Below are positions 1 through 64,000 of a stretch of DNA of 64,000 nt, in pieces. Both the position numbers and the translations under genes were made by a program. The stretch comes from an uncultured Erysipelotrichaceae bacterium (lineage in GTDB: Bacteria; Bacillota_I; Bacilli_A; RFN20; CAG-826): contig ONAT01000002.1 in assembly GCA_900315885.1 (NCBI GenBank), positions 28,776-92,775 on the forward strand. Reading direction: 5' to 3'. Every line of letters starts with the position of its first letter. The first letter of the stretch is position 1. The notes beneath the pieces are model-generated. The model was not told where the DNA came from. It was given only the letters and a program-made list of their open reading frames with translations, and searched no databases.

Positions 1-162
1 TTCAAATTATTTACTTTCAATTATATTTTAGCATAACTAAAAAACTTTTACAAAAGCCATTTGACACGCATGTATTTGTAAATGAAATAATAATTTAAAA
101 AATACTATTTATAGTAAAATAATACAAAAACGATACTTTTTAATGAATATTATCAATTTAAT

Positions 163-351
163 TTACTTCATATGTATCATCACTGAATCATTATCAACAA
201 ATAAGCCTAAAAATCGAAAAAACGAAGTGAAAACAGAATAATAATATTTACCAGGATTACGTAAAAATTCATTGAAAACTTTTTGATTTTGCTCATGATA
301 TTTTGTTTTACCTTTTTTTGGATGGTTTGCCAAAATCGAAATCACATACAT
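163..351 (-). CDS. Small hypothetical protein (62 aa), last ORF of the helicase operon.
   Basis: ORF track only; same strand and 42 nt downstream of the 113 aa ORF; no recognisable motifs. Confidence 0.2.
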   Translation of the reverse strand: MYVISILANHPKKGKTKYHEQNQKVFNEFLRNPGKYYYSVFTSFFRFLGLFVDNDSVMIHMK

Positions 352-392
352 CTTACCTATATCTTCTAAAAGTGAATTATCAATTTTTCTTC

Positions 393-734
393 CTAGTTTT
401 TAAAGTTACTCACATATTTGCTGTATTCTGCATCTCGTCTTCTCCCCAAATAAACATCAATAAATGAAGGTATATTAAACTCGTTGTTTTCATCCGAATA
501 GTTACAGACAATTTCAAATATTTCTCTTACAAGAGGAAGCAAGTTTTGCTTATAAGAATTAGTTTTTATATCTGCAGCATATATAGCAATTTCATTTTTA
601 GTATTAAAATGCTTTTCAGTACATTTTATCAACTCATCCAAAGAATTTAAACTATTTTTAAAAATTGACTCGAATGTAGGATATTTCTTTTTAAATATGA
701 AAACTTCAACCTCGTTCTTAATAATTTTTTTCAC
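393..734 (-). CDS. Hypothetical protein (113 aa), translationally coupled downstream of the UvrD-like helicase.
   Basis: Start lies 4 nt after the helicase stop; no recognisable family motifs. Confidence 0.35.
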   Translation of the reverse strand: MKKIIKNEVEVFIFKKKYPTFESIFKNSLNSLDELIKCTEKHFNTKNEIAIYAADIKTNSYKQNLLPLVREIFEIVCNYSDENNEFNIPSFIDVYLGRRRDAEYSKYVSNFKN

Positions 735-737
735 ATT

Positions 738-3284
738 CTAAGGGATAATATCATCTGAATATCCTAAAATCGACTTGTAAATAAGATCAAACTTTTCTTC
801 ATTATTTTTGTATTGAGAAACTGATTCTTCTATAACTTTTTTTGTCTCATGAAGTTTCTCATGTATATCTTTGTTTTTAAAGCGTTCCTCTAATTTTTTC
901 ACTTCCTTATTTAAATTTTCATTTAAGGATTCGTACTTAGATTGATATTTAGATAACTCGGATTTAGTTTTGTTCAATTCATCAATTAATATTTCTTTTT
1001 CTTTTTTAGATAAATCTGCTTGTTTTCTTTTTTCATCGTATTCGATTATTTTTGCTTCTAGTTCGGAAATTCTCTTTTTATATCTTTCGCAAATGGAATC
1101 CTTAGAATCAGCTTCATTTATAAGTTTTGAAATTAACTCCTTTTGGCTTTTATCTTTTTCTCTAAACTCATTATTTTCAAATTCTATTGCTTCAATTTTT
1201 TTATCTTTTTCCACAATTGATTCCCGTATTTTATCAGTTTCTTTGATTAATTGTAATTGTATAAAATTATCTCTTTCTAAAGATTCAATTATCTCATCTT
1301 TTGCCTTAATAATATTACACTTATCATCATTCAAATATGTAAAGGATACTTCTTCAAACGACTCGATTTTTGTAGAAAAATAAGTCTCTGGTATTGTATA
1401 AATAAAAGATTTATCAGCTAAGTCTTTTGTATTATCTACTGCATAGCCTGTAGCAGTCAAATAAAGCAATTCTCTTGCTCTTGTAACGCATACATAAAAA
1501 AGTCTACGTTCATTATCCAAATTTGCATCATCTAATTTTTCAATGTTACACGGAAATCCTCCCGCCTCTAAACCAACAATAAAAACAGCATCAAACTGTA
1601 GTCCTTTAGATTGATGAGCAGTCATCAATCTAACGCAATTTTTTGTTTCATTTTTTTGCTGCTCACATAAAGAAAAATTCATTGATGCCACAATTGAAAG
1701 ATACTCATCATCTTCTGAATTATCACTTTCAAACATTTCTTCACTTGATTTGCAAAAAGAAAAGGCATATTCGTATATATCATCCATTAACTCATAACGT
1801 GTTTTATTGTTTTTAAGATCATAAGCAATTAAATTTGCAATAATCATTGATGGCATTTTGCCATTATGTACTAAATCATATTGTTCTTTAGCAAATGCAT
1901 AACATCTTGTTAAGTTTCTAATCCTTTTTTGAAAAGCTTCAGAATTAGTAATGATTGGATTCAATTCTATAATTTGATCCATTGTTTTTTGAAAACTTCT
2001 TTCACATGAAAAATTAGTACCATATTCTATATTAATTAATTCCAAAATTCTAGAATAACTTCTTTTCACAAATGAGTTAGAATCAATAGCAATACAAAGA
2101 GATGGATTAATTTCTTCTTTATATAGGTTATTTAGTATATCACATATTCTTTTAATTGTTTTCGATGTATCATTGTCATTTCCAAGGAAAGTAGATGTAG
2201 TCGCATCAATTCCTTTTTTTTGCAATTTTTCTTTAATTTCTATTAATCTAAAATTATATCTAGATAAAACTGCAATTTCTCTTGGTTCAATATTAGACTG
2301 AGTTATTAAGCGAAAAATCTCATTAACAACATAATCGTTTTCATCATTTTTGCTTGAAAACGGAGCGCACCTTACTGGTTTTAGTGTACTTTTTGTTTTA
2401 TTAGCAATAATAGTTTTTTCTCTTCTTTCCTTGGAACGTAGTCCCATTAATACCTTTTTTGAAAATTCAACAATTGGTTTTTCTGATCTATAATTTCTTG
2501 TTAAATAATATACGTCATACCCAGAATCTTTAGTTGTTTTTTCAAGAATAAAATTAGGGTTTGATCCCCTAAATTCATATATAGATTGATCATCATCACC
2601 GACATACAAAACGTTAGTATCTTCTCGAATTAGTAAATCAAGTAGTTCGTTTTGTTTTTTATTAATGTCTTGATATTCATCAACAAAAATATAATCATAC
2701 AAATATGATATTTTTTCCCTAATAATTGAATTGTTTTTTAGAATTTTGACAGTCAAATATATGAAATCATCCAAATCAATTAAATTTGAATCAATCATTT
2801 TTGCGCAATATTCATTAAATTGCTCTATTGTAAAATTATACTTATTAATAACAAATCCATTCTTTATACTAGATACATACTCAAGAAATGAATTTATCAC
2901 TTCATTAGATTCATCTTCTTCAGTAATAATTGTTTCTATAATTCTTTTTTTGTCATTTATGTCTGCAATTGTATATCCATCTCTAAGTCCCACAAGATCT
3001 TTATATTTAAATAAAAGTCTGCAGCCAAAAGAGTGAAGTGTACATATATTTTTCTTTTCACTTCTACTAAATGAAATTTCTTTTGAAAGACGTTCCAACA
3101 TTTCTCCAGCAGCTTTTCTAGTAAATGTTACAGACAAAATCTTTTTTAGCTTAACTCCTTTACTATTTAGCTGTACTATTTTTTTTATTAATGTTGTTGT
3201 TTTTCCACTACCTGGGCACGCTAAAACAACTATTCTTTTACTTGTTGATTCTATAATTAATTCTTGTTGTGTTTTATTTGACAT
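738..3284 (-). CDS. UvrD/PcrA/Rep-like superfamily-1 DNA helicase with a roughly 250 aa C-terminal K/E-rich coiled-coil extension.
   Basis: Walker A VLACPGSGKTTTL. Motif II FVDEYQD. Motif III LYVGDDDQSIYEFRG. Motif IV LTRNYRS. Motifs V/VI AHQSKGLQFDAV and YVCVTRARELLYL. The last ~250 aa are heptad-like K/E/I/L repeats. Start overlaps the stop of the upstream 246 aa gene; RBS AAGGA. Confidence 0.85.
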   Translation of the reverse strand: MSNKTQQELIIESTSKRIVVLACPGSGKTTTLIKKIVQLNSKGVKLKKILSVTFTRKAAGEMLERLSKEISFSRSEKKNICTLHSFGCRLLFKYKDLVGLRDGYTIADINDKKRIIETIITEEDESNEVINSFLEYVSSIKNGFVINKYNFTIEQFNEYCAKMIDSNLIDLDDFIYLTVKILKNNSIIREKISYLYDYIFVDEYQDINKKQNELLDLLIREDTNVLYVGDDDQSIYEFRGSNPNFILEKTTKDSGYDVYYLTRNYRSEKPIVEFSKKVLMGLRSKERREKTIIANKTKSTLKPVRCAPFSSKNDENDYVVNEIFRLITQSNIEPREIAVLSRYNFRLIEIKEKLQKKGIDATTSTFLGNDNDTSKTIKRICDILNNLYKEEINPSLCIAIDSNSFVKRSYSRILELINIEYGTNFSCERSFQKTMDQIIELNPIITNSEAFQKRIRNLTRCYAFAKEQYDLVHNGKMPSMIIANLIAYDLKNNKTRYELMDDIYEYAFSFCKSSEEMFESDNSEDDEYLSIVASMNFSLCEQQKNETKNCVRLMTAHQSKGLQFDAVFIVGLEAGGFPCNIEKLDDANLDNERRLFYVCVTRARELLYLTATGYAVDNTKDLADKSFIYTIPETYFSTKIESFEEVSFTYLNDDKCNIIKAKDEIIESLERDNFIQLQLIKETDKIRESIVEKDKKIEAIEFENNEFREKDKSQKELISKLINEADSKDSICERYKKRISELEAKIIEYDEKRKQADLSKKEKEILIDELNKTKSELSKYQSKYESLNENLNKEVKKLEERFKNKDIHEKLHETKKVIEESVSQYKNNEEKFDLIYKSILGYSDDIIP

Positions 3285-3285
3285 T

Positions 3286-4026
3286 TTAAATCCTTGCCTT
3301 TATATTAACTCTAATTCCAGCTTTAATACCTTTTTCTTCATCACTTGGTAAAATATTGGAGACAGTAATTTGAAATTTGTATCCATCATCAATCATTTTT
3401 CCCATAGTAGGTGTTAGATATGCTGGAATATTAAATACATCATCGATATAATCTATAAAAACATTAATTTGATACTTATCATGAATGGAATTTTTAACGC
3501 GTTCGTATTTAAGATTAGTACCAATATCAATTAAATCAAAATCATTTTGAAACGCTTTTGAGGATGTATGTCTAAGTGGAACATTTTGTTTTCCAAGATA
3601 TGACAATAATTCGTTTTTGAAATATTCATTATATGGATAAAGATTTGATGTATCAAATACAATACCAGTTTTTTCATTTGCTGGTACAACCCTGTTAGAT
3701 GTGATTTTTATATTTGGATACTCACTTACACACTTTCCATTTATCTTTAAATAAAATTTATATTTATTATTCTCACTATTTAAAAACTTAACATCGTCTA
3801 AAGAATCAAAAAACAATAATAATGATGCGTTTTCAAGATTTTCTAAAGAAGCATCTGAAATTTTAAAAACGATATATTTATTACCATTTGATGCCTTGAT
3901 AATTTCTTTTGATTGATTCTTTACAAGATAAACAGAATCAACGTACTCGCCTTTTTTTAAATTTTTTAAATATTTATGCATAGACATTGCGCCTCCGTAT
4001 TTTAAAACAACGTACGATATATCCAA
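3286..4026 (-). CDS. Hypothetical protein (246 aa), first gene of the operon, partner of the UvrD-like helicase.
   Basis: Stop overlaps the helicase start; divergent from an XRE regulator. No confident family assignment; only a weak PD-(D/E)xK-like pattern (FDLIDIG...YERVK) that I cannot verify. Confidence 0.5.
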   Translation of the reverse strand: MDISYVVLKYGGAMSMHKYLKNLKKGEYVDSVYLVKNQSKEIIKASNGNKYIVFKISDASLENLENASLLLFFDSLDDVKFLNSENNKYKFYLKINGKCVSEYPNIKITSNRVVPANEKTGIVFDTSNLYPYNEYFKNELLSYLGKQNVPLRHTSSKAFQNDFDLIDIGTNLKYERVKNSIHDKYQINVFIDYIDDVFNIPAYLTPTMGKMIDDGYKFQITVSNILPSDEEKGIKAGIRVNIKARI

Positions 4027-4040
4027 TAATTAATTTTTTT

Positions 4041-4110
4041 CTCATAATTTATGAGTTTTGCATAATCAAAATACAATATTTTTTGAGTTTTTACAATAGT
4101 AATCTCATAA
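4041..4110. promoter_or_regulatory. Divergent promoter/operator region with CTCATAA half-site repeats: palindrome CTCATAAtTTATGAG at 4041-4055 and a further CTCATAA at 4104-4110.
   Basis: Inverted and direct repeats read directly in the 85 nt gap between the divergent XRE gene and the 246 aa operon start. Confidence 0.45.
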
Positions 4111-4138
4111 AATGCTATATTTAAGTGAGGAAAAACTT

Positions 4139-4408
4139 ATGTTTAAAGATAAATTACGTGAATTAAGAGAGGACAAGGGTATTACACAAGCCGAGATGGC
4201 AAAAATGCTTAATATGACAAGCACAGGATATGGTGCTTATGAGCGAGGAGATTGTGAGCCTAGTATATCTACGCTTATTAATATTTGTAAGATACTTTGT
4301 GTCAGCGCTGATCAACTCTTAGAACTTAGTAAACCTGATGTTTTTTCACAAAATGATGTCGAATATTTAGAGTCTTTAACAGTAAGAATTTCTCAACAGC
4401 TCAAATAA
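4139..4408 (+). CDS. XRE-family helix-turn-helix transcriptional regulator (Cro/CI-like).
   Basis: HTH_XRE signature LRELREDKGITQAEMAKMLNMTSTGYGAYERGDCEPSISTLINICKILCVSADQLLEL. Probable start at the internal ATG 4139 with RBS GTGAGGAAAA (the track ORF starts at 4112). Confidence 0.8.
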   Translation: MFKDKLRELREDKGITQAEMAKMLNMTSTGYGAYERGDCEPSISTLINICKILCVSADQLLELSKPDVFSQNDVEYLESLTVRISQQLK

Positions 4409-4422
4409 TTAAATCAATAACA

Positions 4423-4455
4423 AAATAGAGTCTAGCCAAATCGCTAGACTCTTTT
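4423..4455. terminator. Rho-independent terminator; the hairpin is symmetric so it can act in both directions.
   Basis: Perfect 10 bp stem AGAGTCTAGC-caaatc-GCTAGACTCT followed by TTTT. Confidence 0.6.
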
Positions 4456-4557
4456 ATTACGCTATCTACTAATTATTACTTTTGTCTTTTATCAAAAGAC
4501 ATCTAGACATTTTAAAAGCCTATTTAGTAATCTATTAATCGCAAAAATAGGCCTCAA

Positions 4558-4929
4558 TCAAAACATTACGCTAAACGAGGTGAATATGAATAAACAGCAG
4601 TAAGTGTGATTGATTCCATATAATGGAGTATCATATTGAATTTCGTAGATACTTGTGAAGTATTGGTCTTCATTAATTACATGCTCTATATCACTTCTTC
4701 TGATAATCATATCATATTCGTTATTTGGAGTAATTAAATCAATTTCCTTACCTTGTGATCCTGGTCGACTTTTTTTAGTTAACGAAATTCCCATAATTTT
4801 TGCTTCATCTACTTTTACTTCATCAATAGATGTTTTGTTTTCATCTTCATAATAAACTTCTAAATAATCTCCCATTACAACAGTGGAAATCACATTATTT
4901 GATTTCTTAGAATGCATAGTTAAATTCAT
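4558..4929 (-). pseudogene. Decayed copy of the tandem lipoprotein paralog: no signal peptide, divergent C-terminus.
   Basis: Its 123 aa align with the central region of the 212 and 208 aa lipoproteins (HSKKSNNVIS..GDYLEVYYEDE..IRRSDIEHVINEDQ.FTSIYE). The N-terminal lipobox region is missing, and the tail from residue ~100 (NHTYCCLFIFTSFSVMF) is unrelated to the paralogs' tail. Confidence 0.55.
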
Positions 4930-4941
4930 AGATAAACTTAA

Positions 4942-4975
4942 ACAAAAAAAAGCCCAGTGACCAAGTCACTAGACT
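4942..4975 (-). terminator. Rho-independent terminator downstream of the 212 aa lipoprotein gene; a near-identical copy sits at about 5995-6028.
   Basis: On the minus strand: stem CAGTGAC-ttg-GTCACTG, then GGGC and a T8 run. Duplicated together with the flanking intergenic sequence. Confidence 0.5.
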
Positions 4976-5113
4976 TTTCTAAGGTGTATTAAAGTTTTAC
5001 TATGTCTTGTTCTATCAATTGTATTTTGTTAAAAGACAAATAGCTTTTCAAAAAAGAGCCTACTTATATTCATACATTAAATATCTTTTATTTATTGACT
5101 CTCTTCGAATGAA

Positions 5114-5734
5114 TTATCCTAATCTTGGCGAATAAGAATAAAGTGCTATCATATTATAAATCTTGTATTCATATGATTTCACACTTCCCTCAATAGTATT
5201 AATTTCGATGTCTTCTTCGCGATATATTCCGTATAGTATAGTGTCATCTAAAATATCGTAAATACTTGTGAAGGATTGATCTTCATTAATTACAAACTCT
5301 ATATCATTTCTTCTGATAATCATATCAGATTCGTTATTTTGAGTAATTAAATCAACTTCTTCACCATGTGATCCTGGTGGACATTTTTTAGTTAACGAAA
5401 TTTCCATAACGCTTGCTTCATCTACTTTTGCTTCATTGATTAAAGTTTTATCTTCATCTTCATAGTAAACTTCCAAGTAATCACCTGCTACAACATTAGA
5501 AATTATATTATTGGATTTCTTAGAATGCAAAGTTAAATTCGCAGATGAACTTAAAACATTATTCACTGAATATGATACGCATCTTGTTTCCTCGTCGTAA
5601 TTGACATCTACGTACATTCTTTCCATGTTTTCAGTTTTACTTTGAGATTCACCGCCACCTGTTTTATCACAAGCAAAAAGGATTGGTAAGCATAATGCTA
5701 AACATAATAGACCAAGTGATTTTCGATTTTTCAT
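5114..5734 (-). CDS. Lipoprotein, member of the tandem paralog family.
   Basis: Signal peptide with lipobox LFAC-D. About 75 percent identity by eye to the 208 aa paralog. Probable start at the internal Met (MKNRKS) with RBS GGGGGA. Confidence 0.7.
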   Translation of the reverse strand: MKNRKSLGLLCLALCLPILFACDKTGGGESQSKTENMERMYVDVNYDEETRCVSYSVNNVLSSSANLTLHSKKSNNIISNVVAGDYLEVYYEDEDKTLINEAKVDEASVMEISLTKKCPPGSHGEEVDLITQNNESDMIIRRNDIEFVINEDQSFTSIYDILDDTILYGIYREEDIEINTIEGSVKSYEYKIYNMIALYSYSPRLG

Positions 5735-6168
5735 ATGTTTTCCCCCATACATAGTTTATTCTTCAATTCCTATTTAAATACATTTTTATTTAATTCAATG
5801 AAATTGAATACCTCCTAAGTTGTTTTCATTTTAACACATTTTATTGCATCTGGCAAATATTTTTTAGCAGGCTTAAAAAATGAAAGATATCTTAAGCTTA
5901 GTATAATTATTGATAAAAAATCGATAATCAATGCTTTTTAGTCACATTCCATTTTACATTATTAACACTCTGTCATTTTTTTAAAATACATTTAACAAAA
6001 AAAGCCCAGTGAGCAAGTCACTAGACTTTTTAAGGTGTATTAAAGTTTTACTATGTCTTATATATTCTATCAATTGTCTTTTGTGAAAAGACAAATAACT
6101 TTTCAAAAAAGAGTCTACTTATATTCGTACATTAAATGTCTTTTATTTATAGACTCCCTTTGGATGAA

Positions 6169-6795
6169 TTATCCTAATCTTGGCGAGTAAGAGTAAAGTG
6201 CTATCATATTATAAATCGTGTATTCATATGATTTCACACTTCCCTCAATAGTATTAATTTTGATGTCTTCTTCGCGATATATTCCGTATAGTTTAGTATC
6301 ATCTAAAATATCGTAAATACTTGTAAAAGATCCATCTTCGTTAATCACGTATTCTACGTCACGTGCCTGTATTAATTTGTTGTCATCATTATCTTCTGAA
6401 AGATAATTAATTTCCATCCCTTGAGATCCTGGTGGGGATTTTTTAATTAACGACATTTCCATAATACTAGCTTCATCTACTTTGATTTCATCAATTACTG
6501 TTTTATCTTCGTCTTCATAGTAAACTTCCAAGTAATCTCCCGCCACAACGTTAGAAATTACATTGTTTGTTTTTTTAGAATACAAAGTTAAATTAGTGGA
6601 TGAACTTAAAACATTATTCACTGAATAAGTTACTTTGTCTGTTTCAGTATCATAACATGCGTCAACATACAATCTAGTCATCTTATCACTAAGATTGTCA
6701 TTTTTGTTTTCGCTTGCGTTAGAATTTGAAACACCACAACTAAACATACCAATAGAACATGCCATTAAGCAAAAAAGACGTAAAACTTTTTTCAT
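6169..6795 (-). CDS. Lipoprotein, member of the tandem paralog family; co-transcribed with the upstream secreted peptidase.
   Basis: Signal peptide MKKVLRLFCLMACSIGMFSCG (lipobox). C-terminal ~170 aa nearly identical to the 212 aa paralog. Start is 3 nt after the peptidase stop. Confidence 0.7.
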   Translation of the reverse strand: MKKVLRLFCLMACSIGMFSCGVSNSNASENKNDNLSDKMTRLYVDACYDTETDKVTYSVNNVLSSSTNLTLYSKKTNNVISNVVAGDYLEVYYEDEDKTVIDEIKVDEASIMEMSLIKKSPPGSQGMEINYLSEDNDDNKLIQARDVEYVINEDGSFTSIYDILDDTKLYGIYREEDIKINTIEGSVKSYEYTIYNMIALYSYSPRLG

Positions 6796-6797
6796 TA

Positions 6798-8603
6798 TTA
6801 TTCACCTCCTAAATAAATATCCATATCTCCAATACAAATTCTTCCCTTGTTTCTGCTACCTATCGCATCAGATTCAACACTAAATCTAAATTCAGTAACT
6901 CCTTCAGGGAATACAATTATGTAATGACCTGGGTTAGTACGATCAGTAGTAAGTGTTATATCATTTAACAAATCTAATGATGTTGCCCATAATCCATTAC
7001 TATTTCTATATTCAAGCTTAGCTTTAGCGTTAGACTTATTTATTGATTCGCTACTGCTCCACATTGTTAAATCAACATCGATACGATATACATTGGTGTC
7101 AAATGAATATATCAAATATGCACGACCAGCATTTGATCTTCTTGGTGATAATACTATATATTCTGATTCAATGTATCCACATCTTAATCTTGTTGTTCCA
7201 ATAGTATAATTACCTTGAACAATGTCTAACTCTTTAATTCCTTCGTTTTCAAAATAGTATCTTTCTTCAAAACCGTATTCCGCTGGTGCTAATACAATAC
7301 GATCTATTGAAGAAGTTGGTTCATTATAAACATATGTAACAGAATTGTAATATGATACATTAGAACTTGCAATTCGCTTAAATTGTACATATATTTTGCC
7401 ACTAGCTTTATTCAAAATAGTTTTCCAAGCATTTAATGATAATGTAATTTGATTTCTTGATGTTGTATATGAATACAATGCACTTCCATTTCTTGATGTT
7501 TTTATAGAAAGCGTATATGTCTCTTCTGAATCATATATATCTTTCATCCAATATAATGTTGGTGGAACGTTTTTCCAATTGGCTGGTACACTGAATAATA
7601 TTTCATCAGATATATTACATCCACAATGTCCCTTTCCATTAATAATGTAATTATTAGAATGTGTGTGGCCCATTGCTGAGTAATCTAAAGTAAATGCTTC
7701 TGTAATTTTGGAATAATTATGCGGACTTCCTAATAATGGTGAGTGTGTACTACCACTACTCCAGCCAAAGTTTGCATAGATACCAGCCTCATCATAATCA
7801 TATGCTACGACGGAATGGTAGGCGATTTGGTTACCAGCTGAGTCGTAACTCTTAATGTGAACAATAATAGGATTTCCACTATTTATTGTATCCTTAACCA
7901 AATTAATATATTCTGACTGTGTCTTGTTTCGATAACTATTAACGACAACAGAGGCATTATAATTTGAATAGAATGAGTTCAAAACTCTTTGATAATCCCA
8001 TCCTCCGATAGAGTATGAAAATTTGTCAGAACTGTCTGTAATGTCTAGAGTATTCTTTACAATAGTTAATTTGCTTTGTAAGTCATTGCTCTCGGTTGCA
8101 TGACAATATTCGTAGTAATTTGAATACCCGCTTCCATAATAGTATTGTCTTTTTACACCAGGCGAATGTTCTTTTACTTCAGTTTCAGTTGTTGCCGATG
8201 TATATTTTGCTTCAAAAACTTCTGGAATAACGTTGTCATTATAGAAAGTATCATAATAACTCATTGCTTGTATCAATGAAACATATCCACATGAACCAAC
8301 GCTATTATAAGCGGAATAGTCATTTAAATTTTCAAAATAACTTCTCCTTGTAAATGCGGTTTGTCTAGAATAAACTTTTTCAGCAAAATCCGTGTAATCA
8401 GCTGTTCCATCTGGAGTGCTTTCTGGTGCAGAGAAATCATCATAATTTGAAAAATCAGAATCATCCGACTTGTATTTCTTTGCTATTTTTTCTAGTTCAC
8501 TAGCATAATCATCATCTCTATGATAATTTTTTAACTCCGTTTTGCTAGTGTTAGCAGCTAAAGTTGTAGCTGCTAATATTAAAAATAATGTTACTTTTTT
8601 CAT
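6798..8603 (-). CDS. Secreted protein with an N-terminal papain-like (C39-like) cysteine peptidase domain and a C-terminal beta-rich region.
   Basis: Signal peptide MKKVTLFLILAATTLAAN. Cys motif NSVGSCGYVSLIQAMSYYD resembles the C39/C39_2 catalytic cysteine context; downstream His in AYHSVVAYDYDE. RBS AAGGGGG. Confidence 0.4.
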   Translation of the reverse strand: MKKVTLFLILAATTLAANTSKTELKNYHRDDDYASELEKIAKKYKSDDSDFSNYDDFSAPESTPDGTADYTDFAEKVYSRQTAFTRRSYFENLNDYSAYNSVGSCGYVSLIQAMSYYDTFYNDNVIPEVFEAKYTSATTETEVKEHSPGVKRQYYYGSGYSNYYEYCHATESNDLQSKLTIVKNTLDITDSSDKFSYSIGGWDYQRVLNSFYSNYNASVVVNSYRNKTQSEYINLVKDTINSGNPIIVHIKSYDSAGNQIAYHSVVAYDYDEAGIYANFGWSSGSTHSPLLGSPHNYSKITEAFTLDYSAMGHTHSNNYIINGKGHCGCNISDEILFSVPANWKNVPPTLYWMKDIYDSEETYTLSIKTSRNGSALYSYTTSRNQITLSLNAWKTILNKASGKIYVQFKRIASSNVSYYNSVTYVYNEPTSSIDRIVLAPAEYGFEERYYFENEGIKELDIVQGNYTIGTTRLRCGYIESEYIVLSPRRSNAGRAYLIYSFDTNVYRIDVDLTMWSSSESINKSNAKAKLEYRNSNGLWATSLDLLNDITLTTDRTNPGHYIIVFPEGVTEFRFSVESDAIGSRNKGRICIGDMDIYLGGE

Positions 8604-9052
8604 ATTGTCCCCCTTTTATTATTTTTAATTGATAAAACCCAAATGTTCATATTTATTAAACATACGAACACAAAACTTAAATTTTTTTTCTGTCACTTAT
8701 CTCCTCCCTCAAAATGTGAGTGATTCATTCAACAAAAAATGAAATAGAAAAAATGGCTAGCCTCGCAAAGGCCTAAATCCGTGCCTAAATTATAAAATGT
8801 TACTAAATTCAAAATTATAGTTCTTAATTAGAATTAATTGATATGCAATTCTCCTTGTGTCATTTTCCATTTTAATCCCCTCACACATTAATTATTTCAA
8901 CAACAACAGCAACCTTATTGACTTACTAAGCACATAGTAACCCAATAAAGCGCATAGGATGCTAACTGCTCATCACTACAAAATTAAGTTAACATATAAT
9001 AATTCCTTTTGCAACACAAAAACTTAAATATGGTATATTTTTTAAGCCACAT

Positions 9053-9084
9053 TAAAAAATGCTAAATGGCAATCACTTAGCATT
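9053..9084 (-). terminator. Rho-independent terminator.
   Basis: Minus-strand hairpin ATGCTAAgtgattgccatTTAGCAT followed by TTTTTT. Confidence 0.55.
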
Positions 9085-9094
9085 AAATAAATCA

Positions 9095-9286
9095 TTATTT
9101 AGAAATAATACGATAAATAATAAGCGCTGAATAGGAATATATTTGCTCATTAGTATTTGATAAAAAATGTGATGTAGCGTATTTAATATCAATAAAACTC
9201 TCATCAGGAAGCGATTTAAAAAAAGCATTAATCTGTTCTTCTAAATCTTCTTCATTTTCTTCATCAATTACGGCGACTGCAATCAC
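9095..9286 (-). CDS. Small acidic hypothetical protein (63 aa).
   Basis: ORF track only; lies between the flavoprotein gene and a terminator. Confidence 0.25.
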   Translation of the reverse strand: MIAVAVIDEENEEDLEEQINAFFKSLPDESFIDIKYATSHFLSNTNEQIYSYSALIIYRIISK

Positions 9287-9352
9287 GATTAATCACCCTT
9301 ATTAATAGTAACCAATGAATAATACAAATAAACTCTAATAATGTCGAATTAC

Positions 9353-10543
9353 TTATTTCACGATGTAACTTGTAGCAAACGCAATTTGGAGAGAGTAACC
9401 ACCGACAAAGGCATCAACATCAAGTACTTCTCCAACAAAATATAAGTCTTTTACTATTTTGCTTTCCATATTTTTAGGATTAATATCTTTAACATCTACA
9501 CCACCAGAAGTAACAATTGCTTCCTCCAGTGGTGCAAATTTTAAGAAATGCAATGGAAAATGTTTTAAATATCTTATCATTTCTTTGCGCATTTCTTTCG
9601 TAATAGCGTTACATAATAAATCTTTATTTATTTTTAAAATAGACAAAATAGTGTCAGATATTATAAAAGGAACAAATGCTGTTAAAGTACGAGAAATCTC
9701 ACGATTAGGATTTGCAGAAAACTTCTGCACTAATAAGTGATCTAGTTCTTCTTCTGATACATTATTTTTAAAATCAAGTTCCAATTCTTTTACTTCTTCA
9801 CGATTAATTAAACTCGACATGTTGCGGACAACATTTCCGCTTATGCGATTATCTTTAAAAATTACTGTACCAGTTAATTTTCTTTTAGCATTATTAGTCA
9901 TACTAATAAGCGTTGCACCCTCAAAAGTGAAACCATCTAATTTTTTTAAAAAATCATCTTTCAAATATATATCACATAAAGCTGAACGAATTGGAACAAT
10001 TGTATGACCAAATTCAGTTGCAATCTTATAACCTATGCCATTAGAGCCTGTTTGAGGATAAGATTTGCCTCCTGTTGCGACTACAAGTTTATCGCATTCT
10101 AATTCGTTATGTTCTAAAGATACAACAAAGCGTTCCTCATTAAAGCATTTTATAACTTTTGCGTTATATAAGAACTTAACACCTAGTTCTTCACATTTAT
10201 TTAATAAAGCATCGAGAATATCTTTAGCTTTATTACTTTTTGGATAGACTCTTTCTTCAACAACATAAGAATCAACACCTAAATCTTGAAAGAATTCAAC
10301 GCATTTTTGACTAGAAAAAGTATATAAAGCAGTCTTTAAGAATGCATTGTTGCGCACAACACATTTTAAAAATTCATCAACACTTGTTAAGTGTGTAAAA
10401 TTACATTTTCCGTGTCCTGTTAAAAGCAGTTTATGACCTGCAGATTTATTTTGTTCTAAAACGAGAACTTCATAGCCTTGCGAAGCAAAACTAATCGCCG
10501 ACATTAATCCACTTGGTCCTGCACCAATGACAATAACTTTCAT
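9353..10543 (-). CDS. HI0933-like FAD-dependent flavoprotein (BaiN / aminoacetone oxidase family).
   Basis: N-terminal dinucleotide fold KVIVIGAGPSGLMSAISFASQGYEVLVLEQN and GHKLLLTGHGKCNFT; C-terminal GEVLDVDAFVGGYSLQIAF, typical of this family. Confidence 0.75.
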   Translation of the reverse strand: MKVIVIGAGPSGLMSAISFASQGYEVLVLEQNKSAGHKLLLTGHGKCNFTHLTSVDEFLKCVVRNNAFLKTALYTFSSQKCVEFFQDLGVDSYVVEERVYPKSNKAKDILDALLNKCEELGVKFLYNAKVIKCFNEERFVVSLEHNELECDKLVVATGGKSYPQTGSNGIGYKIATEFGHTIVPIRSALCDIYLKDDFLKKLDGFTFEGATLISMTNNAKRKLTGTVIFKDNRISGNVVRNMSSLINREEVKELELDFKNNVSEEELDHLLVQKFSANPNREISRTLTAFVPFIISDTILSILKINKDLLCNAITKEMRKEMIRYLKHFPLHFLKFAPLEEAIVTSGGVDVKDINPKNMESKIVKDLYFVGEVLDVDAFVGGYSLQIAFATSYIVK

Positions 10544-12941
10544 TAGTTTGCCACCACACTTACAATACGATTTTTAATAACCATAATCTTTCTAATTGTC
10601 AAATTAGCTAAGTGTTTTTGTACATTAGGCGACGCTAAAGCCTTCTCTTTAATTTCTTCTTCGCTTGCATCAACAGAAACAGTAATAGTATCACGTAGTT
10701 TTCCGTTAACTTGTACTGCTAAAGTCATTTCTTTTTTCACTAATTTATTTTCATCAAATGTTGGCCATTTTTCATATGCAATAGTGTTATCATGGCCTAA
10801 TTTTTGCCACATTTCTTCACCAATATGCGGAGCAATACAAGAAATCATTTTTACAAATCCTTCCGCATATTCACGTGGTAATTTATTAATACGATAAACT
10901 TCATTAATAAAAATCATCATTTGGGATATGGCAGTATTAAATGATAAGTTTTCATAATCGCTTGTTACTTTTTTAACTGTTTGATGGTAGAGCATTTCTA
11001 ATTCTTTTACTTCTTCATCAACAATAACATTTGCATCAACAATAATACGATATACTCTATCTAAGAATTTATGCGCCCCTTCAACACCATTATTACTCCA
11101 TGGTTTACTTGCCTCTAAAGGTCCCATAAACATTTCATATAAACGCAATGTATCCGCGCCATATTGCTTAACAATATCACTAGGATTAATAACAAATTCT
11201 GGGAATCTCTTACCCATTTTAATACCATTTGTGCCTAAAATCATACCTTGGTGTACAAGTTTTTTAAATGGTTCATCAAAAGAGATATAACCTTTTTGAT
11301 GGAGATATTTTGTCCAAATGCGCGAATAAATTAAATGTCCTACTGCGTGTTCTGGTCCACCAATATATAAGTCAACTGGGAGCCAGTGATCAAGTAATTT
11401 CTTATCACCAAATACTTTATCGTTATTTGGATCAACATATCGCATAAAATACCAGCTTGAACCTGCAGAACCTGGCATTGTTGATGTTTCTCTAACACCT
11501 TTTTTGCCGTTATATGTATATTTCTTCCATTCGGTTGCGTTTTCTAAAGGTGCTTTACCATTTTTGCCTTTGTAATCATCTAGTTCTGGTAACACTAATG
11601 GCAATTCTTCATCGCTTAAAACGTGGATTGTGCCATCTTCCATATGTACAACTGGTACTGGCTCACCCCAATAACGTTGACGAGCAAAAATCCATTCACG
11701 GAACTTGTAATTAACTTTTTTCTTACCTACGCCAAGTTCACCTAATTTTTCTAGCATTACTTTAATAGCGTCCTCTTTATTTAATCCGTTTAAGAAGGAA
11801 GAATTAATATGTAATCCATCTTCGGTGTAAGCTTCTTTTGTTATATCTCCGCCTTCTAAGACTGGAATAATGTCAAGATTAAATTTTTTAGCAAAAGCAT
11901 AGTCTCTTTCATCGTGAGCAGGAACCGCCATAATCGCACCTGTTCCATAAGTTGATAAAACATAATCAGAAATAAAGATTGGCATCTCTTTACCATTTAT
12001 TGGATTAATAGCATAACTTCCAAGGAAGCATCCCGTTTTTTCTTTATTTAAAGAAGTTCTCTCTAATTCAGATTTACGACTTGATGCTAAAACATATTTT
12101 TCAACTTCTTCTTTTTGTTCTTTACTTGTAATCTTTTTGACTAATTCATGTTCTGGAGATAAAACGCAATATGTCGCTCCAAAAAGAGTGTCGCAACGTG
12201 TGGTAAAGACTGTAAATTTCTCATCTGTTCCTTTGACTTTAAAATCAATTAAAGCACCTTCGCTACGGCCAATCCAGTTTCTTTGCATTTCTTTTGTGGA
12301 TTCTGGCCAATCAATGCGATTAAGTCCTTCAAGTAATTGATCTCCAAAGCTCGCTTGGTCAATTACCCATTGTTTCAAGTTTTTACGGACAACTGGATAA
12401 CCACCACGTTCAGATTTACCATCGATTACTTCATCATTTGATAAAACTGTGCCTAATTCTTCGCACCAATTGACTGGCATATCAATATATTTTGCATAGC
12501 CATCAAGGTAAAGATTTTTAAATATCCATTGTGTCCATTTGTAGAATTTTGGGTCACTAGTAACAATCATTTTGCTCCAATCATAATCAAAGCCCAATTC
12601 TTTTAGTTGTTTAGTGAATGTTGCAATGTTTTGCATTGTAAATTCTTCAGGGTGATGATTTGTTTTAATAGCGTATTGTTCAGCAGGTAAACCAAAGGAG
12701 TCATATCCCATTGGATGTAAGACATTATATCCTTGCATTCTTTTCATACGCGAAACTATATCAGTCGCAGTATATCCTTCTGGATGTCCAGCATGTAAGC
12801 CCACTCCTGATGGATATGGGAACATATCCAAAGCATAAAATTTTGGTTTAGAAAAATCATAAACATCAGTTTTGAATGTTTGATTATCTTCCCAATACTT
12901 TTGCCATTTCTTTTCAATTTCACTAAAATTGTAACCCATAA
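10543..12941 (-). CDS. leuS: Leucyl-tRNA synthetase.
   Basis: Class I aaRS HIGH motif [16 protein letters not shown] and KMSKS-like GIKMGKR; LeuS-like domain order and length. Start assigned to the internal Met [13 protein letters not shown], which has RBS GGAGG; the track ORF extends upstream into the leader. Confidence 0.92.
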
Positions 12942-12944
12942 TCT

Positions 12945-13178
12945 TTCCTCCAATAAAAAAACGTCCACATTTAAGGACGTTATTAACGCGGTACCACCTT
13001 AATTTATATCTTGCGATATACACTTAATTATCTTGTTAACGCCAAGAAACGAGTCATTACTAAGTTGAGACTTAAGAATTCAAATGTTATATTGCACCAA
13101 ACTATAACTCTCTAAAAATCAAATTCCTAATTATTCTTTAACTAGATTTATTATTACTTTTATAAAAAGTAAAGTCAA
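12945..13178 (-). promoter_or_regulatory. T-box riboswitch leader (tRNA-Leu responsive) with promoter, specifier loop, antiterminator and terminator, upstream of leuS.
   Basis: Minus-strand reading: -35 TTGACT, 17 nt spacer, TAATAA. Specifier-loop context AAGUCUCAAC gives CUC followed by A at 13067-13069. T-box sequence AAUUAAGGUGGUACCGCG. Terminator AACGUCC-uuaaaug-GGACGUU plus U7 immediately 5' of the leuS RBS. Confidence 0.8.
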
Positions 13179-13246
13179 GAAAAAACATACAATCATAATA
13201 TATTTAGCCAATTAAAAAGGTAAGAAATACATCTTACCTTCATAAA

Positions 13247-14977
13247 CTAAATTTGTTTAAATTGTGAATTATATAATTCGTAATAGAAACCTTTTTTCTT
13301 TAATAATTCATCATGATTACCTTGCTCTACAATATATCCTTTGTCTAACACAAGGATAATATCGGCGTTACGAATGGTTGAAAGTCGATGAGCAATGACA
13401 ATAGATGTCTTACCTTTCATAACTTCATTAAAGGCTTCCTGAACTAATACTTCTGTACGTGTATCAATGCTTGATGTAGCTTCATCAAGAATTAAGATAT
13501 TAGGCTCAGAAAGGAATAATCTAGCAATACAAATTAATTGTTTTTGTCCATTTGAAAGACCTAATTCATCACTTACAACTGTGTCATAACCATCTTTCAT
13601 TTGCATAATGAAGTTATGTGCTTTAGCTTTCTTACTTGCTTCAATGATTTCTTCATCACTTGCATCAAGTTTTGCATAACGAATGTTATCTTTAATTGTT
13701 CCTTTAAAGATCCAAGTATCTTGTAAGACCATACCTATTTCATCACGCAAAGAACTGCGTTTAACTGTGGCAATATCTTGATTAGAAACACAAATGTTTC
13801 CCCCATTAGGATCATAGAAACGCATAATCAAATTAATTAAAGTTGTCTTACCACACCCTGTTGTTCCAACAATTGCGACTTTGTGGCGTGGGAATATATC
13901 AATATCAATATCTTTTAAAACAAGTTTATCTTTATTATATCCAAAGGCAATATGATTAATTTCAATATTGCTGTCTTGATAAATAAAATCTTTTAAATTT
14001 GCATCATCAATTACTTTGTCCTCATCAATCAATGATTGAATACGTTTAATAGAGGCAAATGAAGATTGTAATTCCGCAATAACACTTGATATTTCATTAA
14101 ATGGTTTCGTGTAGTGATTAGCAAATAATAAGAATGACACTAATAAACCAGAAGTAAGATTAAAGCCACCATTAATGACAATAATGCCACCCACTAAAGC
14201 TAATGCAGCATATATTAAGGCATTAATTAATCTAGTTGAAGGATTAATTACCGCTGCTGCTAGTTCGGCTTTAAAATTGATGTTTAAAAGTTCTTTATTA
14301 ATAACTTCAAAGTCTGCTTGTACTTTATCTTCGTTTTGATAAGAAGCTATGACTTTTTGATTTGACATATTTTCATTTAAGAAACTGCCAACTTTTCCTC
14401 TTTGCTCAGATTGCAATTTATAAATCTTACTAGATTTTTTAGCAATGACAGTTGAAGAGATTAGGGATAATGGTGTCAAAACCAAGACAATAATCGCTAA
14501 TGGATAACATAAATAGAACATAATTGCCAATGTGACAATAATAGTTAATACACCTGTAAAGAATTTTTGGAATAATTGAATTAAGCCATCCGAGATAATA
14601 TCAACATCTCCTACAACTCGCGAGATTAAATCGCCATGTGAATGTTGATCAATATAAGAAACAGGCACAGATAATAATTTATCAATTGCTTTCTTTCTTA
14701 AATCACGAACTACTTTATAACTTGTTTGCATGGAGATATAACGAAGTAACCATTCCGATAAGAAACATGAAACAGTACAAATACCTAAAATCAACAAATA
14801 ATGAAGTAATTTAGTAAAGTCAACGGTTGTTAAGAATAAATCAAGTGCATAACCACTGACAATCGTAATAATTGTTGTTGCTCCTACAAAGACAATTGCC
14901 AATAAGAAACAGCAAATCAAAGAGAAAACATAAGGCTTAAGAATCATCTTAAAGAAGGAATAATAATTCTTTTTCAT
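13247..14977 (-). CDS. ABC transporter, fused permease/ATP-binding subunit (type I exporter, LmrD/YheH-like).
   Basis: Six N-terminal TM segments. Walker A GTTGCGKTTLINL, signature LSNGQKQLICIARLF, Walker B ILILDEATSSID. Confidence 0.85.
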   Translation of the reverse strand: MKKNYYSFFKMILKPYVFSLICCFLLAIVFVGATTIITIVSGYALDLFLTTVDFTKLLHYLLILGICTVSCFLSEWLLRYISMQTSYKVVRDLRKKAIDKLLSVPVSYIDQHSHGDLISRVVGDVDIISDGLIQLFQKFFTGVLTIIVTLAIMFYLCYPLAIIVLVLTPLSLISSTVIAKKSSKIYKLQSEQRGKVGSFLNENMSNQKVIASYQNEDKVQADFEVINKELLNINFKAELAAAVINPSTRLINALIYAALALVGGIIVINGGFNLTSGLLVSFLLFANHYTKPFNEISSVIAELQSSFASIKRIQSLIDEDKVIDDANLKDFIYQDSNIEINHIAFGYNKDKLVLKDIDIDIFPRHKVAIVGTTGCGKTTLINLIMRFYDPNGGNICVSNQDIATVKRSSLRDEIGMVLQDTWIFKGTIKDNIRYAKLDASDEEIIEASKKAKAHNFIMQMKDGYDTVVSDELGLSNGQKQLICIARLFLSEPNILILDEATSSIDTRTEVLVQEAFNEVMKGKTSIVIAHRLSTIRNADIILVLDKGYIVEQGNHDELLKKKGFYYELYNSQFKQI

Positions 14978-16710
14978 TATTTGTTACCTCCTAAAGTGTC
15001 TTGAGAATCACATATCTCTTTATAAACCTGACATATTTTAACTAACTCTTCATGTTTACCTAAGCCCACAATCTTGCCTTCATCTAAAACAATAATTTCA
15101 TCAGCATTTTTAATAGCGTTAACACGTTGTGAGATAATTAATAATGTCGTTTCTTTATAATTATTTTTAATAGCAGTACGTAAATCTAAGTCTGTTTTAA
15201 AGTCAAGCGCGGATGTTGAGTCATCTAGCACTAAAATCTTTGGCTTTTTAATTAGAGCTCGAGCAATAGATAACCTTTGTCTTTGTCCACCCGAGAAATT
15301 CTTTCCTAATTCTTCGACAACACTGTCAAGACCATTTTCTTTGCTTTCGACAACGTTACGTGCTTGAGCATTATCAAGAGCAAACCACATATCTTCATCG
15401 CTTGCATTTCTATTACCAAATAACAAATTAGAACGTATTGTTCCTTTAAAGATTGCAACTTTTTGGTCAACGACTGCAATGCTACTTCTTAATTCATCTA
15501 ACGATATATCTTTAATGTTTACATCATTATAATATATCGCACCTTTAGTAACATCATAGAAGCGATTTAATAAATTAATGATTGTGGTTTTACCACTTCC
15601 TGTACCACCAATGATACCGATAGTATTCCCTCGTTTAATATCAAAACTTGCGTCTTTTATTGCGTAAGAATCATTATCTGAATAAGAATAAGATACATTA
15701 TCAAATTTAATGATATCTTCTTTATCAGTTGTTTTTTCTTTACCACTTACAATTGTTGGTTCAAGCACTAGGACATCATTTATTCTTTTTGCGGATACCG
15801 AGGCTTTAGAGAATGTGACAACTAAATCACCAACAACCACAACTGCTAAAGATATTTGAACTAAATAATTAATTAATGAAGATACTTCTCCTTTTGATAA
15901 GCCAAAAGCCCATGAAGAAGAATTACCACTAAAATAAAAAATTAAAATAATTGCTACATTTACGATAACAGTCGTCAAAGGATTAAGTAAAGCAGAAAGC
16001 ACGGACAAGGAAGTTGATGTTTTTTGAACATCATTAACTTCTTTATAAAATCTATTTCTTTCATATTCTTGTTTATTAAAAGCTCTAACAACACGTGTAC
16101 CAGTTAAATTTTCTTTTGTAATATTAGTAATGTTATCAATTTCAGTTTGGATTTTACGGTTGTATGGTAAAGAGAATTTAGAACTTAAAAATAAGACTAA
16201 ACCAATAAGTAGACCAACACCAACGAAAATGATACCAAGTTTAGGCGATACAAAGAAAGACATAACAGTGCCACCTATAACAATTAAAGGTGCCCGCACT
16301 ACTAAACGAATTAACATTGCCACTGCTCTTTGTGTTGTTGAAACATCGGTGGTTAATCTAGTTTGCAAAGAACTAACACCGATATCATCAATTTCTTTAA
16401 AAGAAAGAGTGTTAACTTTCGCATACAAATCTATACTGACATTGTAGGCGTATTTTGAAGATATACGGCAAGCGATGTATTGGCAAACCATTGTAGTAAA
16501 AAAGCCTATAACCGCAAGAGAGAGTAAAATAAGTCCTTGCTTAACAATATAATCCGATGTTAAGTTTTCACCACTATCAATATAATCAATAATATTCGCC
16601 ACGATTAATGGCACAATTAATTCAAAAATAGCTTCCAATACTTTAAAGCAAGGGCCAGCTATAACGCCTGCCTTATATGGGGCTAAATATTTTTTAAATA
16701 ATTTAAGCAT
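14977..16710 (-). CDS. ABC transporter, fused permease/ATP-binding subunit; heterodimer partner of the downstream gene.
   Basis: Walker A GGTGSGKTTIINL, signature FSGGQRQRLSIARAL, Walker B ILVLDDSTSALD. Stop overlaps the partner's start. Confidence 0.85.
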   Translation of the reverse strand: MLKLFKKYLAPYKAGVIAGPCFKVLEAIFELIVPLIVANIIDYIDSGENLTSDYIVKQGLILLSLAVIGFFTTMVCQYIACRISSKYAYNVSIDLYAKVNTLSFKEIDDIGVSSLQTRLTTDVSTTQRAVAMLIRLVVRAPLIVIGGTVMSFFVSPKLGIIFVGVGLLIGLVLFLSSKFSLPYNRKIQTEIDNITNITKENLTGTRVVRAFNKQEYERNRFYKEVNDVQKTSTSLSVLSALLNPLTTVIVNVAIILIFYFSGNSSSWAFGLSKGEVSSLINYLVQISLAVVVVGDLVVTFSKASVSAKRINDVLVLEPTIVSGKEKTTDKEDIIKFDNVSYSYSDNDSYAIKDASFDIKRGNTIGIIGGTGSGKTTIINLLNRFYDVTKGAIYYNDVNIKDISLDELRSSIAVVDQKVAIFKGTIRSNLLFGNRNASDEDMWFALDNAQARNVVESKENGLDSVVEELGKNFSGGQRQRLSIARALIKKPKILVLDDSTSALDFKTDLDLRTAIKNNYKETTLLIISQRVNAIKNADEIIVLDEGKIVGLGKHEELVKICQVYKEICDSQDTLGGNK

Positions 16711-17040
16711 ATTTTAAACGACCACCATTCAAATACTTTACTTTTATAGAATATCACTTGCATTCTATGAATGCAATTAAACTTTACTTTCGTCATATTA
16801 CAAAACAATCATACATTTTACTGATATTTTTATGCATTTTTCTATTGATTATAAATTACTTGTCTATGTCCAATTTTTATTGAATAAGATTTTTAAAAAA
16901 ATTATTTCAAAAATACAAATACAAGTGCAAAAAGAGCATTATTTAGGATTTTAATTCACTAATATTTTTAAAATATTATTAAAAATTATTAATTTGCGTT
17001 ATAATTAATATATCTTTATAAATTTTAGGAGATTAGAGTA

Positions 17041-17547
17041 ATGATTAGAATAATTGTACCAATGTATGGAGAAATTGAAATTGAATTAGATTATGAAAAC
17101 GCCCCAAACACATGTGCAAATTTCGTTGAATTGGCACGTAAAGGTTTCTATGATGGCTTAACATTCCATCGTATTATTAAAGGTTTTATGATTCAAGGCG
17201 GTTGTCCAATCGGTAATGGCACTGGTGGCCCAGGCTACACAATTAAAGGCGAATTTAAGATTAATGATTTTGAAAATAATTTGTCACATAAACGTGGTGT
17301 AATATCTATGGCACGTGCTTTAGGTAAAAACACTGCTGGATCTCAATTCTTTATTATGCATAAAGATGGTGAATATCTTGATGGACAATATGCTGCTTTT
17401 GGTAAAGTAGTTAAAGGCATGGATGTCATCGATCGCATTGCTAATGTAAAAACAAGTCCATCTGACCGTCCTTTAGAAAGAGTAATTATGTCTAAAGTCG
17501 AGGTCATTGATGAACCTGTTAAAAAAGTTGTTAAATTAAAAGAATAA
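17041..17547 (+). CDS. ppiB: Cyclophilin-type peptidyl-prolyl cis-trans isomerase.
   Basis: GFYDGLTFHRIIKGFMIQGGCP, GNGTGGPGYTI, SMARALGKNTAGSQFFI; RBS AGGAGA. Confidence 0.9.
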   Translation: MIRIIVPMYGEIEIELDYENAPNTCANFVELARKGFYDGLTFHRIIKGFMIQGGCPIGNGTGGPGYTIKGEFKINDFENNLSHKRGVISMARALGKNTAGSQFFIMHKDGEYLDGQYAAFGKVVKGMDVIDRIANVKTSPSDRPLERVIMSKVEVIDEPVKKVVKLKE

Positions 17548-18708
17548 ATAGTCTAAACGATTAGCAAAATCTTTTAAAAACTTTTCTTCGTCTACACAAT
17601 CATAGGTCATTGAAAAGCGAACATAATGATTTACATCATCATAAGGAATACACATAATACCTACTTTGTTTAATAAGAGCGCAGCAAATTCTTTGGCACT
17701 AGTAATAGTTTGCTCTTTAACAAAAGTAGGTGTTTTTATATACAAATAAAATGTTCCATAAGGGATATGAGTATAAAGCCCATGTTCAAATAAAATCATT
17801 GCTATTTTTTTCATACGTCTTAGATATTTCTCTTTTAATTCATTAGTGATTTCATCATGCTCTAACGCCACTTTGGCCGCATATTGAATAGGTAAATATT
17901 GTCCTGAATCAAAATTATTTTTTAAATCTTTAAGTAGACTTATTATTTTTTCATTTCCAATTACAAATCCAATACGAAATCCCGTCATATTATGACTTTT
18001 TGATAATGTATATATTTCAATTCCCACATCTTTTGCTCCCTCAATAGACATAAATGCTAACGGAGATTCATATGATATGCCCAAATATGCCGCATCATTA
18101 ATAATTAAAAAATGATATTTTTTTGCTAGTTCAATTGCGTGTTTATAAAACTTTTTATCAACAGTAGTACCTGTTGGATTATGCGGAAAATTTAACATCA
18201 AAATCTTTGTCTTTTTCCATACTTCTTCTTTTATTATATCTAAATCAGGATAAAATTGATTTTCTTCCGATAACGACAAGTATTCAATTTTAGCTTTACG
18301 CAATTGTGCCGCTCGCTCTAAAACGACATAACTTGGTTTTAAAGTTACTACGTAATCTCCTTCTTCAACAAATAATGAAGGAATCATTGCTAAAATGGAT
18401 TTTGCACCCATTACATGCATTATTTCTTTTTCATTTGCCGTAACATTAAAATTTCTTTTAACATATGCGCGTGCGGAATCTAAAAAAGAAGAATAATCAT
18501 TATCACTATATTTATGATTTTTGCTTTCTTTTAAACTATCTATTAACGCATTTAAAATAAGTGGATTTGGTGCATCTTGTTCTTCACCAATTCCAAAATC
18601 CATCAAAGGAAACGAGCCATGGTACGCTCTTTTAAGACGCATAATATCTTCGAAACGATTAAAGAAAATATTATGATAATCTTTAATAACTAATTCATTA
18701 AAATCCAT
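17536..18708 (-). CDS. Class I/II PLP-dependent aminotransferase (PatA/DapL-like; sits with DAP-pathway genes).
   Basis: LNFPHNPTGTT, and SKSHNMTGFRIGF containing the PLP-lysine context; adjacent to dapF and asd. Confidence 0.7.
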   Translation of the reverse strand: MDFNELVIKDYHNIFFNRFEDIMRLKRAYHGSFPLMDFGIGEEQDAPNPLILNALIDSLKESKNHKYSDNDYSSFLDSARAYVKRNFNVTANEKEIMHVMGAKSILAMIPSLFVEEGDYVVTLKPSYVVLERAAQLRKAKIEYLSLSEENQFYPDLDIIKEEVWKKTKILMLNFPHNPTGTTVDKKFYKHAIELAKKYHFLIINDAAYLGISYESPLAFMSIEGAKDVGIEIYTLSKSHNMTGFRIGFVIGNEKIISLLKDLKNNFDSGQYLPIQYAAKVALEHDEITNELKEKYLRRMKKIAMILFEHGLYTHIPYGTFYLYIKTPTFVKEQTITSAKEFAALLLNKVGIMCIPYDDVNHYVRFSMTYDCVDEEKFLKDFANRLDYLFF

Positions 18709-19429
18709 CCATTATCTCTCCTTTATAAACACACTTAACATCGCCATATATGCACAATTTGTCCATTAATTTTTCAATAATATAATTACCTCCTAATGAA
18801 ACAAATTCCACTTTTGAATTAATAATTCCTAAATCATATAAATGCTTAAAAGCGCATAATGAAGCACTTCCACAAGATTTAGTAATTCCCACACCATTTT
18901 CATAAGTTAAAATCTTAAATTTATTAGTGTCTAACATTTCTAAATTTGTTACATTTACTTGCGAAAATAGTTCATTTTTCTTATCGTTACTTAAATTGGT
19001 TTTTGAGATATAGTCCACTATTCTAATTGCGTGCTTGTTGCCTATCTCATATAAACTATATGGTTCAATAAAACCTATAAATGATGGCATATCCATCAAA
19101 GCATAATATTTATTAAACTCATATCCTACAACTGCCTCAATATTATTATTTACTAGTAAATGGTATTCATCTTTTTGATTTTTTAAGATATTTTTCAAAA
19201 AATATGCAACAATTTTTAGTCCGTTTCCGCACATTTTTGCTTTACCACCATCTTTATTATAAATATTTAATAAAGCATCATATTTTTTATCACTTTTAAT
19301 GATTAATACTCCATCTGCCCCAACTCCAAAATGTTCTTCACATAAAGATTTAATATCTTTAGTGTCAATGTTTTGCTCAAAAAGGACAATAAAATCATTG
19401 CCCATTGATTGTATTTTATAAAAAATCAT
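18698..19429 (-). CDS. dapF: Diaminopimelate epimerase.
   Basis: MGNDFIVL (GNDF motif) and MCGNGLKIVAYFL (catalytic Cys in CGNG); length about 243 aa. Confidence 0.8.
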   Translation of the reverse strand: MIFYKIQSMGNDFIVLFEQNIDTKDIKSLCEEHFGVGADGVLIIKSDKKYDALLNIYNKDGGKAKMCGNGLKIVAYFLKNILKNQKDEYHLLVNNNIEAVVGYEFNKYYALMDMPSFIGFIEPYSLYEIGNKHAIRIVDYISKTNLSNDKKNELFSQVNVTNLEMLDTNKFKILTYENGVGITKSCGSASLCAFKHLYDLGIINSKVEFVSLGGNYIIEKLMDKLCIYGDVKCVYKGEIMDGF

Positions 19430-20439
19430 AGAACCCCCAATTTAAGAAGTGATAACGCTATTTTGACCGCGTTATAACTTGCGCCTCTAATCAAATTATC
19501 TGATGTGGCAAAAAGGTTTAATGTATACTCACAGAACTTATCAATTCTAAATCTTCCAACATCAACATAATGTGTGCCACGCACTTCTTTTAAAGATGGG
19601 TAATCATCTAATGCTTTAATTCGTAAAAATGGATATTCTTGATAAAATTGATATACTTCATTTAAATTAATTTTCTTTTTACAAATTGCATATATACTTG
19701 CGCCATGGCCAAAAAGCGTTGGTACACGCACACAAGTAGGATTAATTTCTAAATCGGCGCGATGTAAAATTTTTTGTGACTCATTTATAACTTTAATTTC
19801 TTCACCTGTATAACCATCTTCATAAACTCTATCAACGATTGGTAAAATATTATTATATATTGGCTTTTTGATAACATTTTTGGACGGTAAATATGTTGGT
19901 TTATAATTTATATCTATACTTTCATTTACATATTCTTGCATAGCTAAATTACCTGCCCCACTTATTGATTGATAACTTGATACATTTATTTTTTCAACGC
20001 CATACATCTTTTCTAAAGGATAAATAGCTAATAAAATCATAATAGTAGTACAATTAGGATTTGAGTATATGTTTGAATTCGTTAATAAATCAGTCTCGTT
20101 TATCTCTGGTATGACAAGTGGAATATTTTTGTCCATACGAAAATAAGAAGAGTTATCAATTACTTTTGCTCCTAAGCGAATAAATTTACTTGCGTATTCT
20201 TTTGAAATATCTTCGCCTGTTGAAAAAAAGACTAAATCAAAATGTTCAAGATTTTCTTCACTTAATATTTTAATTTTATGTGTCTTGTCATTAACAATTA
20301 AATCTTCATTTGCGTGTTCACTAGATCCATAAATAGTCAACGATTCTAAAGGAAAATTAAGCCGATATAATTCTTTAATAATTGATACTGAAACTAAGCC
20401 GTGGCCTCCCACCACCGCTACTTTATATTTTTTACTCAT
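19426..20439 (-). CDS. asd: Aspartate-semialdehyde dehydrogenase.
   Basis: N-terminal Rossmann VAVVGGHGLVSVSII; active-site Cys context SNPNCTTIM; length 337 aa. Confidence 0.8.
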   Translation of the reverse strand: MSKKYKVAVVGGHGLVSVSIIKELYRLNFPLESLTIYGSSEHANEDLIVNDKTHKIKILSEENLEHFDLVFFSTGEDISKEYASKFIRLGAKVIDNSSYFRMDKNIPLVIPEINETDLLTNSNIYSNPNCTTIMILLAIYPLEKMYGVEKINVSSYQSISGAGNLAMQEYVNESIDINYKPTYLPSKNVIKKPIYNNILPIVDRVYEDGYTGEEIKVINESQKILHRADLEINPTCVRVPTLFGHGASIYAICKKKINLNEVYQFYQEYPFLRIKALDDYPSLKEVRGTHYVDVGRFRIDKFCEYTLNLFATSDNLIRGASYNAVKIALSLLKLGVL

Positions 20440-20491
20440 AAAAAAACACCCCTAACACTTTAATGTATGTAAGGGTGTATATTTTTAGAAA

Positions 20492-22390
20492 TTATTTGAG
20501 GTTATTTTGATTAATAACATCAACAATCAACGACCATTTCGTTGAGTTATCTTTATAATCTAATGGGTAAACATAATATAAGAATTCATCATTATAGCAC
20601 TCAAATTCTTTGCCTATAGCGAATGGTAAGGCATGTAAATTATTATAAGGAATGAAAAATTCTTCATCATTTTTCATTTTCCCTATAAATCTAAATCCAT
20701 TTTCATCTAAATAGCATGTTCCTTTTCCGCGTTCATCAAACTTTTTGTTTTTTATTGAAAGCTTTTTAACTTTTACTGGAACACTCATCTTGTTTGTAAC
20801 TAAATCTAAATTGTCTTTTTCATATCCATACATCCACTTATAGTAATCATGAATGTTACTAAACTTCATTTCATTTTCTTTAAAAGAATAATTATCATCT
20901 ATTTCTAATGTAAAATTACATTCTTTACAATAAATAATATTTCCATTTGTTTGCATTACATGCTCATGATGACATTTTGGGCAACGATAAAAAACCTTAT
21001 CTAAACCTTTCGCTTTTTGATTGTTTTTATATATAATATTCTCTTTTTTAGCATATGCGAAATCATTATACGATAAGCTTTCATCAATTATATTATCAAT
21101 TTCTTCATAACTTAAAAGATTAATTTGTTCTTTATTTAAAATACGTTTAGTTTCAATTTTAATAGGAGCACGCATAAATTTTTTACGCCACTTTGGTTTT
21201 GATAAATACGCTCCATTAATAGTAACAAGGACCACAGGAATTTCTAATTTTTTAATCAATTTACCAGTTTCTAACGTTGATTTATAATTAACACCATCAA
21301 CAGAAAGACGTCCTTCCGGACACATGATTACTGGAAATCCTTGCTTAACACTCTTAATAATTAAACGAATTGTCTCAAAATCAGGAGAAAATAGTTTTTT
21401 AGGAATTACACCCATTTGACGCAAGAGATGGTTATTAATTTTCTTTCGAAAAAAGTCACGATTTAACACTAATGCAAAGCGTTGAGGATATAATTTGTCT
21501 GTCAAATAGAAAACATCAAAGAATGATGGATGATTAGTAAGTAACAAATATGGTCCTTGAATCTTTTCTATTTCTCTAGTGTCAAACTCAATTTTTCCTG
21601 TTCTTTTAGAAATAAAGGACGCCATCTTTTTAAATACGCTATATAAAACAGAATTTGGTGTACCACGTCCTTCTTTAAAAAATAGACGATCCATTATTGT
21701 GAAAATTATTATAAACAAAATAATCATCGCTAGAATTACTATTAAAACTAACCAAACTATTGAAATATTAAGTCTTAAAAAATATTTAATCATTTCTCCT
21801 ATAAATAATGAAGATAAAATTGAAGGTAAAACACCTAAAAGAGAAACAATTAAATAACGCCAATAAGAAATTTTAGTTGATGAACCAAAATAACATATTG
21901 CACCAATTGGTAAAACAGGCAAAAAGAATAATAAAAGCATTAATGATTGAACGCCTTGATTACTCTTTTTTCTTTTTGCTATATCTTCGATTTGTTTTGC
22001 GTTATTTGCAAACATAGCGTTTCCATCAAATTTAAACAAGTGCACTAGAAGGTAAATAACTGAAGCGCCCACAAACACACCAAATAAGCATATTAAAATT
22101 GCTAATAGTGGTGGATAAGCAATACATGCAGACATTTGAATAAATTCTGTAGGCAAAAAAACAGCAATCATTTGGAGTGATTCAATTAAAACAATTAAAA
22201 GTACGCCAATAAATCCTTTTTCTTTTAAAAAGTTCGCGGCGCCTTCTTGATCATTATTTTTTTGAAAAGAAAAGATTTTAAATAAAATATCTTTTAAAAA
22301 AACAACTAAAAGAGCAATAGTAACAATTGCTAGGAAAATAACGATAAACTTTTTAAATGGGTTCTTCTTTTGTTTCATTTTAAATCTCAT
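20492..22390 (-). CDS. Tri-domain membrane protein: N-terminal DedA/VTT (TVP38-like) domain, lysophospholipid acyltransferase (PlsC family) domain, C-terminal zinc ribbon.
   Basis: Multiple TM helices in the first ~230 aa. Acyltransferase motifs LLLTNHPSFFD (H-x4-D) and MCPEGRLS (PEGTR-like). C-terminal YRCPKCHHEH...YCKECNF is a C4 ribbon. Confidence 0.65.
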   Translation of the reverse strand: MRFKMKQKKNPFKKFIVIFLAIVTIALLVVFLKDILFKIFSFQKNNDQEGAANFLKEKGFIGVLLIVLIESLQMIAVFLPTEFIQMSACIAYPPLLAILICLFGVFVGASVIYLLVHLFKFDGNAMFANNAKQIEDIAKRKKSNQGVQSLMLLLFFLPVLPIGAICYFGSSTKISYWRYLIVSLLGVLPSILSSLFIGEMIKYFLRLNISIVWLVLIVILAMIILFIIIFTIMDRLFFKEGRGTPNSVLYSVFKKMASFISKRTGKIEFDTREIEKIQGPYLLLTNHPSFFDVFYLTDKLYPQRFALVLNRDFFRKKINNHLLRQMGVIPKKLFSPDFETIRLIIKSVKQGFPVIMCPEGRLSVDGVNYKSTLETGKLIKKLEIPVVLVTINGAYLSKPKWRKKFMRAPIKIETKRILNKEQINLLSYEEIDNIIDESLSYNDFAYAKKENIIYKNNQKAKGLDKVFYRCPKCHHEHVMQTNGNIIYCKECNFTLEIDDNYSFKENEMKFSNIHDYYKWMYGYEKDNLDLVTNKMSVPVKVKKLSIKNKKFDERGKGTCYLDENGFRFIGKMKNDEEFFIPYNNLHALPFAIGKEFECYNDEFLYYVYPLDYKDNSTKWSLIVDVINQNNLK

Positions 22391-22528
22391 TTCTATATTT
22401 TTTATTTTATCAAAATTTTATAAATAAGTCGATAATTTAGTTTATGACTTATTTAGTGTTTAGTTTACGACTTCTTAAGATATTTGTTTTTAATCTTAAA
22501 ATATAGTAAAATATGGTAGGTGTTAGAA

Positions 22529-23272
22529 ATGGAACAAAAAAAATTTACTGTAAAATTCGCAGAAACTAAAGAAGAGTTAGATGCAACTTTTGCTTTAAGA
22601 TACAAAGATATGATTTTAGAATACAATTCGGAATCTCAAAACGAACAAAAACGTGATAGAAATATTTTTGATGATATTGCAAAGCAAATCATAGTTATAA
22701 ATAACGAGACAAATGAAGTAATAGGCTGTTATCGTTTAATAGATAATGCATTTTTTAATAAAAGCATTAGCACTTTTACATGTGAAAACGAATTTAATAT
22801 TTCAAAAATTAAGAATTCTGGTCATCGTATTTGCGAATTATCACGTGCGGTAATAAAAAATGAATATCGCACTGGTGTTCCGCTTATTTTATTATGGAAA
22901 TTTATCTATGATTACGCTATTAAAAACTCCATTCGTTTTCTTTTAGGAGATGCAAGCTTTTTTGGAATTGAACCTTCTAAACATATTCATTCTCTATCTT
23001 ATTTAGCACATTATCACGCTATTGAGAATGAATTTGAAGTCACTTCGCTCGAAGTGAACCCACAAATCAAGCTTCTAAAAAAAGAACATATTAATGTTGA
23101 TGAAGTAAAAAGCAACCTTCCACCTTTAATAAAGGCATATCTAACTTTCGGCTCTAAATTTTCAAAAGAGTATTTTATTGATCGCGATTTTAAAAGTATT
23201 GATGTCTTTACATTACTTGATTTTGAAAATTGTAATTTAAAATTATTAAAAAAATATCTACGTGTCGCCTAA
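22529..23272 (+). CDS. GNAT-family N-acyltransferase of the hemolysin/OlsB/GlsB-like class (Acetyltransf_5-like).
   Basis: Size and pattern (FTVKFAETKEELDATFALRY; CYRLID; ICELSRAVIKNEYR; LLWKFIYDYA) match the aminoacid N-acyltransferase family. Divergent from the PlsC-family acyltransferase. Probable start at the internal Met MEQKK (track ORF starts at 22520). Confidence 0.55.
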   Translation: MEQKKFTVKFAETKEELDATFALRYKDMILEYNSESQNEQKRDRNIFDDIAKQIIVINNETNEVIGCYRLIDNAFFNKSISTFTCENEFNISKIKNSGHRICELSRAVIKNEYRTGVPLILLWKFIYDYAIKNSIRFLLGDASFFGIEPSKHIHSLSYLAHYHAIENEFEVTSLEVNPQIKLLKKEHINVDEVKSNLPPLIKAYLTFGSKFSKEYFIDRDFKSIDVFTLLDFENCNLKLLKKYLRVA

Positions 23273-23310
23273 TTTTGTGTTAACTCTTCTTCTTTTTCAT
23301 ATAATATCAT

Positions 23311-23913
23311 ATGGAAAAAAAGTTGATTGGCATACCCATACGAAAATATAAAGATTTAAAAACCGATGTTATCGGCATATATGCCCGTTATCTAGATTAT
23401 TTTGAAAGCAACAATTTAATTGTTGTCTTTTTGACGTTAAACAATTATAAATATCTTATTAATTCTTTATCTTGCCTTGCACTTATTGGTGGGGGAGATG
23501 TTAATGCTAAGATATATAATTCTCTTGATACACTTGATTATGACTATGAACTAGATAAACTTGAATTTTTATTAATAAAAGAGGCTCTTGAACGCAAGTT
23601 ACCTATTTTTGGTATATGTCGAGGCTTACAAATTCTTAATATATATTTTGGTGGAACCTTAAAAGAAATCCCTTCTTCACATCTTGGTTTACACAATATA
23701 AAACTTAAAAATGATGTAGTAAAAAGCGTTAATTCTTTTCATCATCTTTGTATTGATAATTTAGCTAGTAATTTTTCGATATTAGCCAAAAGTAATGATT
23801 TCGTAATTGAAGAAATCGAAGACAAAAAAAGGATGATATTTGCCATACAATATCACCCTGAAATAAATTTTGATTATGAAGTAATTAATTACTTCTTATC
23901 ATATTTGCGTTAA
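23311..23913 (+). CDS. Class I glutamine amidotransferase-like / peptidase C26 gamma-glutamyl hydrolase (PuuD-like).
   Basis: Nucleophile elbow FGICRGLQILN; His-Glu in AIQYHPE. Confidence 0.7.
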   Translation: MEKKLIGIPIRKYKDLKTDVIGIYARYLDYFESNNLIVVFLTLNNYKYLINSLSCLALIGGGDVNAKIYNSLDTLDYDYELDKLEFLLIKEALERKLPIFGICRGLQILNIYFGGTLKEIPSSHLGLHNIKLKNDVVKSVNSFHHLCIDNLASNFSILAKSNDFVIEEIEDKKRMIFAIQYHPEINFDYEVINYFLSYLR

Positions 23914-25971
23914 TTAATAACGCATAATATAGCCACCAGATTTTGTAATCTCATCATAAGCATTATCCATCAATTGATAATCATAACGCTTATTTTCAAA
24001 GTTTTTATAAACTTCGTCATAAGGAATACCAGATACACTTTCAACAGTTTTGCTAACTAAATCAAATAGTTCATCTAGACCATCAAATGAAGTAATGCAT
24101 GAGTGGTATTTTAATTCTGAATCACCGTCAGAATCTTTGTAATAAAGATTTTTACTATTAAATACTTTTGTTCCATCATCTTTATAAGTAATCAAACTCT
24201 TTTTCATTGGCACATAGCCATTAACAATCATATTTGCGTTCCATCTATTATGTTCTTGATACGCCATCGCATTTCTTAAAGATAAAGTATGTGAGAAATG
24301 AGTAGGATATACAATATTTCCATCTTTTCTTTGGATCTCTTTAAAATTATCATAAATTTTAAAATATTCTTCGCGACTTATAGCTTTACTCTTATCATCT
24401 GTGACTTGTAGGCCCATCATACCTAATTTTTGTAAAATAGAAATAACAGAATCAGAATTGCTACGTTTTTTATCAACATCTAATTTTTTCCATACTTCGT
24501 TAATGGTTAATTTAGTATTTGGATTTCTTTCTTTTTCGTAATTGTACGCTCTTGCTTTCGCACTACCTAAAAGTTTTTCATTAATGATAACATCTTCATT
24601 AATGACACTTTCGACTGTGCCAAATGGAATTAAGCCATTATCTTTAATAATGCTTTCATAACGAGCGTTATCGATTTTTACATAAATATTTGTGTTAGAC
24701 TTAACATTCCATTCATGAAGTTTTTCTTTTAAGCGCAGAGCTAACTCGACATTTTGTAAATCATCACCAAATGAGATAATAAAAGCATTAAATCCATTAG
24801 TAATAGAGACACAATTATGTATCTTTTTATAGAAATCGAAATTATTAATGTCTAAATGTTCAAATGTTGTATTACTTATTTGATCACATCTTGGGAAATA
24901 TTCATCATTAATATCAAGATATTCCATTCTCTTAATGGTGTGATTAAAAAGATTATCTTCAATGTTGTTTTTATCAAAAATATAATAATTTACTGGTTTC
25001 CCGACGAATTTATCGTTTTTAATCGTAATAAATTGATAGAACTTAACAAGATTTAAATATAATGTTTTATTTGTGCCCCCAAAGCCGATTAAGAAGGCAT
25101 TAATTTTACTATCCGCATTAACTGTTCCTGTTTTAGTATCAAGTATTTTACCAAATGAATGTGAAAAATTATTGGATGAAACAAATAAATCACTTGTTAA
25201 TTGATGTTTATTAAAGAAATGAATATTTAAATTTGTGCCTTTAATCATTTTCTTTATTAAGTACCAGTTCTTATCTTTAATTAAGAAATATGAGTCATTT
25301 TCAAATTTTGAAAGATAATCAATAAGTTTGTATTGCTTTAATATGTCTTCTTCAAAAGAAATAAAGATATTATTTTCTTTGGCAAAGCGTTTCAAATCTT
25401 CAACTTTATTAATAATTGCAACATGCTTCTTTTCGTGCATTAATTCATCTTTAATTTTTTTATCTTCACTACTTAATAAAATGTAGACTCTCTTTTTCGT
25501 AGATTTTATAAAAGTTTTCGCATTTTCGTTATAGCCTAAAACCACTAATGAATTCTTTTTGATGATTAAATTTTTAAAGAAATTAACAATTTTATTAAAA
25601 AATAAATCAATAACTAAAGAGAATGTTATATAGGCGTAAAGTAACGCAACAACATAATATGCACATTCAAAATATGTGTTTTGTAAAGCCTGAGTCAAGT
25701 TACCTCTTGAAACATTGAGAGTTATCATTTTAAAACTATTATAAATAGAGTCAAAAATGATAATTAGAGGATTACCTACACCTTCATAGATATAACCACT
25801 TATCAATAAAGTAATAGATATGATAAAAAGAGGGACATAAAAAGAAGAATATTCTTTTAAAAAGAGATGCTTCTCTTTTATTATTTTATAAATTAATAAA
25901 CATAATAATGTAAAATCTAAAATGCAACAAATAATCGATATAATAGTCATTATTGAAGTCCTCCTGGACAA
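23914..25971 (-). CDS. Integral membrane protein (4-5 N-terminal TM helices) with two Rossmann-like (RCK/TrkA-N or SLOG-like) domains and a C-terminal RyR-like domain; candidate effector for the upstream TIR proteins.
   Basis: TM segments in aa 1-130. Glycine-rich beta-alpha starts LVVLGYNENAKTF and AFLIGFGGTNKTLYL. C-terminal MAYQEHNRWNANMIVNGYVP resembles the RyR repeat core (A..EHNxW......GW/Y). Start overlaps the 3' end of the TIR gene by about 20 nt. Confidence 0.45.
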   Translation of the reverse strand: MSRRTSIMTIISIICCILDFTLLCLLIYKIIKEKHLFLKEYSSFYVPLFIISITLLISGYIYEGVGNPLIIIFDSIYNSFKMITLNVSRGNLTQALQNTYFECAYYVVALLYAYITFSLVIDLFFNKIVNFFKNLIIKKNSLVVLGYNENAKTFIKSTKKRVYILLSSEDKKIKDELMHEKKHVAIINKVEDLKRFAKENNIFISFEEDILKQYKLIDYLSKFENDSYFLIKDKNWYLIKKMIKGTNLNIHFFNKHQLTSDLFVSSNNFSHSFGKILDTKTGTVNADSKINAFLIGFGGTNKTLYLNLVKFYQFITIKNDKFVGKPVNYYIFDKNNIEDNLFNHTIKRMEYLDINDEYFPRCDQISNTTFEHLDINNFDFYKKIHNCVSITNGFNAFIISFGDDLQNVELALRLKEKLHEWNVKSNTNIYVKIDNARYESIIKDNGLIPFGTVESVINEDVIINEKLLGSAKARAYNYEKERNPNTKLTINEVWKKLDVDKKRSNSDSVISILQKLGMMGLQVTDDKSKAISREEYFKIYDNFKEIQRKDGNIVYPTHFSHTLSLRNAMAYQEHNRWNANMIVNGYVPMKKSLITYKDDGTKVFNSKNLYYKDSDGDSELKYHSCITSFDGLDELFDLVSKTVESVSGIPYDEVYKNFENKRYDYQLMDNAYDEITKSGGYIMRY

Positions 25972-26945
25972 ATGTAATTGTTTTCAAATCCTTCTTTTTC
26001 TAATATCTTAAATAAACCTTTTGATTGACGTTTAGGAAGGGTAAAATAAACCCTATTTGTCGTGCCTGAATCACTAATGGAAATATCAGTAAGTCCAGCA
26101 TTTTGCAATAATTTAATAAATTGTTCCTTAATCATTGAATCGTAAATATCGACAAAACATTTAAATGTTACACCATACATGTTACTTACAAGAATTAAAT
26201 AAGTAACAGTATAATTATCAATTGAATAATTATCATATACTTTATTTAAAATAACGATTTCTTTACTTGTTTTTTTTGGTAAATCAATGAAAGGACAATG
26301 TTGATGTGCCATATAAAATTTGCAAAAACAATCATCTAATTCTTCACCGTTTTTATAACAGACTCGATTAGTTTCTGTGATGTATTGACGATACATTTGT
26401 GGAACGATAAATTGAAATTGATAAGAATAACGTGGAATTTTTTCAATTCCAGGAATCGCAATTTTTAAAGAAACATAACCTAGTTTACCTAATACTTCTT
26501 TGTTAAATTCTTCTTTTGTTAATAAATTTGATTCAGCTTCAAACAAATCAGAAAATAATGTGTTCTTTTTTAATTCTTCTTTTAATAAAGCTAAATCATC
26601 AATATATGTGGCATTTGGTAAAAATGACTTTTTAGTGCCTTTAAAAACATATAATTTTTTATGCATGGAAATTAAACGACCTATTTCAAACATAGTCCAA
26701 GGCGTATTAATATCTCCAACAATCACCGCACATGTTGATTTCGCAATCATTTCATTAATGCGGTTATAAAAATCTTGAGTCTCCGCATTTAATAACTTAT
26801 CAGATAAAATATTAACTTCATCTCCACAATAAGCGATAATCTCATTTACTAATTCTTCGTTTGCCCGAGCGTAACTTAAAAACACTCCAACTTCTTTTTG
26901 TTGGTCTGCACTTATTTTAGTAATTTCTAAATTTAATTCACCCAT
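25950..26945 (-). CDS. TIR-domain protein (N-terminal TIR, roughly aa 18-110) with a ~200 aa C-terminal domain of unknown function; paralog of the upstream gene.
   Basis: Box-1 VGVFLSYARANEE (aa 19-31). Beta-C CAVIVGD. Alpha-C helix TPWTMFEIGRL has W83 and putative catalytic E87 in the S-x-W-C-x-x-E-L position. The C-terminal region (GVTFKCFVDIYD..KEQFIKLL..RVYFTLPK) is paralogous to the 359 aa neighbour. Confidence 0.6.
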   Translation of the reverse strand: MGELNLEITKISADQQKEVGVFLSYARANEELVNEIIAYCGDEVNILSDKLLNAETQDFYNRINEMIAKSTCAVIVGDINTPWTMFEIGRLISMHKKLYVFKGTKKSFLPNATYIDDLALLKEELKKNTLFSDLFEAESNLLTKEEFNKEVLGKLGYVSLKIAIPGIEKIPRYSYQFQFIVPQMYRQYITETNRVCYKNGEELDDCFCKFYMAHQHCPFIDLPKKTSKEIVILNKVYDNYSIDNYTVTYLILVSNMYGVTFKCFVDIYDSMIKEQFIKLLQNAGLTDISISDSGTTNRVYFTLPKRQSKGLFKILEKEGFENNYICPGGLQ

Positions 26946-26956
26946 AAAGTTACCTC

Positions 26957-28036
26957 CTATTTCGGATAAAAATAGTTGACAGTTTCACTATATTCTTCTT
27001 TAACATCATCTTTGGCATCATAGAATAATCTGCCATCTTCAATATTAAGTGGGAAATACACTCTAACTTTATCATCAACAATCTTTTTTACGATTTGTTC
27101 TTTCTTTAATCCATCATCCACTAAAATAGTGACTAAATCACTTGGTGTAATGTCGTTATCTTGAATTTCAAAGAAAGGTAAGAAAGTAACACCTAATATT
27201 TCGTTATTTGGCACTACGAATTCCATCTTAATTGAACCAACTAAATCAGTTGGATCAACTTCTTCGCCACATTCAATTTTCTTAAAAGTTTTAATTTTTG
27301 AAAACATACTGCGAAGTGGAAAATCTAAATCAAGACGTTTCATTTCTTGATGATATGGCCAATAGCCAATATTTTCAAAACTTATTTTTTGTCCAAAATG
27401 CAATACTCTAATGCCAGTCATAACTGATTCTTCTAGCATTGTGTAAACATCATTAAGCGTGATATCATCACGTACTTTACTTAATCTTTCATATATTTTT
27501 AATAACGAATTATATCTTAAATCGAGCATAACGACAAATTTAACATAAAAAATACGATTACGAGTGTAGCAATCTATCGACTCATCTTTAAAAATGTTAA
27601 GAGGCAACGTGATAAAGTTTTTGACCGCTTCAATAACTTTTTCTTTACTAGAAAGTTGTACATCTCTAATTGGTGACTTAGAGAAAAGATTAAGACTTTC
27701 TGGACTTAATCCTGCATTATAAAGCATTAATTTCTTACCAATTAAAACTCCTGCTTCATGCATTGTGTAGTTATACATTTGAGGGTCATTAAGTGTTTCA
27801 TCATCAAGAACAATAATACCAACATCGGCTTTTAAACAGTTATAAATAGATTTTTCGACTAGAAAATCATTATCAAGATTTTCTTTACTTTTAACATATA
27901 AATAATAGTTAAAACCATATTTATCGAGTTCGTTTAAAAATTCACGGCATTCTTCAAGCTTATTTTCATTTAAACTAATATAAAGCAATAACCGTTTTCC
28001 TGGATTTCTAATTTCTCTTTTAGACGCAAGGAACAT
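26957..28036 (-). CDS. TIR-like domain protein (divergent N-terminal TIR or flavodoxin-like fold) with the same C-terminal domain as the downstream paralog.
   Basis: LLLYISLNENKLEE (box-1-like), GIIVLDDETLNDPQMYNYTMHEAG (beta-C plus helix with E94). C-terminal GVTFLPFFEIQDND..KEQIVKKIV..RVYFPLN aligns to the 331 aa paralog. Confidence 0.45.
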   Translation of the reverse strand: MFLASKREIRNPGKRLLLYISLNENKLEECREFLNELDKYGFNYYLYVKSKENLDNDFLVEKSIYNCLKADVGIIVLDDETLNDPQMYNYTMHEAGVLIGKKLMLYNAGLSPESLNLFSKSPIRDVQLSSKEKVIEAVKNFITLPLNIFKDESIDCYTRNRIFYVKFVVMLDLRYNSLLKIYERLSKVRDDITLNDVYTMLEESVMTGIRVLHFGQKISFENIGYWPYHQEMKRLDLDFPLRSMFSKIKTFKKIECGEEVDPTDLVGSIKMEFVVPNNEILGVTFLPFFEIQDNDITPSDLVTILVDDGLKKEQIVKKIVDDKVRVYFPLNIEDGRLFYDAKDDVKEEYSETVNYFYPK

Positions 28037-28037
28037 C

Positions 28038-29633
28038 TTACTCCACCTCCATTACATAAGCTTGATATGGTTCGATTACTTTGTAATCGTGAAAGTTGTT
28101 ATAATTATTATACAATACTCTTTTAACATTAGGCAAATTATTAAGGGTAATGACATTATTTGTACAATTACAAATAATTAATAAATTGCCTCGTTTATAA
28201 GAAATAATCCTCTCATCTAACATAATTTCTTCATAATAGCTTTGGGTAATTTGTGTTAAACTCTTACGAAGTTTTATGATTTTTTTATATTCATTAAGAA
28301 GAGATCTTTCTTCTTGCTCTTCTTTTTTAACATTTATTGTCTTGTAATTTGGATTAATGTGAAACCAAGGTTTAGAAGAAGAAAAGCCAGCGTATTCACT
28401 ATCATCCCATTGCATAATGGTACGTGCATTATCGCGGCTTGTATCTTTTACAGCGTTAACAAATTCTTCTTCACTTAAAGTGGTATTTAATTTATAAGTT
28501 GTACGAATTCTTACATCATCAAAGTCTGAAACTTTTTTAAATGGGTAATTAGTCATACCGATTTCTTCGCCGTTATAAATAAAGGGTGTTCCTTTTAACA
28601 TATACATTAAAACCGCTAACATAGAGCCGGATTCAATAAAATAATCCATATCACCATATAAACTCATCGCGCGTTCAATATCGTGATTAGTTAAATATAA
28701 GCCCATCCAGCCTTTTTCATTTAATTCGTTTTGATATGCACTTATCAAGTTTCGCATAGCTTTAACATCCATCTTATTGCTAGACATATTATGTAAATCT
28801 ACTTTTGCACAATTAGTAAAACCAAAAGTATAAACCATATCTAATTCATCATTACAATAATCTAGGGCTTGTTTGATTGTTGGATTTCCTCCAATCTCAC
28901 CAATAGTCATAATGTTATAATGCGAAAAAATTTCTCGTTTAAATTCTTTTAAAATATTATGAACTTCTTTCAAGTTACTAAATAAGGAATAATCATAAAC
29001 TAAATCTTTATTAATTGGAGTGGTATTTTCTAATTTCTTTTTGCATAGGTGTGAAATTGCATCTAATCTGAAGCCATCAATACCTAAAGCAAGATAATAC
29101 TTGATTATTTTCTTTACTTCTTTTTTAAGATTAATGCTCTTCCAGTTTAAATCTGGCATTTTATCAGAGAAGATATGTAAAAAATATTCTTTGCGTTCTT
29201 CGTTATATGAAAACGCACTGCCTCCAAAAAAACTACCCCAATTATATTTTTCTTTACTCCAAATATAAAAATCGTCATAATATGGGTCTTTTGCACATGA
29301 TTTTTTAAACCATTCATGCTCAATTGAAGTGTGATTTAAGACTAAATCAAAAATAATCTTTAATCCTAAGTTATGAGCCTTAGTTATCATTTCTTTAACA
29401 TCTTCCATTGTGCCATAATCAGGATTTATTTTGTAATAGTCACGAATATCATATCCGTTATCGTCCATCGGAGAATCAAATATTGGACAAATCCATATTA
29501 AATCAATTCCTAAATCTTTTAGATAATCTAATTTTGAAGTAATGCCTTTTATGGTTCCCACGCTTGAATCAATACTTTTAAAACTTTTAGGATATATTTG
29601 ATAACCAATCGCACTTTTATACCACATTGTCAT
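28038..29633 (-). CDS. GH13 alpha-glucosidase / oligo-1,6-glucosidase-type glycoside hydrolase.
   Basis: YQIYPKSF, DLIWICPIFDSPMDDNGYDIRDY, catalytic region GIDGFRLDAISHL, HDIERAMSLYGD; length 531 aa. Confidence 0.85.
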   Translation of the reverse strand: MTMWYKSAIGYQIYPKSFKSIDSSVGTIKGITSKLDYLKDLGIDLIWICPIFDSPMDDNGYDIRDYYKINPDYGTMEDVKEMITKAHNLGLKIIFDLVLNHTSIEHEWFKKSCAKDPYYDDFYIWSKEKYNWGSFFGGSAFSYNEERKEYFLHIFSDKMPDLNWKSINLKKEVKKIIKYYLALGIDGFRLDAISHLCKKKLENTTPINKDLVYDYSLFSNLKEVHNILKEFKREIFSHYNIMTIGEIGGNPTIKQALDYCNDELDMVYTFGFTNCAKVDLHNMSSNKMDVKAMRNLISAYQNELNEKGWMGLYLTNHDIERAMSLYGDMDYFIESGSMLAVLMYMLKGTPFIYNGEEIGMTNYPFKKVSDFDDVRIRTTYKLNTTLSEEEFVNAVKDTSRDNARTIMQWDDSEYAGFSSSKPWFHINPNYKTINVKKEEQEERSLLNEYKKIIKLRKSLTQITQSYYEEIMLDERIISYKRGNLLIICNCTNNVITLNNLPNVKRVLYNNYNNFHDYKVIEPYQAYVMEVE

Positions 29634-29639
29634 CCACTC

Positions 29640-30563
29640 CTAAATCTCATTATTCATTTCGTTTTCGTTTTGATTTTTGATTAACATTGTCATTGCTTCA
29701 ATGTAATTTTGTAATTTTTTTAATGCCTCAATTTGTATATCGACAATATTGATACTCTCTTTTGCAAATATTGATTTATACATATTGATTTTCCAATCTT
29801 TGATTAAAATAAATAAGTTATCATCAAATAAAACAAGACATAAATTTGTTTTAATAAAATTTTGGAAATCATATAATTCTTTAATTATTTGATAATTTAA
29901 AACGGTATATATTTTGTTATCAAGTGTGGCGTAAAGAGCAAAATTTTTATCATAAAGATAACTATTATTCATCGTTCCTAATCCATATTGTTTTAAATTT
30001 TTTTCGTTATAGGAAAGTTTACCTTTCTTATTGTCATTGCGTAAAATAATCATTTCATTGTAAAGAAAATCTATTTTTGTTTTTATTAACACATCATATT
30101 TATCTTTATCGTGCTTCAATTGAAATAAATCAAAATAAGCTCGACTAGAGGTTTGCGTAAAAGAATACACTTCTTTAAAATCATTAATAAGAATGTAATC
30201 TTTAATGAATTTACGTTCGACATCATTTAGCCCATTAGTGTTTTTGAAAAGTGCTAAACCATCAAGCATTGCTTCATTTTCTAAAAGTGTTTGATGGAAA
30301 ATTTTATATTTCTTATTTAAATGAAAATACATAAGAATAAAAGATATGACACTTAACACAAAGGCTAAAGTTATAAAAATAATAACAGAACTAATATTTG
30401 AGGCACTATCATAAACCCATTTCAAATGTGGATTTAAGAAAGTATAAAAAGCATAAGCAAGCGCGGTCACAAAAAGCATAGCGAAAAGAACGACCAAGAA
30501 TAATTTAAACTTGTTCAAGCGTTTCTTATTCCTTATTTTTTTGCTTGCATAACTTAATTCCAT
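29640..30563 (-). CDS. Membrane protein of unknown function (two N-terminal TM helices plus a ~220 aa soluble domain), sitting where JetD would be.
   Basis: TM helices FKLFLVVLFAMLFVTALAYAF and ISSVIIFITLAFVLSVISFILMYF. Start assigned to the internal Met MELSYASKK with RBS GGGGAGA (track ORF starts at 30590). No recognisable Toprim or other catalytic motif. Confidence 0.4.
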   Translation of the reverse strand: MELSYASKKIRNKKRLNKFKLFLVVLFAMLFVTALAYAFYTFLNPHLKWVYDSASNISSVIIFITLAFVLSVISFILMYFHLNKKYKIFHQTLLENEAMLDGLALFKNTNGLNDVERKFIKDYILINDFKEVYSFTQTSSRAYFDLFQLKHDKDKYDVLIKTKIDFLYNEMIILRNDNKKGKLSYNEKNLKQYGLGTMNNSYLYDKNFALYATLDNKIYTVLNYQIIKELYDFQNFIKTNLCLVLFDDNLFILIKDWKINMYKSIFAKESINIVDIQIEALKKLQNYIEAMTMLIKNQNENEMNNEI

Positions 30564-30614
30564 ATTCTCCCCAATGTTAAATAAGACCAACTAAAAGCGT
30601 TGGTCTATTTAATT

Positions 30615-33600
30615 TTATTTAGCAAAAGATACTTTTTCTTCTTCTGCGTATAATCTTACACGAGATGTGTTCTTATCGTGTAATACTACTAATGTTTCAT
30701 CAACTAATTCAGAAATATCGGCAATCTTATCAGATGGAGCACTGAGAATAGCTTGTAAGCCGAATTTACGTAATAAACGAATTGATTCCGTAATACGACC
30801 TTTATCCATCTTAGAGAAGGCTTCATCAAAGATGATAAGACGTGTGGAATTTCCAAGTTCACCTGGATCATTGACGCGATATAATTGAGCAAAACTTGCT
30901 AAAACTGCAATGTAGAAAGGAGTTTGTGTTTCACCACCACTCTTTTTCTTGATCATTTTAGAAAGACGTTGTTCTTGTCCTTCTTTGTTTGTAACGATTA
31001 AGTCAAAGTCTAAATAGGAACGATAATCTGTAAATTTTTCAACATTTGCAGCTAATTGAGCTGTTTTATCACCATGATCACCGACATCAACGATTTGTCT
31101 AAATAAATCGTTCATAACTTCAGAATATTTTTCAATAAAGGCTGATTCATCTTCGCCAACTTGAAGTAATAAGTCATCTTTAATCATATCGTAGTAACGA
31201 TGATATAGTTGACTTGGCTTACATGTAAAGCGATAGGAGTCGTTACCAAAGCGAGATTGTGATAAAGCATCATTTAAATCTTCAATTTGTGTTTCAACAC
31301 CTTCGATAGCGCTTCTTAATTTAGAGATGAAGTCATCTTTAAATTGCTTTGTTGCCTTATTATAAGCATCGTTAATTGCGATACGATAATGTGGTAATTT
31401 AATATCGCGCAAATCAGATAATTCTTTTTCGTAAGCATCATTATCTTTTTGGTCAGTATCATATGATAAACGATAATCTTTAACATAATCACGACGTAAT
31501 TTCACAACACTATTGAAAATCGTTTGAGCGCGGTATTGCACTTGTGAGTATTTAGCTTGGAAATCAGCAATAATGTCAAGTGGTGACTTACCTTCCACGA
31601 TTAATTGGTTAAATAGTGGCTCTGCTTCTTCGGCGACAACAAAAGCATCATAATTCTCTTTTAAGTGATTTTCTCTTTCAAGAGTTTTATTCTTTGTTTC
31701 AGGTATTTTTTCTTCTTTTAATGTCTTAATTTGCGTATTGAGTTGTCCACGTTCTTCATACAAACTTTGACGTTCATTTTCAAGATTCTTGATATCATCT
31801 TCGACATCTTTAATACGACGATCAAAGCTTTCAATTTGTGTGACATCGTGTTTAGATAACTCATCATCACAATAAGCAATTGTTTGTTTAAGTCCATCGA
31901 CATTTCTTGAAGCTTCAATTAGCGCAAGTGTTGTATTACTTTCATTAGTGTTAATTGATTCTAAGGATGCAGCTTCAGAAATATCTTTATGCACTTCTCT
32001 TAACATAGCAACGAGATGGTTGTTACGGTCAAGTTCTGCACGTTTTAAAGCAATTTGTGCTTCGTTAACACTTCTTCCAATATAAGAAGGTGTGTATAAA
32101 CGAGGGTTGATTTTTCCCATTGCAAAATTACGATAAATATCACAATCAGGAGTAATACCATTCATAGATTCACGAGCTTCTTGAGGATTACGACATTTCA
32201 TCAAACGCCCAATCAAGAAGTTAGTATAACATCTTGCTCCTTCATGGTCCGTTATAATTTCTTCTGCTAAAGAATTCTTCTCACAAGAATAATTTCTTTC
32301 AATAATCTTTTCTTGGTCAACAAGTGTTGTGCCATAGAAATGATTCTTAGCAAGTAAGTCACGTAAGATTTCGTAAGCATCTAAATAATATCTGCCATCA
32401 ACAAATAAATTGAATTTTTGGCTGTGTAAGAAACCTTCGATAGCGTTAATCCATTTTGGTGACTTAATATCAATCAAATCAGCATAAAGAGAAACAGTAA
32501 TTGGTTTACCATATTTCTCAGTTAACCTTCTTTGTAATTCATTTTTAATCATTACAAGGTTACGATCATAAGACTTTGTACCATTTCTTAAATCTGCTTC
32601 TTCCGCACGGAGTTGAGCGGATTGACGGTCAAAGTTTGTAATTGTACGACCTAAAGATACACTCATCGCTGAAACAAGTTTTTTGAACTTATCAAGCGAA
32701 TCACGCCACTCTTTCAAAATCATACTATCTAATGTTTCAATATGTGGTAATTCGTTATCGCGTAAATTTGTGGAAGTACGGACAACTAATTCAGCACATT
32801 CTAATAATTCATTAAATTCATAAGCGCGGTCATCATTTAAAATTGATTTATCAAGAGTTGATAACTTATTAACAATGTTAGAAGCTACGTTAATAAAGTC
32901 ATTCGCGTATTTTGTTAAATTGTTTTTAACAGCCTCCGCATCTTTATTTAAAGCCGCTAATCTTTCAATCGCAGCCTTACGTTGCTCTCTTAATTCATCA
33001 GTAAGTCGATAAGTATCATTACTTGCCTTATCTTGAATGAGACGAGTTTTACGACGATTAAGTTCAGCTATATTAACATCAATATCTGCTAATTCGTTTT
33101 CAATTTCTAACAATCTAGTTTGCGCATTACCAATTGAATCTTCATAAGATTTTAAACGATTCAATTCCATTTGTAATTCGGCTTTTTCGACAACATATCC
33201 ATAAATACTCATATTGTGGAAATTAGTCTTATAAGCTTCATAAGATTTTTCAATTTCTTCTAATCGCTCAACACGAAGTCCCATAATGAGAGCTTCATTT
33301 TCTAAACGTTTATATTGCAAAATGTTTTCTTGCATTGAATCGATAGAAATATTAGCTTGTGAATCACAAATATATTCTGTAATGAAAGTTGTAATATCGG
33401 TAATTGGGGTAAAGGAAACAGCTTTTTTGAAAAGTGAGAAATACTTGTCTTTAATATTTCCAAACTTTTTCTTTAACAATTCTTGATATTGTTTATTTGT
33501 ATCTAAGAACTTAAAGTTTCTTTCACCATAAGTTTCGGCAAAATACTTAGCCAATGTTTTAAAGTCCATTGGAATATTATTTTTAATAAATTCATTTTCT

Positions 33601-34013
33601 GGAATTTTATCTTCTAATAAGAAATAACGATGTTCTTCGCTTCCATCATCATATGAATCAAAGACAATACCTAAAGTAAATGATTTGTCATTTAAGTCAT
33701 CATAGAATTCCATAGCGATATAGGAAGTAAAGCGTCCATCACGTAAATACTTGAAACCACCATCTTCGGAATCACCTAATTCTCCACGAAGGTATCCTTT
33801 TAAAGTACGAGAAGATTTTTCACTCGCTGCTTTATTAAAGAAACGTCCAGAAGTATCGCCTAACAAAACGACTTGCATCGCATCAATAAGTGTTGATTTA
33901 CCAGAAGCATTAAGACCTGTTAAGAAAACAATTGGTTCAATGTTAATTGTTTCGTTCCAAAAATAGTGCCAGTTAATGATTTTAATTTTCTTGAGAGATT
34001 TCATCTGGCTCAC
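30615..34013 (-). CDS. SMC-like ABC ATPase of the MukB/MksB/JetC class (Wadjet JetC-like).
   Basis: N-terminal IKIINWHYFWNETINIEPIVFLTGLNASGKSTLIDAMQVVLLGD (Walker A preceded by the NW..F element typical of MksB/JetC). Long central coiled coil. C-terminal signature SGGETQTPFYIAVLASFAQLY and Walker B LIIFDEAFSKMD. 1132 aa. Confidence 0.75.
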   Translation of the reverse strand: MSQMKSLKKIKIINWHYFWNETINIEPIVFLTGLNASGKSTLIDAMQVVLLGDTSGRFFNKAASEKSSRTLKGYLRGELGDSEDGGFKYLRDGRFTSYIAMEFYDDLNDKSFTLGIVFDSYDDGSEEHRYFLLEDKIPENEFIKNNIPMDFKTLAKYFAETYGERNFKFLDTNKQYQELLKKKFGNIKDKYFSLFKKAVSFTPITDITTFITEYICDSQANISIDSMQENILQYKRLENEALIMGLRVERLEEIEKSYEAYKTNFHNMSIYGYVVEKAELQMELNRLKSYEDSIGNAQTRLLEIENELADIDVNIAELNRRKTRLIQDKASNDTYRLTDELREQRKAAIERLAALNKDAEAVKNNLTKYANDFINVASNIVNKLSTLDKSILNDDRAYEFNELLECAELVVRTSTNLRDNELPHIETLDSMILKEWRDSLDKFKKLVSAMSVSLGRTITNFDRQSAQLRAEEADLRNGTKSYDRNLVMIKNELQRRLTEKYGKPITVSLYADLIDIKSPKWINAIEGFLHSQKFNLFVDGRYYLDAYEILRDLLAKNHFYGTTLVDQEKIIERNYSCEKNSLAEEIITDHEGARCYTNFLIGRLMKCRNPQEARESMNGITPDCDIYRNFAMGKINPRLYTPSYIGRSVNEAQIALKRAELDRNNHLVAMLREVHKDISEAASLESINTNESNTTLALIEASRNVDGLKQTIAYCDDELSKHDVTQIESFDRRIKDVEDDIKNLENERQSLYEERGQLNTQIKTLKEEKIPETKNKTLERENHLKENYDAFVVAEEAEPLFNQLIVEGKSPLDIIADFQAKYSQVQYRAQTIFNSVVKLRRDYVKDYRLSYDTDQKDNDAYEKELSDLRDIKLPHYRIAINDAYNKATKQFKDDFISKLRSAIEGVETQIEDLNDALSQSRFGNDSYRFTCKPSQLYHRYYDMIKDDLLLQVGEDESAFIEKYSEVMNDLFRQIVDVGDHGDKTAQLAANVEKFTDYRSYLDFDLIVTNKEGQEQRLSKMIKKKSGGETQTPFYIAVLASFAQLYRVNDPGELGNSTRLIIFDEAFSKMDKGRITESIRLLRKFGLQAILSAPSDKIADISELVDETLVVLHDKNTSRVRLYAEEEKVSFAK

Positions 34014-34620
34014 CTACTTTCAATTGTTCTAAAGCTTCTGACATTGCTTTAATCTTTTGGTTATCAACCGCAAATAAGATACTTGGTAAAATATAGAATG
34101 CGACGTTACCTTCGTCATAAGATCCACTAACTTTAGCGATAATATTATGATTAGCTAAGAAACGCAGTGACTTAGCGAATAAACGACCACTCATTCTTTT
34201 ACCTGACATCGTAATATTATGGTCAATCATTGTTTTTAATAAAGTTGGAGTAGTGATATAAATCGCTTCACCAGTTTGGCTTGATTCATTTTTCTCAGTT
34301 TCATAAATTAAACGTAAGACAAATAAGATAAGTGATGTTTCTCTTTCCATTCTTAATCTATTTTGCTCGTTAAGATTAATCAAAGCTACAACACCATTAA
34401 GGACATCTTTTTCCATCATCCAATTAGTGTATTTTAAATAGTCATTTATTAAATCAAAGTGGCGTTCAATAAAACGATAATCAGGATTAATACGCATTGC
34501 TTTTTCTTTGTTATCAAATACATCACGTACAATGAAAGATTTTAAAAGCAATGTATTAGTAACACGTGCGAATTCGTTTTGTTCGCCATTTGATAATTTT
34601 TCAAATTCAGTTTCAAACAT
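33982..34620 (-). CDS. JetB/MksE-like protein (DUF4194-like size and position).
   Basis: 212 aa acidic protein; its stop overlaps the SMC-like gene start and its start overlaps the 480 aa gene stop. Assigned by operon position and size only. Confidence 0.45.
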   Translation of the reverse strand: MFETEFEKLSNGEQNEFARVTNTLLLKSFIVRDVFDNKEKAMRINPDYRFIERHFDLINDYLKYTNWMMEKDVLNGVVALINLNEQNRLRMERETSLILFVLRLIYETEKNESSQTGEAIYITTPTLLKTMIDHNITMSGKRMSGRLFAKSLRFLANHNIIAKVSGSYDEGNVAFYILPSILFAVDNQKIKAMSEALEQLKVGEPDEISQEN

Positions 34621-36062
34621 TATTCAGTTTTCTCCTTTCGTTTAAACACAAGTTTTGGTAAAACATAACCTTGAGAAAGGACATGTCCATCGTCGGAATA
34701 ATCTACTTCGTAGAAGCAATCATCATCATTACGATTTAAAGTTGCAAGAATTAAGAGAATAAAGGCATCGTAGTCTGGTAAAGGTATCTCCTCTGCTCTC
34801 ACTTCATCAGCATCACCAAACGCTCTTTCCATAAATTCAAGCACACGCGCACTTGTGAAGACATTACGGGTTTGATCCAAGAAGTTTTGCATAATTAAAT
34901 CGCCAGCTTCTTCAAAGTTATTGACAATTGGTAACGGTTCTCCTATTTCACGATATTGACGGATAATTGGCAGAGTTATTGAATCTGGATCAATATATCC
35001 TTGTTCGTGGAACATGAGAGCATCTTGCATTGAAGTTAAGATATTGCGCAAGTCTTTCGAACCATTTCCCGCCATTGCATCGGCATTCGCTTTTGCGTAA
35101 GCTTTAAATATAGTTTCCAAGTGACCTTTAATTGTCTTATCGTTATTGTTGAAATAAACAATTTTAGAAGCACTAGATTTGGTGTATTCGCTATGACTTG
35201 CATCAATTTGACTAATCATACCATTTAATTGTTCATACATATCTTGTATGTAATTTATCATGTTAATTAAATCCGCTTCTGCTTTTCCATAGTCGCGACT
35301 CTTTCTTAAAATCAAAGATTGCTCAATGAGCATTTTTCTTGTTTTTTCATCACGTAACCACTTTTGTAAAATGGAGGTTATTGGTCTTTTAAAACGAGTG
35401 ACAGAGTCAAATGTTTTCAAAGGGTGATAGAGTCTATCAGAAATACGTACTTTATAATCATCAAAGTGATTAGCAAGAACTTCATTTGTTGTAAACAAGT
35501 TTGATAGGCGATGTTGATAGATTTTAATTTGGTGTCCCAAAGTAACTAACTCAATACGAAGTTTTTTCGTATTTTCATAAGCTCTCAATAAAGTCACATA
35601 CATTAAATCATCTGGGTCATCATCTTCTAATTTCAATTCACTATACGTTGAGTGAACAAGAGAGTTATATGCCGCTTCTGATTCACTATTAATATCTTTT
35701 AAGCACGCAAGCATTTTAATAGAATACGAAGGCAGAATAATATATTCTTCAAACGATTCAGGATCTATTTGTACATCAATCCATCCAGTCTCTTCAAGTC
35801 TACGGAGAATGAATGCAGCACGACTAGGCAAAGTTGGATTTGCAAGAGCGTCATCTTCTGTGCCTTCTTCTGACATATCTAGACTCATAACTAGGTCAGT
35901 GGCATTCTCTTTTAAGATGCGCAAGAAATCTTGCTTTTTAATCGTCATCTCTTCAGTTTCTAGGCTCTTATATAATACTTCTAGAGCCATAGCGTATACT
36001 TCTTTATTTTTACTAGATAGGATTGAGAAAAAGTTGGTAGGAATTATATCAAATAATCGCAT
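34620..36062 (-). CDS. JetA/MksF-like (kleisin-like) protein (DUF3375-like size and position).
   Basis: 480 aa, first gene of the triad, gene order jetA-jetB-jetC as in Wadjet / MksFEB. Assigned by operon position and size only. Confidence 0.45.
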   Translation of the reverse strand: MRLFDIIPTNFFSILSSKNKEVYAMALEVLYKSLETEEMTIKKQDFLRILKENATDLVMSLDMSEEGTEDDALANPTLPSRAAFILRRLEETGWIDVQIDPESFEEYIILPSYSIKMLACLKDINSESEAAYNSLVHSTYSELKLEDDDPDDLMYVTLLRAYENTKKLRIELVTLGHQIKIYQHRLSNLFTTNEVLANHFDDYKVRISDRLYHPLKTFDSVTRFKRPITSILQKWLRDEKTRKMLIEQSLILRKSRDYGKAEADLINMINYIQDMYEQLNGMISQIDASHSEYTKSSASKIVYFNNNDKTIKGHLETIFKAYAKANADAMAGNGSKDLRNILTSMQDALMFHEQGYIDPDSITLPIIRQYREIGEPLPIVNNFEEAGDLIMQNFLDQTRNVFTSARVLEFMERAFGDADEVRAEEIPLPDYDAFILLILATLNRNDDDCFYEVDYSDDGHVLSQGYVLPKLVFKRKEKTE

Positions 36063-36110
36063 TTTTTCTCCTCCTAAAGTTTATATTAAATTTTACCACA
36101 TTTTTAGTCT

Positions 36111-36131
36111 CTTTGTAAATATAATTTACAA
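36111..36131. promoter_or_regulatory. 9-3-9 inverted repeat TTTGTAAAT-ata-ATTTACAAA in the promoter region upstream of the jetA-like gene; candidate operator.
   Basis: Read directly; overlaps a TATAAT-like hexamer; located about 50-70 nt upstream of the 480 aa gene start. Confidence 0.35.
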
Positions 36132-36187
36132 ACAAAAAAATATGAAAAAGTTATATTATTTTAGGCTTTTATGTTATAATCAAAAAG

Positions 36188-36643
36188 GTGATTGCTGTGA
36201 AGATTTATCCAAATATGAAAAAGACTTTAATTTATTTTTCTTTATTGTCGATTGGCTTGTTGTTCTTGTTCTATTTAACATTTGATGGTTCCTTTACTTG
36301 GCCCTTACCTTCTAAAGATTATATTATTTTTGCTGGTTGGCTAGTTATTACTGTTATTTACTTTGTTATAACTTTAAGAGGTGGATATTACGTCTTAGAA
36401 AAAAGTGGTTTAAGACAAAAGCAATTAAATAAAGATTTAATGTATGAATATAAAAGAATTATTTACATTAATGAAGAGTGGTCAAGAAAAAACGGAATGT
36501 TATTATTTGTAACTGATCGCGGAGATGCCAAGTATTTAATTTTAGATAAAAAACAAATTTTACTCGATGAAATGCTTAAAAGATGTTCAAAATTAATGAC
36601 TCGCGAGGAAGTAAGTAACAAATTTCCAAACCTAAAGTTTTAA
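36188..36643 (+). CDS. Small membrane protein (two TM helices), hypothetical.
   Basis: GTG start after AAAAAGG in the ORF track; alternative ATG (MKKTLIYFSLL) at 36215; hydrophobic N-terminus. Confidence 0.4.
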   Translation: MIAVKIYPNMKKTLIYFSLLSIGLLFLFYLTFDGSFTWPLPSKDYIIFAGWLVITVIYFVITLRGGYYVLEKSGLRQKQLNKDLMYEYKRIIYINEEWSRKNGMLLFVTDRGDAKYLILDKKQILLDEMLKRCSKLMTREEVSNKFPNLKF

Positions 36644-36740
36644 ATAATTTTCAAAAGTTAAAAAAAGTAATTGCATAATTAATAAAAAGTATGTTATTAT
36701 ACAAAAGCATTGTAAATGCGTTAAGGGAGGTATGTAAAAA

Positions 36741-36935
36741 ATGTCAAGAGTTTGCCCAGTAACAGGTAAAGCACCTTTAAGCGGTAATAAACGCTCTCAC
36801 TCCTTAAGAGCAACTCCGCGTAGATGGAATGTCAACTTACAACCATATAAGGTCGTCGTTGATGGACGTGTCCAAACAGTTAGAATGTCCGCACGTGCTT
36901 ATAGAACCCTTAATAAATCTACTAAAGAAAACTAA
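36741..36935 (+). CDS. rpmB: 50S ribosomal protein L28.
   Basis: MSRVCPVTGKAPLSGNKRSHSLRATPRRWNVNLQ matches the L28 N-terminus; RBS AAGGGAGG. Confidence 0.9.
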   Translation: MSRVCPVTGKAPLSGNKRSHSLRATPRRWNVNLQPYKVVVDGRVQTVRMSARAYRTLNKSTKEN

Positions 36936-36936
36936 A

Positions 36937-36967
36937 AAAACTACCACGCTGTGGTAGTTTTTTTTAC
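36937..36967. terminator. Bidirectional Rho-independent terminator between rpmB and the convergent membrane-protein gene.
   Basis: A7-ACTACCACGCTGTGGTAGT-T8 hairpin with flanking A and T runs. Confidence 0.65.
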
Positions 36968-37626
36968 ATCAATAAGGTTACGATTGTTAACAATAAATCA
37001 AATACAATTGTTAAAATCATAAATATCCATTCATAGGTCGCAAGTAATAATACTTTCGGCCTTTTTAATGTGCTTGTGCCGTTTTCTTCTTGGCGTTCCA
37101 TATACATCCATTTATAAAGCTTTGGATTAATAAATAATAACAAGATAACCACTACTAATATTACACAGATAATGCCTAAGTAAAGAGGATAATCTACAGT
37201 ATTATAAAAGAAAACGTAATTTGCCATTGTGGCGTAAGTAATAAATGTTAAACCAAAATGCGCAATAGATAGAATCATGTGCAATGTTGCATTACGCATC
37301 GTAGTAAAGAACAAACACATCATTATAACTGCATTAACTATCATAACTATTAATAAGAATGACAAGTTCGGTTGAAGCGTTAAATCAAATGCATTAATAG
37401 CAAATAATGATAACGCTAAAGCTAGAAACAAAGCAATGAAGCGCACATTCCAGTTATATTTATAATATAAACCATCTTGCATTTCATAAGGAAACATCGA
37501 ACCCATTAAGAACTTCTCTTTTTTCGCGTCATAATAGTTTGCGCGCCCAACATTAAGCAATATGATAAAAATCACTATTGCAACGATGATGCTAGGTATC
37601 ATAAACTCAATTTTCATCTTTATCAC
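36964..37626 (-). CDS. Integral membrane protein (6-7 TM helices), hypothetical.
   Basis: Hydropathy only. Confidence 0.45.
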   Translation of the reverse strand: MIKMKIEFMIPSIIVAIVIFIILLNVGRANYYDAKKEKFLMGSMFPYEMQDGLYYKYNWNVRFIALFLALALSLFAINAFDLTLQPNLSFLLIVMIVNAVIMMCLFFTTMRNATLHMILSIAHFGLTFITYATMANYVFFYNTVDYPLYLGIICVILVVVILLLFINPKLYKWMYMERQEENGTSTLKRPKVLLLATYEWIFMILTIVFDLLLTIVTLLM

Positions 37627-38206
37627 CTAATTTCCGAATTACTAATACTGAACCTTTTTCAACTTTTAATAATGCGATACGTTGAAATAATTTAATGTTT
37701 TTTAATAATCCTGTTGAAGAATCTAATTTGATATGTGTCATTTTTTCTACTGTGTAATCTAAAGATATCATCGCTTCTAAAAACGGACAAATAGAAATAA
37801 AATTACTATTTCCTTTAGTAATGATATGCGTTCCTTCTTCGAAATATTGAATTGACTCTTCTTCGGTTTCAAACACAATTTTTAAGTGTTTGTATTTTTT
37901 CATTAATAATAAATTGTAAAGATAATTATCAGAGGAAGTTTTAATATTTGATAAAATTGTAATTTCATCAAATCCTTTTTTATACAAGTATTTTATAGCG
38001 TATTCTACATCGTGTTCTTCTTCTTTTATTTCTTCTAAAGTCGAAGGATCAACCGAAGGAATATAACTTGTTTTAAAATAATCATAAAATATATCACTAC
38101 TTTTTATATCACTAAAATTTTTAGAAAGCACGAGTAAAGGATAGCCATCGTATCGCGATAATTGGCTATATTTAGTGTCATCAGTAATGATAATAACTTT
38201 ACGCAT
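37607..38206 (-). CDS. Hypothetical protein at the thiN (thiamine diphosphokinase) position of the conserved rsgA-rpe-thiN operon; family unconfirmed.
   Basis: Synteny with B. subtilis cpgA-rpe-thiN; the canonical TPK GDxDS motif is not evident. Confidence 0.3.
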   Translation of the reverse strand: MRKVIIITDDTKYSQLSRYDGYPLLVLSKNFSDIKSSDIFYDYFKTSYIPSVDPSTLEEIKEEEHDVEYAIKYLYKKGFDEITILSNIKTSSDNYLYNLLLMKKYKHLKIVFETEEESIQYFEEGTHIITKGNSNFISICPFLEAMISLDYTVEKMTHIKLDSSTGLLKNIKLFQRIALLKVEKGSVLVIRKLGDKDEN

Positions 38207-38207
38207 T

Positions 38208-38867
38208 TTATTCTCCTTTTAATAATTTTATTCTTTCTTTAACGTCTTCTTTTCCAAATAAATATGAACCAGCGACTAAAACATCGACACCAGCTTCTAC
38301 ACATTTTCTTCCAGTTTCGTTGTTTATTCCGCCATCAACCTCAATTAAGGTTTTAAGGTGTCTTCTATCAATCTCTTGACGTAAAACTCTGATTTTTTCT
38401 AAAGAATTCTCCATAAAAGATTGTCCACCAAATCCAGGTTCAACAGACATGACTAAAACTAAATCTAACTCATCTAAATATTTTAAAATTTTGTTAACTT
38501 CTGTTTTTGGTTTAATTGATAAGCCAACTTTCGCACCTTTTTCTTTGATTGCTTTAATGACTAATTCAATCTCATCTTCCTTGACTGCTTCATAATGGAA
38601 TGTAACAAGATCTGCTCCAGCATCAACAAATTTTGGCCCATAAAATAATGGGTCAGAAATCATAATATGAATATCGTTAAACATATTATGGGCATTGGAA
38701 ATAGATTTTAAAACAGGGATGCCAAAGGAAATGTTTGGCACAAAATGTCCATCCATAACATCAAAATGAATCCATTCTGCACCTGCTTCTTCCATGTTTT
38801 TTAATTCTTTTCCTAACTCTAAAAAGTTTGCAGATAGCAGCGATGGTGAAACAATAATTTTTCTCAT
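38208..38867 (-). CDS. rpe: Ribulose-phosphate 3-epimerase.
   Basis: VSPSLLSANFLELGKELKNMEEAGAEWIHFDVMDGHFVPNISFG; length 219 aa. Confidence 0.9.
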   Translation of the reverse strand: MRKIIVSPSLLSANFLELGKELKNMEEAGAEWIHFDVMDGHFVPNISFGIPVLKSISNAHNMFNDIHIMISDPLFYGPKFVDAGADLVTFHYEAVKEDEIELVIKAIKEKGAKVGLSIKPKTEVNKILKYLDELDLVLVMSVEPGFGGQSFMENSLEKIRVLRQEIDRRHLKTLIEVDGGINNETGRKCVEAGVDVLVAGSYLFGKEDVKERIKLLKGE

Positions 38868-38868
38868 A

Positions 38869-39729
38869 TTAGTATCGATCCTTTCTAAAAATCAACTCAT
38901 TACTTATCTTTAAGTAATTGTCATATAATTCTTTTGATATATTGCCTTTTGCCACTTCTTCTTTAACCGCACAATCGCGCTCATTTATATGAAGACAGTT
39001 AGCAAATTTGCATTCTTTATATAAATTTTCAAATCCGACGAAGCATTTAGCTAAATCTTCTTTAAAAAACGGCAATTCCAAAGAAGAAAAGCCTGGAGTA
39101 TCGGCAATAAAACCATTTTGATAAGGAATTAAAACTACCTCTTTGGTTTTATGTTTTCCTCGCCCTAAGAATTCGCTATATTCGCCAATTTCTCTTTTTG
39201 ATTCTGGCACTAAAACATTTAATAAACTTGACTTACCCACGCCTGTTTGGCCCATAAGGGCAATTGTTTTATTGTTAAATAAAGTTTTAATTTTTTCTAA
39301 GCCATTTAAAGTTTTTTTAGAATAAGTAATCACTCGAACTCCTACTTTTTCTAAAGCATTAACTTTTTCTTTTAAACTGGCTTCATCATATTTTTTATCA
39401 CTTTTAGTGATAATAACATTAGCTTTAATATCAAAGTAACGGGCATAAGCAATAAATTTATCAATTAATAAAGATGAAAATTCTGGTTCGACAACAGACA
39501 TAACAATAGCAAGTTCATTAACATTTGCTATGCTTGGTCTTATCAAATAATTTTTGCGCTCTTTAATATCACTTATTACATTTTCTTTTTCATCAATAGT
39601 AACAAAATCACCTACTGCAGGTTTAATTTTTTTATGACGAAAAATTCCTCTTGGCTTACAAGTATATACTTTCTTATTTGCCAAGACTTCATAATATCCA
39701 CATTTTGAAGATAATATTATTCCTTCCAT
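38869..39729 (-). CDS. rsgA: Ribosome small-subunit-dependent GTPase A.
   Basis: OB-fold N-terminus; P-loop GQTGVGKSSLLNVL; C-terminal zinc finger CKFANCLHINERDCAV. Confidence 0.88.
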   Translation of the reverse strand: MEGIILSSKCGYYEVLANKKVYTCKPRGIFRHKKIKPAVGDFVTIDEKENVISDIKERKNYLIRPSIANVNELAIVMSVVEPEFSSLLIDKFIAYARYFDIKANVIITKSDKKYDEASLKEKVNALEKVGVRVITYSKKTLNGLEKIKTLFNNKTIALMGQTGVGKSSLLNVLVPESKREIGEYSEFLGRGKHKTKEVVLIPYQNGFIADTPGFSSLELPFFKEDLAKCFVGFENLYKECKFANCLHINERDCAVKEEVAKGNISKELYDNYLKISNELIFRKDRY

Positions 39730-39731
39730 AT

Positions 39732-40613
39732 CTAGTTACCTTTTTTATGGAATAAACGATAGAAGAAACCATGTTGTTCTTTAATCATTTCGGGGTTACG
39801 TAGAATACGTTCAATGTCTTTACGCATTTCTTTTACTGACTTATATCGTTCTGAAGGATTCTTACGCACAGCTTTTAAGATTATACGTTCAATTTCTTTT
39901 GGGGTTGAAGGAATAATCTTACGAGGTGAAGGAAATTTGTCTTTAATGTGACGAATAGCAACACTTACTGGAGTATCGTCTTCAAAAGGAACTTTACCTG
40001 TTACTAATTCAAAGAAAGTAACACCTAAAGAATAAATATCGCTTAAAAAAGATGCTTGTTGTCCTTTAGATATTTCTGGTGCTAAATAATGCACTGAACC
40101 AATAATAGTTTCACTGCGAGTTAGACGTGCAGAATTCTCAAAAGTCGCAATACCAAAGTCTCCAAGTTTAATTGTGCCATCTGCGGTCCAATAAACATTT
40201 TGAGGCTTAATATCACGGTGAATAACTCCGTGTTCATGGGCATGAATAACCGCGGAAGTTAATTGATACATAATATCGCAAGCTTCTAAAGGCGTGAAAT
40301 GGCCTCGAATATCTAAGACATCTCGTAAGTTCTTGCCATTAATGAACTCATTGGCCATATATGGACGACCTTCATATGTTCCTAAGTTAATAACACGTAC
40401 GATATTAGGATGACTTAAAGATGCTGCTGCTCGCGCTTCTCTTTCAAAGCGTGACAAATTAATAGGGTTAGTCATCATATCGCCCTTGATTATTTTAATT
40501 GCTACTTTTTTCTTACTTACAATATCGTAAGCTTCATAGACAATTGACATTCCACCCTCGCCTATTTTTCTTTCAATTCGATATCTTTCATCAATTACAT
40601 CATTGATATTCAT
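39732..40613 (-). CDS. Hanks-type Ser/Thr protein kinase, kinase domain only (PrkC-like, lacking TM and PASTA domains).
   Basis: GEGGMSIVYEAYD, VAIKI, HRDIKPQNV, DFGIA, SVHYLAPE; 293 aa; sits between prpC and rsgA as in B. subtilis. Confidence 0.85.
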   Translation of the reverse strand: MNINDVIDERYRIERKIGEGGMSIVYEAYDIVSKKKVAIKIIKGDMMTNPINLSRFEREARAAASLSHPNIVRVINLGTYEGRPYMANEFINGKNLRDVLDIRGHFTPLEACDIMYQLTSAVIHAHEHGVIHRDIKPQNVYWTADGTIKLGDFGIATFENSARLTRSETIIGSVHYLAPEISKGQQASFLSDIYSLGVTFFELVTGKVPFEDDTPVSVAIRHIKDKFPSPRKIIPSTPKEIERIILKAVRKNPSERYKSVKEMRKDIERILRNPEMIKEQHGFFYRLFHKKGN

Positions 40614-41356
40614 TATTTTTCAACCTCCCAAAGCGCAACGGCAATATTGTCTAATCCTCCGTTACGATTTGCGTTTTTAACTAACATATCGCATTTATCA
40701 TCAACACTATCACTTGTTGTAATGATAGATAGCATTTCTTCTTCACTTAACATCGTATAAAGTCCATCTGTACAAAGAAAAACTTTACATCCATCATAAT
40801 GTATTACATTTATCTCAAAATTTGCGTTTTGAAATAAGCCTAAGGCATTCATTAGAATATGACGTTTTGGATGAACATCCATTTCTTCTAATGTTATTTT
40901 TCCTAAGTGATACAAATAGTTAACATATGAATCGTCTTCAGTTACTTGTTCAATCGTATTGCCATCAATTAAATACGCTCTTGAATCACCGATATTTAAA
41001 ATAAACAAATTATTCTTTCTTATGATTACCACAGTCATGGTCGTTCCCATTTTTTTGCTTAAATCATTTTCTTTAGCGCTTTGAAAAATAATATCATTAG
41101 CCTTTTTTGTCGCCCGAGACAAAAATCTTTTAACATCATTTGAACTAGTAAACGAAGGTTTATTTTTAAATTCGTTTTTCATTACATCAATGGCAATTCT
41201 TGCGGCTATATCACCTTTGACATGTCCACCCATACCATCGCACACAACCAACATTATATCTCCAGTTGCATTAGTTAAAACAAGTGCTTCATCTTCATTG
41301 GTTTTGCGAACTTTTCCAATGTCCGTCTTATAAGAAAATATACCATTACAATTACT
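40613..41356 (-). CDS. prpC: PP2C-family Ser/Thr phosphatase (PrpC/Stp-like).
   Basis: FSYKTDIGKVRKTNEDEA, VVCDGMGGHVKGDIAA, DNIAVALWE. Start assigned to the Met overlapping the rlmN stop (track ORF starts at 41413, inside rlmN). Confidence 0.82.
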   Translation of the reverse strand, partial: SNCNGIFSYKTDIGKVRKTNEDEALVLTNATGDIMLVVCDGMGGHVKGDIAARIAIDVMKNEFKNKPSFTSSNDVKRFLSRATKKANDIIFQSAKENDLSKKMGTTMTVVIIRKNNLFILNIGDSRAYLIDGNTIEQVTEDDSYVNYLYHLGKITLEEMDVHPKRHILMNALGLFQNANFEINVIHYDGCKVFLCTDGLYTMLSEEEMLSIITTSDSVDDKCDMLVKNANRNGGLDNIAVALWEVEK

Positions 41357-42383
41357 CATTTTCTTCATGCTTGGCACGCAATTGACCACACGCAGCATCA
41401 ATGTCAGTGCCAAATTCCTTTCTAATTGTGGCTGTTACCCCCAATTTTGTTAATTTATCTAAAAACTCGTGTACATTATTTGATCTTTGATATCCATTCT
41501 CACTTACTGGATTATATGGAATCAAATTAACATAGGCTAGAGTCCCTTTGATTAGTTTTGCTAATTGCTCTGCATGTTCCATTTTATCATTTACATCTTT
41601 TAAAAGAATGTATTCAAAAGTAACTCTGCGTGAAGCAATACGTTCATATTCACGTACTGCAGGCATAAGTTTATCTAAGGAGTAAGCTCTATTAATCGGC
41701 ATAATTTTAGAACGTATCTCATCGTTTGGAGCGTGTAAAGAAATAGCAAGATTAATTTGTAAGCCCTCATTCGCGTATCTTAAGATTTTATCAGGTATAC
41801 CACATGTTGATACCGTAATATGCCTTGCTCCTATTGCGAAAGCTTTAGGATGATTCATAATACGAACAAAATCTAAAACATTATCATAGTTATCAAAAGG
41901 TTCACCTGTTCCCATCACTACGACATGAGTTACTCGTTGATTTTCACTTGCCAACAAATCGTTCATTACTAAAACTTGTCCCACCATCTCTTCAACATCG
42001 AGATTTCTTTTTCGTTTCAATAATCCAGAAGCGCAAAAAGAACATCCCATATTGCAACCAACTTGACTTGAAACACAAATGACATTTCCATAATTGTATC
42101 GCATTAAAACAGTTTCGACTTTATCATCATGCTTCATATTTAAAAGACATTTAATTGTTCCATCACTACTAACTTGTTTGACATAAATTGTAGGTTTCTT
42201 TAACTCATATTTTTCTTTTAAGACTTCGCGAAATTTTAATGAGATATCTGTCATCTCATCAAAAGTTGTCGCTTTTTTCTCGTAAATCCAAGTATAGAGT
42301 TGTGTCGCACGGAACTTCTTTTGTCCTTCTTGTAACATCAACTCTTCTAATTTATGAATCTCTAAACCATACAAATTAATCAT
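41352..42383 (-). CDS. rlmN: 23S rRNA m2A2503 / tRNA m2A37 methyltransferase, radical SAM.
   Basis: CVSSQVGCNMGCSFCASG (CxxxCxxC) and GEP motif MGTGEPFDN; 343 aa. Confidence 0.88.
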   Translation of the reverse strand: MINLYGLEIHKLEELMLQEGQKKFRATQLYTWIYEKKATTFDEMTDISLKFREVLKEKYELKKPTIYVKQVSSDGTIKCLLNMKHDDKVETVLMRYNYGNVICVSSQVGCNMGCSFCASGLLKRKRNLDVEEMVGQVLVMNDLLASENQRVTHVVVMGTGEPFDNYDNVLDFVRIMNHPKAFAIGARHITVSTCGIPDKILRYANEGLQINLAISLHAPNDEIRSKIMPINRAYSLDKLMPAVREYERIASRRVTFEYILLKDVNDKMEHAEQLAKLIKGTLAYVNLIPYNPVSENGYQRSNNVHEFLDKLTKLGVTATIRKEFGTDIDAACGQLRAKHEENE

Positions 42384-42541
42384 TTTATCACTAGCCTTTT
42401 TATTATTCTAACAAATAATAAAACTATTTAAAAGCATAATTGCATAGTTTTTTTGTTTTTTTTGAATTATTTTATGTGCTTATTTATTTAATGACAAAAA
42501 TAAATTATAATAATTTAGAAGTTATAAGATTGGTGATTTAA

Positions 42542-42763
42542 ATGAAACTAAATGAATTAAAAATTGGTGTTGAAAAAAAGATTATACAAATTGAAGGAAA
42601 AGGCGCATTAAGACATCGCTTGCTCGAAATGGGAATTATTCCTGGCACAATAGTCAAAATAACTAAAATTGCTCCCTTTGGAGATCCCATCCAAATTCAT
42701 ATTCGCAGTTATGAATTATCAATTCGCAAAAATGATGCTGAGTGTATTATTGTGGAGGACTAA
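42542..42763 (+). CDS. feoA: Ferrous iron transport protein A.
   Basis: 73 aa SH3-like FeoA sequence GKGALRHRLLEMGIIPGTIVKI. Confidence 0.8.
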   Translation: MKLNELKIGVEKKIIQIEGKGALRHRLLEMGIIPGTIVKITKIAPFGDPIQIHIRSYELSIRKNDAECIIVED

Positions 42764-42765
42764 AT

Positions 42766-44916
42766 ATGTTAATTGCTCTAGTCGGAAATCAAAATTGTGG
42801 TAAGACCACTCTATTTAACGCTTTAACCGGATCAAATCAACACGTTGGTAACTTTCCAGGTGTCACAATCGATTCTAAAATGGGAGTTATCAAAAATCAA
42901 AAACACGAAATGAAAATTGTCGATTTGCCTGGTATTTATTCCTTATCACCATATTCTAATGAAGAAATTGTTACACGTGATTTCATCATTCAAAATAAAC
43001 CAGATATTATTTTAAATATCATTGACGCTACAAATATTGAACGAAATTTATATTTAACTCTCCAATTAGCGGAACTTGATATACCTATGGTCATTGCACT
43101 TAATATGATGGATGAAGTTAAAAACTCCGGTAACTCAATTGACTTAAATAGTCTTGAAAATAAACTTGGAATTGAAGTGTGTTCCATTTCCGCATCTAAA
43201 AAAGAAGGTATAGATGAATTAGTAGATCATATTATTCGTATTGCCGAAAACTCAATTCAACCAAAAGTTAAAGATATTTGTAATGAAACATCGCCTGTTC
43301 ATCGCGCTATTCACGCAATGATGAACTTAATTCAAGACCACGCAAAAAGAGAAAAATTACCTCTTCGTTATGTTGCAACTAGACTAATTGAAGGCGACGA
43401 AATTCTCGAAAAACAAATCAAATTATCCGATAATGAAATTGATATGCTTGGTCACATTGTTAAAGAAATGGAGACAGATACTAAATTAGACCGCGAAGCC
43501 GCATTAGCAGCTATGCGATATGACTATATCGACAATATTTGTAAAGATACAGTCCATCGATCTAACCCTTATACTAAGGAACAAATTATTTCAAACAAAA
43601 TAGATAAATTATTAACTAATAAATATTTAGCGTTTCCGATATTTTTTATCATCATGGGTCTTGTATTCTATTTGACATTCGGTCTTATTGGCTATCATTT
43701 GTCAAACCTCTTTGAATTAGGCATTGATGCTTTTATTGAAATGGTTAGGAACTTCTTGACTTCCAATGCTATAAATCCAACTGTTGTTTCTTTAGTTTGT
43801 GATGGAGCCTTAGGTGGCGTTGGTTCCGTTCTTTCTTTCATTCCTACAATTGTCACGCTTTTCTTCTTCTTATCGTTGCTAGAAGATAGTGGTTATATGG
43901 CGCGTATTGCCTTCATTATGGATAAGCCTTTAAGGAAACTTGGTTTATCGGGTCGCAGTTTTGTTCCAATGCTCATAGGATTCGGTTGTTCTGTCCCTGC
44001 CGTTATGTCTTCAAGAACATTGACAAGTGATCGTGATAAAAAATTGACAATAATGCTTGTTCCATATATGTCTTGTAGCGCTAAATTACCTGTATTTACA
44101 GTTTTAACTGCCGCATTCTTTGGACAAAAATCCGCACTTGTTATGATAATGTTATATTTGATTGGAATCATTAGTGCGATTATTATTGCTTTCACATGTA
44201 AATTAATTATAAAAAGTAAGCCAACACCATTTATGATGGAACTACCTACTTATCGTATGCCTGGTGCAAAAACTACTCTTTTATTAATGTGGGAAAAAGC
44301 AAAAGATTTTATTAAAAAAGCATTTACAATCATCTTTGTCGCATCTTTAATTATCTGGTTTTTACAAAGCTTCGATTTAAAACTAAATCCAATTACGAAC
44401 AATGAAAACTCCATATTAGCAACTATCGCTCGCTTTATTACTCCTATCTTTACCCCTATAGGCGTTAATGACTGGCGTGTCACTTCCGCTATTATCACAG
44501 GTCTAAGCGCAAAAGAAAGTATTGTCTCAACATTAGAACTCTTAGGAGGAGGTACTTCTAGTTCCTTAATTTCTATGGTTGGCGGAAGTCTAAACGCCAT
44601 TAGTTTATTAGTGTTCATTCTTCTATATATGCCATGTGTTGCCACTTATGCCGCAATAAAGCGCGAGTTAAAATCAAGCAAAACCGCTGTGTTTTATATG
44701 GCAATGCAAACACTGGTAGCGTATGTTTCCGCAACAATTGTCTATCAATTAGGAAGATTAATATCACCAAATGGCATAGATGTTGTAATCATTCTTCTTG
44801 TTATTATGTTATTTGCTGTAGCATTAATCTTTAGTATCAAAAACGGATGTTCAACAAAAGGAACATATTGCAAAAACTGTGATAATCCAACTTGTAAATT
44901 TAAAGAAAAAGAATAA
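42766..44916 (+). CDS. feoB: Ferrous iron transporter B, with a Cys-rich C-terminal tail.
   Basis: G-domain IALVGNQNCGKTTLFNALTG, DLPGIYSL; polytopic membrane domain; C-terminus KNGCSTKGTYCKNCDNPTCKFKE. Start at MLIALVG; the track ORF starts 24 nt upstream. Confidence 0.88.
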   Translation: MLIALVGNQNCGKTTLFNALTGSNQHVGNFPGVTIDSKMGVIKNQKHEMKIVDLPGIYSLSPYSNEEIVTRDFIIQNKPDIILNIIDATNIERNLYLTLQLAELDIPMVIALNMMDEVKNSGNSIDLNSLENKLGIEVCSISASKKEGIDELVDHIIRIAENSIQPKVKDICNETSPVHRAIHAMMNLIQDHAKREKLPLRYVATRLIEGDEILEKQIKLSDNEIDMLGHIVKEMETDTKLDREAALAAMRYDYIDNICKDTVHRSNPYTKEQIISNKIDKLLTNKYLAFPIFFIIMGLVFYLTFGLIGYHLSNLFELGIDAFIEMVRNFLTSNAINPTVVSLVCDGALGGVGSVLSFIPTIVTLFFFLSLLEDSGYMARIAFIMDKPLRKLGLSGRSFVPMLIGFGCSVPAVMSSRTLTSDRDKKLTIMLVPYMSCSAKLPVFTVLTAAFFGQKSALVMIMLYLIGIISAIIIAFTCKLIIKSKPTPFMMELPTYRMPGAKTTLLLMWEKAKDFIKKAFTIIFVASLIIWFLQSFDLKLNPITNNENSILATIARFITPIFTPIGVNDWRVTSAIITGLSAKESIVSTLELLGGGTSSSLISMVGGSLNAISLLVFILLYMPCVATYAAIKRELKSSKTAVFYMAMQTLVAYVSATIVYQLGRLISPNGIDVVIILLVIMLFAVALIFSIKNGCSTKGTYCKNCDNPTCKFKEKE

Positions 44917-44928
44917 TTTTTGTACTTA

Positions 44929-44960
44929 AAAAGGATAAGGAGCAAATCACTTATCCTTTT
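44929..44960. terminator. Bidirectional Rho-independent terminator between feoB and the convergent metal-binding protein gene.
   Basis: AAAAGGATAAG-gagcaaatcac-CTTATCCTTTT hairpin. Confidence 0.6.
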
Positions 44961-44971
44961 AATATACTCAA

Positions 44972-45646
44972 TTAATGTCTATGGTTATGATGTGAACAAC
45001 AATCGTGCTCATCGTCACAATCATCTTCACAACATTCACAATGCTGGTGGTGATGTTCATCAGTTAAACATCTTTCCCCACAAACACATACTTTGCCACA
45101 AGCAGGTGAAGTTCCGTTGCAGCATTCGTGTTGGTGTCCACATTCACACATTTTCTTTTCTGGTTCTTTATTCTTCTTTTTTTCTTGTCCTTTTAATTTG
45201 TCTTCAAAGCCTGCAAAAGCATTTCCTTCAAATAATTCTTCATCAGAGAAATCTTCATCCTCTTCTTCATCATAATCTTCGTCTTCTTCATCAACTTCTT
45301 CACGAGGAAAGAATGGAGCGTATTCATTATTTGATTTTTCATAAGAATGTTTCTCATCAAAATAATAGAATTCAACATGGGCATTTAAGATATAGTCTGT
45401 AAAGCTTTCTAATAAGTATTTAGCAGCAACTGCTTCAAATGCTTCATATTTTTTTGGTGCATGCACTTTAATTAATGTGTGCCATGATGTTTGATCAACT
45501 CCATCATGATAAAGTCTTAAATCACCTGAGTGAAAAAAGATTTCACTTTCTTTTGTTTCAAATATATTTGCGATACCTTTAGTATGCATATGCGAATAAT
45601 CCGCAAGCATATAATGGTTCATTCCAATAACTTCAATAGTAATCAT
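44972..45646 (-). CDS. Protein with a ~110 aa N-terminal globular domain, an acidic D/E linker and a His/Cys-rich C-terminal tail; putative metal-binding protein.
   Basis: Strong RBS AAAGGAGAGAA. Tail CECGHQHECCNGTSPACGKVCVCGERCLTDEHHHQHCECCEDDCDDEHDCCSHHNHRH. Adjacent to feoAB. Confidence 0.55.
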   Translation of the reverse strand: MITIEVIGMNHYMLADYSHMHTKGIANIFETKESEIFFHSGDLRLYHDGVDQTSWHTLIKVHAPKKYEAFEAVAAKYLLESFTDYILNAHVEFYYFDEKHSYEKSNNEYAPFFPREEVDEEDEDYDEEEDEDFSDEELFEGNAFAGFEDKLKGQEKKKNKEPEKKMCECGHQHECCNGTSPACGKVCVCGERCLTDEHHHQHCECCEDDCDDEHDCCSHHNHRH

Positions 45647-45661
45647 AAAATTCTCTCCTTT

Positions 45662-47857
45662 TTAAATGTTTAAAGCATCAATATCTATTTTAATACTAAC
45701 GCTACTATTTTTCGATAAAATATTCAAAATATTTTGCATAATTGTGCGGAACAAGTCTTGCTTTTTGTATTTAAAAATACAAACTTCTTTAAATCCTGTG
45801 GCATCTTTTGAAACATAAGGCTTACTTGGTCCGATAGCTGTAATCTCACCTTGACTTTGTCTAATTACTAAATCAATCGTTCTTAAAGCCACATCATGAG
45901 CGACTTCTTCACTTTTTGAAACAATTGTTAGTGTTGAAGCAAAGGTATATGGTGGATTTTGTTGTAATTTTCTAATGCGCATCTCTTCATTAAAGAAAGC
46001 TTTATAATCTTGCCTTGCTCCATAAATAATTGAGTAATGGTTTGGCATATATGTTTGAATAATTGCCATTCCCTTTTTCTCACCTCTACCTGCTCTACCT
46101 ATTGCTTGCGTTATTAGTTGAAATGTTCTTTCACTTGAACGCATTGAAGGCAATGACAAGCCTAAATCTGCTAAAACAAGTCCTACTAATGTAACATTTG
46201 GAAAATCATGACCTTTAGCAATCATTTGCGTACCAATTAATACATTAGCTTCATTTTTAGAAAATTTTTCTAAGATGGACGAAATATTATTTTTAACTCT
46301 ACCTACATCAGAATCAAGTCTTAAAACTATAGCGTTTTCAAAACTCTTTTTAACAAGTTCTTCCACTCTTTCACTGCCAAAGCCAATTTTAGCTAAATAT
46401 GGTGAACCGCACTTCGGGCATCTTGTTGGAACAGGTTCAACATAACCACAGTTATGACATTTCATTAAATTGTCTTCGTGATGATAAACTAGAGGTATAT
46501 CACAATCTTTGCAGCGCATAATATGTCCGCATTCTCGACACAACATACTTGTCGAATATCCTCTTCTATTTAAGAGTAAGACCACTTGTTCATTACGATT
46601 TAATGTTTCTTCAATTTTGGATTTTAAATCTTTTGAAAACATTGAATTCTTATCAAGATTACGATAATCTTGCATATTAACAATTTTAGTTAATGGTAAC
46701 TCTTTTTTGTTAATTCTGATTTTTAATTCTAAATGCTCATACACACCTTTTAACGCACGAGCTTCAGATTCTAAAGATGGAGTCGCACTTCCAAGAAGCA
46801 CTTTACAATCCTCAAAATGGTTAGCACGCATTATTGCTACTTCTCTAGCATGATAACAAGGTGTGTTATCTTGTTTATAAGATTCAACATGCTCCTCATC
46901 AAGAATAATAATGCCAAGATTTTTTAAAGGTGCAAAGATGGCACTGCGCGTACCAATAACCACGCGAGCTTCTCCTTTTACAATACGGCGATATTCATCA
47001 TATTTCTCACCACTTGTAAGTTCGCTATGTAATATTGCAACTTGTCCTTTAAACAAATTATAAAATCTTTGCATCATTAAAGGTGTTAAATTAATTTCTG
47101 GAACAAGTATAAGAGCGTCTTTACCTTTAGTTAAAACATCTTTTACTAATGATATGTAGACTTCCGTTTTTCCGCTTCCTGTCACACCTTCAAGCAAAGC
47201 CACTTTTTTAGTGGATGAAATAAATTTATCTTTAACTTCTTTTTGCTCTTTAGTTAGTTCATATTCCACAAATTCTTTTGTTGTTTCATGAGAAAAACGA
47301 GATTTTTCAACTTTATATTCTTCAACTCGTCCATATTCAATAAGCTTATTTAAAATTGAAAGAGACTTAATATCACTTTTTTTAACATTCTTATTATTTT
47401 TAATTAAGCGCAACAACTCCAATTGCTTTGCTGTTAATTCATCTTCAGAATAATCTTTGATTCGCACATATTTTTCATAAGCGATTTTAGCATGTTTTAA
47501 CGATGCTGAAGTCGGTTTTAAACTTGGTGGCAACATTGCTTGATATACGCTTATTAAAGGCGCCATATAATATTTAGAAACTTCGTTTGCTAAAGTACGT
47601 AATTCTTCATTTAATAATGGAGCGTCATCTAAAAGTTTATTTGCAAAAGAAATCTTATAACCTATTTCTTTTTCATATTCCTCTTTACTCTTATTTGTTT
47701 CATTAATTTCAGTGATATAGCCCACTAATAAAGAGCCATGAAAAGGAACTTGAATTCTTTCACCAATTTGCGGGTTTTCTTTTCCTTCATAGGCATAAGA
47801 AAAAGGACGATTTAAGGCGTAAATAGCATGTTCTATTAAGACATTTAAGACAATCAC
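45662..47857 (-). CDS. priA: Primosomal protein N' (replication restart helicase).
   Basis: Walker A LLEGVTGSGKTEVY, DEEH box; Cys-rich zinc region CRECGHIMRCKDCDIPLVYHHEDNLMKCHNCGYVEPVPTRCPKCGS; 731 aa. Confidence 0.9.
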   Translation of the reverse strand: MIVLNVLIEHAIYALNRPFSYAYEGKENPQIGERIQVPFHGSLLVGYITEINETNKSKEEYEKEIGYKISFANKLLDDAPLLNEELRTLANEVSKYYMAPLISVYQAMLPPSLKPTSASLKHAKIAYEKYVRIKDYSEDELTAKQLELLRLIKNNKNVKKSDIKSLSILNKLIEYGRVEEYKVEKSRFSHETTKEFVEYELTKEQKEVKDKFISSTKKVALLEGVTGSGKTEVYISLVKDVLTKGKDALILVPEINLTPLMMQRFYNLFKGQVAILHSELTSGEKYDEYRRIVKGEARVVIGTRSAIFAPLKNLGIIILDEEHVESYKQDNTPCYHAREVAIMRANHFEDCKVLLGSATPSLESEARALKGVYEHLELKIRINKKELPLTKIVNMQDYRNLDKNSMFSKDLKSKIEETLNRNEQVVLLLNRRGYSTSMLCRECGHIMRCKDCDIPLVYHHEDNLMKCHNCGYVEPVPTRCPKCGSPYLAKIGFGSERVEELVKKSFENAIVLRLDSDVGRVKNNISSILEKFSKNEANVLIGTQMIAKGHDFPNVTLVGLVLADLGLSLPSMRSSERTFQLITQAIGRAGRGEKKGMAIIQTYMPNHYSIIYGARQDYKAFFNEEMRIRKLQQNPPYTFASTLTIVSKSEEVAHDVALRTIDLVIRQSQGEITAIGPSKPYVSKDATGFKEVCIFKYKKQDLFRTIMQNILNILSKNSSVSIKIDIDALNI

Positions 47858-47879
47858 GCTATCACTCCTTTACTCATCC

Positions 47880-48455
47880 TTATAAACGATTAATACTGCG
47901 ACGAATAATTGATTTTATGGCACTTGCGGCTCTATTAACCGTATCATTTACCACGACATAGTCGTATTTATTTTGTTCTGACATTTCTCTTTTAGCTTTT
48001 TCTAATCGAGCTTGAATAATATCCTCTGTTTCGCTGCGGCGATGACGAATTCTGCTTTCTAATTCTTCAATTGAAGGTGGTAATAAGAAAATCGTTACAC
48101 GATCTTTTTTATCAATTTTAGTTAATACTTGCTTTGCACCATTAACTTCAATCTCAAGAATAACATTCTTTCCTTCATTACGTAATTTTTCAACATAATC
48201 AGATGGTGTACCATATTTATTACCAACAAATTCCGCGTGCTCTAGAAGATTTCCATTTGCAACATTTTCTTCAAATACTTCATTTGAAACGAAAAAGTAG
48301 TCAACACCATCTTTTTCTTTTGCTCTTGGTTCTCTTGTAGTCATTGATATTGAATAAGCCAAATTTAAAGACTTGTCACGCATAACAATTTTTCTAACAG
48401 TTCCCTTACCAACGCCGCTTGGACCTGATAGAATAATTAATAATCCTTTTTTCAT
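47880..48455 (-). CDS. gmk: Guanylate kinase.
   Basis: LLIILSGPSGVGKGTV, REPRAKEKDGVDYFFVS; 191 aa. Confidence 0.9.
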   Translation of the reverse strand: MKKGLLIILSGPSGVGKGTVRKIVMRDKSLNLAYSISMTTREPRAKEKDGVDYFFVSNEVFEENVANGNLLEHAEFVGNKYGTPSDYVEKLRNEGKNVILEIEVNGAKQVLTKIDKKDRVTIFLLPPSIEELESRIRHRRSETEDIIQARLEKAKREMSEQNKYDYVVVNDTVNRAASAIKSIIRRSINRL

Positions 48456-48551
48456 TTTTTAATACCCCATCTTTTTGTTCTCGTTTATTATAATAAACGG
48501 GTATTTGAAAGTCAATAAGACTTACAATTTATATATAAATTTGCTATTATT

Positions 48552-50060
48552 ATGGCGGTGATGTTTATGGCTCTTTCAAATAAATTCATTGAAATATTAG
48601 TAAATCAAATCAAAAACGACTTAATTGATGTTCATATAAACAAAATTACTATGCTTAACGATAGTGATTTTTTAATCTCAAAATCAAAAAAATGTAGACA
48701 AAAACTATTTATTTCCTTAAATAATCGCGAACCATTTATTACGCTTTGTGAGGAAGAAAGAACTTTTTCTTCTAAGTCTAATAACTTTTTAATTTCTTTA
48801 AAAAAAGAATTGGAAGATGCAAGAATACTTGATGTTTATAAAAGTCCAAATGATCGAATCGTGGTAATTAAAATTAGTAATACTAGTGATGCATATGTTA
48901 AATATTACCGAACATTATATATCGAATTAATACCTAATCAAACAAATTTAATTTTATGCAACGAAGCTGATATTATTATTTCATGTTTCAAAACCACGCC
49001 TTTAGAAAGCGAACGCTTTATTAATAAAGGTGCACAATATGTATTGCCAAATCACATTAATAATTCAAATTTATCACAATTTGAAGAACAAAAATTGTCA
49101 CAATTTCCTAGCCAAACTTACGAATCTCTTTATAATGACGAAGGTATTTATAGCGTTATTAAAACTAACACTTCTAAAGATATCACTTTAAATGATATTT
49201 ATAATAACTATCTAGATACAATGGAAAAAAATCATCGTGAAGATTTATCTTTTGAAGTAACTAACACTGTTAAACGTCATATAAAATCGTTAAACAAAAA
49301 ATTAATCAGTCTAGAAAGCGAATTAAAAAGCACTACAAAAATGGAAGATTTTAAATTATATGGCGAACTACTTCTTACTTATCAAAACACTTTTGCTTAT
49401 CCTTGTAACGAGGTAGAATTATGTGGCTATAAAATTCCTTTGGATCCATCTATTAAAATTTCCGATAACGCAAACAAATATTTTGCAAAATATCATAAAA
49501 TGAAGCGTAGTGTCGCCCATCTAAATGAGCAAATTGAAATCACAAAAGAAAAGATTCAATATTTTATGCTTCTTGACAATCAATTAAAATCTTCAAATGA
49601 TGCCGATTTAAAAGGAATCGAATTTGAATTAATTGAAAATGGCTATATCACTAAAAAGATTCTTAAAAAACAATCTCGACAAAGTCAAGGCATGTCACAG
49701 CCATATTACTATTATGTTGACAATGTAAAAATTGGATTTGGTAAAAATAATTTCCAAAACAATTATTTAACATTTACTTTAGCTAAACCTGATTTTATCT
49801 TTATGCATGTTAAAGATAGACCTGGTTCACATGTAATTATCTTTGATGCAAATCCTAGTAATCATGTTTTAGAAACCGCTGCCTCTATTGCTCTAATTAA
49901 CGCCAAATTAGATGATGGAGAAGTTCAAATGACTGCTAAAAAAAATGTTAAAAAGATTAATAGCGTTGGAATGGTCTCACTTTCGACTTATCAAAGCGTC
50001 TATATAAAACAAATAAATCCTAAACTTAGAGAACAAATTAAAACTCTTAGGAAGAACTAA
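48552..50060 (+). CDS. rqcH: NFACT-family RNA-binding protein (RqcH/FbpA/YloA-like; ribosome quality control).
   Basis: NFACT-R context DVKDRPGSHVIIF; long coiled-coil middle; position next to gmk as B. subtilis yloA. Confidence 0.65.
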   Translation: MAVMFMALSNKFIEILVNQIKNDLIDVHINKITMLNDSDFLISKSKKCRQKLFISLNNREPFITLCEEERTFSSKSNNFLISLKKELEDARILDVYKSPNDRIVVIKISNTSDAYVKYYRTLYIELIPNQTNLILCNEADIIISCFKTTPLESERFINKGAQYVLPNHINNSNLSQFEEQKLSQFPSQTYESLYNDEGIYSVIKTNTSKDITLNDIYNNYLDTMEKNHREDLSFEVTNTVKRHIKSLNKKLISLESELKSTTKMEDFKLYGELLLTYQNTFAYPCNEVELCGYKIPLDPSIKISDNANKYFAKYHKMKRSVAHLNEQIEITKEKIQYFMLLDNQLKSSNDADLKGIEFELIENGYITKKILKKQSRQSQGMSQPYYYYVDNVKIGFGKNNFQNNYLTFTLAKPDFIFMHVKDRPGSHVIIFDANPSNHVLETAASIALINAKLDDGEVQMTAKKNVKKINSVGMVSLSTYQSVYIKQINPKLREQIKTLRKN

Positions 50061-50071
50061 GAGTTTTTTTC
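50044..50071. terminator. Rho-independent terminator at the rqcH 3' end, shared with the convergent lipoprotein gene.
   Basis: CTCTTAG-gaagaa-CTAAGAG followed by T7. Confidence 0.5.
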
Positions 50072-50575
50072 AATTTTTACTGTTTCGCGTAACGTTCTAA
50101 CAAAGTCTCTTTTAACTTTTAAAGCAATGTAACCTTCTGATACAACAAAAAGACTAGGCAAATCTGATATGATAGGTTTATCTTCTGAATATGTAATTTC
50201 ATCAAAACCTAAATCATTATTATTTTCACGCATTTCTTTATCTATTTCTTTATAATCGTTAATAAAATCTTTATTATCAACATCAAAGATATATTCATTA
50301 ATGACAAAGTTATTATCGTATGCGTATTGATTTAAATCTGCTAAAGTGCCACCATAACAAGTATCGCAATAATTACCACTACTTAAAGCAAATAAGAAAA
50401 CATTATTCTCTTTTGAATTAAATAAATTATTAAATTCACTTTTATTGATGGTGTGAAATCCCCCTTGTTCGGCATATGGGATATTTATCATATTTCTTTT
50501 CCCACACGATGATATCAAAAGTATAAAAAGGATAAACAACAATTTACTTTTATTTTTCATGTTTGTTCTCCTCAA
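50057..50575 (-). CDS. Lipoprotein, hypothetical.
   Basis: Signal peptide and lipobox LLISSCGK; no family motif recognised. Confidence 0.5.
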   Translation of the reverse strand: MRRTNMKNKSKLLFILFILLISSCGKRNMINIPYAEQGGFHTINKSEFNNLFNSKENNVFLFALSSGNYCDTCYGGTLADLNQYAYDNNFVINEYIFDVDNKDFINDYKEIDKEMRENNNDLGFDEITYSEDKPIISDLPSLFVVSEGYIALKVKRDFVRTLRETVKIEKNS

Positions 50576-51080
50576 TTAAAAAATCTTTTCCTTTGATAGC
50601 TTCATAGGTAGCTAAACCATAATAATGTTGTTGTCTTAATATTTCATATACCACAATTGCTACACAATTTGATAAATTTAAACTACGGGCAGATGGCATC
50701 ATCGGAAGTCTTAAACAAAAATCTAAATTATTGCGAAGTAATTCATGAGGAATGCCCGATGATTCTTTACCAAACATAACGAAGACATTTTCTTCAACAT
50801 GCGACAAATCAACTTCATCAGGACTTTTATATCCATATCTAGTTATATAGTATATTTTTCTTTTGCCTAAATATTTAAGAAATTCTTCTAGCGAAGAATA
50901 ATAACGATAATTAAGTTCTTGAATATAATCCATACCTGCACGCTTAAGTGCTTTTTCATCTAGTGAAAAAGTTAAAGGACCGATTATATGTAAAAAAGAA
51001 TTAGTTGCAACACATGTTCGCATTATGTTACCTGTATTTTGTGGTTTTTCTGGTTGATATAAAACAACATTAATCATTTT
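50550..51080 (-). CDS. trmL: tRNA (cytidine/uridine-34 2'-O)-methyltransferase, SpoU/TrmL family.
   Basis: INVVLYQPEKPQNTGNIMRTC, MFGKESSGIP, SLNLSNCVAIVVYE. Start at the internal MKMINVV. Confidence 0.8.
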   Translation of the reverse strand, partial: KMINVVLYQPEKPQNTGNIMRTCVATNSFLHIIGPLTFSLDEKALKRAGMDYIQELNYRYYSSLEEFLKYLGKRKIYYITRYGYKSPDEVDLSHVEENVFVMFGKESSGIPHELLRNNLDFCLRLPMMPSARSLNLSNCVAIVVYEILRQQHYYGLATYEAIKGKDFLIEENKHEK

Positions 51081-51131
51081 CATCGCCTCGTATATATTGT
51101 AAAACAAATGATTTAATTAATATAGTAATTA

Positions 51132-51518
51132 TTAATTAAAAACCCAATCTATACCCATGCAATTTAAAATTTTTTTAGCTTTAGCTTTTGGTATTAAGAC
51201 ATTATCAATCTTCATGCCACAGGCATAGGCTTCAGTATGATTAAAAAATCCAGTATTTCCTTTAAATATTGGACCAACAAATCTGAATTTAATTTCAAGC
51301 GTTTCATGATTTTTTAATAGTCTTTTAAAATAATCCATATGATACGCTTCTAAATGAGTAAAAATCTCGTTTAAAACATAATTGTCACAAATATGATCTG
51401 TGGCAATATTAAAAACATAATGATTAATTAAGTATTTTTTAATTCTTTTAATCCTTAAAACAATAATTTCTCCGATAATTTCTCCGTCTAATACGTCATC
51501 AACTTTGCCCCTAGCCAT
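51132..51518 (-). CDS. Hypothetical protein (128 aa).
   Basis: ORF only; no family motif recognised. Confidence 0.35.
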   Translation of the reverse strand: MARGKVDDVLDGEIIGEIIVLRIKRIKKYLINHYVFNIATDHICDNYVLNEIFTHLEAYHMDYFKRLLKNHETLEIKFRFVGPIFKGNTGFFNHTEAYACGMKIDNVLIPKAKAKKILNCMGIDWVFN

Positions 51519-51551
51519 TGGTAACCCTCTTTCAATTAATTCTTTTTACTA

Positions 51552-52004
51552 TTATATTATAACACCTAATAAATCATTTAGCACTTGATTAATGTATATA
51601 ATATCATAATTTCCAATAGTTATATGATAAATAATGATTAAATCAAAGGGATTTGTGTAACTTAACACATATCCTGCTGATTCTAGGAGGTGATTTGCTT
51701 CTTTCAAATTCAATCTCAAAGCCAAGGCAAAACGAATTGCAACTTTTTTAGAAACTTGATGAAAATGATTTTTCTTAATGCACGAATAAATATTTCTATT
51801 TAATCCCGCTTTTTTATAAATTGTTAAGTAGTTTTGTTTTTTCTTGTTCACATAGTAAAGCAAGGTGTCGATGAAAGCACCTTTATAATTTTTAATAATG
51901 TAATCTCGTACTTCACATACTTGCTTATAATTTGGAGATGTTTTTGATACATCAGAGACACTATTTATATATTCAGTAATCTCATTTTCAATATTTCTTT
52001 CCAT
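51552..52004 (-). CDS. Hypothetical protein, possible HTH-containing regulator (about 150 aa).
   Basis: Start at the internal Met MERNIENE with RBS GGGGGATAAAG. Central helix-turn-helix-like segment KKNHFHQVSKKVAIRFALALRLNLKEANHLL (weak). Confidence 0.35.
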   Translation of the reverse strand: MERNIENEITEYINSVSDVSKTSPNYKQVCEVRDYIIKNYKGAFIDTLLYYVNKKKQNYLTIYKKAGLNRNIYSCIKKNHFHQVSKKVAIRFALALRLNLKEANHLLESAGYVLSYTNPFDLIIIYHITIGNYDIIYINQVLNDLLGVII

Positions 52005-52117
52005 GGCTTTATCCCCCATAAAACAATGTGTTTTTTTTCTTAACATTTATAATATAGAGTATGTTTCAGCCTTTTTGGTATTTTGTAAAAAGACAATGGC
52101 ACTTTTTTTTATTTTTT

Positions 52118-52549
52118 TTACAATTTACACTTAATATTGCTGTCTGCGTTATAAAAACAATGCTTCTTAAACTTACCAGCGTATGTTCCATAGAACCTTT
52201 TTCGGCATGGTTTATTGTTTCCAGGGTTTTGATAAAATAAAGCCGCGTAAGCAGGATAAGCTCTCCAATACTTTATGCAATCGAGTGCTAGACGCTTTTC
52301 AACACTTGTGGCGTTGCCATAAAATAATTTAGCGCTAACACCTGCAAACTGATTCTTTTGATATATTGCTTGAGTAATGGTGTTAATGTTCTTAAAACTT
52401 AAACATTTTGCCACTACTCTATTAATTACTACGTTACCTACTAATTTCATTCCAAAACGTCCTTCGCCAACTGCTTCCGAACGCATTAATCTTCCTAATA
52501 AATTTACTTCACTATTGCGGTATTTACATCGATTAGCCATAACTATCAC
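52118..52549 (-). CDS. Cell wall hydrolase of the SleB/CwlJ (Hydrolase_2) family.
   Basis: LLGRLMRSEAVGEGRFGMKLVGNVVINRV matches the LARxIyAEARGE core of the family. Confidence 0.6.
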   Translation of the reverse strand: MIVMANRCKYRNSEVNLLGRLMRSEAVGEGRFGMKLVGNVVINRVVAKCLSFKNINTITQAIYQKNQFAGVSAKLFYGNATSVEKRLALDCIKYWRAYPAYAALFYQNPGNNKPCRKRFYGTYAGKFKKHCFYNADSNIKCKL

Positions 52550-52773
52550 CTATATATCTTATGAAGCATCTTTAAATTGAAACACAAAAAAAACACTAAT
52601 TGCTTAGTGCTCTTCTTGGCAATAGGAATCAATAATTGGGTAATGATATTTTTGAGGGCATATCGCGACCCCTATTGCAAAATTATTATATATCATACAT
52701 TTAACTATTTCTACATATTTTTTAAAATTTTGTCGAAAAAATTAATTTTTTAGCATTTTTTCTGTCATTTTTT

Positions 52774-53484
52774 TTACTTAATGTTAATTATTTTTCTTTT
52801 TAATGCATTTAATTCTTCTTCACTAATTAGTCCCATATTGTATTTGTTGTATATCAAGTCTAATTCTCTTTGCTTAAGAATATCAATTTTTTCTTTTTCT
52901 TCTCGAGTTTTTTTATTTAACAAATTATCATTATCTAAATCAAATAAAACCTTGTTGTTCGCTACTTGCTTTTCTGATGTATTTGCCTCTTTAATATTTA
53001 TTTGTTGAATATACGATGAATCAATTGGTAATGATTCATATTTCTTATTGTAATTTGTTAATGTTTCTAAATCATTTTCAGATGCCGGAAGCATATTTTG
53101 TTTGTTTATTGCTTTTTTTAATCTTACATTGTTAATAAATATCGCAATAATGGCCTGTGGTAAAAGTGCAAGCACTATTGATGTAAAAATATCACTAGAA
53201 AAATGTGGATAAGCTAAAACACTAACGATATTTGTGTCTGACACTATTTTACTTATTAAACTAATAAACATATTTTTAGGAATTAGAATTATATAATAGA
53301 GCAAAAGTAATACGCTAACCCATATTTTACCCTTAAACAACAAATAAAACGGGCCTAAAATTAAGCATGCAAAAGAATAGCCAAGACTATATTTATGCCT
53401 TTTTTTATTTGAATCCACTAAAGCTACCTTTTGCATAACTCTTATCACCTTTCTTTTTAAGATTATAGCAAATAAAAATGTCAC
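52774..53484 (-). CDS. Membrane protein with a C-terminal SHOCT-like coiled-coil motif.
   Basis: Three or four TM helices; C-terminal GLISEEELNALKRKIINIK. Confidence 0.45.
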   Translation of the reverse strand: MTFLFAIILKRKVIRVMQKVALVDSNKKRHKYSLGYSFACLILGPFYLLFKGKIWVSVLLLLYYIILIPKNMFISLISKIVSDTNIVSVLAYPHFSSDIFTSIVLALLPQAIIAIFINNVRLKKAINKQNMLPASENDLETLTNYNKKYESLPIDSSYIQQINIKEANTSEKQVANNKVLFDLDNDNLLNKKTREEKEKIDILKQRELDLIYNKYNMGLISEEELNALKRKIINIK

Positions 53485-53509
53485 TTACAATGAAGTGACA
53501 CCTCTATAA

Positions 53510-53776
53510 TTATTTACGTAAGCCTAATTTTGCAATAAGAGCTAAGTATCTTTCTTTATCTTTTCTAGCAAGATAGTCTAAAAGATTTCTTCTCTTACCA
53601 ACAAGCATTAATAAACCACGACGGCTGTGGTGGTCTTTCTTGTGAACTCTTAAGTGATCAGTTAAAGCATTAATTTGAGCTGTTAAGATAGCGACTTGAA
53701 CTTCTGTTGAGCCAGTATCTTTTTCGTCGCGTCCGTATTCTTTAACGATGCTTTCGATTGTTTCTTTTGCTAACAT
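53510..53776 (-). CDS. rpsO: 30S ribosomal protein S15.
   Basis: [55 protein letters not shown]. Confidence 0.93.
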
Positions 53777-53909
53777 TTGTTTTTCCTCCTTCTTCTTTAT
53801 TGTCCAACTTAATCCAAGGATAACGATGAGGATTCGTTATTCGTAGAATAAGTTACGCTAGTAGTGTAATATAAACTAAGATAAAATGCAAGACAAAGTT
53901 CTATTTAGT

Positions 53910-54758
53910 TTAGAATAACCCTCTCACGCATTTATAAGTTGCATCATTTATTTTTTCATAAATTGAAAGAACATTTTTTTCTTTATCAATAAATAAGACT
54001 AAATCATCATGTCCTTCATCTAATACTATAGTTTTACCATCCATAATATTCTTTTTGGTAACATCATCAACTTGCACTGTATCCATGTAAGATAAGGCAT
54101 CCACACAATTGATTTTGTCATCTAGTCTCACAGTTTTGACTGTATGAGCGCTTTTTAAATCAAATTTTCCCACTCTCGTACGTTTTAGACTCACTAAATG
54201 ACCAACAGTATTTAGTTTTTCCGCAATTTGTTCTCCAAAAGTACGTATATATGTACCTTTAGAACAATCAACACTAAATCTAATTAAATCGCCTTCAACT
54301 TTGAGTAAACGCACATTATATATTTCAATCGTACGTAATTTTCGGTCAATTTCAATATTTGATCTTGCTAATTTATATAATGGAATCCCGTTACATTTTA
54401 CCGCTGAATACATCGGTGGTAATTGTTCTAGTTTCCCAACGAAAGAATGCAAAACTTTTGATACCATCTTTTTATTAAGTTTTGGTACTGGCTTTTCATC
54501 AATTACCTTACCATCTAAATCTAAAGTATCTGTTTTAATTCCTAATTTTAAAGTAGCAATGTAGTGTTTATCAGATTTCTCTAAAAAGGGAGCAGCTTTA
54601 GTTGCTTTGCCCGCCACAACTACTAATAACCCTGTAGCAAAAGGATCTAATGTACCAACGTGGCCCATCTTCTTAAAATGAAATTTCTTAATCATTTTAT
54701 TAACAACGTCGCGAGATGTGACACCTGCTGGCTTTGATATTAAAAATATTCCATCCAT
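53910..54758 (-). CDS. truB: tRNA pseudouridine-55 synthase.
   Basis: GIFLISKPAGVTSRDVV, KMGHVGTLDPFATGLLVV. Confidence 0.9.
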   Translation of the reverse strand: MDGIFLISKPAGVTSRDVVNKMIKKFHFKKMGHVGTLDPFATGLLVVVAGKATKAAPFLEKSDKHYIATLKLGIKTDTLDLDGKVIDEKPVPKLNKKMVSKVLHSFVGKLEQLPPMYSAVKCNGIPLYKLARSNIEIDRKLRTIEIYNVRLLKVEGDLIRFSVDCSKGTYIRTFGEQIAEKLNTVGHLVSLKRTRVGKFDLKSAHTVKTVRLDDKINCVDALSYMDTVQVDDVTKKNIMDGKTIVLDEGHDDLVLFIDKEKNVLSIYEKINDATYKCVRGLF

Positions 54759-54830
54759 ATCTTTTTACTTTTCCCCTTACGTTATATTATAATACTTACA
54801 GGACTTTTTTTAAAGGAGATTTAAGTATTA

Positions 54831-55873
54831 TGAAAGCAATTAGAAAAATTTTAGCGGCCATAAGAAAAGCAGATCACGAGTTTGGTCTTATTAAACAAGG
54901 AGATAATATTATGGTTGGTGTTTCAGGTGGAAAAGACTCTTTAGTTTTGTGCTACGCCTTAAAATTATATCAAAAGTTTCCGCACACTAATTTTAGCTTT
55001 CAACCAATGATCCTCGACTTAGGTTTTCCAAATTCTAATATAAAAAAGTTACAGGAAGATTTTAAAAAGTTTGATATGGATTTGTTGATGGTGGATTGTT
55101 CTGAAATTTATAAAATACTTACAATTCAAAAAAAAGATAAAGAAAATCTTCCTTGTTCCATTTGTTCAAGAATGAAAAAAGCGGCGATTAATAAAGCGGC
55201 GAAAGAATTAGGTTACACTAAAGTTGCTTTTGCCCATCACGCTGACGACGCCATAGAAACAATTTTTATGAATGAAATGTATGGTGGTCGCATTGCAACA
55301 TTTGCCCCTTTTATGCATCTAGAAAACGCTAATATCGATTTTGTTCGTCCTTTAATATATTGTCGTGAAAGCGACATTGAAAAATGTGCAAAAGAACTTA
55401 ATTTGCCAATTATGAAATCAACTTGTCCTAACGATAAACATACAATGCGTCAAGTAATAAAAGACTATTTGGCGCATATTTATAAAGAATATCCTTTTGC
55501 TAAAGAAAACTTCTTACGTATGCTCACTAATAATGAACATTTAGATATATGGACTAATAAAATGTTTGAATCTATTGAAGGAACAGATTTAAGTTATCAT
55601 TTAGTAACAACAAAAAACGATGCCTTACTTGCTATGAATTACTTAAATTCGCGCCAAAACAATGTAGAAGATTTATTAAAGTCAGATATATATTTGCTCT
55701 ATAAAAAATACGAAATTATTGGAGCGATGGCTATAAATAGTAATCCTGAATCAATTGCAGTTATCGCTATTAAAATTAAGAAGAATGTTAATGTTTATAA
55801 TGTGAAAAAAAAGTTTATAAACGCTCTTAATAAGAAATATTTAGAACGTTATCCTAACGCCAAAAGAAAATAG
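54831..55873 (+). CDS. PP-loop ATPase of the TtcA / tRNA-thiolation family with a ~90 aa C-terminal extension.
   Basis: PP-loop MVGVSGGKDSLVL; CSICSRMKK CxxC; RBS AAAGGAG before the internal Met MKAIRKI (track ORF starts at 54734, overlapping truB). Confidence 0.6.
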
Positions 55874-55891
55874 TCATTGCTGACTATTTTT

Positions 55892-56800
55892 TTAACGTTC
55901 AATTACAAAATAATTAATTTCTTTATCAGTTTCAAAATGGAAGTCTGTCGCACCATGGCTCTTTAAAGAGTAAGCAAATCCTTTTTGTGATTCATTACCA
56001 ATTAAGGTATCGACAACTGTCTTACCAATTAGTTGATTAAATGAATCGGAAGTTCCCATTTTAAATATTACATCAAGGGTGTGGAACATATCGTCTGTTT
56101 GTTCTTTAGTTAAATTGTTAATTCTTAATTCTTTATGACTAACTTCATAAGAGAAAGCTTCAGTTTTCTTTTCTATTATAACTGTGGAAGAAACATAAAA
56201 ACTATCTGGTACATATTTTTTAATAAGATTGAACGGAAAATTCACTAATGTGCTCTTATAATCTGTAAAATCAAGTTTTACAACTGTAATAAAATCGCAT
56301 CCTCCGTTTTCAACATTAGAAAATTGAATTTGTTTTAATTCATATGTAAAAGTATTGCCTCCAACATCAACTTTACCTTGAGTTTTTTCTTCAATAACTT
56401 TTTCCGCTAAAGCACCAACTTGTTTATCTGATAACTTAATAAGCGTATTCATATTTGCTAAGTTTTCTAAGTTAACATAATAGCCATTTGTCTCATCATA
56501 AGTAATCATGTCTTCGACTGAACCATTAACAATAGTTTTTACATCCACCATATCATCGCTAGTAAAGGAATGTGGGCACATAACTTTTTCATCAACTTTT
56601 TCATTAATTGTCTTTAATTGACCTATAGTATTAAATAAATCAACATCGTACTTAACTCTCACAAAAACGTAACCACCAACTCCGATAATTGCTATTACAC
56701 CTACAATTGCTAAAATAAATGTTAATAATTTTCTTAATAATCGCATAATCATATCCTCTTTTCTTATATATTCTATCATAAGAATTTGCAATTCACACAA
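55892..56800 (-). CDS. Membrane-anchored hypothetical protein (single N-terminal TM helix).
   Basis: LLTFILAIVGVIAIIGVGGYVFV; no motif recognised. Confidence 0.4.
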   Translation of the reverse strand: MCELQILMIEYIRKEDMIMRLLRKLLTFILAIVGVIAIIGVGGYVFVRVKYDVDLFNTIGQLKTINEKVDEKVMCPHSFTSDDMVDVKTIVNGSVEDMITYDETNGYYVNLENLANMNTLIKLSDKQVGALAEKVIEEKTQGKVDVGGNTFTYELKQIQFSNVENGGCDFITVVKLDFTDYKSTLVNFPFNLIKKYVPDSFYVSSTVIIEKKTEAFSYEVSHKELRINNLTKEQTDDMFHTLDVIFKMGTSDSFNQLIGKTVVDTLIGNESQKGFAYSLKSHGATDFHFETDKEINYFVIER

Positions 56801-56832
56801 AAAAAGTAGCGAATTGTTTTTCGCTACTTAAT

Positions 56833-57192
56833 TTATAATTTCTTTTTGTGTTCAATATGCTCTTTTTCTCTTGCTAATGACTCTTCTAATTTCATTGCAC
56901 GGTCAAATGTTTCATCAAGAATAAAAGCAATTTCTGGAACTTTATAAATATCAAGTCGTTTAGCTAATTCACTACGGATAAATCCTTTACAACGATCAAG
57001 AGCTTCTAGTCGCTTGTTTTTATCACCTTTTCCAAGAAAAGAAACATAGACTTTAGCAAATGAATTATCTTTGTTTACTATTACTTCAGTAACACTAACA
57101 AAGCCTACTGTGGAATTTTTTAATTCAAATTGAATTATTTCGGAAATATTCTTTTGAATTAACGCGTGCACTCGTTCATTTCTATTTGCCAT
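56833..57192 (-). CDS. rbfA: Ribosome-binding factor A.
   Basis: RVHALIQKNISEIIQFELKN...FVSVTEVIVNKDNSFAKVYVSFLG; start at MANRNERV, immediately after the infB stop. Confidence 0.85.
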   Translation of the reverse strand: MANRNERVHALIQKNISEIIQFELKNSTVGFVSVTEVIVNKDNSFAKVYVSFLGKGDKNKRLEALDRCKGFIRSELAKRLDIYKVPEIAFILDETFDRAMKLEESLAREKEHIEHKKKL

Positions 57193-57193
57193 T

Positions 57194-59053
57194 TTATTTA
57201 TCCTCGACCATTTCGTAGCCTTCAACAATATCTCCTTCTTTAATATCGTTAAAGTTTTCAATTGTAAGACCACATTCATAGTTTTCTGCAACTTCTTTAG
57301 CGTCGTTTTGGAATCGTTTTAAAGAATTTAGTTTTCCTTCATAAACTATTCTTCCATCACGTAATAAACGGCATAAGGAATCACGTTTAATTACTCCACT
57401 CGTAACCATACAACCAGCAATTTTACCAATCTTGCTTGCTACAATTACTTTACGAATTTCAGCTTGACCAGTTACTTGTTCATGGCAAGTAGGTTTTAAC
57501 ATACCTTTCATTGCTGCCTCAACTTCTTCAGTTAAGTGATAAATAATGGTATGTAAACGAATTTCAACTTTTTCTTCTTCCGCTTTTGCTCTAATTTTAG
57601 CATCAGGTCTAATATTAAAGCCAAAGATAATTGCGTTAGATGTTGAAGCAAGTAAAACGTCGTTTTCATTAATTGCTCCAGCTGTCGAGCGTAAGACATT
57701 AATCTTAACTCCATCAACTTGTAATCTTAGTAATGCGCCTTTAACAGCTTCGGCACTTCCTTGATTATCAGCACGAATAATACAATTAATTTCTTGAACT
57801 TCACCTTCGTGAATACGATTATATAAATCTTCAAGGCTATTAATATGTGTTTTACGTTCTTCATTAGTCTTAGCTAATTTTCTTTTTTCAGCAATATCAC
57901 GAGCTTGTTTTTCAGTTGGAAAAGCCATAAATTTATCGCCAGCGACTGGCACATCAGTAAGTCCCATAATCGCAACTGGTGTGGAAGGGCCTGCACTTTT
58001 TAATTCAGCACGATATTCATTAGTCATTTTACGTACACGACCATATGTTGCACCAACAACGACATAATCGCCAGAATTTAATGTACCATTTTGAACTAAA
58101 AGTGTTGCTTTTGCACCTTCACCTTTGTCTAGTTTTGCTTCAAGAACAGTACCCATAGCGTATCTATTTGGGTTAGCTTTTAGTTCTAACATTTCTGCTA
58201 AAACTAAGATACTTTCAAGTAATGCATCAATACCAATTTTCTTTTTTGCGGAAATTTCGCAGAACATTGTGTCTCCACCATACTCTTCAGGAATAACATC
58301 TAATTCCATTAATTCTTGTTTAACACGTTCGACGTTAGCTTCTGGTTTATCAATTTTATTGACAGCAATAATAAGAGGGACTTTAGCCGCACGTGCATGA
58401 TCAATAGCTTCACGTGTTTGTGGCATAACTCCATCATCTGCTGCAACGACAATAATAACGATATCTGTTACACTTGCACCTCTTGAGCGCATTGCTGTAA
58501 AGGCTTCGTGTCCCGGAGTATCAATAAAGGTGATTTTCTTTCCTTTTATTTCTTTTTGATAAGCACCGATTGCTTGCGTAATTGCTCCAGCTTCTGTATC
58601 AACAATATTAGAATTTCTAATTGTGTCAATAAGAGTGGTTTTACCATGGTCGACGTGTCCCATGATTGTAACTATTGGTGGTCTTTCTTTTAAATTTTTA
58701 GGATCATCAACAATTTCTAAATCCTCAAAATTTTCCTCACTAACAACTTTTTCTTTCTTAAAGTCATAGCCATACTCTAAACAAATTTCACCAATTAAAT
58801 CATCAGTTAATGTTTGATTTAAAGTTACCATTTTTCCTTTAATAAACAAATTTTTAATAATATTAGTTGCAGGAACATTAAGTTCTTTAGCTAATTGAGC
58901 AACGGTAATATCACCTGTGTAAACAAATACGCCACCATTGACTTTATTAAAATCGTTTTTGTTAAAGTTTTTGTTTGATGGGATATTACTAACGCGAGAG
59001 TTTTTGTTATTTTTACTCTTACCATTAAATGACATAAAATCACCTGCTTTCAA
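57194..59053 (-). CDS. infB: Translation initiation factor IF-2 (short form, 619 aa).
   Basis: G domain [30 protein letters not shown]; position between ylxQ and rbfA. Confidence 0.93.
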
Positions 59054-59339
59054 TTGTATTTAATATTTTGTCTCTCATTTTTGAATCTAGAATACCTATA
59101 ACGGCAACATAGTGCTTGCCCAATGCACTTCCAAATTCAATTTTACTGAAACATTCGATTAATTCAGTTTTATAAAATAAAGATTTGTCTTTATACCTCT
59201 TTTTTGTGTTTTCACTAGCGTCACTTGCAAGCATAATTAACTTGACTTGATGCTTTTTTAAAAGAGGTATAATTTCATCTCCTATTATTATACGCTTACC
59301 TTTGTATGCTAAACCTAAAGACTTAAGAATATTATCCAT
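59040..59339 (-). CDS. ylxQ: L7Ae-family RNA-binding protein YlxQ.
   Basis: 99 aa; L7Ae-like segment LIMLASDASENTKKRYKD; position nusA-ylxR-ylxQ-infB. Confidence 0.7.
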   Translation of the reverse strand: MDNILKSLGLAYKGKRIIIGDEIIPLLKKHQVKLIMLASDASENTKKRYKDKSLFYKTELIECFSKIEFGSALGKHYVAVIGILDSKMRDKILNTIESR

Positions 59340-59589
59340 GAATTAGCCTTTCGATTTCTTGATAAACACTATCATCAATTGATGTTTCTAATACTTTTTC
59401 AAGAACCTTTTTACTCTTTGCTAATTCTAATACTTTTTCGTCTTTTTTAAGATATGCACCATGACCATTTATTTTTCCTGTCATATCAACTTTAATTTCA
59501 CCTGTTGGTGTCTTAACAATGCGTAGCAATTCACTTTTCGGTAATGATTCATGACATACAACACATGTTCTCATCGGTATTTTTTTCAT
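59332..59589 (-). CDS. ylxR: YlxR-family (DUF448) RNA-binding protein.
   Basis: MRTCVVCHESLPKSELLRIV; 85 aa; conserved position after nusA. Confidence 0.75.
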   Translation of the reverse strand: MKKIPMRTCVVCHESLPKSELLRIVKTPTGEIKVDMTGKINGHGAYLKKDEKVLELAKSKKVLEKVLETSIDDSVYQEIERLIHG

Positions 59590-59614
59590 AGATACACATC
59601 CTTTCTAATAAATA

Positions 59615-61234
59615 TTATTCGTCGTAGTAAGAATCGAATTCATCGTAGTCGATGTCTTCGTCTTCCTCTTCTTCTTCGTTTTCTTCCTCTTCAAACGCTT
59701 TTAATTCTTCTGGAGTATAAATGTCCATGTGTTCTGGTTTAACTCCATCAGGAATAAGTGAAACATCTTTTTCTTTCTCTTCTTCCTTCTTAGAATTATC
59801 GTTTTTCTTCCATTTGCGTTGACGGTTGTTAGCGTTAAGTTGACGTTTCTTTTCGTTTTCAAGTTCTTGTTCCAAATCCGCCAAAGTCTTGTTTGTTTTT
59901 ACATTTTGAATTTCGACTTTTTCTTCGACTTTTGCAGGTTTAACTTCAACTTTTTCTTCAACTTTAGTTGGTTCAGTCTTAATTACTTCTTCGTCTTTTG
60001 TAACGTCTTCTTTAACTTCTTCCACAGTTTCTTCAACTTTTTCTTCAACGGGTGTGACAACTTCTGTTACATCGTTTTCTGTTACATTGCTGTCATCGAT
60101 ATGTTCTAATTCTTCATTTGCCTTTAATTCATCATCACGAATTAAATCTTCTTGAGTCTTATAAACAATACCTTGGCTCAAAGCATCATCTAATTCTTTA
60201 ATATCAATATTCCAACCTGTTAATTTAACTGCCAAACGAGCATTGACACCTTGTTTACCAATAGCGACAGATAATTCATTATTTGGTACAACTGCGATTG
60301 CTTTTTTGTTTGCTTCATCGAGTACAACACCACGAACATTTGATGGTTTTAATGCTTCCATTATGTAAAGGCCTGGATTTTCGTAATAGTTAATGACATC
60401 AATCTTTTCTTTTTCCGAACCATTACCTAATTGACCAACAATCTTTTGGATACGGCTTCCGTTTGGACCAATGCACGCACCAGTAGCAGGAACGTTTGAA
60501 TCTAGTGAGTAAACAGCAACTTTACTACGTTTACCAGCTTCGCGTGCAATATTTTTAATAATGACTGTGCCTTCATAAATTTCATGAACTTCGTTTTCAA
60601 ATAATCTCTTTAAGAAGTTTGCATCAGTACGAGAAACGATTACTTGGGCCCCCTTTGGAGTTGAGACAACATCAGCAACATAAAGTTTCACAACATCTCC
60701 GACTTTGAATTTTTCGCCCGCAATCATGGCAACACGAGGTAAAAATACTGATAATCTTCCAACATTGATAATTGCTCCACGTTCATCACATTTTTCTACT
60801 GTACCTTGGATTAATTCACCTATGAAGTCTTTATATTGCTCATACAATACAGATTTTTCTGCCTCAGCGATTTTTTGGCGCAATACAGAAGCAATAAGTT
60901 GTACTGATCCTTTTGTTAAGAAATCAATTGAATATGGAATTTCATATTGGTCTCCAACTTTTGCATCCTTGTTTTCTTTTTTGGCATCTTCTAGGCTAAT
61001 TTCTAAAAAATCATCTTCAACTTCTTCTACAACATTTTTAAGTTGGAATAATTTAATAGTTGAGGCCTTGTCATCAATATCACATCTTACAAGTGCGTCA
61101 TCTGCGTTGCCTAGTTGTTTTCTAAATGCTTTTTCCATTGCTTCTTTTAAAGCATTGAGAACAACTTCTCTTGAAACTCCGCGATCATTCTCTAATGATT
61201 CAAGTCCCTCTAAAAATATCTTAGCATCAATCAT
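59615..61234 (-). CDS. nusA: Transcription termination/antitermination factor NusA with a ~170 aa acidic E/K-rich repetitive C-terminal extension.
   Basis: N-terminal MIDAKIFLEGLESLENDRGVSREVVLNALKEAMEKAFRK; S1 and KH regions; tail VEEKVEETVEEVKEDV...EEEENEEEEEDEDIDYDEFDSYYDE. Confidence 0.9.
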   Translation of the reverse strand: MIDAKIFLEGLESLENDRGVSREVVLNALKEAMEKAFRKQLGNADDALVRCDIDDKASTIKLFQLKNVVEEVEDDFLEISLEDAKKENKDAKVGDQYEIPYSIDFLTKGSVQLIASVLRQKIAEAEKSVLYEQYKDFIGELIQGTVEKCDERGAIINVGRLSVFLPRVAMIAGEKFKVGDVVKLYVADVVSTPKGAQVIVSRTDANFLKRLFENEVHEIYEGTVIIKNIAREAGKRSKVAVYSLDSNVPATGACIGPNGSRIQKIVGQLGNGSEKEKIDVINYYENPGLYIMEALKPSNVRGVVLDEANKKAIAVVPNNELSVAIGKQGVNARLAVKLTGWNIDIKELDDALSQGIVYKTQEDLIRDDELKANEELEHIDDSNVTENDVTEVVTPVEEKVEETVEEVKEDVTKDEEVIKTEPTKVEEKVEVKPAKVEEKVEIQNVKTNKTLADLEQELENEKKRQLNANNRQRKWKKNDNSKKEEEKEKDVSLIPDGVKPEHMDIYTPEELKAFEEEENEEEEEDEDIDYDEFDSYYDE

Positions 61235-61247
61235 AATTCATTCTCCT

Positions 61248-61718
61248 CTAAAATTTAATTGCTAATCTTGCACGATCAATGTTGCTTTTATTGATCGATA
61301 TGTTTTTTGTGCGTGTTTTAATTCTAATTGTTAGCACTATGTCATCGTCTTTTATTTCACTTAGTGTTCCTTCGTATATGTTTTCACCAGCAATAGGATT
61401 TATCAAATGTAAATTCACATAGCGATTAATATACTTATCAATTTCTTTGAAATCAATGGGATGTTCGGCTCCAGCTGAAGCAACATCTAACATATAATTA
61501 TCATCTTTGATAATATCTGCTTCATCTAGTAATGGTGAAATAGTTTCTGAGATATCGACAATCTCATCAAGACTAATTCCTACATCATTTTCTTTTTCTA
61601 CCAAAATTCGCAAAATGAAATCTTTTCCTTCTTTACCATAAGTTATTTCGTAAATTCGGACTCCTTTTTCTTTGAATACTGGTGCGACAAGTTGTTTTAC
61701 TTCTTCGACAATTGACAT
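61248..61718 (-). CDS. rimP: Ribosome maturation factor RimP.
   Basis: MSIVEEVKQLVAPVFKEKGVRIYEITYGKEGKDFILRILVEKEN; RBS AAGGAGG; start at the internal Met of the track ORF. Confidence 0.85.
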   Translation of the reverse strand: MSIVEEVKQLVAPVFKEKGVRIYEITYGKEGKDFILRILVEKENDVGISLDEIVDISETISPLLDEADIIKDDNYMLDVASAGAEHPIDFKEIDKYINRYVNLHLINPIAGENIYEGTLSEIKDDDIVLTIRIKTRTKNISINKSNIDRARLAIKF

Positions 61719-61941
61719 AAATGCCTCCTTAATTAAATCAAAGAGTGGGGAGGTCCCCACTCTTAGAAAACATCTTTGACCAAATGGTCATGCTTCTTCA
61801 AGCACGATGCTATTATATATTTATATTTATATAAATTCAACCACTAATTTTATAATTTTATTTAAAAATTGTTTAAATATACATAAAAACTAGACATCTT
61901 TTGTGAAAGTCTAGCTTTTAATCTTTAATTTACAATTAAAA

Positions 61942-63393
61942 TTATTGAGTAATCTTTCCTACTTTTGCGCCTTGACTTGGCATAAATTCCAAATTCTCTT
62001 TAGTCCAAGCCTTAACATCTTCAATCATTGCGTCACGTACAAGAAGTAAAGTTTCTGTTACATCTTTGCCATTTTGGAAACAATATTCTGGCTTATCAAA
62101 TATATAGTCACAAGCCGCTACAACATATTCTTGTGTGTCATTTAAAGCATTAATTTCTTCAGTTGTATGTGAGAAGATAAAGTTATCACTATTATTAATT
62201 AAACCTTTGACATCTTTGCCAGTTATTTTGGTAGTTTTAATCATATTATCAAACGGCATCATTTCCCAAATGTTTGAGACTTTAATGTCACTACCCTTAG
62301 CGATTGGGAAGGCTTTTTCTCTAACTCCTCCAGCATTAATAATTCCTACATCTGCTCCTGTTGCTCCTTTAATAGCGTTTGCAATCCATTTTCCACCTAT
62401 TTTTTTGGTGATTTTTTCGCCTGCTTTACCAATTACTTCGTTAACAACTTTGTTAATATCTTTCAAATTATCATCAATAATTGTCTTAATCTCTTGATCT
62501 TTATTTTTAACATCTTGAATTTCTTCGTTAACAGTGGTCATGCTAATCACTTTTTTCTCTTCGCGGTTATAACGTATATTTGTTACTCCAAGATATGCGC
62601 CATTAGATTCTGATTGAACAACATTATAACCATCATTTTCTTTCACATAAGAAGAATGCGAATGTCCATTTATAATTAAATCAATTTTTGCTTTAGTATT
62701 GGTGCCTAATTCAGTATTAACAAAATCACTATCATCATGTCCCATCGCCACAATTAAATCACAGTTATCTTCATTTCTAAGTTTATAAGCAATATCAACA
62801 ATTCGCTCAGCAGGATTTGTAAATTCATATGGACTAATAATTGAGGTAGCAATATCATTCATACATGTTGTACTAATCCAACCAATGATACCAATTTTTA
62901 TATCTCCACGTTCAACAATTTTATAATCTTTTGCCCAATCAACACGTGAAAGTTCTTTGTTTTCTTGAACTTGATAAATATTGCAACCTAAATAATCATA
63001 ATTAGCTTCTCCGTTTTTAGTGTCACCATCATGCTGAGATATAATTGTGTCTACACCCCAATCAAATTCATGGTTACCAATAGTCATAGCTTCTAGGCCT
63101 AATTTATTCATGACATCCATCATTATCTTGCCTTTGCCAGTATTAGATTCTGCACTACCTTGATACATGTCACCAGCACTTAACAAAACTGTTCCATTTT
63201 TCACTTTGTTTTGCTTTTCAATAATTGTGGAAGCAAAGTTTAAGAGCCCTTGTTGTGAACCATCTTCGCTTTGTTTAACTGCGCCATGAAAGTCATTAAA
63301 ACTCAATATTTGAATATCAACGATATTTCCATTATTACATCCTGATAAAGATGCCATTAATAATGGTAGTAAAAGCAATTTTTTAAATTTCAT
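61942..63393 (-). CDS. Lipoprotein 5'-nucleotidase / metallophosphoesterase (UshA/YfkN-like).
   Basis: Lipobox LMASLSGCNNG; metallophosphatase motifs ILSFNDFHGAV, GDMYQGS, GNHEFDWG; C-terminal 5'-nucleotidase domain. Confidence 0.8.
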   Translation of the reverse strand: MKFKKLLLLPLLMASLSGCNNGNIVDIQILSFNDFHGAVKQSEDGSQQGLLNFASTIIEKQNKVKNGTVLLSAGDMYQGSAESNTGKGKIMMDVMNKLGLEAMTIGNHEFDWGVDTIISQHDGDTKNGEANYDYLGCNIYQVQENKELSRVDWAKDYKIVERGDIKIGIIGWISTTCMNDIATSIISPYEFTNPAERIVDIAYKLRNEDNCDLIVAMGHDDSDFVNTELGTNTKAKIDLIINGHSHSSYVKENDGYNVVQSESNGAYLGVTNIRYNREEKKVISMTTVNEEIQDVKNKDQEIKTIIDDNLKDINKVVNEVIGKAGEKITKKIGGKWIANAIKGATGADVGIINAGGVREKAFPIAKGSDIKVSNIWEMMPFDNMIKTTKITGKDVKGLINNSDNFIFSHTTEEINALNDTQEYVVAACDYIFDKPEYCFQNGKDVTETLLLVRDAMIEDVKAWTKENLEFMPSQGAKVGKITQ

Positions 63394-63593
63394 AAATATC
63401 CCCTTTGTATTTAAAATGAATTAATTTTTAGCCTTTTATTTGCAAATTAAAAAATTCATTTTTATTCACAATATAATATTATCATATTGGAGCAAATTAC
63501 TTAAATCAATTTTTTAAAAACTAGTTGCGCAAATAATGTTTACTATTATTTGAATAATAGTATATAATAGTTCATTGGAAAGAGGAAAATTAT

Positions 63594-64000
63594 ATGAAAA
63601 AAGTATTAGTTTTAACAGTACTCCCACTTTTATTATTAGCCTCATGTAATAACAACAATAATGGCTCAAATGGTGGCAATACTACAAAAAATGGCATGTT
63701 AGTTAGAGAGCGTGTTAAACAACTAAGTGATAATATTGATACTATTCCATCATTTGGAAGTTCAAACGATAGCACCCAAACTAAAAATGTCAAAAAAATA
63801 GAAAGCAAGAAAGTTAGCGAAAGTTCTTTAACAAAATTTCCTGAAATCGATAAATCAAAAATTGTATCATCTTCTTATCAATATCTTGATAACGACTTTG
63901 TATTAGCGAATTCAATAATTGAAGGAGTTAAAAGTCTTAAGGAATCATATGTCGAAAAAGTTACAGAATATGGTACTTGGTTATATGAATTTGCACCAAA
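63594..64000 (+). CDS. Lipoprotein, N-terminal part only; continues beyond the window end.
   Basis: RBS AAAGAGGAAAA then ATG; MKKVLVLTVLPLLLLASCNNNNNGSNGG (lipobox LLASC); open reading frame to the window edge. Confidence 0.55.
   Translation, partial: MKKVLVLTVLPLLLLASCNNNNNGSNGGNTTKNGMLVRERVKQLSDNIDTIPSFGSSNDSTQTKNVKKIESKKVSESSLTKFPEIDKSKIVSSSYQYLDNDFVLANSIIEGVKSLKESYVEKVTEYGTWLYEFAP

What the first reader, a model, noticed from the sequence alone, without database searches (positions are those of the whole stretch)
23914..36062. A 12 kb co-directional, tightly packed eight-gene block inserted between conserved housekeeping loci: candidate composite defence island
From the jetA-like start (36062) to the end of the 685 aa membrane protein (23914), every junction is an overlap or a gap of 25 nt or less (0, 31 overlap, 25, 7, 2, 12, 21 overlap). 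This implies a single transcription unit: SMC triad, TM protein, GH13, TIR, TIR, membrane effector. Housekeeping genes flank the block. On one side is rpmB and the rsgA-rpe operon, syntenic with B. subtilis. On the other is the aminolipid/DAP cluster. A 9-3-9 inverted repeat lies in the promoter. The combination of DNA-topology sensing (SMC) and TIR signalling in one operon would be new.
Basis: inference. Interest (0 to 1): 0.7.

Follow-up and report, generated by a model that had tools for sequence, protein, structure and literature searches.

The report
Nuclease-less Wadjet genes beside TIR cassette
The eight-gene "defence island" is two unrelated units lying side by side: an old, vertically inherited SMC-type gene trio (JetABC) with no nuclease gene nearby, and a recently swapped-in cassette built around a pair of TIR-domain genes, so nothing supports a combined SMC-TIR machine.

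Summary
All eight minus-strand ORFs exist at the stated coordinates, and the domain calls hold: type I JetA/JetB/JetC, a 2-TM protein, GH13, two TIR-like proteins and a membrane protein.

The block is not one inserted island.
- jetABC sits at the same locus (rpe-thiN-rpmB-orf151 | jetABC | glgCDA-leuS) in 76 species of uncultured gut and environmental Bacilli (JetC 50-83% identical). ATPase motifs are invariant.
- No clade locus has JetD within 10 kb, and the 64 kb window has none. Clostridial outgroup loci have JetD directly after jetC.
- A terminator-like hairpin follows jetC here and in many relatives.
- Only GH13-p6-p7-p8 (about 5.8 kb) is lineage-specific. It replaces glgCDA and occurs only here and in one 96%-identical contig.
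- The constant unit is the p6-p7 pair. It recurs in at least six other contexts without jetABC, next to varying genes: the p8-like protein, GH13, a GH127-like protein, a Cas4-like nuclease, or none.
- Tight packing is normal for this genome (25 of 40 same-strand junctions are 25 nt or less).

Best reading: a MksBEF-like, nuclease-free JetABC core locus lies next to an uncharacterised two-TIR, Thoeris-like accessory cassette. Both functions are inferred. The juxtaposition is incidental.

The parts
36090..36119 (-). Sigma-70-type promoter of jetA (TTTACA, 18 nt, TG-n-TAAAAT extended -10)
   Evidence: Consensus scan, 10 of 12 matches with TG; sequence read. The same layout with a TGnTAAAAT -10 is seen in relatives.
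36112..36132 (.). Perfect 9-3-9 palindrome TTTGTAAAT-TAT-ATTTACAAA overlapping the -35; candidate operator
   Evidence: Read. Both arms are conserved, with variable spacers, in L006, L007, L016 and L072. Other subclades carry different palindromes at the same promoter. No binding protein was identified.
34620..36062 (-). jetA (kleisin-like subunit, 480 aa)
   Evidence: Pfam JetA 4e-96; PADLOC JetA1 2e-128. Orthologues at 47-84% identity in the clade loci.
33982..34620 (-). jetB (MukE-like KITE subunit, 212 aa); 1-nt overlap with jetA and 32-nt overlap with jetC
   Evidence: Pfam DUF4194; PADLOC JetB1 3e-67.
30615..34013 (-). jetC (SMC/MukB-like ATPase, 1132 aa)
   Evidence: PADLOC JetC1 1147 bits. 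In 80 aligned sequences the core residues of Walker A (G-x-N-x-x-GKST), signature (SGGE) and Walker B (FDEAF) are invariant. Identity co-varies with flanking housekeeping genes.
30584..30606 (-). Hairpin AGACCAAC-GCUUUUA-GUUGGUCU followed by UAUUUAAC, 8 nt after the jetC stop; weak terminator or attenuator
   Evidence: RNAfold gives -15.3 kcal/mol for the 70-nt segment. Hairpins of -8 kcal/mol or stronger occur after jetC in 52 of 79 loci, with U-tract terminators in L008, L020 and L047.
29640..30563 (-). p4: 2-TM protein with a weak DUF3137-like C-terminal domain (307 aa from ATG 30563)
   Evidence: Pfam DUF3137 2.4e-5, below the cut-off. Orthologues at 50-56% identity sit directly after jetC in L005, L006, L007, L016, L018 and L072. 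Other subclades have 282-305 aa 2-TM ORFs of similar layout at the same place.
28038..29633 (-). p5: cytoplasmic GH13 alpha-glucosidase, TreC/oligo-1,6-glucosidase-like (531 aa)
   Evidence: Pfam Alpha-amylase 2e-132. NCBIfam TreC 503 bits, below the 799-bit equivalog cut-off. GH13 conserved regions are visible in the translation: DLVLNH, GFRLDAISH, GEIGG, NHD. A 58%-identical copy sits next to a p6-p7 pair in L085.
26957..28036 (-). p6: first gene of the TIR-like pair (359 aa); N-terminal TIR-like domain plus a C-terminal domain of unknown function
   Evidence: No Pfam, PADLOC or NCBIfam hit. Distant paralogue of p7 (E 6e-6). The motif (H/Y)EAG, with its Glu, is present in all five homologues whose N-terminal domain is held. 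A p6-like gene precedes every p7-like gene whose upstream side is visible.
25950..26945 (-). p7: second gene of the TIR-like pair (331 aa); TIR domain plus a Cys-rich C-terminal domain
23914..25950 (-). p8: membrane protein (678 aa from ATG 25950) with N-terminal helices, Rossmann-like regions and a C-terminal EHxRWN (RyR-like) motif; function unknown
   Evidence: Only three homologue clusters found among 5.8 billion proteins. NCBIfam gives a weak match to the N-terminus of WcaJ-type transferases (3.5e-5). The AF2 model is poor (pLDDT 47), so fold matches are not usable. A 27%-identical homologue follows a p6-p7 pair in L090. Start codon and RBS.
23830..23859 (-). Terminator-like hairpin plus U-run downstream of p8, inside the 3' end of the convergent C26 gene
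   Evidence: 11-bp stem followed by TTTTTTT.

Best explanation
The block is a chance juxtaposition of two independent units in a compact genome.

Unit 1: jetA-jetB-jetC, with the 2-TM gene p4 behind it.
- It is an ancestral, vertically inherited core locus of a large clade of uncultured Bacilli.
- It belongs by sequence to type I Wadjet, but no JetD nuclease gene was found near it.
- It therefore most likely works as P. aeruginosa MksBEF is proposed to: a nuclease-free SMC-kleisin-KITE motor that loads on DNA and extrudes loops for chromosome organisation or segregation. The promoter carries a palindromic operator.
- Shown: identity, synteny, no JetD found within 10 kb in any clade locus, intact ATPase motifs, and a terminator-like hairpin after jetC.
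- Inferred: the condensin role.

Unit 2: GH13-p6-p7-p8.
- It is a recently acquired accessory cassette that replaced the glycogen-synthesis genes glgCDA at this spot.
- Its invariant core is the p6-p7 pair: two paralogous proteins, each with an N-terminal TIR domain that keeps the W/Y-x-x-x-E motif and a C-terminal domain of unknown fold.
- By analogy with Thoeris and TIR NADase systems, the pair most likely senses an invader through its C-terminal domains and cleaves or cyclises NAD+. It would then either deplete NAD+ itself or signal to the variable neighbouring gene: the p8 membrane protein here, or a Cas4-like nuclease or glycosidases elsewhere.
- Shown: TIR fold, obligate pairing, a variable third gene, rarity and patchy distribution.
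- Inferred: NADase or signalling activity, any defence role, and any role for GH13 or p8.
For: Unit 1:
- JetA, JetB and JetC match type I models.
- 76 clade loci have JetC at 50-83% identity.
- Of 50 loci with at least 3 kb upstream, 46 carry orf151, rpe or o220. Of 61 loci with at least 4.5 kb downstream, 57 carry glgC-glgD-glgA.
- JetC identity tracks the neighbouring housekeeping genes (Pearson 0.67-0.85).
- Walker A, signature and Walker B core residues are invariant in 80 of 80 sequences.
- JetD1 follows jetC only in the four clostridial outgroup loci. A JetD HMM finds nothing else in any locus or in the six-frame translation of the window at E<=1.
- A hairpin or terminator follows jetC.

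Unit 2:
- Window 23876-29673 has no counterpart in the nearest relatives, which carry glgCDA there. L005 has nothing there.
- The cassette was seen only in the window and in the 96%-identical L001.
- The p6-p7 pair occurs with GH13 in L085, with a p8-like gene in L090, with a GH127-like gene in L086-89 and L092-94, alone in L095, and with a Cas4-like DUF2779 gene in L103.
- TIR fold; TIR motif with a conserved Glu; relatives pass TIR_2 or hit ThsB models.
- Many Thoeris types with variable effectors are known, including TM proteins, an ion channel and hydrolases. A multi-TIR type III is also described (bioRxiv 10.64898/2025.12.03.692087).
Against: - Whether these genomes keep Smc-ScpAB, or encode JetD at an unlinked site, could not be checked. 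Only 10 kb on each side of the relatives' loci and 64 kb of this genome were visible.
- The hairpin after jetC in the window has a poor U-tract, so read-through into p4-p8 is possible. No convincing separate promoter for p4-p8 was found.
- p6, p7 and p8 match no PADLOC model. No homologue was found in the phage, plasmid or IMG/VR collections. No other recognised defence genes flank the cassette. The defence reading therefore rests on the TIR fold and the gene-neighbourhood pattern alone.
- The recurrence of glycoside hydrolases next to the pair (GH13 in two contexts, a GH127-like gene in one lineage) is not explained by a Thoeris-like model.
- The p8 structure model is too poor to support any effector mechanism.
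Confidence: 0.6

Rival explanations
1. One reading: the eight genes form one composite defence operon. JetABC senses foreign DNA topology and passes the signal to the TIR proteins and the membrane effector, replacing the missing JetD.
For: - The genes are co-directional with short or overlapping junctions, and one strong promoter lies upstream of jetA.
- JetD is missing, so a substitute effector is conceivable.
- The hairpin after jetC has a weak U-tract.
Against: - The combination exists only in the window and in one 96%-identical contig.
- 75 other species have the same jetABC followed by glgCDA, leuS or nothing.
- The TIR pair occurs in at least six other contexts without jetABC.
- Tight packing is the genome-wide norm.
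- Terminators follow jetC in relatives.
Confidence: 0.04
2. JetABC is still an anti-plasmid system in this clade. It would work with a nuclease encoded elsewhere in the genome, or without cleavage, for example by compacting or silencing small circular DNA.
For: - By sequence it sits inside the type I Wadjet families, with a best PADLOC JetC1 score of 1147 bits.
- The nearest outgroup loci are complete JetABCD systems.
- Only 10 kb on each side was searched for JetD.
Against: - No JetD was found near jetABC in any of 76 species, whereas jetD directly follows jetC in the outgroup.
- The locus is fixed, syntenic and evolves at a housekeeping-like rate, unlike typical defence genes.
- DNA cleavage by JetABCD is attributed to the JetD/MksG nuclease subunit (review PMC10586767; titles of PMC10123090 and others).
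Confidence: 0.2
3. GH13-p6-p7-p8 is a metabolic cassette, not an immune one. Its TIR/NDT-fold N-glycosidases and an O-glycosidase would act on a glycosylated nucleoside or a sugar nucleotide, with p8 as a transporter or membrane enzyme.
For: - The p7 fold matches nucleoside 2-deoxyribosyltransferases, DNPH1 and CMP N-glycosidases almost as well as it matches TIRs.
- Glycoside hydrolases lie next to the pair in three of seven contexts.
- The cassette replaced a carbohydrate locus, glgCDA.
- The p8 N-terminus weakly resembles sugar-phosphate transferases.
- No PADLOC hit.
Against: - Relatives pass TIR_2 or hit ThsB models.
- The third gene is not consistently a glycosidase: it is a Cas4-like nuclease in L103 and absent in L095.
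- The sporadic, rare distribution is typical of accessory conflict systems.
Confidence: 0.2

Closest known systems
Type I Wadjet (JetABCD / MksBEFG / EptABCD) anti-plasmid system
   Same: JetA, JetB and JetC are full-length, high-scoring members of the type I families. They have the same gene order and overlapping junctions. Clostridial relatives at about 40% JetC identity are complete JetABCD systems.
   Different: No JetD (Toprim nuclease) was found in the window or within 10 kb in 76 related species. The locus is syntenic core, not a variable island.
MksBEF condensin of Pseudomonas aeruginosa (and, more distantly, MukBEF)
   Same: It is a three-gene SMC/kleisin/KITE set without a nuclease. 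[quoted passage not shown] That is the state seen here.
   Different: The host is a Bacillota lineage, and the sequences fall in type I Jet families, which suggests a separate loss of JetD. No functional data exist, and the presence of Smc-ScpAB in these genomes is unknown.
Thoeris-type TIR signalling systems (types I-XI, including multi-TIR type III, TM/Macro type II and ion-channel type X)
   Same: There are TIR-domain proteins with a conserved Glu. More than one TIR gene sits in the unit. A constant TIR part sits beside a variable neighbouring gene: a TM protein, a nuclease or hydrolases.
   Different: p6, p7 and p8 match no PADLOC ThsA or ThsB model. Both TIR proteins carry a shared C-terminal domain of about 200 aa with no known family. 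The partners include GH13 and GH127-like glycosidases, and neither the terms amylase, glycosyl hydrolase and RyR nor the accessions PF00128, PF07944 and PF02026 occur in that survey's supplementary files. No phage data exist.
Stand-alone TIR NADase defence proteins (e.g. B. subtilis SpbK)
   Different: Here there is an obligate pair of paralogues, not a single gene. No sequence similarity exists outside the TIR fold.

Membership tests
Wadjet type I (JetABCD) | JetA (kleisin-like, DUF5716/PF18982) present | tested here: met
   Pfam JetA 322.6 bits; PADLOC JetA1 427 bits.
Wadjet type I (JetABCD) | JetB (DUF4194, MukE-like) present | tested here: met
   Pfam DUF4194 57 bits; PADLOC JetB1 224 bits.
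Wadjet type I (JetABCD) | JetC SMC-like ATPase with intact Walker A, signature and Walker B motifs | tested here: met
   PADLOC JetC1 1147 bits. Core motif residues are invariant in 80 of 80 aligned sequences.
Wadjet type I (JetABCD) | JetD (DUF3322 plus Toprim/DUF2220 nuclease) encoded in the operon | tested here: not met
   No PADLOC JetD hit among the eight proteins. A JetD HMM built from the outgroup loci finds no match in the six-frame translation of the window or of the 76 clade loci. The outgroup loci do have JetD. An unlinked copy outside the visible sequence cannot be excluded.
Wadjet type I (JetABCD) | Restriction of circular plasmid DNA | not testable with these tools
   Needs transformation and cleavage assays.
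MksBEF/MukBEF-type chromosomal condensin | SMC-kleisin-KITE trio without an associated nuclease, stably inherited in the chromosome | tested here: met
   Synteny in 76 species, identity co-varying with the neighbours, and no JetD found.
MksBEF/MukBEF-type chromosomal condensin | Contributes to chromosome organisation or segregation | not testable with these tools
   Needs Hi-C or genetics. No smc-sized ORF other than jetC occurs in the window, and none of the 38 window ORFs screened against Pfam matched an SMC, ScpA or ScpB family apart from jetC; several smaller ORFs were not screened.
Thoeris-like TIR signalling system | TIR-domain protein (ThsB-like) | tested here: met
Thoeris-like TIR signalling system | Catalytic glutamate of the TIR NADase site conserved | tested here: inconclusive
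   A Glu in the W/Y-x-x-x-E-x-G motif is invariant in the six p7-family sequences. It is also present in all five p6-family sequences whose N-terminal domain is held. Its equivalence to the catalytic Glu rests on motif position only, because no residue-level superposition was made.
Thoeris-like TIR signalling system | Adjacent recognised effector (ThsA: SIR2-SLOG, Macro-TM, or another described type) | tested here: not met
   p8 and GH13 match no ThsA or effector model in PADLOC. The p8 fold is unresolved. Only the generic pattern of a variable neighbouring gene is seen.
Thoeris-like TIR signalling system | Located in defence islands and protects against phage | not tested
   The neighbours in the seven contexts are mostly housekeeping or transport genes. 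No experimental data exist.
GH13 alpha-glucosidase (TreC/oligo-1,6-glucosidase group) | Catalytic domain with conserved regions I-IV | tested here: met
   Pfam Alpha-amylase 443 bits over 12-462. The motifs DLVLNH, GFRLDAISH, GEIGG and NHD are visible in the translation. The score is below the TreC equivalog cut-off (503 vs 799 bits), so the substrate is unknown.

The most novel reading that the evidence does not exclude
Two readings are not excluded.

(a) An order-level clade of gut and environmental Bacilli has independently domesticated a type I Wadjet into a nuclease-free chromosomal condensin at a fixed locus, possibly in place of Smc-ScpAB. This would be a natural example of the proposed path from defence system to condensin.

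(b) The p6-p7 pair is a new two-TIR immune module. Its interchangeable partners include glycosidases, which hints at a glycosidic, non-canonical TIR product.
Probability: 0.3. Interest if true: 0.7.

Novelty: new variant of a known kind. Interest (0 to 1): 0.42.

Why it matters
The claimed novelty, SMC DNA sensing wired to TIR signalling, disappears on comparison with relatives. This guards against reading operon-like packing in compact genomes as functional coupling. Two smaller points remain.

1. A type I JetABC with no JetD found nearby is fixed at one chromosomal locus across 76 species. This gives a clean natural test of the idea that MukBEF/MksBEF-type condensins descend from Wadjet by loss of the nuclease.
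2. A rare, obligately paired two-TIR gene unit has a variable third gene and matches no model in a defence-system database. It is a concrete candidate for cloning and phage challenge.

Tried and rejected
- Looked for JetD among p4-p8, in the whole window and in all loci (PADLOC plus my own HMM). None found.
- Tested whether p4 could be a JetD substitute. It matches no nuclease or Toprim family, only a weak DUF3137 match. It is present in the nearest relatives, and 2-TM ORFs of similar layout occur in some other subclades.
- Tested for a compositional anomaly in the block. GC and GC3 are within the window's range.
- Looked for mobility signs. There are no tRNAs, no Rfam hits and no flanking repeats of note. 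No integrase or transposase family appeared among the genes screened next to the cassette. p7 has no homologue in the plasmid, phage or IMG/VR collections.
- Tried to assign p8. The AF2 model is poor (pLDDT 47) and Foldseek gives nothing at or below E 1e-3. Hints of TrkA, CASTOR or RCK folds are not usable. A PDB profile search found nothing.
- I first guessed from the N-terminal sequence that p8 is a degenerate K+-channel pore. I dropped this after the weak match to the N-terminus of WcaJ-type transferases.
- The RyR-like motif in p8 is supported only by a marginal profile alignment to a neighbour of a p8 homologue (E 0.011).
- The afdb50 fold library was unavailable.
- A literature search for MksBEF in RFN20 or Erysipelotrichales-like lineages found nothing relevant.

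Full report
**1. What is in the sequence**

| Gene | Coordinates | Evidence |
|---|---|---|
| jetA | 34620-36062 | type I Wadjet models in Pfam and PADLOC |
| jetB | 33982-34620 | type I Wadjet models in Pfam and PADLOC |
| jetC | 30615-34013 | PADLOC JetC1 1147 bits |
| p4 | 29640-30563 | two TM helices, sub-threshold DUF3137 match |
| p5 | 28038-29633 | GH13 enzyme of the TreC/oligo-1,6-glucosidase group, conserved regions intact |
| p6 | 26957-28036 | no family hit |
| p7 | 25950-26945 | weak TIR_2 hit |
| p8 | 23914-25950 | large membrane protein, no family hit |

Two start codons need correcting.
- p4 most likely begins at ATG 30563. It has a GGGGAG RBS, and the N-terminus MELSYASKKIR is conserved in relatives.
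- p8 most likely begins at ATG 25950. It has an AGGAGG RBS and a TAATG overlap with p7.

The promoter (TTTACA, 18 nt, TGgTAAAAT; 36119-36090) is real. So is the perfect 9-3-9 palindrome at 36112-36132, which overlaps its -35.

**2. Tight packing is not informative here**

In the window, 25 of 40 same-strand junctions are 25 nt or less, and the median is 8.5 nt. GC and GC3 of the eight genes lie inside the window's range. The window has no tRNA gene and no Rfam match.

**3. jetABC is core, not inserted**

A scan of one genome per species with JetC returned 80 loci. Four are clostridial outgroups with about 40% JetC identity. The other 76 come from uncultured Bacilli at 50-83% identity. Their records are labelled Erysipelotrichales, Coprobacillus sp. 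CAG:826, Candidatus Onthovivens, 'Mollicutes' and similar.

I mapped ORFs in all loci against the window proteins and against glgC, glgD, glgA and leuS, which were identified by Pfam.
- Of 50 loci with at least 3 kb upstream of jetA, 46 carry the same neighbours as the window: rlmN-prpC-prkC-rsgA-rpe-thiN, rpmB and the small membrane gene orf151.
- Of 61 loci with at least 4.5 kb downstream, 57 carry glgC-glgD-glgA directly after jetC, usually followed by leuS.
- JetC identity to the window tracks that of the flanking housekeeping genes (Pearson 0.67-0.85). Its mean identity (59%) is similar to that of rpe (56%) and prkC (53%).
- The core residues of the Walker A, signature and Walker B motifs are invariant in all 80 JetC sequences.

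This pattern indicates vertical inheritance under purifying selection.

**4. No JetD**

None of the eight proteins hits a PADLOC JetD model. In the four clostridial outgroup loci a canonical JetD1 (about 410 bits) follows jetC. An HMM built from those four finds nothing else at E<=1, either in the six-frame translations of the 76 clade loci (10 kb on each side where the contig allows) or in the whole 64 kb window.

A Wadjet trio without its nuclease is the state that the review PMC10586767 proposes for P. aeruginosa MksBEF. [quoted passage not shown]

My best reading is therefore that this clade uses JetABC as a nuclease-free, MksBEF-like condensin. I could not test whether it replaces or accompanies Smc-ScpAB. 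The window contains no other SMC-sized ORF, and none of the 38 window ORFs that I screened against Pfam matched an SMC, ScpA or ScpB family apart from jetC. Several smaller ORFs were not screened.

**5. jetABC looks like its own transcription unit**

Eight nucleotides after the jetC stop lies the hairpin AGACCAAC-GCUUUUA-GUUGGUCU, followed by UAUUUAAC. Hairpins of -8 kcal/mol or stronger occur within 64 nt of the jetC stop in 52 of 79 loci. In L008, L020 and L047 they are canonical U-tract terminators.

In the window the U-tract is poor, so some read-through is possible. Transcription of the rest probably ends at a strong terminator-like hairpin at 23859-23830, inside the 3' end of the convergent C26 gene.

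The palindrome at the jetA promoter is conserved in L006, L007, L016 and L072, with varying spacers. Other subclades carry different palindromes at the same promoter. This suggests operator-type regulation of jetABC.

**6. Only GH13-p6-p7-p8 is lineage-specific**

DNA alignment to the nearest relatives breaks at the end of p4 and resumes in the C26 gene. Window 23876-29673 has no counterpart there.
- In L006, L007, L016 and L072 the same interval holds glgCDA.
- In L005 it holds nothing.
- The cassette appears only in the window and in L001, a Logan contig that is 96% identical at the DNA level.
- The window has no glgCDA.

The parsimonious history is that the cassette replaced glgCDA in this one lineage.

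**7. What the cassette is**

p7:
- Only a handful of close homologues turned up among 5.8 billion proteins.
- A profile search of 1.84 billion cluster representatives gave 211 hits, about 40 of them full-length.
- The AF2 model has a confident N-terminal domain (pLDDT about 90).
- The sequence carries an FLSY strand and a TPWxMFEIG motif with an invariant Glu.
- More distant two-domain proteins picked up by the p7 profile pass the Pfam TIR_2 cut-off, and the close family member P0011 hits PADLOC ThsB1 at 1.7e-9.

p6:
- It is a distant paralogue of p7 (E 6e-6).
- It keeps the equivalent (H/Y)EAG Glu.

The pairing:
- In every context where the upstream side of a p7-like gene is visible, a p6-like gene precedes it. 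This holds for L085, L086/88, L090, L092, L093, L095, L101, L102, L103 and L104.

What surrounds the pair varies:

| Context | Genes next to the p6-p7 pair |
|---|---|
| window | GH13 upstream, p8 downstream |
| L085 | GH13 (58% identical) upstream |
| L090 | p8-like gene (27% identical) downstream |
| L086-89, L092-94 | GH127-like gene downstream |
| L103 | Cas4-like DUF2779 gene downstream |
| L095 | none |

None of these other contexts contains jetABC.

The pair is therefore the functional unit. A constant TIR part with a variable neighbour resembles the expanding Thoeris family. That family now includes TM, ion-channel, hydrolase and multi-TIR types (bioRxiv 10.64898/2025.12.03.692087).

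I infer that p6-p7 is a sensor plus NAD+-processing module, probably defensive. This is not shown.
- No PADLOC model matches p6, p7 or p8.
- No relatives occur in the phage, plasmid or viral-contig collections.
- The repeated presence of glycosidases next to the pair is unexplained. It keeps open a metabolic reading, an N-glycosidase plus O-glycosidase pathway.

p8 remains unassigned.
- Its model is poor.
- It has a weak match to the N-terminus of WcaJ-type transferases.
- It has a marginal RyR-like motif.

**8. Verdict**

The interpretation as one inserted composite SMC-TIR defence operon is not supported. The SMC half is an ancestral core locus with no JetD nearby, and the TIR half is an unrelated cassette that landed next to it in one lineage.

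| Part | Novelty |
|---|---|
| JetABC without JetD as a fixed core locus | a new variant of the MksBEF idea in Bacillota |
| Paired-TIR cassette | an uncharacterised variant of TIR-based systems |

Interest is moderate. The striking claim fails, but two testable leads remain.

Noticed in passing
window 20498-23293: A 2.8 kb segment carries a GNAT/FeeM-like N-acyl amino acid synthase gene (22520-23272, +) and a VTT-domain plus acyltransferase gene (20492-22390, -). It is missing from the 96%-identical contig L001, where about 50 nt stand in its place, and from all relatives, where C26 is followed directly by asd. It is a strain-level indel of a putative aminolipid module.
   Followed up: partly
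window 36112-36132; upstream of jetA in L006, L007, L016, L072, L008-L011, L015, L019, L022, L025, L029, L020, L026-L034, L070, L079: The jetA promoter carries a palindrome in most subclades, but the sequence differs between them: TTTGTAAAT-N3-ATTTACAAA, CATATAAAT-N2-ATTTATATG, TTTATAT-GNTA-ATATAAA and TCTATCC-N3-GGATAGA. This looks like operators co-evolving with an unidentified repressor.
   Followed up: partly
window 36188-36643 (+): orf151 encodes a small membrane protein with no family assignment. It is transcribed divergently from jetA and lies upstream of rpmB. It is conserved next to jetA in 44 clade loci at 20-70% identity.
   Followed up: no
L020:13444-14310, L024:13430-14347, L026:13397-14254, L028, L030-L034, L070 (directly after jetC): Several subclades have a fast-evolving 282-305 aa protein between jetC and glgC. 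Its layout resembles p4: a short N-terminus, two TM helices and a C-terminal domain of about 200 aa. Homology to p4 is at best marginal (L024, E 0.0026). It may be a membrane partner of JetABC or merely a positional coincidence.
   Followed up: partly
L002:2-1147 and L002:1165-3372: The p8 homologue P0002 (25% identical) is preceded by a protein with a near-threshold RyR domain and a DprA/SLOG-like domain, which also gives a weak PADLOC ShosA hit. A transporter gene and a GH28 gene follow. This is another nucleotide-binding-type neighbour for the p8 family.
   Followed up: partly
L103:2090-3565: In one metagenomic contig the p6-p7 pair is followed, after a 3-nt gap, by a DUF2779 protein with weak Cas4-like (PD-(D/E)XK nuclease) matches. 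This is the most effector-like partner seen for the pair.
   Followed up: partly
window 23830-23859 (-): The terminator-like hairpin that would end the p8 transcript lies inside the coding region of the convergent C26 (gamma-glutamyl hydrolase-like) gene. The two genes abut with no gap (23913/23914).
   Followed up: no
window 39732-40613 (-): The PrkC-like Ser/Thr kinase is only 293 aa, with the kinase domain at residues 11-258. It therefore seems to lack the TM and PASTA sensor part of B. subtilis PrkC.
   Followed up: no
window 42742-44916 (+): A FeoB ferrous-iron transporter gene on the opposite strand interrupts the otherwise B. subtilis-like priA...rlmN-prpC-prkC-rsgA-rpe-thiN synteny.
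   Followed up: partly
P0082 (2677 aa, from the representative search): The p7 profile reports 11 matched stretches in a giant protein that also has Big_13 and FecR domains. The best stretch covers the last 55 or so positions of the profile. A sub-domain of the p7 C-terminus may therefore exist as a repeat module elsewhere.
   Followed up: no

Follow-up and report, generated by a model that had tools for sequence, protein, structure and literature searches.

The type I Wadjet systems (JetABCD/MksBEFG/EptABCD; E. coli GF4-3, P. aeruginosa PA14, C. glutamicum) are found on islands or plasmids, and JetD is the subunit that executes DNA cleavage. Not every member of the Wadjet group has such a subunit. 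According to PMC7617805, several other members lack MksG/JetD, and nuclease-less “FEB” operons are tabulated in the same work (Bürmann et al. 2025, Cell; Fig. S1A, Data S1). E. coli MukBEF, a housekeeping chromosome-folding motor, is itself a nuclease-free member of the Wadjet/Mks group (PMC7617805). In its own lineage it has taken the place of Smc-ScpAB, and MatP is among its partners. P. aeruginosa MksBEF is likewise a Wadjet-group SMC/kleisin/KITE operon without MksG, and it coexists with Smc-ScpAB.

We analyzed a 64 kb stretch of DNA from an uncultured Erysipelotrichaceae bacterium, referred to below as the window, which contains an operon of this kind. Nuclease-less Wadjet-group operons, including those of the clade to which it belongs, are already catalogued; our finding extends a documented phenomenon and is not a new one. 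The operon on contig JAFLUZ010000005.1 of GCA_022508535.1 (locus L007), with a JetC that shares 83% identity with that of the window, is listed as “FEB” in Data S1 of PMC7617805. The published tree assigns it to a four-member FEB clade with 100% support, made up of operons from Erysipelotrichales bacterium GCA_022508535.1, Erysipelotrichaceae bacterium GCA_015059045.1, Clostridium sp. CAG:288 and Treponema rectale, and the four neighbouring branches looked up beside this clade are FEBG (PMC7617805). An operon of Kandleria vitulina DSM 20405 is likewise listed as FEB (Data S1) but branches at another place in the tree. A different contig of GCA_022508535.1 bears a second operon, a complete FEBG set that includes MksG (MCH5180171.1; Data S1). 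The operons of the published FEB clade are the closest known systems and share with the window the kleisin-KITE-SMC order and the absence of MksG/JetD; the window's own genome does not appear in the operon table. The passages of PMC7617805 and its supplement drawn on here do not discuss the core position of these operons, the selection acting on them or their occurrence in at least 80 species. The original prediction for this locus had assumed that all described Wadjet types carry jetD, an assumption contradicted by the literature.

Composition of the jetABC operon

Three co-directional ORFs on the minus strand (480, 212 and 1132 aa) span exactly positions 30615-36062 of the window. The first, jetA (34620..36062, minus strand), encodes an MksF-like kleisin of 480 aa that matches Pfam PF18982 (DUF5716) at 4.1e-96, over model positions 2-434 of 434, and the PADLOC profile JetA1 at 2.1e-128. 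The 212 aa product of jetB (33982..34620, minus strand) is an MksE-like KITE protein, with matches to Pfam DUF4194 (MukE-like; 2.2e-15, 57 bits against a cut-off of 32.7) and to JetB1 (3.1e-67). The product of jetC (30615..34013, minus strand) is an MksB-like SMC ATPase (DUF3584, MukB-like) of 1132 aa when read from a GTG at 34013. Its residues 4-1127 align with positions 1-1090 of the 1097 in the PADLOC JetC1 model (E=0, 1147 bits). Pfam AAA_29, SbcC_Walker_B and MukB_N all exceed their cut-offs, although the MukB_N match is marginal (24.5 bits against 23). Other SMC-like PADLOC models (LmuB, mad3 and DndD) match only the JetC head, at 1e-6 to 1e-12.

The quoted motifs of JetC are present: INWHYF at residues 13-18, GLNASGKST at 33-41, SGGE at 1025-1028 and IIFDEAF at 1060-1066. 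None of the four, which include the Walker A, signature and Walker B sequences, varies among 11 homologs with identities as low as 54%. Sequence searches of the PDB gave for JetC, at best, the JetC chain 8DK1 (3e-7, over the head alone), for JetA one marginal, unrelated match and for JetB none, so that the solved Wadjet structures are too remote for mapping the surfaces on which JetD docks. Together, the profile matches and motifs show that the three genes form a genuine, full-length type I Wadjet/MksBEF-type SMC operon with intact ATPase motifs. JetC is an SMC of the MukB/JetC type, and not of the SbcC/RecN/Rad50 type, because it matches JetC1 from end to end, MukB_N scores above its cut-off, and kleisin and KITE partners are encoded beside it. 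Rad50, RecN and SbcC are not known to have such partners.

The three genes are closely linked at the level of translation. The jetA/jetB junction is TAATG, such that the jetB start overlaps the jetA stop, and it has an AAGGAG ribosome-binding site; jetB and jetC overlap by 23-32 nt. The start of jetC is probably the ATG at 34004, which is preceded by AGGTG and gives 1129 aa, rather than the GTG at 34013: a recorded protein (P0001), 100% identical to the jetC product, is 1129 aa long and begins three codons after the GTG. A region of 125 bp separates jetA from the divergent p151-rpmB pair and holds a promoter-like site (36090..36119, minus strand; TTTACA, an 18 nt spacer and a TG-extended TAAAAT) ~30 nt upstream of jetA. 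This site is a pattern match from a consensus scan, and shuffled sequence gives at least as many such matches as this region does. Much of what had been read from the letters alone is borne out by these data, namely three translationally coupled genes in the jetA-jetB-jetC order and the quoted JetC motifs at its two ends; the kleisin and KITE identities of the 480 and 212 aa proteins, and the MukB-type rather than SbcC/RecN-type class of the SMC protein, agree with it.

The operon has the same JetA, JetB and JetC profile families, gene order and translational coupling as type I Wadjet JetABCD, but it lacks JetD. E. coli mukF-E-B has the same gene order, but the proteins are highly diverged; those of the window score as JetA1, JetB1 and JetC1, with the MukB_N match at the margin. 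Similarity to P. aeruginosa MksBEF is remote at the sequence level, and that operon, which is in another phylum, represents an independent loss event.

Genomic position, selection and the missing nuclease

Where jetD would be expected, no recognizable nuclease gene was seen in the original prediction, and searches of the window agree. There was no PADLOC or Pfam match to JetD (N-terminal aCAP plus Toprim, DUF2220) in the five proteins downstream of jetC, and JetD was not among the PADLOC matches listed for the other 43 ORFs of the window. Searches by tblastn and HMM in every frame, starting from two genuine JetD proteins, found no JetD in the 64 kb; neither the window nor the 85 JetC-related loci and the plasmid loci examined gave a match better than E=0.03, in searches where the two genuine proteins find each other at 1e-36. 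No JetD is encoded within 10 kb of jetABC at 80 loci, from the best 80 of 444 matching genomes. No ScpA, ScpB, SMC or JetD was found in the rest of the window, nor in the sequence up to 10 kb past its ends, as represented by contigs with identical end genes, which is a small part of the genome.

The position of the operon is constant. In 80 related species genomes (the best 80 of 444 matching), jetABC is at the same core locus, with the shared order rlmN-pp2c-pk-rsgA-rpe...rpmB, then jetABC, then glgCDA-leuS. The upstream flank consists of rlmN, the genes for a PP2C phosphatase and a Ser/Thr kinase, rsgA, rpe, a membrane protein gene and the divergent p151-rpmB pair; the downstream flank in relatives is glgC-glgD-glgA-leuS-coaX. 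These flanks recur where JetC is only 48-83% identical to that of the window. Across this range, jetC is a full-length ORF at every locus with contig coverage. jetA was found at 79 of the 85 loci, and the remaining six are truncated contigs.

The jet genes diverge much as their neighbours do. Mean identity to the window is 58% for JetC, 63% for JetB and 57% for JetA, and for the neighbours it is 57% (Rpe), 53% (PK), 50% (RsgA) and 45% (PP2C). Values of dN/dS are 0.017-0.084 for the jet genes (0.02-0.07 for jetA and 0.02-0.08 for jetB), as compared with 0.013-0.108 for RlmN, PK and Rpe. Thus, jetABC is under purifying selection similar to that on the flanking housekeeping genes. Over all loci, JetC identity and neighbour identity show a weak rank correlation (rho 0.29, p 0.08), which we do not use as evidence since most identity values lie in a narrow, saturated band. 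Co-variation of the two identities is visible in the closest relatives only.

Among 2.9 million viral contigs, there was a single partial match. Plasmid homologs are at most 29% identical to the window; in the plasmid-borne JetABCD examples, among which are Cohnella herbarum and Rossellomorea, JetC identity is only 28-29%. Because the core flanks are the same, dN/dS is like that of the neighbours, and the genes are nearly absent from viral contigs, we conclude that jetABC is a stable chromosomal gene set that is vertically inherited and not mobile. In this respect, its core, syntenic locus differs from the island or plasmid setting of type I Wadjet.

Function of the nuclease-free complex

What is the function of a Wadjet-family complex that has no nuclease? 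The JetA kleisin, a JetB KITE dimer and the JetC ATPase would make up a complete type I Wadjet-family SMC holocomplex. The JetD Toprim nuclease would have been lost in the ancestor of an uncultured, low-GC, small-genome clade of Bacilli, represented by gut MAGs labelled Erysipelotrichales, “Mollicutes” or Bacilli. The operon would since have been inherited vertically at one core locus, between the rpe...rpmB block and glgCDA/leuS. The nuclease-free complex may still load on DNA and extrude loops with its conserved ATPase, and would fold and segregate the chromosome, as P. aeruginosa MksBEF and E. coli MukBEF do, rather than cleave plasmids. We infer both the loop extrusion and the chromosomal role. 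With the nuclease absent, and loading and extrusion retained, chromosome folding and segregation would be the most likely job. We consider this history and function probable; folding is preferred over plasmid cutting because JetD is lacking and the operon is inherited vertically at a fixed housekeeping locus. It is a further step, and one that we regard as rather unlikely, to propose that JetABC has replaced Smc-ScpAB as the main chromosome-folding motor of the clade, in a second, independent MukBEF-like takeover, this time in Firmicutes. The fixation of jetABC at a core locus throughout the order, with constraint at the level of housekeeping genes, is the pattern expected of such a takeover, and if Smc-ScpAB is missing, the clade would be a second example of condensin replacement.

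The original prediction left a choice between a nuclease-less MksBEF-type condensin and a Wadjet-like DNA sensor with an effector arm replaced by the TIR-like and membrane proteins encoded downstream. The first option is favoured by the core locus, the lack of a nearby JetD, purifying selection and the relationship to the FEB clade. For the second, the downstream genes had been described broadly correctly, as a two-TM protein, a glycosidase (here a GH13 amylase), TIR-domain proteins (here p359 and p331, with a TIR/NDT-like fold modelled for p331) and a membrane protein: the DUF3137-like gene that follows jetC is itself followed by the amylase, p359, p331 and membrane protein p685. In this one genome, the stretch from jetA to p685 comprises eight closely spaced genes in one direction, with no strong terminator from the promoter-like site at ~36100 to a terminator at 23859-23830. 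The N-terminus of p331 is predicted to have a TIR/NDT-like fold; residues ~20-127 model with pLDDT 80-92 and match, at E 1e-4 to 1e-2, both TIR domains (SfSTING, AbTir, SARM1 and ThsB) and, to about the same degree, DNPH1, BcmB and nucleoside deoxyribosyltransferases. The Pfam TIR_2 score (3.5e-3) is below cut-off. However, p359, p331 and p685 have no PADLOC match at E <= 0.01 to ThsA, ThsB or other defence profiles, and the amylase, p359, p331 and p685 are at none of the 85 related JetABC loci. The amylase-p359-p331 set recurs elsewhere as its own cassette without Jet genes (L090) and next to other glycosidases, and p363-p341 recurs beside a GH127 glycosidase (L091, L092). Glycogen-synthesis genes occupy the same position in relatives. 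Replacement of the effector arm by these genes is, on this evidence, very improbable.

Other explanations retain a link to defence. JetABC could act against plasmids or episomes without a nuclease, recognizing small circles by complete extrusion and then compacting, silencing, sequestering or mis-segregating them, in the way that Smc5/6 restricts extrachromosomal DNA. All three subunits and the ATPase are intact, the published tree places the FEB clade beside JetD-bearing type I defence systems (PMC7617805), and SMC-based silencing of extrachromosomal DNA has been discussed in a review (PMC10586767). Nonetheless, defence genes normally turn over, move and are patchily distributed, whereas jetABC is fixed at one locus in 80 species with dN/dS like that of rlmN. 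Plasmid restriction is not known for any nuclease-free Wadjet, and restriction in published reconstitutions requires JetD; we consider this role unlikely. JetD supplied in trans, for instance by another JetABCD operon that is complete, is conceivable because GCA_022508535.1, the relative with 83% identity, has a separate FEBG operon with MksG on another contig. That operon, however, has its own JetABC, with a JetC on a long, distant branch outside the FEB clade of the published tree (PMC7617805). JetD docks through specific contacts with the “larynx” of the JetC head, and possibly with the JetB N-terminal helix, and jetD normally shares an operon with its cognate partner genes, yet none is within 10 kb at the 80 loci (best 80 of 444). 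Hence, a surviving nuclease system of this type seems quite improbable. The absence of JetD might also be taken to mean that jetABC is what is left of a defence system in decay, with pseudogenization as the end point. This idea, to which we attach almost no credence, is refuted by the selection and conservation data: JetC is full-length wherever a contig covers it, at 48-83% identity, its catalytic motifs are invariant, and dN/dS of the jet genes is 0.02-0.08.

The role of nuclease-free Wadjet-group complexes bears on whether MukBEF and MksBEF arose from a defence system or gave rise to one. With a chromosomal role for JetABC as the preferred reading, the clade offers a clean natural example: JetD was apparently lost once among JetD-bearing type I relatives, jetABC has stayed at one housekeeping locus, under strong constraint, over a long evolutionary span, and at least one relative also retains a separate, complete Wadjet. 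The clade is therefore a useful comparison set for identifying the features of JetABC that change from plasmid killing to chromosome work.

The gene directly downstream of jetC

A hairpin with an 8-bp stem and a 7-nt loop (AGACCAAC...GTTGGTCT; 30584..30606) follows the jetC stop, ahead of the next gene. This hairpin may be a terminator, and only a partial one, because the T tail on the coding strand is weak. The next gene (29640..30590, minus strand) is an ORF of 316 aa for a DUF3137-like two-TM protein (Pfam DUF3137 at 2.4e-5, below cut-off), and its true start is likely the ATG at 30563, which gives 307 aa. Homologs of the protein carry PF11335 and are confined to the same narrow clade. Its AF2 model has two long helices and a beta-rich domain, and the sole PDB match of the model is TtfA (6t84, 2.3e-4). 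There is no Toprim fold in the model, and we reject the protein as a Toprim nuclease in the JetD position.

It is doubtful that the DUF3137-like protein belongs to the Jet system. By hhalign, the two positional two-TM families (clusters 25 and 28) show no significant similarity (E 0.012, probability 3.5%), and the HMM of cluster 25 finds cluster 173 at no better than 9.5e-5. The DUF3137-like gene is present at 10 of the 80 loci and adjoins jetC in the closest relatives only. An analogous two-TM gene is found at ~11 further loci, and glgC directly follows jetC in 57 of the 80.

The jetABC operon and the JetD position

Profile matches, sequence motifs and gene junctions bear out the original prediction of a jetA-jetB-jetC block with SMC motifs. 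JetA (34620-36062, minus strand; 480 aa) matches Pfam PF18982 (4e-96) and PADLOC JetA1 (2e-128), JetB (33982-34620, minus strand; 212 aa) matches DUF4194 (2e-15) and JetB1 (3e-67), and JetC (30615-34013, minus strand; 1132-aa ORF) aligns end to end with JetC1 (E=0, 1147 bits). The Pfam matches of JetC are AAA_29, SbcC_Walker_B and, marginally, MukB_N, and homologs with identity down to 54% keep its Walker A (GLNASGKST), signature (SGGE) and Walker B (IIFDEAF) sequences unchanged. The jetA/jetB junction is TAATG, with an AAGGAG site ahead, and the start of jetC overlaps the 3' end of jetB. Translation of jetC probably begins with the ATG at 34004, which has AGGTG ahead of it; a database protein 100% identical to JetC is 1129 aa long, in agreement with this start.

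Across the 64-kb window, JetD is indeed missing after jetC. No JetD model (PADLOC, Pfam) matched the five proteins downstream of jetC, and there is no JetD among the PADLOC matches listed for the 43 other window ORFs. The queries were the annotated JetD proteins of two plasmid-borne JetABCD operons, one from Cohnella herbarum and one from Rossellomorea; these proteins find each other at 1e-36. In the window and related loci, the best tblastn match had E=3, and the best match of a JetD HMM to all stop-to-stop fragments in six frames had E=0.03. Furthermore, the gap between jetC and the next gene is only ~50 nt and contains a hairpin, and hence there is no space for a decayed jetD. The JetD position holds, as predicted, an unrelated two-TM protein, of the DUF3137 family (29640-30590, minus strand). 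Its AlphaFold model (mean pLDDT 72) combines a beta-rich domain with two long transmembrane helices; comparison with the PDB gave the mycobacterial transport factor TtfA as the sole match (2.3e-4) and found no Toprim fold.

The jet locus in related genomes

JetC has hundreds of close homologs from uncultured Bacilli in the protein database. With one genome per species, 444 genomes have a JetC relative, and we inspected the best 80, calling and clustering ORFs at all loci. All 80 are MAGs, some of them bins with plainly wrong labels and the rest going under the names Erysipelotrichales, Bacilli, Mollicutes, Tenericutes, Coprobacillus sp. CAG:826, Candidatus Onthovivens or Candidatus Alectryobacillus; in GTDB, CAG-826, CAG-288 and Onthovivens belong to the order RFN20. 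jetA-jetB-jetC is present at every locus with enough sequence, and JetD was found at none of the loci from these best 80 of 444 genomes. Approximately 45 loci share the window's upstream block (rlmN, PP2C phosphatase, Ser/Thr kinase, rsgA, rpe, a membrane protein and divergent p151-rpmB), the others being truncated or rearranged. In 57 of the 80, glgC-glgD-glgA directly follow jetC, and then leuS, coaX, tex and similar genes.

The divergent genes next to jetA (36188-36935, plus strand) encode a 151-aa two-TM protein and L28 (rpmB, 36741-36935). This layout is kept in 47 loci, and the 125 bp between jetA and p151 presumably act as a common divergent promoter region. The window's Ser/Thr kinase (39732-40613, minus strand), encoded beside the PP2C phosphatase, has just 293 aa and consists of a kinase domain and nothing else; Pfam gave no match to PASTA-type extracellular domains.

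Mean identity to the window is 58% for JetC, 63% for JetB and 57% for JetA, and 57% for Rpe, 53% for the kinase, 50% for RsgA, 45% for PP2C and 71% for RlmN. Pairs of closely related genomes give dN/dS values of 0.017-0.084 for the jet genes, and of 0.013-0.108 for RlmN, the kinase and Rpe. Given these similar values, the operon is under the kind of constraint seen in housekeeping genes. It is vertically inherited and almost missing from viral contigs (one partial match), and its plasmid homologs are all distant (<=29% identity). Two distant JetABC operons, in Agathobacter rectalis (NZ_CP143948.1; L087, 2774-8366) and Salipiger (L089, 2970-8429), are on large non-mobilizable plasmid records without annotated JetD, although the PLSDB gene table is incomplete and the Salipiger case uncertain. 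In A. rectalis, a gamma-carbonic anhydrase gene directly follows jetC.

The slot between jetC and glgC is itself variable. Ten loci, from the window's closest relatives, have a DUF3137-like gene there, and ~11 more have a different, fast-evolving gene with the same 2-TM architecture and at best marginal homology to the DUF3137-like family. In roughly one related species in four, a fast-evolving gene fills the slot (for example, at loci L027, 13397-14254; L021, 13444-14310; and L025, 13430-14347). The encoded proteins, assigned to cluster 25 (DUF3137-like) or to clusters 28, 170 and 173, combine a basic N-terminus with two TM helices and a domain of ~200 aa.

Catalogued operons without the nuclease

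The claim that all described Wadjet types carry jetD does not hold, since the data set and tree of Bürmann et al. 2025 (PMC7617805) include FEB operons, which lack it. The window operon is a real, well-described feature of a kind already catalogued in the literature. Data S1 of that study lists an FEB operon of Erysipelotrichales bacterium GCA_022508535.1 (JAFLUZ010000005.1, mksB 20292-23696); this is our locus L007, with 83% JetC identity to the window. In the published tree, L007 JetC groups, with 100% support, with three FEB operons (Erysipelotrichaceae MAG, Clostridium sp. CAG:288, Treponema rectale), and the four neighbouring branches checked are nuclease-bearing, FEBG (Acidaminobacter, Fusibacter, Pseudoclostridium thermosuccinogenes, Ruminococcus sp.). 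This arrangement points to a single JetD loss at the base of the FEB clade, among type I systems, with low bootstrap values (15-23) at the nodes joining the clade to the FEBG branches. The T. rectale operon (QOS39287.1; CP031517, 460737-466440), from a spirochaete, is nested in the Bacilli FEB clade in the same tree, as sister to Clostridium sp. CAG:288 (100% support), which suggests that the nuclease-less operon moved horizontally out of the Bacilli.

Possible functions of JetABC and the downstream genes

What might JetABC do without a nuclease? The most likely reading, which we hold with moderate confidence, is that JetABC is a nuclease-free, ATP-driven SMC complex that would extrude DNA loops and act on the chromosome, resembling MksBEF or MukBEF. 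The gene set, the lack of JetD in the window and related loci, the vertical inheritance at a core locus and the constraint all fit the predicted MksBEF-type condensin; loop extrusion and the chromosomal role are inferred from what is known of the family. Nuclease-free action against episomes is rather unlikely for this vertically inherited operon. Alternatively, a second operon could supply JetD in trans. GCA_022508535.1 also has a complete FEBG (JetABCD) operon (JAFLUZ010000004.1, 99420-105734; Data S1 of PMC7617805), on another contig than L007 and with a highly divergent JetC on a distant, long branch of the tree, and thus nuclease-less and nuclease-bearing Wadjets coexist in at least one clade member. 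Nonetheless, we regard supply in trans as quite improbable. SMC, ScpA, ScpB and JetD are all absent from the rest of the window and from as much as 10 kb of sequence past either end (on contigs with identical end genes), a small part of the genome. It is unlikely that Smc-ScpAB is absent and that JetABC, like MukBEF, has taken the place of the canonical condensin, as a second such case; if true, this would be considerably more interesting. That so constrained an operon is a decaying remnant has a negligible probability.

The original prediction also offered a sensor whose effector arm had been replaced by downstream TIR and membrane proteins. In the window genome, the eight genes from jetA to p685 are closely packed, with no strong terminator between them. 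The first ~110 residues of p331 are modelled with confidence as a domain of the TIR / nucleoside-deoxyribosyltransferase / DNPH1 type, in which a Trp and a Glu (W83, E87) are invariant, so "TIR-like" is a fair description of p331; its Cys-rich C-terminal half models poorly. However, we found no tie between p331 and JetABC. The amylase, p359, p331, p685, GNAT and 632-aa genes after jetC are singletons present at none of the related loci, which have co-directional metabolic genes in their place. None of p359, p331 and p685 matched a PADLOC defence model. Moreover, homologs of p331 are rare (five clusters), and the p331-related locus L090 (5344-8999) repeats the amylase-p359-p331 order (58/47/48% identity), followed by an ABC transporter, without Jet genes. 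Hence, the GH13 alpha-amylase, p359 and p331 genes (25950-29633, minus strand) are a cassette of their own, and the comparative data contradict a TIR/membrane effector, which we consider very improbable.

In the window genome, the cassette landed where relatives have glycogen-synthesis genes. Most relatives have glgC-glgD-glgA after jetC, directly or one gene later, but these are missing from the window's jet locus (23311-30590, compared with L002, L004 and others). In their place are the cassette, p685, a GNAT-type gene (22520-23272, plus strand) and a VTT/acyltransferase membrane protein gene (20492-22390). In L091 (6896-10933) and L092, also p331-related, a p363-p341 pair adjoins a GH127 glycosidase gene between rpoZ and priA. 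The cassette is a portable three-gene unit whose recurring partner is a glycosidase rather than a defence gene. The multi-TM p685 (23914-25971, minus strand), found at none of 85 related loci, shares 22 nt with the end of p331 and is followed by a terminator-like hairpin (23859-23830). Its N-terminus weakly resembles the TM and Rossmann part of polyprenyl-glycosylphosphotransferases (TIGR03025, 3.5e-5). Past the right end of the window, contigs with an identical 5'-nucleotidase gene (L095, 3991-7438; L096; L097) differ by sample, carrying a PemK toxin, an AAA ATPase with NERD, or phage-like genes, and apparently form a small variable island that has no connection with the Jet locus.
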